Source of the DNA: Eledone cirrhosa
Taxonomy: Eukaryota
Direction of reading: 5' to 3'
Assembly: GCA_964016885.1 (NCBI GenBank)
Contig: OZ024740.1
Span: forward strand, 286,068,001 to 286,132,000
DNA: 64,000 bases
Positions 1 through 64,000 of this stretch are shown piece after piece; position 1 is the stretch's first letter; each line of letters starts with the position of its first letter. Below the pieces are notes generated by a model. That model was not told the DNA's origin, did no database searches, and worked only from the letters and a program-made list of their open reading frames with translations. A program made the translations under genes and the position numbers.

Positions 1-3000
1 AGTTTGTGTGACCAATTATAGCCAGTTTCAACAGAAAAGGGTAGAGAATTCTGACCGGTTTGAACATTAAAGAGTTAAACCAGATATATCTTTTCGGCAG
101 ATCTTCAATTTGATAAATGGGTTGTCTTTTTTAGTCTTTTATCAACTGACTCTTCAAATTATGTTTCTGCTGAAAAGTTTTGTTCCTTCTTTATTTACTC
201 CATGAATTTATTTAATTTCATGATGAATATGAAATAAACATTCTTGAGAGAAACATTTTAATTATCTTCATTATTGTTAGATTGCTAATCATTTATTCAT
301 GTTAACCCTTTTGTTAGCATATTTCAAATGAAATACACTGCTTATGATTTTTAAATAATTTTGAAAATAATCAAGAATTTTGAAATATTTAGTAATATCA
401 ACTTTTTAATTATTGAGCTGGTGTTTGGAGCATAACTTAACAAATGTTCTTATAAAATTATGATGGAAGGTTTTTAAATAATTATAATCACTTAATGAAC
501 AGTTTTGTACTGGAGAACCTGGAATAGTTTCAAACAATTTGGTATCAAAATGGTTAATGCAGTCATGTTTCCATGAATCTTGATTCTGGATCATGTTATA
601 TATGTGGCGTACCCTTCAATGGTTAGGTTTATCCTAATCCTGTGTATCCTTTAGTGGTAACAAAACAACATTGTGATTAATTTGCAATAATAAAAAAGGC
701 TAATTCAGCAAGAGGGGCATAACAAGATTTGAACTCAGAACTCAAGGAGCTGCAAGGCATTTCATCTAATGCTTTAGCTTTTGTCAATTTGCAACATTAA
801 GCATACTATTCTTTCTAGAACTAAATCTTAACAGTTTGTTCTTTGTTACAATGCCTGTCATTCAGTTGACACTTAACAATTAAGTTAGAAATCAAAACAG
901 TGTCATGTCAGCTGCAAAGAACTAAGATTTTGAGATGCAGTTACAATTCTCTCTCTTACTGAGGTGGAAGGAAACCTGACAAAATCAAGTTTAAGATCTC
1001 AGATTATTTTAATAAATGAATGTCAGAAATGGCCTCTTATGTACTGTACTGCAGCTTGCTATTTGGTATTATGTGTCATTGACTTCAATTACATATAATG
1101 AGGCTTTGTTTGTTTTGTGGCCTTGATAAAAAGTGAGACAAATGGAATGAAATAAGTTGATGTGGTTTACTAGCTCAAATGGCTAAGGTTCTGCTATGTT
1201 AACTCAAAGGTCATAAGTTGAAATTTTGCTTTTGATTTGCTCCCAGTGAAGCAAATCAGATTGAAATTTATTAAATTCAACATTTAGATATACAAATGTG
1301 ACTACTTTAAGTGCGCATCTATGTAGATTTGAAGAAGGAACTGAATTAACCCATCCACTGAAAACCAGAACATTTAGAAGTAAGGCAGTGAATTGGCAAA
1401 GTTTTTAAAGCATAGGATTAAATGCCTGGCAGTAATGTTCTCTAAACTGCTTGGGTTTGCAATTACTATATTGGTGCCATGCACACTGAAATGCTGCAAT
1501 CTAAACTGTTTGGGTAACCAGTTGCTGTACTAGTGTCATGCACATCAAAATGCTGCCACTCAGTAGCTTTTAAATGTTACTGTGCAGTAGCTTTGAATAT
1601 AGAATTTTTTTTATTATATTTATCTTTATATTAACTCTTTCATTATTATATTTTTAACAAAAATATACTGCCTTTCTATTTTAATTATCAGAATAATTAC
1701 TAATTATGTGAGGTTTTAATGAAATAAACATCTTTCAACTCAAATAATATAAGACAAATATTTTAACAACTGAAATTTTATATAATCTACCATACAATAA
1801 TGAGATTTCAGTCTAAGATTTGCATTTAAACACTTTAATAAAACTGGTTTTGGCAGAGTCAATGTTTAAAAGGTTAAGCAGGGATTTCAATATAGCTTAC
1901 TAATTACCTACCTGTTGTAATTCTAGTGTTTTCTTTCAGGTAAGAAAAATATTTCATTGAAGATTTGTATTTAAATTTGACATTTTAATAGATGCAGTCT
2001 TGGGTATGTTGGTGTTGAGAGGATTATAGAAGAAAGCAATTAATTATATCAGCGGCTCCAACAGTAACCATACTCCATCACACACAAACCACTCTCTCAC
2101 ACACCATGCTTTCTCCCCCCCCCCTCCAGATTCAAATATAGGGTTTATATACTTTTTTTTTTTTCATTACATGTCTTTGGGTCATGCCAGAATCTTATGT
2201 TTTCAAAATGTTCACATACCCTACATAGTTTTCAGTCAACTAATACAAAAATATCTTTGTGTGATAGATTAGTTTTACTTGAAACTCTTAAAATATTATT
2301 TTGAATAACATTTTTTGGATTCAGTAGATTCAGTAGTTGGTGTGTAATTGTTTATATCCATGACACATTTTCTTTTTCGTATATTACTTTCATGAATGAC
2401 TATAATGATACACTGTGTATGCTTGTATATCTATCTACCTATCTATTTATATGTATGTAAACTCCTCCCATTGTACTTGTCCCACTTTTTGATGCCCTGG
2501 TGGCAAATAAAAAGAAAATTATCTATTTATATGTGCGTATGTGTGTATGTATGTATGTGTATATATATATATCTGAAACTCTTTAAAATTTACTCACACA
2601 AACATATGCAAAAACTCAATGCATTTCCTATCTCAGTCAAGTTGCTACAATAAGAAGTTTGCTTTCTGATCAAAAGGTCCTGGGTTCTGACCCTACATTT
2701 GTCCCTGTAAATAGTTATTTCTCTAGAGTTATTTATACATGTCATTTGTACATATATGCTGAACATTTATGTGATCTTAGAAATAAATTACTAATATTTA
2801 AATCTTATCTTTAATCACTTCCACATGTCAGTAATTAGCATAAGTTGTCAGGTTTCTCTCATCATGCACCCCATTCATTTATCAAAATTTCCATATTTGT
2901 ATGATTGTTTATTTATACTCTAATCCTAATGTGTATGGCATACCAACCCTGGGCTTGAAAAAATGAAATATGTTCAATACCACTGCTATCATTATTGATG

Positions 3001-4839
3001 GTACAGGTCCACTAGTTTCATATAATTCAAAATGAAAAACTGTTTATGTATAACAACATTATAATGTTCTTTTTTTTATTAAATATCTTTTCCATTGATT
3101 AGTTTAGAAATGTTATGTTGAAGCGTATATATGTGATTGCATTATTGATCTCCTTTTTTACTGGTTCTTTTTAGATGATTATTTATTTTAATTATCTGCA
3201 TGACCTAGTAGTTAGGGTATTTTTCTCACTATCATAAGTTCATAGGATTGCTACTCAGTCCAAGCAGCATGTCATGGCCTTAAGCAAGGCACTTCATTTC
3301 ATGTTATTTCAGTTTACTCAACTAAAACCAAGTGTCAGTACCAGCAGCCGGATTTTAATCTTGCGAACGACTAAGAAAGGACTGCCTTGTGAAAAAGGTT
3401 TCTTGTACTGTTAGTTGCTTAATACCATATAATACCAGGATAAATTCTGATCTAATGTGTCTAGGCTGTAGAAAATTTTGTGATATGAAAAATCAAAGTA
3501 GAGCCACCAACTCTCAGAGATATAGACTCATTCTCCATCATAGATATACAATTTACTGATATAATAACTGTATTGATTTATTAATTATACATAACTCCTA
3601 CACAAGAAAGAACTGCCTTATCTAGAGATATACTTCCGGTTAGGTATGAACTAATAAACTAATAAATGGATGTTTAATTATGATAGCTATAATGTCTAAT
3701 TGGTGTTTCATATATTTTGAGATGTAACAATAATATAGTTGATTGAGTGTGGTTTATTTGCATTTCTGTTGAAGTTTCAATAGCTAAATGATTAGGGTTT
3801 TACTCAAAGAGCTAGCAGTTCATATGCAATCCACAGAGACCACAAAGCTATTTTAATATAGGTGGGTGGGGCTAAAAAAAGAAATGTGCACACACACATA
3901 CAATACACACACACACACACACACGTTACAGTACTGAAATAATGTTTACACTATACCTCACTATTATTTTTTATTATGCAGTTTTTGTATATTTATGTAT
4001 TAAAAAGTCCAAATTATAACAATTTGGAAATATTTTCAAGGGAATGCATAAATAACACCAATGACGATGTAGTAAATATAGAAAAACCGTGTTTCATTGT
4101 AAAATAATCACCCCAGATATGTTAGCACCTTATTTACGTAGAATTTGAAGTTGGTGAAAATAGGCAAAATATTGACCTCAAATATGAGCTGGCCCACATT
4201 TAACCATTGATTTTCTTTTTGTCACATAATTCTCAGCTTATATACAAGTATATATGGTAGTTGTCTTATTTTGATCATATTCATTTCAATAGATTTCATT
4301 ACATGATTGGTAGATTAGCAAAATCATTAAAACATTGGACAAAATGGTTTGCAGTATTTGTTTTGGCTCTTTATGTTCTGAGTTCAAATCCTGTTTTGAT
4401 CAGCTCTGCTTTTTTTCCCTCCAACGTTGCTGGTCTTGTGCCTTCATTATATGAGCAGTGGATTAGCAGGATCATTAGAATGTTGGAGAAAATGCTTTAT
4501 AGTGTTTGTTTTGGCTCTATCTATACAGGTCAACTTTGCTTTTCATCCTTCTGGAATCAATAAAATAAAGAACCAGTCATTTACCTGAATAGATTTGATC
4601 AATTAACCCTTCCCAATAAATTTTCGGTCTTGTACCTTTGTTAAAGATAAATATATATTGTACACTGACTAAACTAAAGTGATTTTTATATAATTTTCCA
4701 TTTCCTCATTTTTAACTTATTCCCTTGTCAGAATTGGTTCCTTTGGGAATATTTTCAGTGCCATTTGTTGATTTTATTATTTTACTGTCAATAAATGAGT
4801 ATTTTTTATATGCTTTCATATTTTTTCTTCCTATTCTAG

Positions 4840-4944
4840 CTGTATACAACCCGAGATATTGTCTACGAGAGTCTGAAGAAAGATCCAGACAAGAGGACAG
4901 AAGATGATATTGAGACACTGTTGGATTTTATGAGACACTTTTCT
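4840..4944 (+). CDS. RAPGEF2: RAPGEF2 exon ([35 protein letters not shown]), start of the cNMP-like region
   Basis: ttctag|CTG...TCT|gtaaat; 105 nt, phase 0-0; resembles [27 protein letters not shown] of vertebrate RAPGEF2. Confidence 0.9.
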
Positions 4945-7900
4945 GTAAATATTTTTCTTATTATTTTTACATACAAAAAAAAAAAAGATATAGATCTTTA
5001 TCAACATTACTTCTAACATTTTCCAATCACTGACCAGAACATTTAAGGCTTTGAAAAAAAAAATCCTAATTCAAAGTTACTGTGCAGAAATATCTCAATT
5101 ACTGAGCTGTAACATTTTGATGTGCATGCCACCAATACAGCAATTGCATAGCCAAAACCCACACAACTTAAAGATAGTATTAATTTTAAACCCTTTATTA
5201 CTGTATTTCCAATAATAATTTTCAAATAATACTGAAAATAATCAAGTATTTGTAGAGATATAGTAATATAACTAACTTAATCATTATTAAGTTAATGTTT
5301 GGAGTATAGCTTAATAGAGGTTCTTACATAAAAGCAATTTGGTTGGTTTTTAGATAAAACAGTCATATATGATAGAAACATGGGTGGTTTCAGGCAGTTT
5401 AGTATCAAAATGATTAAAGAATAAGAAAAATAGAAAGAAATTGAAGCAAAACACTTATAAATTATTTATGCTTTGTGAATTATACAAACAAGGAGTAAAA
5501 AAAGAAGAAAAAACTATCCTTTGTGTTTTTAGCAGCTGTAAAGCTAAAATGCCAAGCTAATGATTGAAAAACTGTTAATATCCTTGTTATTAATACACTG
5601 TCAGCATGTTGTTACCCTCAGGCAAAGAATAGATTCACTGCATGTCTTAATGTAGCTCTTTCATTTCACTGTTGAGAAAATAATCTATTATTAAAATTGT
5701 TATTCAAATAATTTATATGGAAATTTTCCAAATCTACAAAACTATTGAACTCCTACATTATTTTAACATCACAACCACTCTGCACTCTCTCTCTCTCTCT
5801 CTCTCTCTCTATTGGTATCAATATATAATATATTGGTACCAATATATAATAACTTGTGTGTTACACCTCTATTCTTTTAAATATATATATAAACAAACAA
5901 ACATCACTATTTTATGTCTATTTTTGCTGCCTGCATGGGTTAGGCAGATTGTCACATTCTGAGGCTAGATAAGTAACTTGAATGGACATGGTGCTTTCTT
6001 TCGTGACACCAGCAGTAATTATCATCATCATTTTACATCCATTTTCAATGCCTACATAGGCTGGACAGATGGTTACAGTCCAAATCAATTCATATTTTCA
6101 GTTACTGCTGTGCTAGGTAGTTCAGAATACTATGTTTTATTCATGCCATTCCTAACATCAACCACTTTACAGAATGTACTGGGTATATTTTATCTTGACA
6201 CCAGCATTACGGTAGCTGTCATGTCCTCAACAAGACTAAAGAGTCCTCTCTACTCTATGTTGTCTTTTCTTTACAGAATGTACTAGGTGTATTTTATTGT
6301 GGAACCAGTACTAGGGAATTTAGTTTTATGAAGAAAGCTTGTGTCAACATTTGCTCAAGGCAACATGACCTAGAGTCTGAATAGAAGAGAAAGCAATGAA
6401 AGGGGATGACCCTGTGGAGCACGCTCAACTCATTTAATCTTTGTAAATCCTCTGCATTGAATACTCGAATCACTCTACCATTCAACATAGCAGTTTACAT
6501 ACAGGCATTACTCAATCTGCCTTTCACTCAAACAGATATTCTTTGCTACCAGCAGAGATAGTAGCTTCCTGAACTTTTCTGTTCCATTGTAACTTTGGCT
6601 ATTCTGTTTTGGGGGCATCCACCATCACTACTCATTAGGTAACAAAAGTTATCAACTATTTCTAATAAGCCACCTGAACATTTGAGAGAACCTATTCACA
6701 TGTACTCTTATTACTTACTGTTCCTGTGTATCTGCTTCATACAAAGTGTGCCTTCCCTATTAGTTAGATTGTGATCCTACTACATCTTTTGTATGTCCAT
6801 AGTTTACTCTGAGTACACCAAATGGAATTCTTACCTACTCATTTTATGCACATCATGCAAAACCATTCTCTTATATATATATATATATATGTGTGTGTGT
6901 ATGTTTAATCATCACCCTCAATTTTACATCCGCTTTTCCATGTTGGCAATGGTTGGACTAGTGTACATGTGTGTATACTTATTCATGTAATAGATATGTA
7001 TATGTAATATATGCATATGGACGCAGCAGGTTGATCAGGGATAGTCATAGATGTTAAAAATATCTGGCAAAGTAAGATATGCAAAGTCAATCGGGTAATG
7101 CTGGGAGGTGTTATCCACAATGATGATTGCAACATCATCGTCATCAAGGGAAAATGAGATGCTCTAGAAAGGAGCAACTACAGAAGCATGAAATTGATAG
7201 ACCAGAAGCAACATATTAATAAGTTTGAACATGGCAGAAAGAGTTACATTGCAGCTAATTAGGGAGAGAATTAGTTTAGATAAGATGTAGTTTGGATTTG
7301 TGCCAGGACAGGAAACCAATGATACCCTCCTCTTACTGAGACAAATGCAAGAGAAGTTCTTAGCTAAGCACACAACTGTTTTATTATTCTACTTGTTAGT
7401 CAGGGAAAGAGAGGAAGGTATATTTAAATTAGAGACCACCCATGCACTATTTGAAATCAGAATGCAAAAGCTAGAACAAATATTGCAAGGCATTTTGTGC
7501 AGCACTTTAATAATTCCACCAATCCACTGCCCTAGCATTTATTGATCCAGAGAAGGCTTTTGATTAAGTACTATACTCTCTAGTTGGGTGGCTGCTAAGA
7601 AAATTATATGTAGATAAATGGCTTGTTGGGCTTTGTGCAAGCCATGCACACAGATGTTACCAGCGAGCTGAGTCAGCAACAAGTTCAATGAGGTATTTAG
7701 CATGCAGGGAGGTGTCAATCAGGTCTCAGTTATCAGCTCCCTTCCTTTCTGAACATGGGAGCAAAGCCTTGTCTCAAATGACCTAAAAGTAGATCTAGTG
7801 AAGACAAAACTTTTAATGAAAATAAAAAAAAAAAAGAATTTGATCACTGTTTGAGATGTTGCCTTGCTTTTTTTGCAGTAAAAGAGTATGTAGGAACTCT

Positions 7901-10284
7901 ATACTATGTACCTACTGTAAACTGGGTGTACAAGGGTCATAGGCACGCTGACAGAAAAGAAAGATTTTGTATGTAGTAGAAGTATTGAAGTAGAATGAGC
8001 AGGCAGGAAATTCTTTCAATTGATGAGAAAATTTGCTTGAAGTAGTTGACAGCTTCCTTTACATAGGTGATCTAATTAGCAGTTAAAGAGAGTAATGTGA
8101 AAGCATTGTAGCTAGAGTAAAGACGGTGGAAAAAGTTTGACTTTTTTTTTTTTACGGTAAAGAGCTTTTAAGAGTGAAAAGCAGATTGTATAATGTTTGT
8201 GTACAAAGTGCAATATTGTGTGGTAGTGAAACATGAGCATTGAATGCAGAGGATTTGCAAAGTTTGAAAATAAACAAGGGTAGCCTGCTTTGCTAGATTT
8301 GTAATGTTACTGTGCATGAACAATGGAGCATAAGTTAGCCAAAAGAGATTGTGCTTCATATGATGCATATGAAGCATGGTAGTGAAATCTCCTGAAAAAG
8401 AAAACATAAGAAGTGGTGAAGGCCGATCTCAGGATGATGAACCTCATGAAGGAGATAGGAAAGGACTTTAATAAATCATGGGATGCTTCACTGAAGAAGA
8501 TCCATCCAACCCATGCAAACATGAAAAAAGAATAAAAAATGTAAAACAAGGATGATAATTTTATTTATATATATGTCTGTGTATATTGAACAATGAAAAT
8601 AAAACAAAAGTCAAAGATAGGTTCTTAATTAGTTCATTATTTTATGATCATCTCAGAGGGTTGATTGATCATGCAATATATCAATCTACCATGATCAATC
8701 AACCCTCTGAACAATTGTAAAACAATGAACTAATTAAGAACCTATCTTCAACTTTTGTTTTATTTTCATTGCTCAACACACACACGCACATATATCTAAA
8801 TTACTCTGTGGCTTGAGTAGAATCTTCGAGGGAACCTTATGCGATGAGAGCCTACTATAAAAACTATAGCACTCACCACCTAATCTCATTGAAAACATCT
8901 CTTCAAGGCTGCATTGAGTTCTAATAATGTTATCGGCCCTACCATAAACAAGTGGATACCAGTATATATATATATTTATATATAGCTTTAGGAATCACTG
9001 AAGTTCATATGATTAGTGCTTACTTTGATTTACTGTAGCATTCATTGTATGAGGAAAATATACTTTAAATTGTTGATTATAGCTGTAGTGGTGAGTTGAT
9101 TTATTTTACAACATATTCAGATAATGTTAATTTTTAGTGTTGTATTCAAATGCCCCCTCCCCCCTCTCTCTCTACATTAACATTCATGCCCCTTCCATTT
9201 TCAAGAATACCAAGCAATGTTATATGAAACATTTGGCAAAATTACCTAAAACACATGGAAATTTTTTTTTTCTCTTAGTCTTATTTTCATTTTTTTCTTC
9301 TCTGATAATTGATAGTTGTAGTAAATCTGTTTGAAAATCAATGATTTGATTTGATCACTTTGACCCTAGATTGGCATTCACCCAGCTCATATATTGAATA
9401 TCCTCTATAAACTCCTCTTCCTGATTAACTACTTCTCAAAATTCAAATCCATTTAAACAATTTATCACAGGTTCTCTGCTTTGTAACCACCACTTTCTGA
9501 TGCTTTTTAACAATCGAGAAAAAAAAAGAAACATTTTTTTAATAATTAGCATATTTTATGAAATAGTGCCAATTTTCTTTTGGATAGTAAATACATTTTT
9601 GGTTCACTTACAATATACTAGAAGATAATTAGATAACAATTGAGAAGATTCCATCAATATGAGTTGTCTTACTTTAGACAAAGTACTTAACACTACCCAA
9701 TATTATACCTAATCAGAGATTATATTAAGTAAAGAATATGTGTGTGAGAGGCATATTTATTTTAAGGGTTTTGAAAATCTATACTTTTTATGTTTGTGTG
9801 CTGTTCTGTATAGGTTTTCTTGGGTGTTAAAAGATAATGGTAAATTGCCTCATTATTCTGCCAAGTAGATTTATTAGTACCTGATGCAGCTACTGAAATG
9901 TTTAATTTTGCTGCAGTTTCCTTTTTCTTTTTTTTTTTCTTTCTATCTAATGTCATAAATAATCTTGGAATCAACTACATCATGATCAAAAGGTTGCTGT
10001 TTTTGTTTAACTCTTAACACCTTTGTATCAGTTTAACAGAAAAATATCTAATAATGGGTTTGTTAATTCAAATGTTTATAGTATCTTTACCAGTGGAAAG
10101 ATCATTGTAAAAATGTGCAAAAGCTAATTTTCAATGTGATTCAGGTTCTTTCCTGATGATTTCAACCAAATGAAACCGTGCTAGTCCTGTAGAGGTCATT
10201 TTCATCTAAAATAAATTATATATATATGTCTGTGTGTGTGTAGCTTCACAACTATGATAAAATATGTATGTATGTGTGTGTGTT

Positions 10285-10318
<34 letters not shown>

Positions 10319-13300
10319 CACACCATTTTACTAGCTGATCCAACAGCTACAGCATGTCTTCAGTGATTTTAGTAACATACCCTATGTGCAATCAGTTGTT
10401 TACTTTGCCCTGATTGCAATGTATGATGTCAAACTAAATGAAATGACATGCACCCATCATTATGTACTTGATATTTTTTCCCTATCCTACTAACAATAAT
10501 CATACTGTCATGTTATAATAGTTAATTAAAGCTTCAACAGGTTGAATTTTAACTAATTGCTTAATGTTTTTCTTGGAGTCATTTTGTTGTACATGTACTG
10601 TTACAGTCAAGTAATCTACATGATCATCATCTACATCATAAACATTATGTATCGGTAATGTACTGGGGTTAATTTAATCAACTTTGGCCTCCTCCCAAAT
10701 TGTTGACCTTTTGCCAAAATCAGAAACCATTATTTAATTTTTTTAATACAATATTCTTTTTGTTTCCAGGCGTTTGCAAACATGACACTTGCCACACGGC
10801 GGGCTCTGTGTGCTGTCATGGTTTATGCACAAGTGAAGGAGGCTGGCACTCAAGTAATGAAGGATGGAGAAGTGCTCGACTCATGGTCTGTGATTCTCAA
10901 TGGAGAAGTGGAAATTACATTCTTAGATGGGAACAAAAAGATTTTAACAATGGGGAACAGGTAAGTCAAAATCCTACATTAGTTTAAATAAATACTTTTT
11001 ATAGTTTTACTGTGAAGGTATGTGGCACCTGATGGTGAGGGTGTTCGACTCATGATCACATAGTTCCAGGTACAATTCCTGGACTGAGTAATCTGTTGTG
11101 TTCTTGAACAAGAGACTTCATTTCGTATTGCTTTTCATGATAGGACTGGGCCTCTTTTTATCAAGACATGATAAACCTAATATAGGGTACCACTTCATAG
11201 GATATCAATTAAAAACTACATAAGTGTGTGCGATAAATTTAATTTTTATTTTTTATAAGTTGTGTGTATCCAGTTTAGAATAGATGCACAGTATGCCTGC
11301 ATGTTGTAAGATTTTCATGGGGCTTGAAAAATGGCCTTAGAATGTTTGCTTTCGCAGCTTTTTATTTTTCATAACGATGATGAAGTGTTGGCATATAACA
11401 TTAATTATTTTAATGAAAGACAGAATATTATAATAATTGTTTCTACTTTTGGCACAAGGCCAGCAATTACCCAGTGCATTACTGGTACTTTATTTTATCG
11501 ACCCCGTAAGGATGAAAAGCAAAGTTAACCTCAGCGGGATTTGAACTCAGAATGTAAAGGCTGTAACTCAATGCGTCAAAGCATGGCGTCCGACCCTCTA
11601 CCGATACTGCCAATCCACCACCCTAATTATTTTAATGAAAGACAGAATATTATAATAATATTGCTAAGATTGCTGTCTTGTCTAGACTTGGAAGTAAATA
11701 CAACACATAACAATGTGGTATGGATCTAAAAAAATAATACTGGCTTATTTTTTTAATGAAGTTAGAACATTTATTGAATTTAGAATATTTGATTGCAATG
11801 GTAGGTTCAACTCTATTAAAAAGTGACATCCCCTACACACATTTCTCCACTTTTGCTTACACTCTCTTATCTTCAATCACACAAACACTTTCCTCCCAAA
11901 CACATACACACAAAATCAAAACTCTCATCCTTGTACATACATTATCACTTACCATTCTCTTATGTTTTACTTCTTACATGTCATTATGCCTCTCTCTATC
12001 TCTCTCTCTCTCAGTCGACACCATTCCAAGTAGTTTCTGTCTACCTAGTTTCACTTGGGTCAATTCTAAACTATGGTAAATGACATTTACCCAAGTTACC
12101 ACACAGTGGGACTGTATGAGGTACACTCAAGAGGTTTTGAGACTTATATCAGAGAGACATTTATTTAACTCAGATCAACTTGCACTTGTTGTAGTGCTCC
12201 AGCCTCTTCTGGATGACCCCTTGTAGTCCTCCAAAATGGTGTCTAGAGTGCTCCTGCACATCCTTGCACTTGTTGTAGTGCTCCAGCCTCTTCTGGATGA
12301 CCCCCTTGTAGTCCTCCAAAATGGTGTCTAGAGTGCTCCTGCACATCCTCAAAGTGGATACCCCTCAGCTTCTCCTTTAGCTTTGGGAACATGCAGAATT
12401 TGCATGGGGCTATGTCTGAACTGTAGGCAGGATGAATAACAACCTTGATCCCCATATCAGCCAAGTAGATGGTCTCCAGGATGGTTTTGTGACAGGGGGC
12501 ATTGTCCTGGTGCAGGTGCCACTCACCAGACTTGAAGAATTTTAATCTCTTGTGATGAAATCTCTTTCAAAACTGCTTCAAAACCACTACATAGCACTCT
12601 TTGTTGACTGGCCATGGGGGACCCAATGGATATAGATGATGCCCTTGCTGTTGAAGAATGGGATCATCATGAGCTTCCCAGTGGAACTGCTTTGCTTGGC
12701 TGTCTTGGGGAATCAGAATGTTTCTACTGGGCACTCTTACTCTTAGTCTCTGGATCATAACAGTAGACCCAGCTCTCATCACAGGTTACCAGAGACTCAA
12801 GGACTCCTGGATTGAAGTAATCCACTCAACCATCCCCCTGCTGTCATTAATGCACTTCTGCTTTTGATCTTCATTAAGCACCCAGAGAACAAACTTTGCG
12901 CATGATCAGATTGTCATGAATCACTTTGTGCAGTGCCCTCAGTCACTTCAAATTGTTTAGCAATCGCCAAAGGAGATGCATGATGGTCGTTGTCTAGAAA
13001 TTTGCGAATTTTGTCAACGAATTTTGTCAACCCACTCCTTGCCATATCTCTCGTAATCCCTCAGGACGATTCAGTATCATACTATGTGCATGGCAAAGCT
13101 AACTCTTTGAATTACAGATACAGTCCATCTGACAATCTTCCAAGTAATTTCTTTTACCACAATATCATTCACAAAGCTTGGGTAAAAGACACTTGCCCAA
13201 GATGCCAAACAGTGGAACCTTATCTGTGACCCCATTGTTGTGAAGTGAACGTCTTCACCATTCAGCATGCTGTATCTACTAAACAGATATGTATCCTGAG

Positions 13301-16300
13301 TTTAAACTCATAGTCAAGGACCACAACTCTGTTTCTTTGTGTATGTGTGTGTATATATGTGTTTGAATGACAAAACAAGTTGCTCACTTATTTCATGGTT
13401 GAATAGTTATAACAGGAATGGCATCCAGCTGTGTTATTCCAACTATTATTTCACTGATGCCAGTATGGTAAATGGATATGAGTAGGAGTGGGAAGAATAT
13501 TGATTTCCGTCAAAGTTTCATTTATTGTTGTCAGAAATTTTGTTTTTATTTTAATCAATCTTCTCTCTTACACTCTTTCTCTTTCTAGTTTTGGTGTTTC
13601 TCCTTCTCTGGACGTACAATTGAATAATGGTGTCATGGTTACTAAAGTTGATGACTGCCAATTCGTCTGCATTGCACAAGATAAATATTATAATATTTTA
13701 CATGAGGTATGTTCTACATTCTATTGACAAAAAGCATTCTCTCCTGTTTCTCATGTGTCAATAACATTTGTCTCTATTTCATTTTCTTTGTTCACATGTT
13801 GTTTTTTTCTCTTTTCTTCCGCCATAACATCATCACTAAGGTAAAATTTCATTCCTCTACTAGGGTGAAGAAAATACAAGAAAACATGAGGAACAAGGTC
13901 GGGTTGTCATGGTTACTGAACACCGTGTATTAGATGGTTTAAACAGAAAGGGACATATTGTTATCCGCGTAAGAATGAACTTTTTTTTAAATTTTACTTA
14001 TTTCTGCAACCAGTTCATCTTCCATTAACACTTCATTTTCATCATCATCATCATTTAATGACTGTTTTCCCCTCTAGCAATGTTCAGTACATAATCAGAG
14101 CTACTGACCTCTGAGACAGGCCAGTGGGTTTCATCTCACTTACATATGTTCTTGCACGTTACAGAGTGTATTGGGTGCATTTTAACATGACACCAGCATT
14201 AGTGAGGTTGACATGTCTTCGATACAACTAAAGAATCCAGTTGACCTTTTGTTTGATGAGTTTTCTGTGGCTGGACACCCTTCCTGCCATCAACCACTTT
14301 ACAGTGTGTACTAAATACATTTTATTGTGGCACCAACACTAGAGAAATTGTTATGCTCTTGGATGTTCCCTTGGATCAAGAGAAAATGGGGTGAGAAGGC
14401 ATCTCTGTCTGACTGCATACTTGAATGATGGCTGTAGTTTTTTTTTAAATTCAGAAAGATCCTACTTGTCACTGATGTCAATGGAAAAGAGGTGATCAAG
14501 ACCTATAGTTTAGAGAAAAATTGAGAATTTCTACAAAACAATCTGCTAAAAGCAATGCACCTGGTCTGCATTTGGAGCAAGGTCTCAGCAAGATGGAGGG
14601 TGACATGGTGGTGGAATGATAGGGTAGACAAGCCTGGAGGGAAGGGGGAAACAGGGCAATACCAAATAGCAAGAAGAGAGCCTAGGCAAAGGGAAAAGTA
14701 GAAAAGAAGTTAGCACATCTTCTATGTCATGAGGATCAGCGGCATAAAGTGTTTCAGATTATGAGACAATATGCTAGAAAAATTGAGATATGGTTGAGGA
14801 AAGTGTGTTCAAAATGATAGTGGAACACTTGCTTTGATTGATACTAAAACGAAAAAGGCATGAAAGTTCTACTATGACAGATTTCTGAACAAAGAGAATG
14901 AAGTGAGGGCCTATCTCCTGTAGACCCAACTGAAGAACCAGCCATAAAAGTTGACAACAGTGTGATAGACAAAGCAATTAAGGTTATGAAAGTAGAGTTT
15001 CTGAAATGCTAAAAACATCTGACATGATAGGTTATTAGTTAATCAGACACATAATTAATCAAATAGTACATGATGGTGTCATACCCAGTGACTGGTATAG
15101 TAGTATCATTGTAAACTGCTGTAAGGGCAGATAAGGTTACTATTGTGAAACAACTGCAAACGATGTACTTGGATAAAAGTAAGTTCCTGGATCTGGAGAA
15201 TGGTGATGACCCATCCAACTCTTGCTACTAGGGAAACTGGCATTACATGATGGTGATATACACTAGTGCATGCTAAATGATTAAAAAGACTATAGTAGTT
15301 ATTATTCATGCTGTTTCTATGGCTTGTAATTGGGTGATAATTGCCATCTATCAACCCCTTCACAAGAAAGTTAATTGCATTGTTTTGATAAGTGCAATTT
15401 TAAAACTAATTGCATTTACTAAGTCAATATGCTGCTGTTAGTATGTATACATAGACTGGTCAGATGAATTTGTTGGGTCTGAATTTCTAGTTCTGCTCAT
15501 GACATGTATTCCATGAGTTGTTTAGCTGTTATATTATGTAAGGGTATACTTTTATTATTGTTTGTGTTCTTTCAACCATTCTGATACCAAACCACGTAAA
15601 ACTACCCCTGGTTCTACAATACTAAACTGTTTGTTTTAAGATGTTAACATTTATCTAACAACCTTACATAATAATTTTCTGTATATTTCTCATGAAAAAC
15701 AATGCCAATTATTTTCAAATCTTTTTGATAATAATAAAAAAAATTTGAAATGTTTAATAATATATCCAACTTTCTCATCGTTAGGTTGGTGTTTGAACCA
15801 TATCTTAACAAAAGTTCTTACATAAAATTATGATATGTTTTAGATAAACATAAACTCTTTAAAATAAAGAGTTTTGTATTGTAGAACCAGGGGCAGTTTC
15901 AAGCACTATGGTATCAATAGATTGAAGTTATACTCCAAATTCTTACTTTCAAAATAAATTGAAAATCATAGGCAATGTCTTTCATGGGAAATATGGTAAT
16001 GAAAGGGTTAAGTTTTCTGTTATTATTGGTTTACTATTATATCATAAGTGTGTATGTTGGGAAAAAGAAATCCGGAATAGAGGAATGTTTTTCACTAAAA
16101 AGATTGCAATAAAATTTCAAAATTAAAAGCATGTTCCTAATGTTAATCTCTTTCAAACTACTTAAAAAAAAAATTTTAAAAGAAGAGGATTTATTAAATC
16201 AGAAATGAGGATTTGGTTTCTAGTTTAACCCCCGCCCCACCATGTTTTGTAAGTTCCAAAATTGAAAACTTAAATTTTAAGTATTGTATTTTTACTATTG

Positions 16301-19300
16301 ATCTTCAAAAATTTTTCTTTCTATTTTTTAATTTTTTATTTTTAGTATTAAATTTTCTGGTTTTTGAAATATTAGCAGTAAGATGCAGATCCAAAAGCTG
16401 AAAGGATTTATGAATACAAATATTTAAAAAAAACAAATAAAGAATCAAAGGAATTAATATTAGAAAGGTCACCATGACCTCTAATCTATAAAATCAAAGC
16501 AAAAAATAAAATAGAAAAGAGAATTGATTTAGTGATAATTATAGTTTTTTGTAAAGAGTTAGCTTTACTGACTGTTCTAATATTATTTTGGAACATAGAA
16601 TTGGTTGTATGTGTGTAATGTTAAATAACTGAATAGCAGTCTATTTTAACCTATAATCTAGCACAGTGTTGCCAATCCAAAACTTTTTTAAATTACCACC
16701 CCCTTTGAGAGAATATATTTCAATAGCTCTTCATTCTACCCCATCCATAAAAGCAGTTAAAAATGATACATTGAAAATTAAATTTTAGTTGTTTTTTTTT
16801 TGGTTTTTTTTTTTTCCATCTTGTCATCTATTGTATAACCACAAATGTAACTTTACTAAAATATCTGAAATTATTTTATTCATTAATGTGAAATGGGGTT
16901 CCTCCAAAGGGTCTTTGGGGTAATGTTACTCAATAGAGTACATAGCTCAGAGATCAGAGAGTCACTCCAGATAGAGCCGCTATTTCTCCAAATTGAGAGA
17001 TCACAGCTCCGATACTATGGGCATGTGGTTAGAATGTCTCAGGAAAGAATCACTAGACAGTTTTTACGGGCAGAAACCAATCTGCAGGTGACCCAGGGGT
17101 TGACTTCCAGCAAAATGGTTGAATAACATCTATGAGCTCAATTGGTTTCGCTTGAGGATCCAGCTGAATCAGTTGCAAATGATTGCTTGTGACAGGACCC
17201 ACTGGAAGGAGTGTTTGAGGACTCTGCCCTCGCGACCTTCTCACCAATAAATGGGCAAAGAAGAAGAATGAATTGTAGGCCTCATGTGATTAGAATCATT
17301 TTTTTCAACATATCTGGCTTGATATTATTAGTAAGCAGTATTTTTTAATCACTCCATTTGACTATTTGTGAGGAGACTAAATACACATTTAACTAAATAT
17401 GACAATAGAAACACAATTAGAAACTTTTCCATAATGACTCATAATCCAGGATAAAGATCTAGCTAAATTGTATTCATTGCTCCTTTCCTCAGTTACCAAA
17501 CCTTGCTTTCCATTTCCCCCTTTGCCCCCTTGGCTTACTTGGTCCTCAAGGAGGTCTTATCCTTTCAGTGATCCCTGATGAATTAGTATTGCCCACTTTG
17601 ATAAATACTGATCTAGCAGAAAGATGTTAAAGAAAACTGAATAGAAAAGTGATGTGACAGTCCTATGTATATGAAATATTTCTTAACTCCATCCCAGCTT
17701 TTTAGTTTTAGTAGTAAATTTTTTCAATGAGACACTATAGCCTTTCTTGTCATAATAGGTTACTAAAAAGACCCACAAGAGCTTGCATTGCTAACTTCTG
17801 TTCTAGCAGGGAAAATGACCTTAAAATCCTTGAACAAGTAATTTGTTCAATTAGTGGTACTTTATTCTTTATTTTTACTTTTACACTTTTCTTGGCTATA
17901 TCTATATTAACTGATATGCTAAACCTACTACATATTTAATATTCTGTTTTAGTTATTTTTGGAATTTCAAACATTGAGCATCAATAATTGAATCTATTTC
18001 TATATTTATTAGTTCATTTTACCCAGTATCTTACTATCAGTTCAAATTCCTTTCCGCTTACTTGTGGTAATGAGAAATCAGATATTAAAGATAGGAAAGA
18101 TAAAAATCTCATTCAACTAATGGAAGATTTGGGTACTTCTTCACAGTTTCTGTGAAGCTAAAATAATAGCTGATAACTTACACAAATTAAATTCTTCAAG
18201 CAAAGTGTGTTGCAAATTTTCAATAAGAAGAGTAATAATGGTCACTAAGCTATGGTTAGTGTAGAATTTGGAGTTCTGATCCATGGGTCTACATTCCAGC
18301 ACTCCTTACTTGCTTGATCACTGCACTTCTACATTACACATACTAAGGTTAATATGAATAAAATCTTAAGTTTTTTTTTCTTTTTTTTCTCTTTGTGTGA
18401 GTAGTGTAGCGTTTAATTTATCTTGTTTACTATTTTTTCTTATTGATTTAGAGAAGTATGATATAGAACTTTAATATTTTATTATTTTAATCTTATCTTC
18501 TTTTATGTATTTTCTACTGCAGGGGACTTCTGAACGTCTGATGCAACATTTAATTGAAGAGGAAAATTCTTCAATTGATCCTACCTACGTTGAAGACTTC
18601 CTTTTAACATATCGTACATTCCTCAGTAGTCCAACATTTCTGGCCAATAAGTTATTGTCTTGGTTCAACAATAATGAACTTGGAAAATCCAATCTCAAGA
18701 TGAAGGTTATTTCTCATTTATATATCTTTTAATCTATTGTTTCTATATATTTTAACTGATTTTAGTTTCTATGAAGTATAGTGACTATATGGTTATGATT
18801 GTTTTGGGAAAGCTGGTACAATGCCAACTAAATATACAAGAGTTAAAACCATAATTTAACTGTTATTTTGGTTTATATGAAGTATTGTGGGATATGTGGT
18901 TACAATTGTTTTGGGAAAGCCAGTACAGTGCAAACTAGATATACAAAAGTGAAAGCTACTTCCACACTAGATAATCTTCTTTAAGTTACTGGATGATCAA
19001 TTAAAGTGAGAACACACTGAAGTATTGTTTACTCCTTTATTTGTTCTATTTAATAAATAAATTTACAAAATTAATCCAAGTCTTGTATGTACTAGTTTCC
19101 AAAATATTTTTCAGAGGTTATTTTGAATGTTACTGAATTAATTATAATTTTAGTAAAATATGTATTTAAGAAACATTACTGATTGTATTTCACTGTTAAT
19201 AACATATTTTATTTCTTCACTTTACCAGGTTGCCAGAGTGGTGTTATTGTGGGTGAACAATCATTTCAATGACTTTGAAATGGATGCAACTATGTGTGAA

Positions 19301-22300
19301 TTTTTGGAGCAATTTGAAAATTTATTGGTCCAAGAGGTAAATTTATTTTTCTTTTGCAGATAAAAAAATTCATCTCACTACCACTCTTTTTTTATTTAAA
19401 GCAAAATGCCTTTAAAATTACAAAATTCAGCCCATTTTTATATCTTGAATGTTATTCTATCAACAGGGTTTATTCTAAGAAATGTTTGCTGTGATCAATA
19501 TGAATGCTACTAGCTGAAAAGTTCATAAGCTAGCCAAGATACTTTCATGGAATAACCAAATGAGGTTCATTTTTCAACATAGTCCCTAGAAGGAAACGAT
19601 TCAGTTATCAATAAGAAGAATTGAAATTAATGCATGCAAGATTTCACAGTTCTAGCATCAATCCTTCATAGTCAGCCTATGAACTTTTCAGCCCACCCGC
19701 TTAGCTTTTTTAGATGTGAAAATTTTACTTTTTTGCTCTAAATGATCACGTATACAAACCTTACCATTCCAATATGGTATATTATTTATTGTATAATTTA
19801 TTATTCCAGTCATAAGTATTTTGAAAAGTCTCAGATATGTTTTCAGTAGCCTTATTTCCCATCTGCCTGTATATGTAAAATAAACACGTTAGATAGATCT
19901 GCCAATGATTTTTCTGATGAATAAAACTTTCAACCTTGATCTGTAAACAGATGAATATATTTTGCCCAAGTATATAACCATCGTATCTGTATTTAGTTGT
20001 AAACCCAGGTTTAATGGACATGAATTCAACAATTTAATCACTCATCATTCATACTTCCCTTTAATTAAAACACCTTCCATCAAAACTATTTCCAATTTTT
20101 ATACAATACATTAGATGATCAGAACTACTAAACTGTCATACATTATTAAATATAATTGATTAAAATGACATTAGATTTTAAGTTATAGTTTACAGATTTT
20201 AATATATTACTGGTTTAGGCTAAGTTTAGAAATATTTCTAAAACAGAAGTTACATAGTGAAACCAATTCCCCAGTCATTAACTATTAAAAATAAAACATG
20301 CAATAATATACCTAACGACAAAAAGAGACTACATCTTTATTTCCCTGAGCCCTGAGTTCTTGATGGAATTGTGGGGGCATTGTCTTAAGCATTTTGAAAC
20401 TTGACAAAGCTGATTCTTCTCCACGATGCTGGATTAAAACTTAATGAAGCTCTGAGCTGTATAAAGATTAGAGCCTCCTTATTTAAAAAATTACACCAGA
20501 ATTTCTCACAAGAAATGAAAACGTATATGCCTTTTGAAAGTCTAAATTAAAGTCTATTCATCCAAAATTATTAAAGAATGCAAATAAATATTTGGTTTAA
20601 TATTATAAAGAAGCATAAAGGAAAAAGAAAAAAATTAACTAGTCATTGTGTAATTTGTTTTAAAAGTCATGAGTTAAAGTATAATGTTTACATTGTTAGT
20701 TTGTATAGCTAAACTGCATTAAAATACTACTCTTCAAAAATTGTATCGTTTTCTTTCAATGTTATCGTAATCTGCTACTAATTGGTGTAGTATTACTGTT
20801 TATGTATATAAGTGAAATCTTTAAACAGTGAGCAGATGTATATCATGTTACCGTTATTTTAACCAAACAGATGTTGATTGAGGTAATGAGAAAACTACTA
20901 CATCTTGCTTTAATTTTCTAGAAATAGTAGCTAAATTTAACTCAACTCACTCTCTGCCATTTAAAAAAAAAAGGTTACATTGGATTATTTATTTTTTACT
21001 GTTTAGTTCAGGGAGTGCAGTGCCCATGACCTTTTTCAGGGCCTCTGCAACTGGTGGGTGAGAGGTAGGGAGGAAGTTAGCTTCAAATTAGAGACCTGGC
21101 CTGAAGATTTGTAACAGAGTGGTCTCAGCTGAAGACACCCAAGAACCATGTGGTAATGTTAAACCTAGCAACAGATTAAGTCTACCACCCATTAACTATA
21201 TCTGAAAGAAAAAAAGATGAGATAGTGACAGCTGGAATGCTTTTGATTACAGGTATTCTCAATCAGGACAAATTTGAAACTAAATAACAACAACAACAAT
21301 AATTGTTTCTACTTTTGGCACAAGGCCAGCAATTACCCAGTACATTACTGGTACTTTATTTTATCGACCCCGTAAGGATGAAAGGCAAAGTAAACCTCGG
21401 CGGGATTTGAACTCAGAATGGCAGCAACAATAATAATAGATGTGCACTTTTCACAAACTCGCTGACATTCAGATAGGTGTGGTATATAAACTTGATCAAA
21501 GATAACAAATTGATTAGTAACTTTGAAGCATGTTGTTGAGTACTGAGAAGTCTTTCTCAGATTGAGGTAACCTATGATATTAATGGCATGACTAATATAA
21601 ATATATCTACCTCTTAGAAACATATAGGGAAAAAGGATTATATTACTTAAAACTATGTCAGAATCTACCAAAATCTCCTGTTTTTTGTTAATTATATGGC
21701 ATGTTTATGTTATTTTAGAAAATGAATAGCCAACTGCATCTTCTGGAGTTAGCATGTTCCAGCAAAGCACACCCAAGAACAGTGACACTGACACGAGCAA
21801 CCAGAGAAGAAATTTTAAATTTTCTCATTATTGGTGGACTAGAAAGAGGTGCTGGAATCTTTGTTTCACAAGTTGAGAAAGGATCAAAAGCCTATGATGC
21901 TGGTCTGAAAAGAGGGGACCAGGTATTTACTCTATATATATTTTAAAAAATCTAAATATCTTTTCTTTTTAAATTTATATTTGGTACTTTTTTTTCTTTT
22001 TAATGATTTAGCCAGAGGAGGTAAGTCGGTACCTGTGAATTTATTTAAGGCCTCCAAAGCTGGTGAAAGGGAAGAAGTTAATATCATCATCATTTTGTAT
22101 TTTCCTTGTTGTTATGGTTTGGATGGGTTGTCACAGTCTGAGACTCAGTAAACCTAAAGAGCAAGACATCTAACTCGAAGAATCAATATCATCATCATTT
22201 TACATCTACTTTCAATGCTGGCAAGGGTTGGATGGTTTACCATGGTCCCAGATTTGACTGATCACAGAACAACGTCTTGTTTATACATTCCCTATTTTGG

Positions 22301-25300
22301 CATGGTTTCTATGGTTTTATGCCATTTCAAATGCCAACCTCTTTAAAGAGTGTACCAAATGCTTTTATCACTGCCACTTTACAGTGGGTGCTTTGTACAT
22401 TTTTTTGTGGCACCGGGACTTTTTTATTGTATTTTTTAATGCTAATAGATAAAATATATAGCCTCCAGTATATTACTGATACCTATTTTATTAACTTGTG
22501 CACTTAGTGGTAGGGTCGGTGTCATGATAAAATTAACCCAGCCCACTCTATAAGTAGTAGTGCTAATGCCACTTTGTCAGGTAATAGTGGTGGTACCATG
22601 ATCTAATAAATCCCAGTACATTCTGTGAGGTGGTTGGTATGAAGAAGGACATCCAGCAATAGAAACTGTGCCAAAATGGAATGTATGAGAAAGACAGACA
22701 TCTGACTTGTCTAGTCTCAGACTGTGACAACCCTTCTAACCCATGCAAGCATAAACATTAGATGTAAAATGATGATGATGATAATGAACATTGGACAAAC
22801 CTTATTGTATCTAAATTATAATCCCTGGAGTGTTTTGACTGACAGATGAAATATTTCTATATTTTACAATTTTGTAAAATTTCTTTTTTTTTCTTTTCAT
22901 TTCAGATTTTAGAAGTAAATGGAGTCAACTTTATTAATGTACCTCATAGTAAAGCACTTGAAATATTAAAAGGTGCCACGCATTTATCTATTACTGTAAA
23001 GTCGAATCTTTTGGGTAAGCTCTGTTTTATTTTGCTTAGATTTGTGCAATTCATGTCATTAGATATTTAATAACTCATCTCTTTACATTCTGAGTTCAAA
23101 TCCCACTGAGGTTAGCTTTGCCTTTCATCCTTACGGGGTCAATAAAAAAAAAGTACCAGTCATGCACTGGGGTCGATTTGATCGACTCCCCCTCCTCCAA
23201 ATTTGCTGGTCTTGTGCCTAAATCAGAAATCATTATTGTTGTTATAAATAAGGTGTGGTGGATTGGCCAAATTGTTAGAACATTGGACAAAATGCCTTTC
23301 CAGTTCTTTATATTATGAGTTCAAATCCTGCTGAGGTTGGCTTTGCCTTTCCTCCTACTGAAGTCGATTTAATTGACTGCGTACATCACCCCAAGTTTCT
23401 GACCTATGTTAGAAATCATTATTATTGTAAATAGATTAGATTAAATGTTAATTTTGTTGGCAAAATTTGCTAGTAACTTTACTAATACAATGTTCCAGTT
23501 CTTTATTGATTGAACTAAATTTATATCATGACTTATTGGCATGAACTGGGCTCTTTTATATATTTATATATTTAGTTAATTTTTAATTAATATAAAGAAC
23601 CTATTTCCTGAGTGTATCCTGTAATAATTTGATGAAAAATATTTCGTCTTTATGTATGCTTTGCAAAGCAATCTTAATTTTCTTGTGATGGCTGATTTAT
23701 GACTTGCACACCTTGTCTTTTTACCTTCATAGTCGGTTTCTGAATAGTAAATTGAACTACTTGACTAATTGTTGTAGGTCATTTTGATTAAATATATATT
23801 TACTAGAGGCGACGGATGAGGTCTGTGGCTGGAGTACGACCTCAAGCAGGAGGAGAGTGACTTGGTGGTGGAACAATAAGGTAGATGAAGCAGTTAAGGC
23901 CAAGAGACAGGCATGGAAAGAATGGAAGAACAGGGGGAGCAGGGTACATTACATAGAGACCAAGAGGGAAGCTAGGCGATAAGTATACTTAGCTAGGAGG
24001 GAAGCAGAGGATAGAAAATTCAAGCATGTTTTGCAACGTGAGGACCAGAAACAGGAGGTATTCAAGATTGCGAGGCAGTGTGTCAGAGATAGTTGTGATG
24101 TCATTGGAGAGAAGTGTATCCAGAATGATAAAGGTGAGCTTGCCCTCACAAGTGCTGAGAAGAAAGATGCATGGAAGAGTCATTATGATAGATTACTAAA
24201 TGAGGAGAATGCATGGGAAGAAGAGACCCTACCCCAAGAAGACCCTATAGAGGGGCCAGCAGTACAAGTCAGCAGCAACGTAGTAAGTAAGGCAATCAAA
24301 GATATGAAGATGGGGAAGGCAACCGGTCCATCGGGTATAGCTGCCGAGATGCTGAAGGCATCTGGGTCTGTAGGTCACACTATAACCACACGTATTGTTA
24401 ACCAGGTAATACTAGAAGGTGTCATACCAAAAGATTGGTGCAGTAGCATCATTGTCGACTGCTACAAAAGTAAAGGCGATGCACTAGATAGAGGAAACTA
24501 TAGAGGTATAAAGTTGATGGACCAGGTCATGAAAATAACAGAAAGAGTTATAGCACAGTTGATTAGGGATCGGGTGAAACTAGACGAGATGCAATTTGGG
24601 TTTGTACCAGGAAGAGGCACCACTGATGCCCTCTTCCTTGTGAGGCAATTACAGGAAAAGTACCTAGCTAAAAGTAAGCCACTCTACTTGGCATTTGTCG
24701 ACCTCGAGAAAGCCTTTGACAGAGTTCCACGTGCTGTAATCTGGTGGGCTCTTAGAAAACTAGGAGTAGATGAATGGCTTGTGAAAGCGGTACAAGCCAT
24801 GTATAGGGGAGCAGTCAGCAAAGTTAGGATTAGCAATGAGTATAGCGAGGAATTTAGCGTACAGGTTGGGGTCGACCAGGGCTCTGTTCTTAGCCCCCTC
24901 CTGTTCATCATAGTCCTGCAGGCAATAATGGAGGAGTTTAAGACCGGATGCCCATGGGAAATCCTGTATGCAGATGACCTCGCACTCATAGCTGAATCTA
25001 TGGTAGAACTAGAGAATAAATTCCAAACTTGGAAGCAGGGACTAGAAAGAAAGGGTCAACATGACAAAGAGTCAACATGACAAAGACTAAGGTCCTTGTA
25101 AGTAGACGAGAAAACAGAACCCAGATCCCCTCAGGGAAATGGCCTTGCTCAGTATGTAGGAAAGGTGTAGGTAGGAACTCCCTTCTCTGCCCCAAATGCA
25201 AACAATGGGTACACAAGAGATGTAGCAGGATCTCAGGAAGCTTAATTAAGAATGTAGGCTTCACATGCAGCAGCTGTGCTGAGACAGCAAGCAGCCACAG

Positions 25301-28300
25301 GAAACAAGTACCACCAATCTCTGGGAGGGCTCTGTAGAAACAGTAGACAGCTTCTGCTACCTAGGTGATCGATTTAGCAACGGAGTTGGGTGTTCAGAAA
25401 GTACAATAACTAGGGTAAGAACGGGATGGAAGAAGTTTAGGGAACTACTACCACTGCTAGCTGCAAAAGGCTTCTACCTCAGAATGAAAGGCAGACTGTA
25501 TGATGCGTGTATCCGAACAGCAATGTTGCATGGTAGTGAGACCTGGGCGCTGAAGGTGGAAGACTTACGTAGATTAGAGAGAAACGAAGCCTGCATGCTC
25601 CGATGGATGTGTAACAGTAATATACGTGAACGACAAAGCATAAATGAATTGAGAGAGAGACTGAGCATAAGAGGAATCAAATGCTGTGTGCAGGAGAGGC
25701 GGTTGCGCTGGTATGGACATGTGATGCGTATGAAGGATGACAGCTGCATAAAAAGGTGCAGAGCACTAGAAGTCGATGGAAACCGCGGAGTGGGGAGACC
25801 CAAGATGACCTGGGATGAGGTGATAAAAGCCGACCTTACCCAATTACACCTCTCAAAGGCAATGACACATGACCGTGACTTCTGGCGTCACGCAGTAATA
25901 CAGAGTACCTGACCTCCCATGGGTACAAGCTGAAGCATATAGACAATATGCCCCCACACCCCCCACCGCAAGGTGGTCGTGGAGGTGCCACGGCAAAAAA
26001 GCACCCAGCCCACACTGTAAAGTGGACGTGTAGGCGCCACGAAAAAGCACCCAGCACTCACTGTAAATGAGGTTGGTGTTAGGAAGGGCATCCAGCTGTA
26101 GAAATCAAGCCAAATCAGTTCCTGTATGAGCAAGGCATGGTCAGCCGACCAGACACTGCCCACAACAGGACAACCCATCTAACCCATGCTAGCGTGGAAG
26201 AACGGACGTAAAACGGTGATGATGATGATGAATACAACAGATTAATATTTGAGGTTGGGTGCATTATGTTCAGTTAACTAAATATAGATGAATATTTATA
26301 TAATACTTTATATACAACAAGCATTTTAAGGTCACTTTCCTTGTTAAAGCAGAGGTTAGTATTGCATATAACATAACAACTTTCATACACATCACAGGAT
26401 CCTTTTTGAGGCAGTTTTATGGCTGGATGACTTCCTGTTGCCAAACCTTTTAGTTGACTCTTAGAGATGCAGGGATACAGTATGCTTTACTCTAAACTGG
26501 GTAGACACATAACATATATATTATATTTTATATATGCATATATATTTGTACATGTATGTATTCATGCATGTACAGTTTCATTCAATTAATTCAAATAATG
26601 TTTGGTGTTGTTTGTTTCAGAATTTAGAGAACTTCTAACTGAGAAGAAACGATCAAGTGGCATGAAAGATGAACCAATAAAATTGTATACAGATCATAAA
26701 CAGAGGCTTTCAGCACCTGACTTAGAAGCATCTTTGGCTCCAGCCATTTCTTCTGTAAAAGAGAAGAAAAATGACAAGAAAGAAAGAGGTTTTATGACAA
26801 TGACTTATAAGCCGAAGATCAGGAAGGCTTTGATGAAAATGAATTTTATCCCAAAGCTGAACAGGTTTGTACAGCACCTTATCATTATCACAAATCTGTT
26901 TTCTGGGTCAGATGACTACCTCTTGCTCATACTTTTCATTTTAGCATGGATTCTATGACTGGATCTCCTTCATAATGCCAAATATTTAATGTGTGTACTG
27001 GGTACATTTTATCATGGCATCAACATTAATTTTATAGTTTGAACTGGGTACTGTTTATTTTTATAATGAATATTACCTGTAGGAATCCTCCTCCACTTAC
27101 ACATGCATCTACACTGCTATCTATAAGTAAAATCATGAGGCATGAAAACTGAGATGTGACTTGAAAATCAATTCACTACAAATCATTTAATGAAAAGATG
27201 TTTAAGAACATAGGACAAAATGCAATATTTGTTCTGAATCTATGTGCTATGAGTTCATATCTACTTTGCCCTTATTGTTTTGGCACCAATGAAATTAAGT
27301 ACAAGTCCATTGTGGGCAGGTTGGTATACTTGTTAGAGTGCTGGATGAAATTCCTTGTGTGTGTGTGTTTTCTTTTTTTTTTTTTTTTTGTGTGCTCTGA
27401 CCTACATGAGGTAGATTTAATCCATTCTTCACTCAACATATATAGTTCATATTGTATACCAATACAGCTTTATAATGGTCAGAACCATAACCATTTACTC
27501 ACATTAAAGAACATAGATGTTCATAACCTCATTTTCTCTCTTGTAAGTTAACTCTTTGAGTGCCAAAATAATACTGGTACATTTTTACCTCACACTTTTG
27601 TGTGCTAAATATGTACTGATATGTTTAAGTTTAGTTTGTGAAGTGCAGGTTTAGACAAAGTAAATTTGATTATCATGTAATCCTGGCCTGGAGCAGTAAA
27701 ATACCTGAAACTGTACTGGTGTGCAAAGAGTTGATTTTGCAGGTTTAATGTTCTACATTTAACTCATTTCTATTCATTCTCTACAGATTCTTTTGTTAAA
27801 TTTAAAGTGAACGAAATACATGGATCTTATGAACATTAATTTGATAACTGAAATTCATTTATTTTTATTTCAGCAGTGATAACAGTATGAACCATTCAGA
27901 TGAAAGTTTATATACAAAACCTTCTCGCAAGTCTTCCACATCATCTTCTACCTCATCATCAACTGCTGGAATGTCTAGCCATCTGTCTATCAGCAATCCT
28001 GATTTATCAGTTTCTGGTCTAGCAGATGATCCAAAGACAGACTTTCCGGACCACGTCCTTAAAATCTACCGTTCGGATCAATCCTTCAAATATCTGACAG
28101 TATATCGGGTAAATTTTAGTCTTCATTTATATTTAGAATAACAATTTTATTTTTAGATCTTTTCCTATAAATTTTTTATCAAATAAAAAAAAGTTGTTTA
28201 ATTTTTATTAAATTTATGAATTTATTTTAAAATATAGGAGACTGATTCAAGAACTGTTGTGATGCTGGCATTGCAAGAGTTTGGGATTACTGATCCAAGT

Positions 28301-31300
28301 CGGTAAGTTTTTTTATTTATTTAAATTTTTTTTTAATAATTAAAATACAAAAAGCTTATTTGGTCATATTAGTTACAATGAGAATATTAGTGATTGTAGA
28401 TTCTTTTTTCAGTTCATCATGGAAAAGTAATAATATAGCTGGGTGATAATAGTGAAGATTTTATTTAATTTGGCTTATGTTCAGATTTGGAATAACCCCA
28501 TGGACAGTTAGGCAATTCTAAAGTTAAAATGTTTGGGAATGAAATAAAGGAAAAGAGTAGAATGAGTGAAATCATCATTTTACATGCACTTTCCATTCTG
28601 GCATTGGTTGGATGGGTTATCACTGTCCAAGGCAATTCTTATTCAGAGTTACTGCCTTCCTAAATAGGTCGTGGGACCATATCTTGTTTTTGTTCCATTT
28701 TAAGCATTTTTTCCAAGGCTGAATGTCCTTCCTAACCCATTGTGTTCTGGGTGTATTCTTTTGTGCAAGACATAATCAAGTACTCACTAAAATAAACTGG
28801 TTTCTCCTCTCCCCGAGCAGATAAATCTTTTGCCTTTTACTCACTAGAATAATCATATTTCCTATCTTACAAAAATAGTATCCGAAAGTTATAAGATTTT
28901 GAATTGTTATTAATTTAATATAGTTCTAAAGCAGTGGATTGGCAGTATAGGTAGAGCATCAGACATGCTTTGCAGCATATAGTTACGTCCGTTTATGTTC
29001 TAATGAATGCTGCAAACCATTCTATCAATGTTATAATGTCTGCCAATTCGTCGCCTTATGAATTGTGAATACCAAATTAAAATATATGTTGTTTTTTTAT
29101 ATTAATTCCTTTATTTTCTGTAGAAATTATTGCTTGTGTGAAGTAACAGTAACTCCTGAAGGATTAACTAAACAGAAAAGGTTACCAGAACAATTACAAA
29201 ATCTCCATGAAAAACTTGGACTGAACAGCAGGTAAATAATTAAATAATTCTAAACTTCTGATAATGTGTTCTTAGTTCTTAGTGTGCATTCATGGCTGTG
29301 TGGTTAAGGAGTTTCCTTTCCAACCACATAGTTTAGGGTTCAATCCCACTGTGTAGCACTTTAGGCAAGTGTTTTCTACTGTGGCCTAATGTGTGTAATT
29401 TGGTAGACAGAAACCATCGTGTGTGTGTGTGCATGCATGTGCTCGTGTATGTGTTCATATTTCTCGCTGTCTGTATTTATGTCCCCTAACTCAGTGGTTA
29501 AAGAAAAAGAGATTAATGAAAATAAGAATGAGACTTGAAAAAAAAATACTTGGCTCACTTTTCAATGGAGGCACATGGCTTAGTGGTTAGAGCATTGGCC
29601 TTGCAATCGAAAGGTTGTGAGTTCAATTCTCAGACCGGGTGATGTGTTGTTTCCTTGAGCAAGACACTTTATTTCACATTGCTCCAGTTTACTCGGCTGT
29701 AGAAATGAGATGATAGGGACTGGGGTCCCTATCATTCCACTGCAAAGTGGTCGTGGAGGTGCCACGGCAAAAAAGCACCGAGCACTCACTGTAAATGAGG
29801 TTGGTGTTAGGAAGGGCATCCAGCTGTAGAAATCAAGCCAGAATCAGTTCCCGTCCCACCCTTGCAAGCAGGGAAAAATTGGACGTAAAATGAAATGATG
29901 ATGATGATGACTATGATAGACTACACCCTTTCAAGACAGTTCCTCAGTAGTATAGCTGCAGGGTCACTATAATGGTTCCTTAGCATGGTTGTCGTCTATT
30001 CAATAAATAAATGAGTATATCTAAGACCTTGAAGTATAACGTTGCTTGGCAGCTGCTACTGAACAATATAATGGCTTCATTAACTCCAGTGTTGCCATTA
30101 AACGAGTGTGTCAATTCTCCTTGTAATTATTTGAATTAATTCTGCTTGTCAAAGGGAGATAACCTTGTCTTGACCTTAATTGTTATTCTCATCTGCTGTA
30201 GACAGACAGACAGCGAGGGGGGGGGGTGTAACTAGTGGGAATGAGGATAATAGTGAGAGAGGAGAGGAATAAAAATTAAACATAAAAAATGTCCTAACTG
30301 AAAATAGAACAAGTTGTGAAAGAATTTAATTCATATTCAACAAAGAATCGATAAATGAAATAAATCTTTATCCCAATGTCGATTCTCTCCCTGCTGAACA
30401 TACTTAAATATTGGATGTAGTTATGAATTCTACTGAGAAAGTTACTAAAAGAAGAATCAATGTTATTTTTTAATTAATTTTGAAAATCATAAAAGAAATT
30501 GGTAGAATTTAGTAGAATAACCAACTTTTAGTGTATTATTAGAAATATGGTAAGGAAAGACTTAATCAACTTCCTCCCCTCCCCAAAATTGCTGGCCTTG
30601 TGTCTAAATTAAAAACCATTTCATGGCACTTCACCTTTTTGCTATCAACCCAGCTAAAACTCACTCTGGTTCAATCAAAGAAAACCACTCCTTTTATGGG
30701 CTCCTATTTAATTTAAAATCTTCCTACATAATTTTAATATAACAACCATAAGTTAAATTACTATCTTAGTAATGAAATGATTAATAATTTTAGTAAATCC
30801 CTTTAAATTTCTCAATAATTATTTGAAATTGTGTGTATTTCTTTAGAAATATGGCCAATAAAGAGTTAAAAACAAGATATTGCAAGTGTGAGTAGCTGGT
30901 CATCTGAACGAAGCATTTTGTAGTGACTTTACACATGTTTTCCATCTTTGTCATTTATTTCAGATATTACTTAAAAGACAACATAAGTACTGGTACGTTG
31001 GTGCCTGAAGAAATGATGGGAGAATTAATCAAAGAATCTCAGATTAGCCTTTTACAGCTAAACACTATGGAACTTGCTTCTCAACTGACTCTGTCAGACT
31101 TTGAAGTGTTCCGTGAAATTGAACCAACAGAATACATTGATGATATCTTTAATATAAAATCAAAATTTGGCTGTCATAACATTAGAAGATTCGAAGAAGT
31201 AAGTATCTTAGCTGATATTTAATTTTAACTCTTAACATCCTGTACCACATTAAACTGCATTAGCAAGACATTCTTTAAAAGTACAAAACAGCATTATGTC

Positions 31301-34300
31301 TGCATCACATGAGAAATGAAAGTCTTTACTTTAATACTGCAAATTTTCACAAAAGATCTATTTACTAGTAAACATATAAACATTTGAATTAATAAACTCA
31401 ATTTTAGATATTTTCTGCTAAATGATTACAAGATGTAAAGTCTTAATGTATTGAAATATTTTACTTAATTGTTTTTTTTTATTTCAAGATTCTCTTGTAA
31501 TTTAATTAAAAAGGAGTGGATACATGCATAGTTGATATTTGTATATGGATGTTTGTATATATATAGTCTTAATAGAAAAGTTACATATGCCAAAAAACAC
31601 TGACTATGTTGGTTACCCTATTTATTTGTATATGGATGTTTGTGTATATAGTCTTAATAGAAAAGATACATATGTCAGAAAACACTGACTGTTGCTTACT
31701 CTATTTATTTATGTATGGGCAATGAAATCCCTGCAAAAAAGAAGTCTTGTATATAATATGCACTGATGTTTCTTTTGTATTATGATATATTATAATATAT
31801 TGAAAATGGAGTGTTCTATCAAATATTTTATAAGCAATGTATGAAAGGTACCTTTGAACTTCTACACTGTAAAACTGCGCCTATATTAAAGTCAGTATAG
31901 TGAAAAATCACATGATCATATTTTTTCTGCAGAAAATCCATTTGATTATACTCAATTTTACTGTTTATGTCACTGGAAAACAAAGTAATTGTTGCATAAA
32001 TACATTTTTAAAATACCTAAGAGTTAAGTAAAAAATGATCTTCAGACATTTATGTTTAAAAGATGAGACTTTCAAGATCTGGCATTTTTTTTTTTTTTTT
32101 TTTTTTTGAAAAGGCTTCATAGTTGCATCTGTATCTTATATAAAATTACTGACATCAGATGATTTACAAACATGTCTTATAGAGGTAGAATTCCATACTA
32201 AGTACTTTCTGATAGATTTATGAATTTTATATGATTTCTCAGTACTCGTCAGCAATGGTGAAAGACTGGCCTGCTTTAAAGAATTGCTTTTTTTTTTTTT
32301 TTTTCTCCTAATTATTTTAGCACTAACTTTACAATTTATCATCAGTTTAAAACACTTTTCTACCATAATATCTCATCTTTTTTCTCTTCCAGCTTGCAAA
32401 CCGGGAAATGTTTTGGGTTGTGTCAGAAGTATGTAGTGAAACCAATCCTGTTAAACGAATGAAAATATTGAAACATTTCATCAAAATAGCAAGTAAGGTT
32501 TTCTAGTTGCAAGAAAAGCATTTCTTAAAATTTTTTTATCATGAATGTAGAAAGTTGGCATTGCTTGCTCTCTCTCTCTTCCTTCATTCTCTCTTTCTCT
32601 TTATACCTTCTTTCTCTTTTCCACTTCATTCTTTGAAACCAGGTCTCCAGTTTGAATATATCTCGTCCTTTCTCACCCTTTCACCAGTATCATAGGCCCT
32701 CAAAAAAAAAAAAAGATAATGGGTTCTTTCCTATTTCTTGAGTAAGCAATTAAAAAGAAAAAAAACGACTAATGTATCATAAAATGAAATTATTCTGAAA
32801 TCTAGTGTCATCTAACTATTATAATTTCATGCTAAATTAATGTCCTATTTTTGGTATGCAATTGCCATTTCTAATTATTTTTTAATCCAGTCTCTGTAAA
32901 TATTTCTTAATTGCATTTCTTTTCTTTCTAGAACATTGCAAAGACTGTAAAAACTTCAATTCTATGTATGCCATCATTGGGGGTCTTGGACATGGTGCAG
33001 TATCAAGGTTGAGGAACACATGGGATAAATTACCCAATAAATATCAGAAGATGTTTCTGGTAATATATTTTGTTATATGGAAATAATTAACTCTTAGTGT
33101 CTTGTACCACACAAGGCCACATTAGCAAGGCATTCTTAAACATAGGAAACAGCACTACAACTACTATGTCACATGAAAAATTAAAGCCTTTGCTCTAGTA
33201 GAACAAATTTCACAATGATCTGTCCATTAGTAAAGATACTTTGAATATTTGAATTGACAAATTTGTTTTTAGTTATTTCCTACTATATCATTGTAGGTTG
33301 TTAAGAGTTAACTGTTATAAAAGGATTAAAGCTGTGGTCCTATAACTGTAGACTAGTGAATAAATAAAATTGAAATAGAATAATTGAATTAATGTTTAAA
33401 TATTGCAGGATCTTCAAGAGTTAATGAATCCATCACGTAATATGGCCAAGTACAGAACCTTGATTAGTCCAGAAAATACACAACCCCCAATGGTGAGTAA
33501 TTGTGGATTATTTAAATTCACTTCTTGATTATATTTTTGTTATATTTTCTGTTTTCTAATGTTTATTTTATCATATAGATGTTGTCAGAAAGTTGATTTT
33601 TATTTTTATGGTTGTTGAACATAAATAACATAAAAGTAAACAAGCAGTAGTTAGATTGAACCTACGATGGCTTACAGATGAACATGTGGCTTGGGTGTTG
33701 AACTCACAATCATATGGTCACAGGTTTTATTCCTGAATCAGTCAGTGCATTGTGTTCTTGAGAAAGGCACTTCATTTCACACTGTTTTACATAATAGGAC
33801 TGGGACTCCTATCATTAAAACATCCAAGAAATGAGAAGCAACCTCATATGAAGCCAGCTAAACCTGCATAGGTGTGAGCTATATATTTCTTTTCTTCTTC
33901 ATGGCAATAAGCTATCTTAGTTATTCCATATCCACTAGATATGAACAAATTAGTTTAACATGCCCATGTGGTTAAGGCATTCACTTTGTACCCACATGGT
34001 TCTAGGTTTGATCTCACTACATGGAATTTTACATGAATGTCTTCCATAACCTTAGGTTGACCAATGATTTGTGTGTGGAAACTGCAGGAGATCATCACGT
34101 GTATGTGTGTCTTTCACTGATGTTTATTAAGTCTAAAGTCTGTCTCAAGTCTGGAGGCTCATCAGGCCAGTGCTTATCCCAGTTTCCATGACATGAAGTA
34201 ACTGAGAGTCCATCGCAGAGTTAAACCCCCAGCTATTGCTGGTACTCATTTTCAGCTGAGTATACTGGAGCAACAAGAAATGAAGTGTTTTGCTCAAGAA

Positions 34301-35280
34301 CACAACACACAACCCATTCCAGGATTTGAACACACAACATTATGACTGTAAGTCCAACACCCTTACCACTGGGCCATGTACCTCCATACTGTTTATAAGT
34401 GAAGGATATAAATACCAACTAGTAAACTGAATGAAATCCTATGTTGATATTTGTTCTGCATCAAGTTGTAGACACTTCTTTGTCAAATTATAAATAATTT
34501 GAGAAGTTTATTAAGACAAAACTTTTGACCGTGTGTAACTTCTGTAGTATTCTCAGCTGATAAAAGATTATATATACTCTGTTTTACGAATAAACTGAGA
34601 CAATGTGGCATAGAGTTGACCTTTTGGTCCTGTTGAGCATTTGACATCTCTAGTATTGTTATAATAAAAGGCATGCAGTACACTCTGTAAAATGGTAGTG
34701 CTGATGCCATGCACTCAGTACTCTCTGTAAAGTAATAGTGCTGGTGCCACAATAAAATGTATTCAATACACTCTGTAAAGTGGTTGATGTTAGGAAGGGT
34801 TTCCAGCTGTAGAGGCTGTGTCAAAAATATGGAATGTATGAGCAAGACATAATTTTCCCACCCATCTAGTTTCGAATGACGCCAACCTGGAAAGCAAATG
34901 TAAACTGATGATATATAATACATACATATACATAATTATATATTCTCTATTTTTCTCTTCCAGTTACCTTTCTTCCCCGTTATCAAGAAAGATCTGACAT
35001 TTATACACTTTGGCAATGATTCAATGGTTGATGACTTAATCAACTTTGAGAAATTGCGTATGATTGCTAAAGAAATTCGCCATATATGTGACATGTGTTC
35101 AGCACGTTATGTAAGTCTGAAATATTTGTAAAGTATTCTTTAATTTTTCATTATGCGATAGCAGCTGGTTATTTAGGTTCCTAATTTTAGAAAGCATTAA
35201 TACACATTAAATGATTCTTCTGCTTCTTTCACTCAGTCTCACTCCCTCTATTTGTTTATAGTTCTATCATTCTCTCTCTC

Positions 35281-35321
<41 letters not shown>

Positions 35322-38300
35322 TTTATCATAAGAAGGACATGCATAATTTGTTCAATGTTGTCAAAAACTATATATGACCCAATAACTGCATCACTCCCTT
35401 GAAAACAGCAGAAGGTTTAACACTTCTAAAGGATCAGAATAAGAGAGAGAGAGTTATCTGAGTGTGAATTGTACTTAAAGAATGAGTCCTCAATATGTAA
35501 ACATAGAGGTACTTTATATTACTTAAAATACATGACAACTAAGCATGTTTTCATTGGTACACAGTTTCATGATAGCATCTGATTAATTGTAGCAGATCAG
35601 TCTTGCATGCACCTTTATGAAAGATTTTTGATTATTTACAAAATGCACTGGGGTCAATTTAATCGACTTTCCCCTCCCACCAAAATTTCCAGCCTTGTGC
35701 CTAAATCAGAAACTAATATTTAAAGGAATCTTATTTATTTGTTATTATTGTTATTTAGGATGTTAGCAATATGTGTCTGAATGCACATACTGTCTATGGC
35801 AGTTCAACTATCTCAGGTGTTGCAACACTGAAAAGAACTAAGAACAGAAGAGGATCAGCAGTGCCGAATGCTAAAAAGATGTATGAGGAGGTAAGTTGTA
35901 TTTTTTTCCTTTGAAAGTCTACTGAAATAATTTTCTATATATTCTTGCATTGCCAGTGTTTCTATACTCGTCTACTAAGATAAACTTTCTTTGCTGTAGA
36001 TTATAGGACTATATTCTTGTCGTGAAAAGCACTCACTCAGTCCCTCTTTATGGTGTACAACAGTTTAAGGATACTTTCCTCCCACCAGCTTTGGATGCCC
36101 TGAAATGGTTCAGGGGTATTGCCCTTCCTTTGTTTAAAAAAAAAATGATTAAAAAATGCATTCCTTTAAAATCTGGTCTAGAGCCAAATCAAGTTCTTTG
36201 TCTACAGATACTCTGCACTCTATTGGTAGTCATTGGAGCCTCAGATTAAATGCCTCTGTATTTGTTCTGACTCACTGCATTCTAAGTTCAATTCCTACTG
36301 AAGTCAACTTTGCTTTTCATCCATTTGGGATTGATCAATAAAATGCTGGTCTAGGAGCCATGGATTCCTTCTACCAAGAGTTGCTACTGGCAGATAGTAA
36401 ATGAAAAGACCAATAGAAACTTTGTTTCCTTGGTCCAATCTGATGAACCACTCCTTTCTTTTTTATTCTGTATTTAATGTATTGTACATGAACAAGAAAA
36501 TGTCTATTTTCTCTTCCCTTGTTTTACAGGCTCAGATGATCAAACGTGTAAAATCGTACTTGAATAAAATGCCAGTGATAACTGATGAAGATAAATTGCA
36601 GGAATTGTCTCTTCAGTGTGAACCTCCTCGTAAGTGACTCTTGTCAAACTCCTTGTTTCCAACTCTTTATTCCTGCTTACCCTTTGTACCATGCTCATTA
36701 TTTTGGGTTGTATCAGGGTGTTTTAGCACTTGTCTAATCTACTGCAATCAGCATATTTCAGTCTGATGGTCATCAGGGAACATTAAAAAAAAATAAAATA
36801 AAATGTCTGCTCTTGATTAATTTTGACCTATTCATCAAAGGGTCACCCCGGACTGATCCATATTAGTGTTCCCCCCTTTATGTGGAAGAGGCACTGCCAG
36901 CTTGCGCAGTTGCTGTCACAGGTGAGTACATAGTTTTTAATGATTCTGTAGATGTGTTGCACTTCAGCTGTAGCCCTAGAAACATGGTATTTCCTCATGG
37001 TTCATTGGTGCCAAAACAGTAGTTCTAATTCACCAAGCCTCATCTTCACACTGCATGTTTCAAAGCCTATATGTAAGTATGCATGTACATTAGCACTTCA
37101 AATTCAGATGTACAAATTTCTGTTATCATTAGATATGCTTCTGAGAGGATTTATTTTCTAAAGCTACTATTATGCAAATTCTTGTGATTACAAAAGAAAA
37201 TGTAGTTTTTATTAATTTTTACTTTGTAATTTTTTATTCTTTTTCAATTAAATTTGATTGATTAGTATTTGAATTACTGGTTTAGGGATTCAATAATTAG
37301 GAGTTATTAATATTCAGAAAAACTGAAAACATTAGCTTCAGCTAGCAGACATTGTCATCACTTAGTAGGGACAGGCATGTTTGTGTTGTTAAGAAGTTTC
37401 CTTTATAATCATGTTGTTCCAGGTTCAATCTCATAGCCAGAGGTTGACCAATATTGTAAGAGTGGAATTTGCTGACAGAAACTGCGCAGAAGCCTGTCGT
37501 GTATGTGTTTATATATTTGGTCAATATCAGTGAAGGATATAAACATTGGTGATAACTGATATTTTGCAAATGAAGTCCACCATATTTCAAGCACTTCTTT
37601 GTCACTCTTTGTGACGAGAAATTACTTCCATTGAAATTACCTACTCTTTTAGTTTTTTGCTCATTCCAGCCCATGTACTGTGGTCATGTTGGGGCATGTT
37701 TAAAGATGGCTTTATAAGCTTGTTTTTGCTTAGTAGATCACTGATAATGAGGACATGGGGATTGAGACACAGCTGAGTCAATGAGTTTTTGTTGTTGGTC
37801 AGCTTTCTTCAATGGTGGCTGTTTCTGATAGCCTCCACTTTACTGTTACTGTCAAAGAATTTGGTATTTTCTTGAGATGACATCTAATAATGGGATTAAA
37901 TGCAAGTGTTACGAATTCTTAGATTTGTCAACTATTGTTGAAGAATTTGAATTCTTGAACTTTGTTTTTGTTACTCTTATGAGACCAACCTGCCTGACAC
38001 TACACCTGGTTCTATGATACAAAGATGTTTGTATCAAAGTGTTCATATTTACATTATTGTATATCTACTATTATGTTTTCACGGTAAAGGCTTTACCTCA
38101 CATAATATCAAATCTTTGAGATTTTGATATTTTTTATTTTGAAAACAATACCTTAACATGAGTTACAGCCAGTTTGAACAGAAAAAGATGGGAGAATTCT
38201 GGCCGAACATGGCCAGTTTAAATGCTAAATTTAAACTTTCCATAATAATTTTATGTATAAACCTTTAAATTATACTCCAATCACAAACTTAATAATGAGA

Positions 38301-38917
38301 AAGTTGATTATGTTACTAAACCTCTCCAAATTCTTGGTAATTTACAAAATTATTTGAAAATCATCATCAGTATCTTTCATGAGAAATACAACAATGAAAA
38401 CGTTAAAATAATATTACTCTACTTGGTCCAGCATATATAGATGTGATTTTATTTACCAGTTGTGTATCATGATAATGGTTTACACTAATAGCACCCTGTC
38501 ATAAAATACCTGCTTCACCACTCTCTGTTCCATTTCAATCTTCCTATTAATGTGGAAAACAAATTAGATATGTTTAGGAAGATATATATTTCTCTAAGCT
38601 CTAAGCAGCATGATTCTCAGAACTTGGCTCTGTCTCAATCCTCATGTCATAATTATATGACATAATAGCATCTCATTTACTTTTCTTAGTGGCAGTCACT
38701 TCTACTTGTCTCTTTGTCTCCTCGTGTGTGTGTTTACTTTTAGACATGGTCCATTATTTAACCATGTATAACGGTAACACTCTTGGTTCAAGATAAATAA
38801 ATTCCAATTCATTTTCTAACTTATGTTATCATATAGAAAGGTTTCTAATTTTGCAAGGGGTTTTACCAAGTTTATAAACATTATTAAAATGAAATCATAT
38901 ATATGTGTGTGTGCGTG

Positions 38918-38957
<40 letters not shown>

Positions 38958-39273
38958 CATATATACATACATACATATATAGTGTATGTGATTCAGTGAA
39001 TTACTGGTGGTGGTACCGATATGAGCACTCAATGCATAGACAGTGTTTGTATGTATATATATTTCTATATATATATTAAGATAATTATTTCATTTTCCAA
39101 AGGTTTCACGAAGACAGACGAACTTGGCACATACGAATGTGCTAAGCTCGTCTGTCTTCGTGAAACCTTTGGTAAATGAATTAATTATCTTATGTTGTTT
39201 ATTACATAACTAAAAAGCTCTGTAGCCTACATAGAGCACTCTCTTTACCTTTTCCTTTCCTACGGAAATACTT

Positions 39274-39310
<37 letters not shown>

Positions 39311-42300
39311 GTATGTAGTCAACTCTTTGGTAACAAATTTAATTCATTTTAGAACCTCATTCACCACCACAAAAATTTTTTGCCACATTTATTAAAATAT
39401 ATTTAAAGACATTTTGTTCTCAAATTTCAATCAATATCAAAATCATCCCTTCAAAAATTACTCTATATACTCGTATATAAGCTGAGAAAAATGTGACAAA
39501 AAGAAATCAAGGTCAATATTTTGCTGATTTTCACCAACTTCAAAATTCTACATAAATGAAATGCTAAAATAATTTTGCTTTTGAGGTGAATATTAAACTG
39601 GTTTCATTTTCAATGTGAAATTTGTATTTTCTATTGTTTTTGACATATTTTGAATGAATATAGGTTTCAAAATGGTCAGAAATTGATAAAAAAATTATTA
39701 TGTAATGGAGCTGTGTGAAACTAAAACTATACTCTAAATGACACTTAAAACCTTTTAAATAACAAAATATTAAACTTCATATTCTCCGCTCATGAAAATT
39801 TCATAACATAAAGATCTAAACATAATGTGTAAATGGGGTTCAGATTTTTACCTATTTCTCAGACTTAAATAGGAGTTGATTTATAATAGGATCGGCTTAT
39901 ATTCAAATATATACTGTAATAAAACACAAATTCTCGATAAAAATAAATAATAAAAACAATGCAATGATTGTACAAGGTAATAAATTGCAAGAATAAATAG
40001 AAAAAATTCACTTTCAATTTATCATTTTATATGCTTCAGTGAACCCAAGTGACCCTTCATAACATTAGTTTTGAATTCATTATATTTCGTATGGAAATCA
40101 TTCATTGACATGATCTCCACTAATTTCTTACCAATAATTTTTGTTACCACAGATGTTAGATTCCAAAGAGTCCACTGTACCAGTGACATATTGGGAGGGG
40201 AGGGGGCTTTAACCAGGGGGCCCCAAATTAATTTTTTCCCCTCTACCATAAAATAATGCACAAGAGCCACAATGAAATGTTCATCCATGGACTGCTGCAC
40301 TGTACATTGTGAATATTAGTGCTTTAAAGAAGTAGGTTGATTTAAGTCATGGCAAGTTGTCAAGAACATAGCTATGGAGAAATAAGTCAATGCCATTCTT
40401 TGTTGTTGTTTTTTTCTTCACTGAAGATGAATGAAATTCAATTTTAATAAAATAATACCATGCTATATGCTTGTGTCTGTGCACACATCCATATATATGT
40501 ATTTTTTTTGTTTTCAAATTAGCATTTTCTGCAGACTCTCACTTTGTTTTATTTATTTTAAACTATGATTATGATGTAAACCTTTCTAGTGTTATCACTT
40601 ACATTTAAGGTACACATTTTTCTATGATATGAATATATTTTTTTTAAATAGTAAAACTGAAAAACTACTGACTTCATTGTTAGATGAATTACATGGGAAA
40701 CGCTTAAACCTTCATTGAGAGGTGCTCCTTATAAATTCCACTTTTGAGGTATCTAGGTACACAAGGGCATAAGTTTCTAAATGCTTTATGTATATTTTAA
40801 ATTTATTTGCTGTCATCAAATCCTTTTCTGTTATTTATGACATATTTTCTTAACCCTTTTGATACCAAACTACCTGAAACTGGCCCTGGTTCTATAATAC
40901 AAAGCTATTTATTTTAAAGTGTTTGTTTATCTAAACATTTTCCATCATAATTTTATGGATGAATTTTTGATATGTTCTAAACACCAGCTTACTCTATTTT
41001 TCGGTGTGTAAGATACACTTTTTCACCCCAAATTTTCATCTCAAAATCTGCTTGTATTTTATTCACTGAAGGTACAAATATGATAATAAAAAGCCATTTA
41101 TAAGTATAGCTGAATATTAACTTTTTCCCAAACATTTTTTTTTCTTCAAAATAAAGTTCCGTCTTATATTGCGAAAAATACTGCAATAAAGGAAAGGTTA
41201 ATTTTATTACTAAATCCCTCATAATTTTTGATTATTTCCAAATTCAAAAGGATTTTAAAATTATATCCAATGTCTTTCATTAGAAATATGGTAATGAAAG
41301 GGTTAATTGAAGAATTAAATGTAATTGAAAAGTTTTTAAGGTTTTTTTGTTAGAAAAGAGTTTCACAATATTTGATACCCCTCATTCTGGAGAGTTTCTT
41401 ACTTCATAAACGGTAAAATATTGTAAATTTGACTTTACTGCTTAATTTATGTCTGTTTTAATTTTCTTTTCTTTTTTGTTTCTAATTTAACCCTTTCGAC
41501 ACCAATCCAGTTGAAACTGCCCATGGCTATATGATACTAAGCTGTTTATATTTAAGCGTTTTTATTTATACAAAAACATTCCATCATAATTTTATGTATG
41601 AACCTTAAGTTATACTCAAAATACCAGCTTAATAATGAGAGAGTTAGTTATATTAGTAAATCCCTCCAAATTTATGATTATTTTCAAAATTATACAAAAA
41701 ATCATGGGCTGTACCTTTCATTAGATATATGGTAACAAAAGGGTTAATGATTCAAATTTCTGGAAGTTATAATTTTTCAAAATATATTAAAATTTTCCAT
41801 TTTATAAATATTATGCTGACTTGGTGAATATTTCTTTGTTTAGTTATATTATTAAGCATAATCTCTTGACGTATAGAATAGATCAGTATTTTTTTTATTG
41901 TGGTTGTTATTTCTGTGATTATAAGAGCTATTTTTTATTGTCTGTTTCAGCAACACGTCGGAGAGACACATCTCCTGCTCTCAACGTTGCTAACTCCAGT
42001 GTTACAATAAACACTAATGATGAGAAGCGCTCATATCCTGTTGGTCCAAAGTTTGGTATGTTGATCAGTTTAGAAATTTCCCTACATATATTATTTTCTT
42101 GCATGTTTACTCAATACTTTTTTCGCTTACATATTCATCTTTTATTTTTTCGTGTATATTTTATTGATGTCAGTCATTCTTTGCTCATATTTAAAAATGC
42201 ATCAACATAATTTGATATCAAGTTTCTCTCCTTTCTCACTAGCTTTCAAAAATTCAGATATTGTTTGTCATCATTCTTATTTAAAAGAAATAACAATAGC

Positions 42301-44052
42301 AATACTACTTCTTTGTCTTAGAGACATTGTATTACCATCAAACTTTCCTTATGTAGTCATACATAAATATAAACTCTGGATTAATTTATAATTTTTCAGT
42401 CATACATACTTAATTTTTAGCAAGTAAAATATGATGTTTCTCACAAAGAGGTTAAATGAAAAGAGGGGTGGGAAATCTAGCCTTTTTTAACAGTATGTAT
42501 GTACACACAGACACACAGCACATGTTTTCACATGAAATAGTTTTGTCACTCATTATTTTCATGGATGCAGGTGTAGCTGCCAGATTTGAGTTTAATTAAG
42601 GAATGACATAAGCATGTTATCATTTTTGTCGTTTTTTTAATATATTATATTTGTTTTTATCCTGTTTTAGAAATATTTAAACTCTTGTTTGCAGATTTTT
42701 GTAAGTCTTCTGATTTCTTGTGTCAGTAATCTTAATAAACAGATTACCTCCTCCTTGTTGATTGAGATCTCTTTTCCCCTCCAATTACTTTTTCTCCAAT
42801 ATGAATTCTCTCCCAAAACTTCATTATGGATGTTTTTGTTTCTTTCATATTTAACTTTAGGTTTTGTTTAGGAAATTCCACTACGTCTTTCTGTTCCTGA
42901 CCTACTGAAAAAAAAAACTTTTTCATAGTGAGTTTTCTTTTAACAACATTTTAGTCAGTGTTGTTTTTTTCCATACACCCTTGTGTTGAATTTTGCTATT
43001 CATCCTTCACTATATTCCCTTCCTCTCTCCATTATCAGAATAAGCTTTTCTCACAAATTTTCCCCATCTCCTCAAATGTTAGTCTTATAGTTTATTCTAC
43101 ATCATTGGTATCACACACTCTCAGTTATTGGTTCATTCTATCTCACCTTTATGATATGCGTTATTTCACTGCCATATCGTGTTCTGTAGGCTATTTCACT
43201 GGTCTGTATTGTTGTTTCCAGCATTTTCATATCAACTAGAACCACCCTATTACAGTAGTTTTAGGTCTATTTTCACAGCTCTCGTAAATATTACATCTGC
43301 AGGTAGTTCATTTCTTTGATTTTTTTTTTACTTCTGATTATTTTGTTGTTTTAAAACTCCTCTATCCAGGTGCTCATCTCATGCATCGCTGTTCTCCAGG
43401 GTCTCTAAGTGCTTTGCAATTTCTTCCTGGAATCTACCCTTTTATAAAGGATTCAAAAAGCGATAGCAGTAAGTGTTAATGTCAGCTTTGCTCTCTTACC
43501 TCCCCTTGAAATCTGCAGATTCATGGTTGCTTCTTTATAGAGCAGTGTCTCCATCTAACAATAAGTGTGTTTTTCATGTCTTTATTATTTTTTTTTTGTC
43601 CAGGTGAGTATTTAATATTGCTCTTTAATCAGTAATTTTCAATAAACACTTGTTAGTTAGCTGTCTAGATTTTCTCTTGAAAGCATCATATTGTCTTTGC
43701 ATCCTATTTTAATTCCTAACTTACTAACCAAGATAGTTTTCTTTTCCATTATCTATATCACTAAAAACCTTTCAAGTTGCCTGAATTCTGAAATTCGATT
43801 TTTTTAAAAGAATTCAATATTCTGGACTAGTTTTGTTTTTGTCTTGTCAATGTTTTTTTTGAGAGTTGTGCTTGATGAAAATTATCATTCAGTATTTTAT
43901 AGTTCAAGAATCTCAACTCACAAACTAAAATCTCATTGTGCAAAATGCTTTTTTCTTTCTCTCTCTCTTTCTCCTCCATTAAACTTACTCGGTTCATTTC
44001 ACCTCCATATTTTATTCTCTATTAATATACTTCTATTTAAGTTGTCGCACGC

Positions 44053-44099
<47 letters not shown>

Positions 44100-45796
44100 C
44101 TAATATTTATTTGAATTCTTATTTTCTTCTCTAAAACAGAAATATGGGAAATAATTTAAGGCAGTAATATGAAGTTTTTGACATTTTTTTACTAACTGAA
44201 AGCAAATATGATAAAGCTTCTTTTAAGTTATTCATTAAGTGTATATTGTGTGCACACACACACACACACATTTTTTTAAATTCATCATCATCATGTTAAT
44301 CACTGTTTTTTTTAAAGTTTCTTTCTTGATTCAGATAATTATTATTTAACTTTTCAGAAAGACTTTGCGTAACCAGAGTCAGTTTTATTGCTATGTTCTC
44401 GTGTAACATTGATGACTTGACAAACTGAATTCTAAACTGTTTCTTCACAATTTTCTGCCTGTTTACTTTTTAATTAATTATTCCCACCACCTTGTCAGTT
44501 ATTGCTTCTGTCTATCCTGTTATTCCTGATGCATGCTTAAACTGAACTGCCCTGACCTTATATGTTGTGCTTTATCATGTATTACCTCAGCTATAGGTTG
44601 TATGAATAATAGAACCTATAGCAGCAGGATTTGCAAAAAAAAGCTAGCTCTGTGAATGCATGTTTATTTCTCTTCTTCCCAGGTTCCGAGTCTCCTGAGG
44701 CTGTCCGAAAACTTCTGGCTTTATCTAATAAAGTCCGCCCACACAACCCTAAACAACACCATCCCCCCACTCCTCTTACTAGTCCTATATCTCCACGACG
44801 ACCTACCTCACCAAGGCAAACCAGGTCTGTTCCGGTGCTTCTTTCTCATGAAAGTTCTTCTGTCAACAGTATGAGTAATTTAACTCGCAAACCTAGTCGA
44901 ACTGGTAAGATTGGGTGCACAAGTCACCCTAGTCTACTACATCTGTCTTTCTCTTTCTGTTGCCTCCAGCAATGCACAAACTTTTTCAGATGCCAAGAAG
45001 TTGTGTTGGTTAACAGCTTATTACTACTGTTACCTCCTACTAATATAAATTTCCTTCTATTAAAGCTTATTTCAATTTGCCAAAATATTCTATTTAAACT
45101 GATTCTTCTAGAAGTAGAAATCACAGCAAACCACTATAGAATTGACTCAAAAGAAGAAATATTATTTTAACAAATAACATTCAACAAGTACACTCATAGT
45201 CATAGTCATGTCTTGTAATTATGATAAACCACACTTAATAGCAATTTTTAAGCTAAAGTATAATCTTGCATATTAAATTATACTCTATATTAACAAATTT
45301 TGTAATAAAATTTTGCATAGATATTAATAAAACAAGAATTAGAGCTATTATATAATATGAAATTCTGCTATAGTCTCAGATTGATCATCACCTTGCAAGT
45401 AAAATTTGGTTGGCAGAAACTGTGTGGAGGCTTGTCATATATATATAGTAAAAACAAGGAGCAAAGAGATCAATACACCCTAAGTTTATTGTATAATACA
45501 TGTTTCTACAATAATTCTGCTCATGGCTAAGATGATGTCATAACTGGATTCAGACAATTATCAAGAGACAAAATTATTGTAGGAACAATTGTTGCATAGT
45601 AAACATATGGTGTATTGACCTTTCCATTCCCTAGTTTTTACTATATTCTGCAATCTTAGGCCTCATTCATCTGATGGTACTGAATTTCTGAACTTACAGA
45701 ACATATATGTATTGTCTCACTTCTGAATCTAGTATACCTGATGATCACATTACTTGGTATATGTGGTTCACAGCAGGATTATTTTTTATAATCTTC

Positions 45797-45830
<34 letters not shown>

Positions 45831-48800
45831 GGAAAAGAGTAAGGACCCCGATGGCTGAGCTCCGGCCATTTCGACAGCTAGATTCGTATATATATATATA
45901 TATATATACACAGAAATGGTTGGGAGGACCCTCAGTTGTGTCAAAAGACATGACAATTTCTCCTGTACTCTCGGTAGAATGTGAGACTATACATAAACAA
46001 GACACAAATCTCTGGCCTGTCTGGGAGATCAGTGGCTTCATTTCAGTACTGATTTGGTCTGTGTGGACCTATCTCACCCTTGCTAACAGGGAAAACAGAC
46101 GTTAAAACGACAATGATGATATAGGTGCGTGTCTGTGTTCATGTATTCAGGTGTAAAACGGTGTTGTCTCTTTCTATCAAAAAGTAACTTAGTAATTCAA
46201 TAAATAGGGATTAATAAAATAAGTATTCTGGTCAATATCTTCAATTTAAAGGTGGTACCAAAGATGGCTGCAGACAAATGACTGAAACCAGTAAAATAAT
46301 ATATCTTGTCTGTTCATTTATTTTAGTTTACATCCTAAGGTAGTTAATTGCTTTTTTAGAATTTTGTTATTTAATCCAGTTGCAAATTATCCATTACAAA
46401 AATATATAGTTTATTTCTAAACACGAAGGAGAGTTAGCTTTTTATAATAAATATAGGTTATTAATCTGTAAGAGAATTCTTAAATGAGTTTAGTTAGTTG
46501 ATGTACTGGGTACTCAACTCACTGCTCTTTTCATTAGATTTACATATCTTCTTTTTTGTTTGCAAAGATCCAAGTTAACTAGGCTAAATTTACTACTTGC
46601 CTCCAATAATGCTTTCTTCTCTAATCTGACCTGCGTGTACCTCTGCTTTGAAAATATACAGCTTTATGCTTCTCCCTTTGATCATTGGGTTTGATAACTG
46701 TTTCCTCCCAAAACTAACTAGATACACAAAAAGAAGTTGCTTATATTATCACTAAATTATGGTAAGTTAGTTAGTGATTATTTCCCCACTTTTTACAGCA
46801 GCTTTTGTTCCCCAAAAATTCATATCTTAGACAGAATTATCATTTCTTTTTTTTTTTTTTTTTTTGATTTGCAGTGAACTGAATTACTTCACATATGCTG
46901 ACAAAATTTTCACAAACGTAAAATGTATTAACCCTTTTGATACAAACCTGTCCCAAACTGCTTCAGTTTTTATGAAACAAAACCACCCATTTTTAAAGGT
47001 TTCCTACTTAAATTAAAATCTTGCAACATAAATTACAAATACCATCTTAATAATGAGACAAAAATGTTAGCAACCCTTTCCAAATTTTTAATTAAAATAC
47101 AGTTTGTTTATTTAGAAATAGTCTTAAAAGAGTTAAAATTGCTTTTAGTACAGTTTCTTGACTGTTACTAGCTTAAGTCAAGCAATCTTGATTTGTAGAA
47201 TTAAGACATCAATGATCTATCATATTCTAATCAATAATTTAGTTATTTATTTTTGTGTTAGTATTCTCAAAAAATACTCTAAAGTAGTATTTATTAATTA
47301 AAAAACTGTGTCTCAAAGAAATCTTTAGTTCTGGTTTAGGGACATTAGTTTTATCTTAATTATACTGGAAGTTACCTGTAGTAACTGTTGCCTTCTAAAA
47401 TAAGATTCTGAGAAATATTCCTGTAGACTCTTGATTTCTTATGTAAAGATTATTTTTATAAGCAATACATACATAATAGAGTTTGATCAATTTCTGTGGG
47501 TTATAATTGAAACTACACCAAGAATACAATTTCTGTGCTGAAGTAACTATTATAGTATAGTGAGTCAATTGATGATGTAACTGCTAATAAATTGTCTTTC
47601 CTTAACATTACAAAAAAACTTAATTGCTGTTCTATAATGCATTTAGTAGTAAAGATGATCACCTGGGCACTGTACACAATATTTCATTATTGTTATTGTT
47701 ATTATATCATGACTCATACACTGTTTATTTTCCTGACATTTGTACATTATTCTATGTACTATACATGCACCTTTGATGAGTTGTAGTGCACCTGAGCACT
47801 GTACACAATAATTTCATTATTATTATTATTATAAATTGTCAACAGTTTGACAAGCTCAGTCTACTGAATGTGAATACGATCTCAAATAGACTGAGTATGT
47901 GTAAGTAGTTAGAGATGCATCAACAGATGAGTAGAAGTGTAAATAAATACTGGTAAAGTGGTTGGTGATAGGAAAGGCATCCAGCTGTAGAAACTATGCC
48001 AAAACCACAATGTATGTAAGCAATACATGGCCCCGAGCCCACCTAACAAGTTAGTAGTTCTAACTAAGTACTAACTTTGTCTGTGATGACATGTCCAACC
48101 CATGCCAACATGGAAGAATGAACATTAAACAGTATGATGAAACAACAGAGAAAATTACAGTGCATCATGCAAATGTTATGGTCCTACATTCAATTTTAAG
48201 GCACTGAGACTGAAATAAAATTAATTTTTTTTAGTTATGGCATCACAGCTTATCTAACATTACATTCCCATTTCAACAAACTCTCTTGTTAGAATTCGAT
48301 AAATTATTTTGTATATCATAAGTATAAATCACCAAATTTCCTTAATTGTGTTAATGGCTATATAATACTCCACATTTGTTTTAAAATATCAAATCAGTTA
48401 ATTCTTTGCTATCTCCAAGACTTCATTATCAATAGAAATAGGAGAAAAAAATTCAGAATATGTCCCTTCCCCTACCAACAGCCTCACTACTTTGTCTATC
48501 TGCATGCTTTTGTTTATTGTAACACTTGCCTTTGCATGAGTGTATTTTTAATCACAAGCAAATAACTGATTTTATATTTACATTTTGTGTTTTTGTTTAA
48601 CTCTAGGTTTTACTTTTTGCTGTACCTTTGCAATTAATATAATATTGAAGCTATGCAATTAACATTATAATACAGCTTTTGCTTTCTATTGCTGAGCTTT
48701 GATAAAAACCATCTAATTGGAAGTTATATTAAAAATATTTAATCTATTTGTGGAAAGCTACCATTTCCTTTTATCATTTTATTTATAAAGATGATAAACC

Positions 48801-51800
48801 TTTGAATAGTTTATGCATGCGTGTGTGCATATGCATAGACATACACACATGCACATACACATTATGTAAATCTTAAGAATTTGCAACCATTATGAATAAT
48901 GTTAAAAGGCATTTTTACAAATATATTCCACCTAGATAAATCATCTTATTAAACAAATAATCAAATGAAACTATGGTTTAAGTATCTCAATATAGTATTT
49001 TGCAACTTGATTCTTAATGAAATTAAAGTTAAACCTCAGAGTAATTATCTTCTATCATTTTCGTTTAGACTTTTTTCTTTCTACAAATATTTAAAAAGTA
49101 ATTTCGTTATTTTATTTTCTGATTCATGCCATAAATGATAACACTATGGACATTTGTATAAGAAAGCAGTGTTTAAAATGATTCTTTAAGCATTGTCATC
49201 TCTCATTGGCTATATGTTACAGGGGAGATAATATAAGTTCAACTAGTCTTTCATCTTGTAAAATATTATAATTATTAACTAAAGATTGCAGTTTAATACT
49301 TTCAATAGTTTTACAATTCGTAATTGTTGAGATGGAAAATTCTGGAACCAATTTTTCTTTTGCACTGTTTTGTTTCTTTAGTCGACTCCTTTTCACATTG
49401 CTTCATCGTATTTTTCCTGATGTCATTTTCACTTAGTTGCAGTGTTTTCTGTCTCATACGTTTTGTCTAAATAGATTAATCTTACTAGTAAAAGTAATTT
49501 TTTTTTATACTAGTAACCAATCTGTGTGTATCTGGTTTAGAATAGATGCATTGTATTCCTGTGTATCATAAGAGGTGACTAAAAGGGTTGATGACAAGAA
49601 GGATATTTGACCATCAAACTTTACCTAAAAACTGTCCCCATATCACAGGGCCTGCAGGGGAAATGGCCTTAAAGTGATTGTTGTTGTTAGTAACCAATCT
49701 AAAAGAAAAAAAAATTAGTATGATTCTTTTTTGAGGTAATAGAATGTATCAGAGTGATGTCCAGAAGACAGGGGTTAATTTATAAAGTTAATAAGGAGAT
49801 TCAGTAAAAACAGAATTAGTACAGAAACTTACTGAGAAATATTTTTGGGGAGTTTTAAAAATTGTACTAGAATAATAATTTTACAAAAGTATTGTAACTA
49901 GGGTTAACTATTTCCTAAATATGATGTCAAACTTTGCAAAATGAACAGTATTTTGTTTATCTACATTTTGAAGAAATCAGTATTACAGATTTTATCCTTA
50001 TTTCAATTATTAGTATGCCTGTATACACACACACATACACACTCTTTTTCTTCTTCGGTGGTTTGTCAAATTGACAATGACAATCCTCTGGTGACTTCTC
50101 CAGGCATGTGCTTACACACACCAAATATTTTCTATAGAGCTTGTGCTATTTTCTATAAGCTATTCACTGCAGATGAAAACAATTTTGGCACTTTTGGAGT
50201 TGTATTATATCCTCCAACAATGCCAATATTACAGCATGCTTTTCTTCTACTTCTACCTTTCTACACTTATCTTTCATCAATGTAGTCACCATGCCAAACC
50301 AGGGTGGGAGAAAGCTGTAGCTGTTTAACTATTCAATGTCTGTCATGTTTTTATTATTAGCTGAGAATAATCTATGTTGTTGGCTCTCAGTTTTGCTCTT
50401 TGTTTCAAATGCTTTTGCAATATTCATGGTGAAGAGTCTTCTACTTCCTTCTACAGTTTACCAATCAATACTCTTGTTTACTGTAAATTCAATTCCAGTG
50501 CATGGCATAGGTCATTGTGGTTCTAGCTGTGAGCCTACAGTATTCCATTTCAATGGGATTATTGTGTCCCACATAACATTTATACTTGTGTATAGATATA
50601 TTTATATACTTGTGTATATATATATATATGTATCTACACACAATGTGATTGGACACACACACACAATGTGATTGAACACAGCTTACCCTTTGTTCCTACA
50701 AAAGTACACTGAAGATTGTTGTCCAAATTCTTCGATACTAACATAAAACCATGGTATAGAAGTAACTACATAACTATATAAATATATACATTTATATATA
50801 AATGTATACATTTATGTATACATGAACATGAGTGTGTGTTTGTCTCGGACCTCTGTGTCATGTGTGACGATGGATCTGCATAAAAAAAAGTTCCTCTCCA
50901 AGACACAAGCTTAGGCAAAGTTTTCTGTAGACAACCAGCAGTTGTTTTTGCATACAAGTCTCCTTTCTCCAGGCCATTGATGTCCAAGAGAAATGTATGG
51001 TCAATACAGCCTGGCCTCAGTGTCTAAAGAGATACTGCAAAGCATCTAGTTCAACTTTCTTATAATTCTGCCAATTCACAGGTCTGGACTGTGTGTCTGT
51101 GTGTGTGTGCATACATTTAAATTATTTAAAGTAAGAAGTAAATAAGTAGATCTTTTGTTGGTTTCGACCAAGAGTATTCCAGTTGTTTAATCAACAGAAA
51201 CTACCAACTCCTTGCATTTGGCAGTATCGGTAGAGGGTCGGACGCGATGCTTTGCAGCAAAGAGTTACGGCCCTTTATGATCTGAGTTCAAATCCTGCTG
51301 AGGTTAACTTTGCCTTTCATCCTTACGGGGTCGATAAAATAAAGTACCAGTAATGCACTGGCCTTGTGCCAAAAGTAGAAACAATTATAGTGTATATGGC
51401 TGAGTATTTGAGTATTCCACAAGCAGTTGTATTCTTAAAGTAGTCCTCATGCTGAATCTTCATGACACAATAGCCCTTTGAATTATAGGTACAATCCATC
51501 CTATGGTCTTCCACACAGCTTCTGCTCCCCAATCTCACTGACAAATATTAAGTTTGACCCAAAATTATGGTAGACACAATGAGCTCAAGCCCAGTACTAT
51601 AGTCAGTCATGCTTATGAAGACACACAAACATGTTCAATTTATCATATGTACTATTTCAAAAATATTTACAGAAATCAAGTCACGTATTGGGTTTGATAA
51701 TGGCTTGTGTACTATTTGTATTTCTCCCCCCCTCCTCCTCTCTCTCTCTTATATATATATATATACATATACATACATGTGTGTATTTAATTCCCTTGTG

Positions 51801-54121
51801 ATTGTTTAGCTGATGTTCATATCTTCTGATGAGAACCTAGTAAGGTTTGAAAATCAATTAAAGATATCATTTTTTTCCCCCTTACAATTTACAAGCAAAT
51901 ACGTAAATTTGACATGTTTACATGTCGAGAGATGCAATGTGTATATATCTATACACATTTATGCAATCTCGGTTACCTCTGTATTGTACTTATACAGATA
52001 CTAACTTATGTATATGTGTGTGTGTGTGATTATAGGAAATTGTTGTCTGAAATTAGATGTTTTCATGTATGACAGCCCGTTGTTGTAGCTGTGAGTTGCA
52101 TTTAGAGTTATTATTGTTATCAGGTTCAATAGGCTCATCTGATTCTGCAAGTCCAACTAGTAGTCTGAACAGCTACCAGCACCAGTACGAAACTGATTCT
52201 GGACACAACAGTATTGCCTCCTCCAACTTTGATAGTCGCAGTACCAGCTCAATTGGCTCATCCAACTCTCCAACTCCAGCTAGACGTATCAATCATGTTC
52301 CACAGAGCGGTAAGGCCTCTCTCTAAAATTATTTCTTAATTTTTGTCATGTGAAAGTTATCACTTCATATATTTTTTATTATTAATATTATTATTATTAT
52401 TATTATTAATATTATTATTATTATTACTATTATTGTTAGGGTAATGAATTGGCAGAATCGTTAGAGCGTCGGATGAGATGCTTTGTGGTATTTCTTCCGG
52501 GTCTTTAAATTCTGATTTTAAACCCTGCTGAGGTCAACTTTGCTTTTCATCCTCCCAGGGTCGATAGAATAAAGTACCAGTCCATTACTGGAGTCGATTT
52601 AATCGACTTTTCCTTTTCGCCAAAAGTCGCTTGCCTTGGGTGGTGGATTGGCAGTATCAGTAGAGCGTCGGACACCATGCTTTGCAGCATAGAGTTACGT
52701 CCCTTTGCATTCTGAGTTCAAATCCCGCCGAGGTTAGTTTTGCCTTTCATCCTTACGGGGTCGGTAAAATAAAGTACCAGTAATGCACTGGGGTCGATTT
52801 AGTCGACTTTCCACTACCTCAAAATTGTTGGCCTTGAGCCAAAATCAGAAACCATTATCATTATCATCATATTTTATTATTTTTATAATTACTATTCTTC
52901 TAATGAATTCTTAATATAGAGGAATATGGTGCTCATAATCATAATTTGCTAATCAATATAGTTTTTTTTCTTTAATTGTTAAAATTTTTCAGGTTAAATT
53001 ATTATATATACAAATGTTTTAATTATTTTTCCCTCTTCAAAAATAATTGTAATATGTTATGTTTGTAGTGGGGTTTTGCATGTCCTATTGTTACATTCAC
53101 TATGTATATTCTTCACCAATGTGAGCAGTTTGAGCAATTTCAACTTTGCTTTGATTTCTACATGTAGTATTTATTTATGAGGTCATGGTGAAAAAGTGTT
53201 GTTGCAAGAAATACAATTATAAAAATATACAAGATATCTCAAATGTCACTAACTATTTCACTATATTTATTGTTATTCAAAATAGCTAGGGACTTTTGAG
53301 ACACTCTGTATGTCTGTATACATATATATCATGTAAGTGTGGAAAGATGAATGTTAATTTATGATGATGATAATGATTATATATATATATATATATATAT
53401 ATACAATAAAGTATGCCTATAGAATCATTTGATAAGATATATACACCATCTCCTCTCCCAATCAGCATAATCAACCACACAAAAAAACAATTAAACCAGG
53501 CTATAAGATTAAAAGGCACCTATGAAGAAATAATAGATAAATAAATGACAGCCATCTATTTGCGATCAACAGCTATAGAATATTTACCCACCATTTCAAT
53601 AGCACGTGGAAATCGATTAAATATATCGTCAACCATACACAATTAGGTATAAAATTAAAGTTAGAAGAAAAAATGTATATAAACATACCAAGATTACGTT
53701 TCTACCCCATGGGGTTTCATTTGCTTTTGGAAATATCCAATCAACGATAGATTCACGAGCTTCGAAATCATCAGGAAACAAACTCACTTGGACGAAGATT
53801 TTTCTTAAATGATCCCCACCAGAAACGAATTCAAAATGGCTAAGAACTGTGACATGGCAGTGGTCAAGTCAGAAAGAATGTGATTGGTGCCTTATGGCGA
53901 GTGGGTTAGTTGCTAGAAAGCGCAGCCTAATATTGCCTAAATTGCATCTCAACCTTATGGGAGATTATCAAATATGAAGATTTACATATACACAAACTAG
54001 ACAAAGTCATAGATATATATATATGTGTTTTTGGCAACCATTCACAATGTGGCTCAATGATGAATTAATTAATTAAATAATCAATAATCAGAGCAATATA
54101 CAATATATGCACACATAGGGA

Positions 54122-54169
<48 letters not shown>

Positions 54170-54422
54170 TCTCTATGTGTGCATATACATGTATGTATGT
54201 ATATGCATGTGTGTATGTATGTATATGCATGTGTGTATGCATGTATATTTATGTATGTATGTATGTATGTATATACACATACAAATGTATATGTATGAGG
54301 GAGCAAGATATTCTGTGTATGTACATACACATGCGCGCACACACTATTTTCTCCACTTTGTCTCCAACACAAAATGTATGAGTTGTCGAAAGGTTCTCTT
54401 TGAGAATTTTTATAATGAATAT

Positions 54423-54453
<31 letters not shown>

Positions 54454-54930
54454 ACGAAGGAAATGTGGTAAGGAACCTGGTGGACCATAACGCACCAAAG
54501 TACTCAATACTTAGGGTAGTAGAGTGGGTAATAGGAACCAGTAAGACCCCGACGGCTGAGCTCAGCCGTCGGGGTCTTACTGGTTCCTATATATATATAT
54601 AAGAACGACACAGTGAGATATTTAACTTATAAGTTAAGACCCAATTAATTGATAGATTGATTAAAGATATGTAATCTTATCCCTTAAATAAAAGTACAAC
54701 ATAATATTTTTTACTTAGTGATATATTGATTACTATAGATGTTAAACTATCTTATATAAAAATATAAACTGATAATGTTTATACCTTAAACTGATATTGT
54801 TTATAGCTAATATCCAGGCCTAACTAAAAGGAACAGGCCAGTAAGCCTATTGGCATGGCCTATAATGTTGTGGGCTTTATTTACTTCACATTCTCTTATC
54901 TTACTTGTGAGGACATAATGTACACTACAA

Positions 54931-54963
<33 letters not shown>

Positions 54964-57900
54964 TCCCGTATGAGCAAGACATGGTCAGCCAACCAGCTAC
55001 TGCCCACAACAGGACAACCCGTCTAACCCATGCTAGAGTGGAAGAACAGACTTAAAACGGAGATGATGATGATATATATATAGCTGTAACCAATACATAG
55101 ATAATATCTATTTAGCACTGATCACTAAAGCAATTTAAAATGTGGCCTACATTGCATATCTAGCCTAGGTTTAATGACTGCTTTGGCAGCCTACATTTTA
55201 CATCTAATTTGGATCTATCACCATAAGCATGGACCTGCTTATGGGGACTATTCTCTTTATTCCTTTCAACCAGGAAATAGGATTAGGAACTGTTTTCCAT
55301 TTGAACTAAATGATGTTACTGAAGAAATTAACAAAATGGTTTTGCAAATATGTTGGTTTGTATGTAATTTCATTGAGCAGTCAGTATCCTAATTGCTGCC
55401 CTTTGATTAATTTAATAAGCCTGTTGCGTTAAAATGTAGGATTTAATATATATAATCTCCTGGGAGACTGCTGCCACAGTAAGAAGAGTAATACATTACA
55501 AAGAAGCTTCCTAATGTCTCCATTGAAACAAAACTGTGAAATGCTGTTTTATGAGCCAGTAGTTCAGCATCTTAATTACTCAGACAGTATGCTGTGTTGA
55601 TTATATTTCTTATTGATAAAACATTGCCATCATTTTACTGTTAAGGGATCAATTTGTGATGTGGGAAGACATTTGAATGAAAATTCAAATTTCTCTTATA
55701 TAATTCAAAGTTTTTATCGGTAAATATATATTTACAAATTGGCAATTTTGTATATAGACAAAAATAATGTTAATTTAATAATCCGAGATGAAGAGAGAGA
55801 ATATATAAATATATTTTTTATATATAACTAGTGAACGAGTACTGTCAGTAATAACAGCAATAGTGTTGAATATATTTAATTTTTCAAGTTCAGGATTGGT
55901 ATGCTATATATACCAGGATTATTGGATATATGAACAATCACACAAACTAACAGATTTGCATTTTGATAAATAATATAGTTTGCATCAAAGAAACCCTATA
56001 GTTTATGTTCATTATTGACACAGAAAGGATTAAAGACAATAATGATTTTTTTAGTAATTTATTTTTAGGATATAATTACATAAATGTTCAGCATACACAC
56101 ACAAATGAGATATATATACTTTTAGAAGTATTTTAGTTTAACCCTAACTTTACATAACATTCATAAATGAAGAAATGTTGCTTTATTTGCCATATTTCTT
56201 TAAAATATTTAAGATCATTTTCATTTAGCTATTGTTTCTAATTTGTTGGGAATAATAATTTGTAACTCTTTATATATTTGTTTATTATTTTTATGTGCAT
56301 ATTTGATGTTTTAAGTTAATATGAAAATTGTTTCATTTTTGTATGAAATGTCTTGATAAATATGACAGTAAATGTTATTTGTTGAATGAGTTTTGGAAAA
56401 TATAAATTTAAAGTTTTCCAGTATATATATATATATATATATTATATAGTTTTAATATAGATGAGATTCTACAGGACTAGAACTGTTTCATTCATTAGAA
56501 ATCATCAGGAATCTGGGTATCAAAAAATAAATATGGTATTTATAGGTCTCTACAAGTGGTAGGAGAGGGTGGGGAGTGGGATGGGTGCAGGTCATTGGTT
56601 GATAGAAAAGGGAATTCATTAAAAGCTAATTCTACAAAGCTATAGTTTATTTTTATTTATTTATGTTTTTAGAGTAACAAGGGCAGACAGAATTCTATAA
56701 ACAGGTTCCGGATGGCATACCAATCCTTGTCATGAATGAAACAGTTCTAGTCCTGTAGAATCTCATCTATATTAAAACTTTTATACTCTGCTATGTATTG
56801 AGTACCTTACTTACTGTGGTTACCTCCGATTCAACCCGGAATAACGTATATATTATATATATATATATCTTGTGTATTGTCTGTTGTAGAACTTAGCTGT
56901 TTAAGTGTTGGTATTTTATTTACTCATATTCATTTGTTTTTGGCAAGTTTATTTGTACTTTTTTCTTTGGTTCTTCTTGGCTGTTGTCTTTGTTAATATC
57001 TGTTTGTTGTCTTATGTTGTCTTTATATCTGTCATTTGTCTCTGTGTACATGTTCACATATTAATGGTTTCTTTTAAGAACGGACATGAAGTGAGGATAA
57101 TTATTTAAACAAAAGGGAGGAATAGGGAGTGGTAGTTTAATTCTAACATTGATTCTATTGCTTTCCTTTTTCTTTCTGACACCCAGTAATTTGAAAATAT
57201 TAACTGCATGCTTCTAATATTAAAACTAAGAACTAAGTTTAATCTTTTACCTGTAGGTAACTATATTATGTATATATATATTTCTTTTTTATATCTCGCT
57301 CTTACAAAAAGGAATACATACACATATACACCACATACTTATATATACACATGAACAACAGGAATTAGAATTTCTTTTTGAAGTGGGGTGGTCTTTCAGT
57401 ATCAATTGTTTACATATTATATATATATATATATATTATAGTTTAAATTTCTGTCATTAATTGTTGTTTGTGGCAGTGCTCCTGCATGGCCAGAACTGCA
57501 ATAATTTAAGTCAATTAAATATTTAAGTATTTTCACAGTAATGGTGACAACTGTGTTTGTCTTGGGCAACTTATTAGTGCTTTTAGTCAGCCATTTTTTT
57601 AGTATCATTTTTTTTTTTATTTTTTATTATTACTTTATTTGCTGCACCACCCTTATCTTAGCAGACCTGTAAAAATTTGAGAAATTTCAACAAAGAAAAA
57701 ATGTTTCATTGATTGTGATTGTAACTAAATTGTTGGTGCTTATTATTATTATTGTTGTTGTTGTTGTTAGGGCGGTGGATTGGCAGTATCGGTTGAGAGT
57801 CGGAGGCCATGCTTTGCAGCATAGAGTTACAGCCCTTTATGATCTGAGTTCAAATATCACCACGGTTAACTTTGCCTTTCATCCTTACGGGGTCGATAAA

Positions 57901-58934
57901 ATAAAGTACCAGTCATGCACTGGGGTCGATTTAATCGACTTTTCCCTCCCCCAAAATTGCTGGCCTTGTGCCTATATAAGAAACCATTATTACATTATTA
58001 TTATTATTTTTTTTTTTTTTTTTTTTACTTGTCTTTTTACTTACCTTTCATCCTTACGGGGTCGATAAAATAAAGTACCAGTAATGCACTGATAATTGCT
58101 GGCCTTGTGCCAAAAGTAGAAACAATTATTATTATTTTTTTTTTTTTTTTACTTGTCAAAGAGAAATTCTGATTCAATTACAGTTAATATGGTTGATAAA
58201 TCTATCATTCTTTTAATTAATGAAGATTTTCAGAAAATAATAGCAACGTTTTTCAGATTGCATTTCTGTAAGTTGTTGATTATTTTTTTTCCTTTTCTCT
58301 TTAGGAATACAATATATATATATATATATCTAATGTCTCTTAAGTCTTTTTCTCAACAGATTTACTTATATTCCAAATCTGGAATTTTTATTTTCATAGA
58401 TGTCCAGCACAGGAAAGGTGGGACATCGAAAACCTTACTGGATATTTGACAAACAAGGGGTAATCACACAAGTTCAATGTTTGTCTGTCTGGTGTCCAGT
58501 ATTAGTTAAAGTGAACCCTTGTATGTACCTTTGTATGTCCAATATTTACATATCACCTGTATGTCTGTGTCTGCTCTACTCCCTCCTTCATCACCTTTGT
58601 TGGTCTTGTGCTTTCTATTTTAGTAGTTAGTTAAGTAGGTCTAACAGCTGTTGATGGAAGAAAAACAACAATAAAAAATAAAAAAAAAACTCAAACGCGG
58701 GATTCAAACAAAGAGACTTCATTATTGAAACTCATTTACTTGCAGCAGTTATTCCAACATTAACGTATCAGGCTCCATCACCACCAGGTATTGTGGCATC
58801 CGTCATGCCACCATCTCCCACCTCTTGTTCGTTTCCCTCTCAAGTACAGCAACCACACCTTGGTACCAACATCCCGCGCCCACCACTGCCACCATACCAT
58901 GTTGCAGTGCAGAGTGCTTCAGTCAACTCTTCAG
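4840..58934 (+). CDS. RAPGEF2: Rap guanine nucleotide exchange factor (PDZ-GEF; RAPGEF2/RAPGEF6 orthologue), 23 coding exons, start and stop exons not found
   Basis: Manual splicing of 23 AG..GT-bounded exons gives one uninterrupted 3403-nt frame. Motifs recognised from RAPGEF2: [99 protein letters not shown](F)[23 protein letters not shown]. Confidence 0.96.
7000..8556 (+). mobile_element. Highly degenerate RTE LINE relic of the same type
   Basis: [17 protein letters not shown], a [11 protein letters not shown] remnant, and an AACCCATGC..GATGAT tail; interrupted by a SINE fragment near 7420-7545. Boundaries approximate. Confidence 0.7.
8586..8962 (+). mobile_element. Older foldback element: about 87-bp inverted arms plus tail, flanked by TA/CA repeats
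   Basis: Arms 8586-8673 and 8690-8776 with a 16-nt spacer; tail starting ACTCTGTGGCTTGAGTA; ends in (TA)n. Confidence 0.5.
10148..10196 (+). ncRNA. Degenerate hammerhead ribozyme, same family as 56464-56514
   Basis: TTTC-CTGATGA-TTTCAACCAAAT-GAAA-CCGTGCTAGTCCTG-TA|GAGG. Core intact, stems weakened; co-linear with the 56.5-kb copy. Confidence 0.6.
10770..10960 (+). CDS. RAPGEF2: RAPGEF2 exon, cNMP-binding-like domain ([18 protein letters not shown]...LTMGN)
   Basis: ttccag|GCG...AACAG|gtaagt; 191 nt, phase 0-2. Confidence 0.95.
11438..11623 (-). mobile_element. tRNA-derived SINE (second family) with a 36-bp target-site duplication
   Basis: Head GGGTGGTGGATTGGCAGTATCGGTAGAG..GAGTTCAAATCC; identical 36-mers at 11402-11437 and 11624-11659. 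Confidence 0.88.
12114..13065 (-). mobile_element. Mariner (Tc1/mariner) transposon relic with transposase pseudogene
   Basis: Minus-strand remnants [48 protein letters not shown]; TIR-like TATGAGGTACACTCAA at the left end; internal tandem duplication of about 86 bp (about 12179-12350). Confidence 0.88.
13589..13706 (+). CDS. RAPGEF2: RAPGEF2 exon, cNMP-like domain ([40 protein letters not shown])
   Basis: ttctag|T...GAG|gtatgt; 118 nt, phase 2-0. Confidence 0.95.
13864..13968 (+). CDS. RAPGEF2: RAPGEF2 exon ([35 protein letters not shown])
   Basis: tactag|GGT...CGC|gtaaga; 105 nt, phase 0-0. Confidence 0.93.
14380..15125 (+). mobile_element. Degenerate RTE LINE fragment (pre-RT region)
   Basis: ACATGGTGGTGGAAT (TWWWN) and GGTGTCATACCCAGTGACTGG (GVIP.DW), similar to 23860-24450. 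Confidence 0.65.
16891..17270 (+). mobile_element. 3' fragment of a second RTE-like LINE family
   Basis: [36 protein letters not shown]; ends in GAAGAAGAA. Confidence 0.75.
18523..18705 (+). CDS. RAPGEF2: RAPGEF2 exon, REM (RasGEF_N) domain
   Basis: ctgcag|GGG...AAG|gttatt; 183 nt; [26 protein letters not shown]. Confidence 0.95.
19229..19336 (+). CDS. RAPGEF2: RAPGEF2 exon, REM domain ([17 protein letters not shown]...)
   Basis: taccag|GTT...GAG|gtaaat; 108 nt. Confidence 0.95.
21719..21922 (+). CDS. RAPGEF2: RAPGEF2 exon, N-terminal part of the PDZ domain
   Basis: ttttag|AAA...CAG|gtattt; 204 nt; [23 protein letters not shown]. Confidence 0.95.
22906..23014 (+). CDS. RAPGEF2: RAPGEF2 exon, C-terminal part of the PDZ domain
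   Basis: tttcag|ATT...TTGG|gtaagc; 109 nt, phase 0-1; [18 protein letters not shown]. Confidence 0.95.
23805..26230 (+). mobile_element. 5'-truncated RTE-clade LINE retrotransposon (RT pseudogene) with a (GAT)n tail
   Basis: TWWWN motif; RT motifs [43 protein letters not shown]; C-terminal GSETW and [10 protein letters not shown]. Stop at 23980-23982, frameshifts near 25055-25090 and about 25320; ends in GATGATGATG. Confidence 0.95.
26621..26864 (+). CDS. RAPGEF2: RAPGEF2 exon, PDZ-RA linker
   Basis: tttcag|AA...AACAG|gtttgt; 244 nt, phase 1-2; EFRELLTEK matches the FKELLT motif. Confidence 0.88.
27874..28108 (+). CDS. RAPGEF2: RAPGEF2 exon, linker and start of the RA domain ([17 protein letters not shown])
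   Basis: tttcag|CAGT...CGG|gtaaat; 235 nt, phase 2-0; NAGNAG acceptor. Confidence 0.92.
28238..28302 (+). CDS. RAPGEF2: RAPGEF2 exon, RA domain ([21 protein letters not shown])
   Basis: atatag|GAG...CG|gtaagt; 65 nt, phase 0-2. Confidence 0.92.
29124..29231 (+). CDS. RAPGEF2: RAPGEF2 exon, RA domain ([24 protein letters not shown]...)
   Basis: ctgtag|A...AG|gtaaat; 108 nt, phase 2-2. Confidence 0.94.
29567..29910 (+). mobile_element. Apparently full-length tRNA-derived SINE with an RTE-LINE-derived 3' tail
   Basis: A box TGGCTTAGTGG, B box GAGTTCAATTC, central TCCTTGAGCAAGACACTT domain, 3' part nearly identical to the LINE 3' UTR (about 25970-26120), (TGA)n end. Confidence 0.88.
30964..31198 (+). 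CDS. RAPGEF2: RAPGEF2 exon, end of RA and start of the CDC25/RasGEF domain
   Basis: tttcag|A TAT TAC...GAA|gtaagt; 235 nt; [24 protein letters not shown]. Confidence 0.95.
31229..32023. mobile_element. Second TTAA-flanked MITE family (CTCTTA...TAAGAG)
   Basis: TTAA|CTCTTA...TAAGAG|TTAA. Shorter relative at 33091-33307; degenerate relatives near 10011 and 62632. Internal tandem duplication of about 85 bp near 31540-31710. Confidence 0.6.
32393..32492 (+). CDS. RAPGEF2: RAPGEF2 exon, RasGEF domain ([26 protein letters not shown])
   Basis: ttccag|CTT...GCAA|gtaagg; 100 nt, phase 0-1. Confidence 0.95.
32932..33059 (+). CDS. RAPGEF2: RAPGEF2 exon, RasGEF domain ([28 protein letters not shown])
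   Basis: ttctag|AA...CTG|gtaata; 128 nt, phase 1-0. Confidence 0.95.
33409..33492 (+). CDS. RAPGEF2: RAPGEF2 exon, RasGEF domain ([20 protein letters not shown])
   Basis: ttgcag|GAT...ATG|gtgagt; 84 nt. Confidence 0.95.
34964..35110 (+). CDS. RAPGEF2: RAPGEF2 exon, RasGEF domain ([32 protein letters not shown])
   Basis: ttccag|TTA...TAT|gtaagt; 147 nt. Confidence 0.96.
35759..35890 (+). CDS. RAPGEF2: RAPGEF2 exon (..[15 protein letters not shown])
   Basis: atttag|GAT...GAG|gtaagt; 132 nt; NAKKMYEE matches the NAKKLYED motif. Confidence 0.92.
36530..36629 (+). CDS. RAPGEF2: RAPGEF2 exon ([26 protein letters not shown])
   Basis: ttacag|GCT...C|gtaagt; 100 nt, phase 0-1. Confidence 0.94.
39077..39277 (+). 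mobile_element. Foldback Penelope-like remnant: 56-bp-arm hairpin plus tail, in (TA)n
   Basis: Arms 39077-39132 and 39137-39192 (4 mismatches, 4-nt loop) carry the hammerhead 3' half GAAACCTTTGGTA; followed by a tail and (TA)n. Confidence 0.6.
39461..39916. mobile_element. pogo/Tigger-like MITE (TA TSD)
   Basis: TA|CTCTATATACTCGTATATAAGCTGA...TCGGCTTATATTCAAATATATACTG|TA; second copy at 60213-60694 with a similar interior. Confidence 0.65.
41491..41743. mobile_element. piggyBac-type MITE (TTAA TSD, CCCTTT TIRs), multi-copy family
   Basis: TTAA|CCCTTTCGACACCA...TGGTAACAAAAGGG|TTAA. Related copies at 306-553, about 5190-5415, about 15575-16010, 40854-41302 and about 46930-47130. Confidence 0.75.
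41951..42055 (+). CDS. RAPGEF2: RAPGEF2 exon, C-terminal low-complexity region ([12 protein letters not shown])
   Basis: tttcag|CA...TTTG|gtatgt; 105 nt, phase 1-1. Confidence 0.85.
44683..44904 (+). CDS. RAPGEF2: RAPGEF2 exon ([15 protein letters not shown]...LSHESSSV)
   Basis: tcccag|GT...ACTG|gtaaga; 222 nt, phase 1-1; SP.A.RK.L.LS motif recognised from PDZ-GEFs. Confidence 0.9.
45443..45646. repeat. Degenerate inverted repeat (about 77-bp arms) starting in (TA)n
   Basis: ATATAGTAAAAAC..TCAATACACC..TACAATAATT pairs with AATTATTGTA..GGTGTATTGA..GTTTTTACTATAT. Confidence 0.55.
51819..51867 (+). ncRNA. Minimal type I hammerhead ribozyme
   Basis: ATATCTT-CTGATGA-(GAACC TAGTAA GGTTT)-GAAA-A TCAA T-TA|AAGATAT: 7-bp stem I, 5-bp stem II, minimal stem III with a near-palindromic loop. 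Confidence 0.75.
52124..52309 (+). CDS. RAPGEF2: RAPGEF2 exon, Ser-rich, containing DSGHNS
   Basis: tatcag|GT...AGCG|gtaagg; 186 nt, phase 1-1; DSGH..S..FDS motif. Confidence 0.88.
52438..52860 (+). mobile_element. Two tandem/nested copies of the second SINE family
   Basis: Repeated TTGGCAG..GAGCGTCGGA..TTTGC(C/T)TTTCATCC..AAAGTACCAG..GGCCTTG units. Other copies at about 4310-4640, 21300-21420(-), 23090-23420 and 51220-51390. Confidence 0.85.
54125..54452. repeat. Compound (TA)n/(TATG)n microsatellite block
   Basis: Directly visible; the overlapping ORFs here are low-complexity artefacts. Confidence 0.9.
54453..54590 (-). mobile_element. Foldback Penelope-like remnant with a perfect 60-bp palindrome plus tail, in (TA)n
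   Basis: 54531-54590 is a perfect palindrome; the adjacent tail has the GTATTGAGTAC motif; (TA)n on both sides. Confidence 0.6.
56422..56868. mobile_element. Penelope-like element remnant with an inverted partial pLTR and a tail, between (TA)n tracts
   Basis: 56448-56495 and 56732-56779 are exact 48-bp inverted copies overlapping the hammerhead. Only the right copy continues into a roughly 70-nt tail. (TA)n on both sides. Confidence 0.7.
56464..56514 (-). ncRNA. Type I hammerhead ribozyme (Penelope-like-element type)
   Basis: Minus strand: AGATTC-CTGATGA-T(TTC TAAT GAA)T-GAAA-(CAG TTCTAGTC CTG)-TA|GAATCT. Intact core, 6-bp stem I, 3-bp stems II and III, GUA cleavage triplet. Confidence 0.82.
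57771..58128 (+). mobile_element. Second-family SINE plus an adjacent 3' fragment
   Basis: GGCGGTGGATTGGCAGTATCGG..GAGTTCAAAT..CTTACGGGGTCGATAAAATAAAGTACCAG..(ATT)n. Confidence 0.85.
58746..58934 (+). CDS. RAPGEF2: RAPGEF2 exon, Pro-rich with a PY-type motif ([13 protein letters not shown])
   Basis: ttgcag|CA...TCAG|gtgaga; 189 nt, phase 1-1; NAGNAG acceptor; GC-rich island in an AT-rich intron. Confidence 0.85.
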
Positions 58935-61900
58935 GTGAGACTTCGGAATCATAGGTATTCTCCAAGTACTAACTTGCAAAGCTACATAGAAATACATTTT
59001 TCCTAAAATCATTTCTTGGAATCAGTTTATTTATTTCGTTTAAAGATATTTGCCTCCATTAATTGCTCTAAAAATTGGGGAAATTGAGGCCGGGTATATA
59101 TATATGAAATATACATGATTTATAATGAAGAAGAGAAAAAAGTACTCAATATATAGTGCAGAGTATAATTATTTAAATTGGACTGAAGCTGTATACTATT
59201 ACTTAAATGTCATGTTTACACAATTAGCTAGACACTAGTAGGGTGTACTACAATGAAGTGTTCTTTTATCCAAGATAGTGTTGAAACATTATTTCATTGG
59301 TTAACTCAAAACATACAAATGATTTTGTTTGACTTCATAATGAAATTCTCAAAACAAAAATTAGCCAAAATGATTTGCTAAAATAATTTTTGTTTAAGTT
59401 GCTAGTAAAGGTTTCCATGTGGGTTTCCTGGTACCCCTTGTCAACGTTACATGATGAATGTAAGAACATTTTTTTGAAAGGGGAAATATGACTACTTATA
59501 CAAAGTTAATATTTCGACTCGTTAAGTCTTATCTTACTCTGTGAGTCACCTGCAGATTGAGGGTTTAGCCAGTTTGCAGTTTTAGAGCAGGATTATGCTT
59601 ATGGGGTTGAAGTTTGAATTTCTTTGCATGGAGGCACGACAAGATTTTGTCTCTCTTGTTCAAGATGCAACCATATGCACACAGATAATGGCTACAGGAC
59701 TGGTGTGTCTTTGCAACATTTTGGTGTTGTTTTCTACTCTATATTTCAAATGTCAAATATCTTATTTTTGACATTGAATATTACAGTGCACTTGTATCTA
59801 AACATGGTCTGTGTTAACCAATTAAATAGTAAGACCTTGGTATTATCTTGGATAATGAAAATTTAATTATAGTACACAATACTGCCATCTGAGTGTAAAT
59901 ATGAAACTTTAGTAACAACATTGACTTCAGTCGAATAAATGTACATATATATTTATATATATATATATTCAATGTACAAACAAGAGAAAAAGTACTTGAT
60001 ACATGTAGAGTTTATTTGTTTGAAGCTAATGCTTTACTCATGATCACTCACAGTTTCTTGCTGTGTATGATCATTCTAGTGATATCTATTTGTTCCTTGA
60101 AGGATCACACACAGCTAGAAACATTAAATCATACTGTGGGAGAGTAGTAACATTATTACTTGGAGTTTCACCAAATAGTTTTGTAATATCTCTATGAGAG
60201 CTATAAGATTTACTGTATATACTCATATATGTCGAGAAGTATGTGACAAAAAATTGATGGTAAAATGAGGGTTCATGGTCAATATTTTGATTTTCACTAA
60301 CATCAAATTCTTCGTAAATGAGGTTCAAAAATAGTTTCACTTTGTAGGTGAATATTACACCGGTTTCACTTTGGAGGTGAAATTTGTTTTTCCTATTGTG
60401 TTTTATGTGTATTGACTGAATATGGCCCTCAAATGATCAAAAATTGGTTTTTAAAAAGAAAAAAAAATCATTATGTAATGGAATTATGAAACAAAACTAT
60501 ATACTTAATGATAGCTAAAAGATTTAAAATATCAAAATATTAAAACTTTGTGAGAATTTCAAAACTGCACTATTTAAACATAATGTGTTGATTAGCTGCC
60601 TTAGCTTATACACATGGTTTGAATTTTTGCTAATTTCTCATGACATAAGATTGGGGGCTTATACTTGGAACAATTTATATTTGAGTGTATACAATAAATC
60701 ATTTGGATCTTGAGACAATTATACACATCATATCATATATGTGTTCACTTTGAAAGGGCATGCTTCCTGTCATGCAGATGCAAAGACATTGAAGTATGCC
60801 TGCGTGAACATATTCATAGGAATTTTAAACAGCAAGTTTATGGAGTGACATCCAAATCACACAGTTTCATCATCATCGTCATTACCATTTAACATTTATT
60901 TCCTATGCTTGCATACCAGATATCTAAATACATCTGGTGGCTGAGAGAGAATAACATGGAAGATATCAGAGAAAAGCAAACCATTCAAAAAGGTTACATG
61001 ACGCGGTCACTGCTACTTTTTGTGTAGTTAGTAACTTCAATTTTTATTGACAAATCTTTATTTGCTCTAAAAACTGTCGTTCAGCTGACACAAGGGAAAT
61101 AACCTATAGCCTTAGACGTGAATTATTTCCCCTGCATTATATTGTACATGGCAGAAAGCAACCATTTTCAAAATGAATATGTAAATGACTTAATGTGTAT
61201 ATTATTGGTCGTTTGAAGATTCAAATGGTTTAAATTTAATAACTCTCAGAGATATGTAACTATTTGCTGAAACTAACAACATTACTAGTTCTAGAGGCTA
61301 TATAAATCATATACTTCACTCTACTTTGTATCAAGTACTCTCCTTGTGTCATGTAATTTCTATTTCTATATGTATATGTATATATATACATACACACGCA
61401 TATATGTGTGTGTTTGTATTATTAATACACACATATATATATATACTGCTAATTGTCATTCTTCATTTTGGTTTTTAAATTATTGCTATTTGAGAATATG
61501 ATTAATTATTGCTTGATGTGTGAAGTAGTTTAACTTTAAATTTATTTTGGAAGTCACTAACCAGCTTCATTCTTTTAGGAATCAATCATTGCATCTAGAT
61601 TTCAATAATACTGTTGTGCTTCCATCATTTAGTCCTATATACAATAATGGTGGTGGTGCGTAAATCTTTTCACTGGGCCTTGAACCAGCAACTGTGTGGT
61701 AAACTGTTATCATTTAGATTATTGCCATAATTCTGATAACTAACTTCATCTGTGGCTGTTGGTGCTCACCGCATGTATGTAATCCTGGATGGCTTTCATT
61801 TACATTTGGAGTTGAAGCATTTTCATTATATTTAAAACATTGGCTATTTTGTTTTTCTTAAAATCATAATAGAAAACCATGCTGAATAGTTGGTGATAGG

Positions 61901-64000
61901 AAAGTCTCGATACTGCTTAATTTATTCATAAAATCTTTTTCTAATGCTTGGCTAATTAAAACTATCAATTAACCCTTCTGGCTGTCTCTTCAAGATGATC
62001 GCAATAATAGGAATACTTCTATATGCTGACCATATTGAAATCATTGATTGTATAGCTTAACTAATTTCATTATTTAGAAAATTGCATGTAGTTCTTCTTC
62101 ATTATTTTTACATCCAATTTTCCATGCTAGCATGGGTTGGACAAGACTTTTTTGATGCAGTATTTTACAGCTGGATGCACCTCCTGATGCCAACCCATAC
62201 TTTATATTTAAGTACCTTAATTGTTCCTCTTATTTTTGTCAAACCAGCTCAGCTGCAGGACATAAGCAAATGTTACTGCTTGTTTAAACAGTGTTAATAA
62301 GAAGACGTGTTTGGAGAGACACACACTCAATTATATATAACAGACTTCCATAAGGTTTCCACCTACCAAATTCACTCATAAGGCATTCGTCAGATGAAGA
62401 CTATAATAGATGAAACTTTCTCACGGTTCCATGCAGTGGAGTTGAACCTGAAACCACTTAGTTGCAAAGCCATCTTCTTAAACACACAGCCATGTCTGAC
62501 CTACAAATACATCCTAAAATTAATGGAACAGAACACTTACGCATTACATCGAGTCATAAACTAGCATTTATTAGAAAACACCAAAATGAAACATTTCTTC
62601 ACAACAAATCACAAACTTACAAGTTGCATAACTCTTAACATCCTGTTATGATTCAGTAGAAAATGTCTAAAAACAAGTTTGTTAATTCAAATATATATAT
62701 CTTAAGTAGTGGCTAGATCATTATAAAAATTTGCAGTATTACAGTAAAAACTTCCATTTTTTTATGTAATGTTGTCATAGTACTTCTTTTTGTACTTCTC
62801 AAGAATGTCTTGCTAATGCGGTTCCATGTGGTACAGGACATTGGGTTAATGAACTTATTCAGATGAAAGTTGTAAACTAGATGACCATACATAAACAAGG
62901 AAACCTGGCAACACATATTGCATAAAATGTCATGAAGTGGTTGGTGTCAGAAAGAGCATCCAACCAGAAAAAACATGCCAAAATGGAATGTATGAGCAAG
63001 ACAGTTGTTTGATCTGCCTGTTAAGCCTCTGAGCACGACAACTTATCTAACCCATGCAAGCAGGGAAATCAGATGTAAAATAGTGATGATGATGAATACT
63101 AGACAGTTTTGTTATCAATTAATGGTATTTTATTGTTATATAGAAGTCACAAAAATAAAATGAGAATATTGAACAAAATATATTAATAGCAAAATATGAA
63201 ACAAAACTCAACCCATAGGTAGCACATTCTAGCAACGAACTAATAGAAAACACCAGAGACAGCCTACTTCCTGACTGATGAGAGAAACCTGATGTCCAAA
63301 TTTTAGTGATAACCTGTAACACAGACACACAACAGTTTTCATGATTCCTGCCTACAATAAAACGTCTTGAAATATCAGCAGATTTCAGAAATTTATTGTT
63401 CCAATAAAAAGAATGGACTAATTAAGAAATATCAAAAGATGTAATAAAAGGTTAAAAGAGAACAATAATCACAGTTTAAATATCAACAGTATGATGAGTC
63501 CATGGTCAAGATTGTTTGTTCTCAAATGGCCCAACCTACATACCCATCTCACACACTTGTCATCTGTGTATAGGTACTGCAGCAACCGTATTGTATAATT
63601 TTGTTAATCTGCAGTGCTAAATTCAACTGTAGCTTGAAGAGGTATGACCTCCACTTAGCTAATTTTTGCTAGATTCTCTACATAAAGACAAATTCTTCAG
63701 TGGTGCCTCAATGATTGATGGTTTACAAGACTTAAGCATCATATAGCTCTGCTTCAATTCCAAATTGAGATTTAGGAGAGAATATTGTCACCAGGCTGAA
63801 ATTTGGTTTCTAAACAACCAAAATGAGTTTCTTTAACATAAGGGAAATAATACATTTTCTGGAATAGTAATCAGGTCTTGCATGTCTTGATTATATACTC
63901 AGTTTATATTTCTGCTGCAATTATGGTTAGTTGTGTTATCATTGAAAATAATTTCTGTTTTAGAAAAGAAAAATATCATCCAAATTTAATTTTATAATCA

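What the first reader, a model, noticed from the sequence alone, without database searches (positions are those of the whole stretch)
54531..54590. Perfect 60-bp loopless palindrome centred on the hammerhead stem III loop
Seen: ATAGGAACCAGTAAGACCCCGACGGCTGAG|CTCAGCCGTCGGGGTCTTACTGGTTCCTAT is a perfect palindrome. The related non-inverted copy at 45831-45886 shows that its centre GAGCTC lies in the loop of hammerhead stem III (GAAA-TGGC-CGGAGCTCA-GCCA-TC|GGGGTC), and each arm keeps the GUC|GGGGUC cleavage site. Inference: the foldback occurred at the ribozyme's palindromic loop, suggesting ribozyme hairpins prime cDNA self-annealing or template switching during PLE integration. Such palindromes can also form cruciforms and perfect dsRNA.
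Basis: partly seen in the sequence, partly recalled or inferred. Interest (0 to 1): 0.72.

Follow-up and report, generated by a model that had tools for sequence, protein, structure and literature searches.

The report
Palindromic Penelope stub joined by microhomology
This perfect mirror-image stretch is the seam of a tiny, very common insertion of a Penelope-type jumping gene in an intron; most sister seams lie about 25-35 bases further along and favour neither arm, so it likely formed when two separately primed DNA copies were joined at a self-complementary word, not by a ribozyme hairpin folding back.

Summary
The 60-bp palindrome is real. It is the head-to-head seam of a 135-bp stub of a Hydra-like Penelope element inside a (TA)n tract in a RAPGEF2-like intron. 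One arm carries the 3' tail (+98 from the hammerhead cut); the other ends at the internal site (+20). No ribozyme core remains. The centre does lie in loop III, and stem-loop III seams recur: 118 loopless and 193 loop-keeping loci. They are minor beside 22,417 tail ends. In 100 position-picked copies, 0 of 73 inverted pairs join at loop III, while 48 have both arms ending at -55..-33, mode -41/-40. The longer arm is tail-less as often as tailed (34:25; 21:24 in the stem-III class), which single-strand fold-back cannot give. Best reading: two primed cDNAs run to a fixed stop, likely the RNA 5' end, and are end-joined; here through the loop's 8-nt palindrome. Inverted tailed PLE pairs are known; this scan reached the same reading earlier on other DNA of this genome.

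The parts
54427..54452 (.). (TA)n target tract, left side
   Evidence: sequence
54453..54564 (-). Tail-bearing arm in element sense: from loop III (-14) through the cut site, the internal start (+20) and the 78-nt tail to +98; antisense to the host gene
   Evidence: L003: A -14; tail end + TA motif has 22,417 exact matches; the tail continues into the ORF in L032
54557..54564 (.). 8-nt self-complementary microhomology (loop III word) shared by both arms: the seam
   Evidence: gap -8; longest palindromic word in -60..+20 in 3 of 3 reference copies
54557..54590 (+). Inverted tail-less arm, -14 to +20, ending at the internal start site; last 3 nt shared with the TA tract
   Evidence: 64 of 65 automatically called inverted arms end here in TA
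54531..54590 (.). Perfect 60-bp palindrome (overlap of the two arms)
54588..54601 (.). (TA)n target tract, right side
   Evidence: sequence; flank-to-arm join seen in contigs of 3 runs of one sample
45831..45886 (-). Solo tail-less stub of another subfamily, about -37 to the internal start, between TA tracts; an internal-site end with no inverted partner
52312..58741 (+). Host intron of a RAPGEF2-like gene (approximate bounds between exon hits 52120-52311 and 58742-58936)

Best explanation
The palindrome is the seam of a short head-to-head insertion of a Penelope-like retroelement in a (TA)n tract, likely made by two separately primed cDNAs that were joined through the 8-nt self-complementary word in hammerhead loop III. 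Steps: (1) inferred, with the Anolis PAc system as precedent: both strands of the TA tract are nicked and each primes reverse transcription, one at the tail end (+98) and one at the internal site (+20), both with TA-like microhomology; (2) shown: both copies usually stop at one edge near -41; inferred: this edge is the RNA's 5' end; (3) shown: the arms nearly always share subfamily markers; inferred: one RNA or one source locus serves both; (4) inferred: the two 3' ends are end-joined blunt, with filler, or by microhomology after trimming. This copy used the longest microhomology on offer, which gives a loopless palindrome. The ribozyme supplies a sticky word; it is not the engine.
For: Two fixed outer ends: tail + TA 22,417; 64 of 65 inverted arms end at +20 in TA; solo tail-less copies exist (45831; several of 30), as do tail-less/tail-less pairs (L195, L246) and tail/tail pairs (L024, L056, L043). 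Hard edge: 53 of 73 tailed arms, 57 of 73 inverted arms and 6 of 27 unpaired arms end at -55..-33, mode -41/-40; only 2 of 173 ends lie between -47 and -55. L127 stops at -40, resumes inside the ORF and stops again at -37. Symmetry: tail-less arm longer in 34, tailed arm in 25, 14 unclear; 12 vs 14 (4 unclear) of 30 in the commonest junction; 21 vs 24 of 50 in the stem-III class. In 8 of 73 the arms do not overlap at all; L048, L094, L097 and L119 have tail-less arms 0.6-1.4 kb longer than the tailed arm. Junctions of 68: 18 microhomology >=2, 10 of 1 nt, 16 blunt, 24 with filler. PAc nicks and extends both strands, starts at two sites that bound the tail, is predicted dimeric, and needs no HHR cleavage (PMC11167929).
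Against: No RNA evidence that -41 is a transcription start. The cap-G test is weak: 11 G vs 4 A among non-reference bases, and 4 of the G can come from the partner arm. The TATA-like word at about -70 is absent in subfamily E. Some arms match the reference to -45/-46 or -52. For this one symmetric locus, sequence cannot tell two-cDNA annealing from later collapse of a longer pair. Marker concordance (2, 7, 2 discordant of 109 pairs vs 56, 70, 50 if drawn independently) also fits copying of one arm from the other. 20 of the 100 junction calls were corrected by hand. The sample covers only the first 27 Mb of one contig.
Confidence: 0.66

Rival explanations
1. Hairpin self-priming (first reader; also the self-priming idea in PMC3846280): one tail-primed cDNA folds back at stem-loop III and copies itself out to +20.
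For: 193 loci have exactly the product expected from a stem III hairpin with its loop kept; arms share markers; palindromes at inverted junctions were read as self-priming in Adineta.
Against: The loop is on the tail-less arm in 21 of 45 classifiable loci. The tail-less arm is longer in 34 of 73 and does not overlap the tailed arm in 8. A loopless centre suits two-molecule annealing better (inference). The +20 end exists without any fold-back.
Confidence: 0.1
2. Later collapse: the copy inserted as an ordinary longer pair (seam near -41) and was then shortened by deletion between the repeated loop III words across the unstable palindrome centre.
For: It gives the same sequence and the same arm symmetry; both words occur as direct repeats across a longer pair; DNA-level pairing fits; deletions between direct repeats occur within arms (L055, L099, L122).
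Against: Short-seam classes are not older: median tail divergence 1.3%, 1.3% and 1.4% in 14, 47 and 28 loci, p 0.99 (weak, all picked by exact patterns). This copy's 109 nt are identical to two other loci, so it is young. It does not replace the two-primer origin of the pair.
Confidence: 0.18
3. Two-primer origin holds, but the -41 edge is a reverse-transcriptase block or an RNA cut in hammerhead loop II, not a transcription start.
For: The edge lies 4-7 nt beyond the stem II 3' strand in all subfamilies; ends spread over -33..-46; no cap proof.
Against: A short initiator-like word (resemblance recalled) is kept at -43..-39 while its neighbours diverge. Long T-runs abut -41/-44 (L024, L057, L113), as expected from additions at a template end. 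Arms that pass the edge mostly run far (11 of 173 beyond -55). D. virilis Penelope starts inside its pLTR (PMC2377424).
Confidence: 0.25
4. Assembly artefact.
For: No listed read contig spans the centre.
Against: 118 loci share the centre; 15 of 15 examined have distinct flanks and the family's normal layout; there is a continuum of related junctions.
Confidence: 0.03

Closest known systems
Hydra clade of C-terminal-endonuclease Penelope-like elements (Craig et al. 2021, PMC8557442; e.g. Hydra-1_Obim)
   Same: DKT motif, CxCX5C linker, CxxC and CxH motifs, RT motifs matching the paper's Hydra alignment by eye, (TA)n target, hammerhead in the pLTR.
   Different: RWR instead of RWK; unit 3639 bp vs generally under 3 kb; hammerhead unlike that of Hydra-1_Obim (long stem II, 6-bp stem III, U3-A8 core, or C3/A8 mismatch in one subfamily); at least 22,417 tail ends. 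No tree was built.
Inverted partial pLTR with one-sided tail in EN+ PLEs (PMC8557442 Fig. 2; Adineta Pen families, PMC3846280)
   Same: Head-to-head 5'-truncated inverted copy, tail on one side, palindromes at the junction.
   Different: Here most insertions are 150-230-bp stubs with a sharp common stop; the tail is 78 nt vs 30-40; the data favour two primers over the self-priming proposed there.
PAc Poseidon in vitro (Frangieh et al. 2024, PMC11167929)
   Same: Two reverse-transcription starts bounding the tail; AT-rich target; hammerhead cleavage not needed (only 9 of 173 arm ends lie within -6..+5 of the cut).
   Different: PAc starts were reported as non-homologous to the target; here both starts share TA-like bases with it. 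The passages read do not model the inverted pairs.
L1 twin priming and dual priming (Meyer et al. 2010, PMC2837659)
   Same: Both nicked strands prime cDNA, giving an inverted arrangement with little or no microhomology at the inner junction.
   Different: L1 twin priming gives non-overlapping fragments with an internal deletion and a variable second start. Here both starts are fixed, the arms usually overlap, and the event is the rule (73 of 100).

Membership tests
EN+ Penelope-like element | Single ORF with RT and C-terminal GIY-YIG endonuclease | tested here: met
   Frameshifted ORF pieces in L032 and L034 match the Hydra PLE alignment by eye; Pfam found 0 families in 4 of 4 pieces; 11,162 unnamed relatives.
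EN+ Penelope-like element | Partial tandem forming pLTRs that overlap the ORF start | tested here: met
   L032 holds a 1634-bp direct repeat, and the tail reads into the ORF.
EN+ Penelope-like element | Inverted 5'-truncated copy and one-sided tail | tested here: met
   73 of 100 copies have an inverted partner; 64 of 65 called inverted arms lack the tail.
Hydra clade | DKG changed to DKT | tested here: met
   L032 and L127.
Hydra clade | RWK motif | tested here: inconclusive
   RWR in L032, L034, L028, L127 at the homologous place.
Hydra clade | CxCX5C linker; CxxC and CxH motifs; CCHH absent | tested here: met
   Full linker in L076, last Cys replaced in L032 and L034; CxxC and CxH present, no Cys pair inside the GIY-YIG core, by eye.
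Hydra clade | Insertion into (TA)n | tested here: met
   (selects for TA, 8 does not).
Hydra clade | Generally under 3 kb (typical, not strict) | tested here: not met
   Unit 3639 bp in L032.
Hydra clade | Groups with Hydra RTs in a phylogeny | not tested
   The reference proteins were seen only in the paper's supplement.
Type I hammerhead ribozyme (full element) | Three helices around the core, with covariation | tested here: met
   89.4% of cells paired; 4 pairs with two-sided change (65/500 shuffles reach this; 0/500 reach the covariation score; related sequences). L076 folds into the three-way junction; the other 3 long copies do not in their best fold. No Rfam hammerhead hit.
Type I hammerhead ribozyme (full element) | Intact catalytic core | tested here: inconclusive
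   U3-A8 covariant core in subfamilies A and C (a known PLE variant, PMC4209133); C3/A8 mismatch in B.
Type I hammerhead ribozyme (full element) | Self-cleavage | not testable with these tools
   Needs an in vitro assay.
Type I hammerhead ribozyme (the window copy) | Core, stem II and GAAA present | tested here: not met
   Both arms stop at -14.

The most novel reading that the evidence does not exclude
Penelope-like elements insert by obligatory two-primer reverse transcription from two fixed starts near the RNA's capped 5' end, making retrovirus-like strong-stop cDNAs. Joining the two stops head to head leaves the palindromic stubs that make up most copies here; jumping from the stop to the RNA's 3' repeat makes long and partial-tandem copies. 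This would explain inverted pLTRs, the one-sided tail and partial tandems with one mechanism.
Probability: 0.5. Interest if true: 0.68.

Novelty: new member of a known kind. Interest (0 to 1): 0.4.

Why it matters
The locus itself is ordinary: one of at least 118 identical seams in a very abundant family. The family's junction statistics bear on an open question that PMC8557442 and PMC2377424 both name: how Penelope-like elements form inverted and partial-tandem structures. They argue against self-priming and for two primers with a fixed stop, which is testable in the existing in vitro system. Thousands of short near-perfect hairpins, some in introns as here, are also a likely source of double-stranded RNA and cruciform DNA (not tested).

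Tried and rejected
No RNA holder listed, so no test of the start site or of expression. Read laying gave contigs only, none listed across the centre. Rfam found no hammerhead in the window or in 5 loci; the hits were TA-driven miRNA noise. Pfam missed the element's ORF pieces. TATA box at -70: dropped, because it is absent in subfamily E and overlaps stem II. Cap-templated G: inconclusive. A splice acceptor at -39/-34 as the cause of the edge: rejected, because upstream sequence differs among copies. Ribozyme-cut RNA as the main template: rejected, 9 of 173 ends near the cut. Two unrelated RNAs as the rule: rejected by marker concordance; L012 is an exception. Age test for later collapse: no difference. 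The first junction callers over-extended at a quasi-palindrome and were replaced plus 20 hand corrections. Literature searches listed no paper applying twin priming or strong-stop to PLEs; I saw listings only for most, and subscription papers are not covered.

Full report
Observation. 54531-54590 is a perfect palindrome with 30-nt arms, unmatched in the window. It sits between TA tracts with 78 extra bases on the left, in an intron of a RAPGEF2-like gene on the + strand; the best homologues are octopus proteins at 94% identity, with exon hits at 52120-52311 and 58742-58936. Coordinates below are relative to the hammerhead cut (-1 is the last base before it).

What it is. A search with the left 109 nt gave near-identical copies across the 3.0-Gb genome; the tail end plus TA has 22,417 exact matches, control 0. 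Long copies lead into a frameshifted ORF in L032, arranged as a partial tandem with a 3639-bp unit. Its motifs match the Hydra clade of Penelope-like elements: DKT, CxCX5C (complete in L076), CxxC, CxH, with RWR for RWK. Pfam missed it, and no tree was built. The pLTR holds a type I hammerhead: 89% of cells paired and 4 compensated pairs in 13 distinct rows, with a U3-A8 core in two subfamilies, a known PLE variant (PMC4209133), and a C3/A8 mismatch in a third. Rfam did not detect it. The window copy has a tailed arm (+98 to -14, minus strand) and an inverted tail-less arm (+20 to -14) sharing the 8-nt loop III word. Neither arm keeps the core, so it is not a ribozyme.

Where seams fall. I took the first 100 places listed (99 fetched, one already held; first 27 Mb of contig C1), called junctions by script and corrected 20 by hand. 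73 have an inverted partner. In 48 of 73 both arms end at -55..-33, in 62 at least one does, and in none do both end in loop III. The mode is -41/-40; 2 of 173 arm ends lie between -47 and -55, and 11 run beyond -55. Unpaired copies (6 of 27) and a second subfamily show the same edge (the latter set was picked by similarity to a copy ending there). Whole-genome exact counts: loopless loop III palindrome 118, stem III with its loop kept 193, perfect palindromes at two other 4-nt words 112 and 102, one edge junction 1156. The patterns differ in length and subfamily cover, so these are rough ratios. Stem-loop III is thus a real secondary seam, roughly 1-2% of tail ends, not the main one.

Fold-back or two primers. 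If one tail-primed cDNA folded back, the tail-less arm could never hold sequence missing from the tailed arm. It does in 34 of 73 pairs; the reverse holds in 25, and 14 are unclear. In 8 the arms do not overlap, and in L048, L094, L097 and L119 the tail-less arm is 0.6-1.4 kb longer. In the commonest junction the longer arm is tailed in 14 and tail-less in 12 of 30. In the stem-III class, the very product a hairpin would give, the loop is on the tailed arm in 24 and on the tail-less arm in 21 of the 50 listed loci. A variant that is a G.U pair in RNA but a mismatch in DNA is depleted from that class (2 of 50 vs 12 of 50), which points to DNA-level pairing. The +20 end also occurs alone (45831-45886) and on both sides (L195, L246). 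Against a simple reading: arms share subfamily markers almost always (2, 7 and 2 discordant of 109 filtered pairs; background 2.6%). So both cDNAs come from one RNA or one source locus; this result alone would also fit copying.

Mechanism. The Anolis PAc protein nicks and extends both strands, starts at two sites that bound the tail, and does not need hammerhead cleavage (PMC11167929). I infer the same here, with both cDNAs running to a fixed stop and being end-joined: 18 of 68 junctions have microhomology of 2 or more, 10 have 1, 16 are blunt, 24 have filler. The stop is likely the RNA's 5' end. An initiator-like word (resemblance recalled) is conserved at -43..-39; T-runs abut it; L127 stops at -40, resumes in the ORF and stops again at -37; and D. 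virilis Penelope starts within its pLTR (PMC2377424). This step is unproven: the cap-G test was weak, the TATA-like word is not conserved, and some arms reach -46 or -52. For this one locus, later collapse of a longer pair cannot be excluded, though short-seam classes are no older.

Known versus new. Inverted, one-tailed PLE insertions and junction palindromes are known (PMC8557442, PMC3846280), as is twin priming for L1 (PMC2837659). Six literature searches listed no paper joining these for PLEs. My reading was noted before the look-up; earlier unreviewed notes of this scan reached the same one on other DNA of this genome, which is not independent support.

Papers seen: PMC11167929, main text and start of methods (parts 1-2 of 4); PMC4209133, parts 1-2 of 4; PMC8557442, passages, section 11 and supplement passages; PMC2377424, passages and section 15; PMC3846280, PMC2837659, 10.64898/2026.07.22.740005 and 10.1101/2024.12.14.628481, passages only (preprint supplements not seen); all others, search listings only.

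Verdict: observation confirmed; interpretation partly supported; new member of a known kind; interest 0.4.

Noticed in passing
window 4852-58936 (+): At least 22 exon hits of a RAPGEF2-like gene; both Penelope stubs are intronic, so the palindrome would form a 28-bp hairpin in the pre-mRNA.
   Followed up: partly
window 54107-54184: A second near-palindrome: about 17-nt unique arms around a (TA)n tract, 350 nt left of the finding; origin unexplained.
   Followed up: no
window 23983-25912: Broken LINE-type reverse transcriptase ORF (Pfam RVT_1, E 2e-27).
   Followed up: partly
window 12243-12566 (-): Fragment resembling a mariner transposase (resemblance recalled; no Pfam hit at 0.01).
   Followed up: partly
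window 51208-52884, 57770-58150, 23081-23373, 11470-11653: Dispersed SINE-like family in both orientations (repeat families D5, D6, D8, D11).
   Followed up: no
L055, L099, L122: Inverted arms with clean internal deletions between short direct repeats spanning stem III and GAAA: template skipping or later slippage.
   Followed up: no
L012: The two arms differ at two subfamily markers and the seam is duplicated: a likely two-RNA (dual priming) event.
   Followed up: partly
L014, L037, L094 (subfamily B): Abundant subfamily with a C3/A8 mismatch in the hammerhead core, predicted to be weak or dead, yet successful.
   Followed up: no
L009/L061/L062, L052, L079, L109: Pieces of other Hydra-like families beside these insertions; copies nest in each other's TA tracts.
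   Followed up: no
L031:720-2239: Young 36-bp-unit tandem array open in several frames.
   Followed up: no
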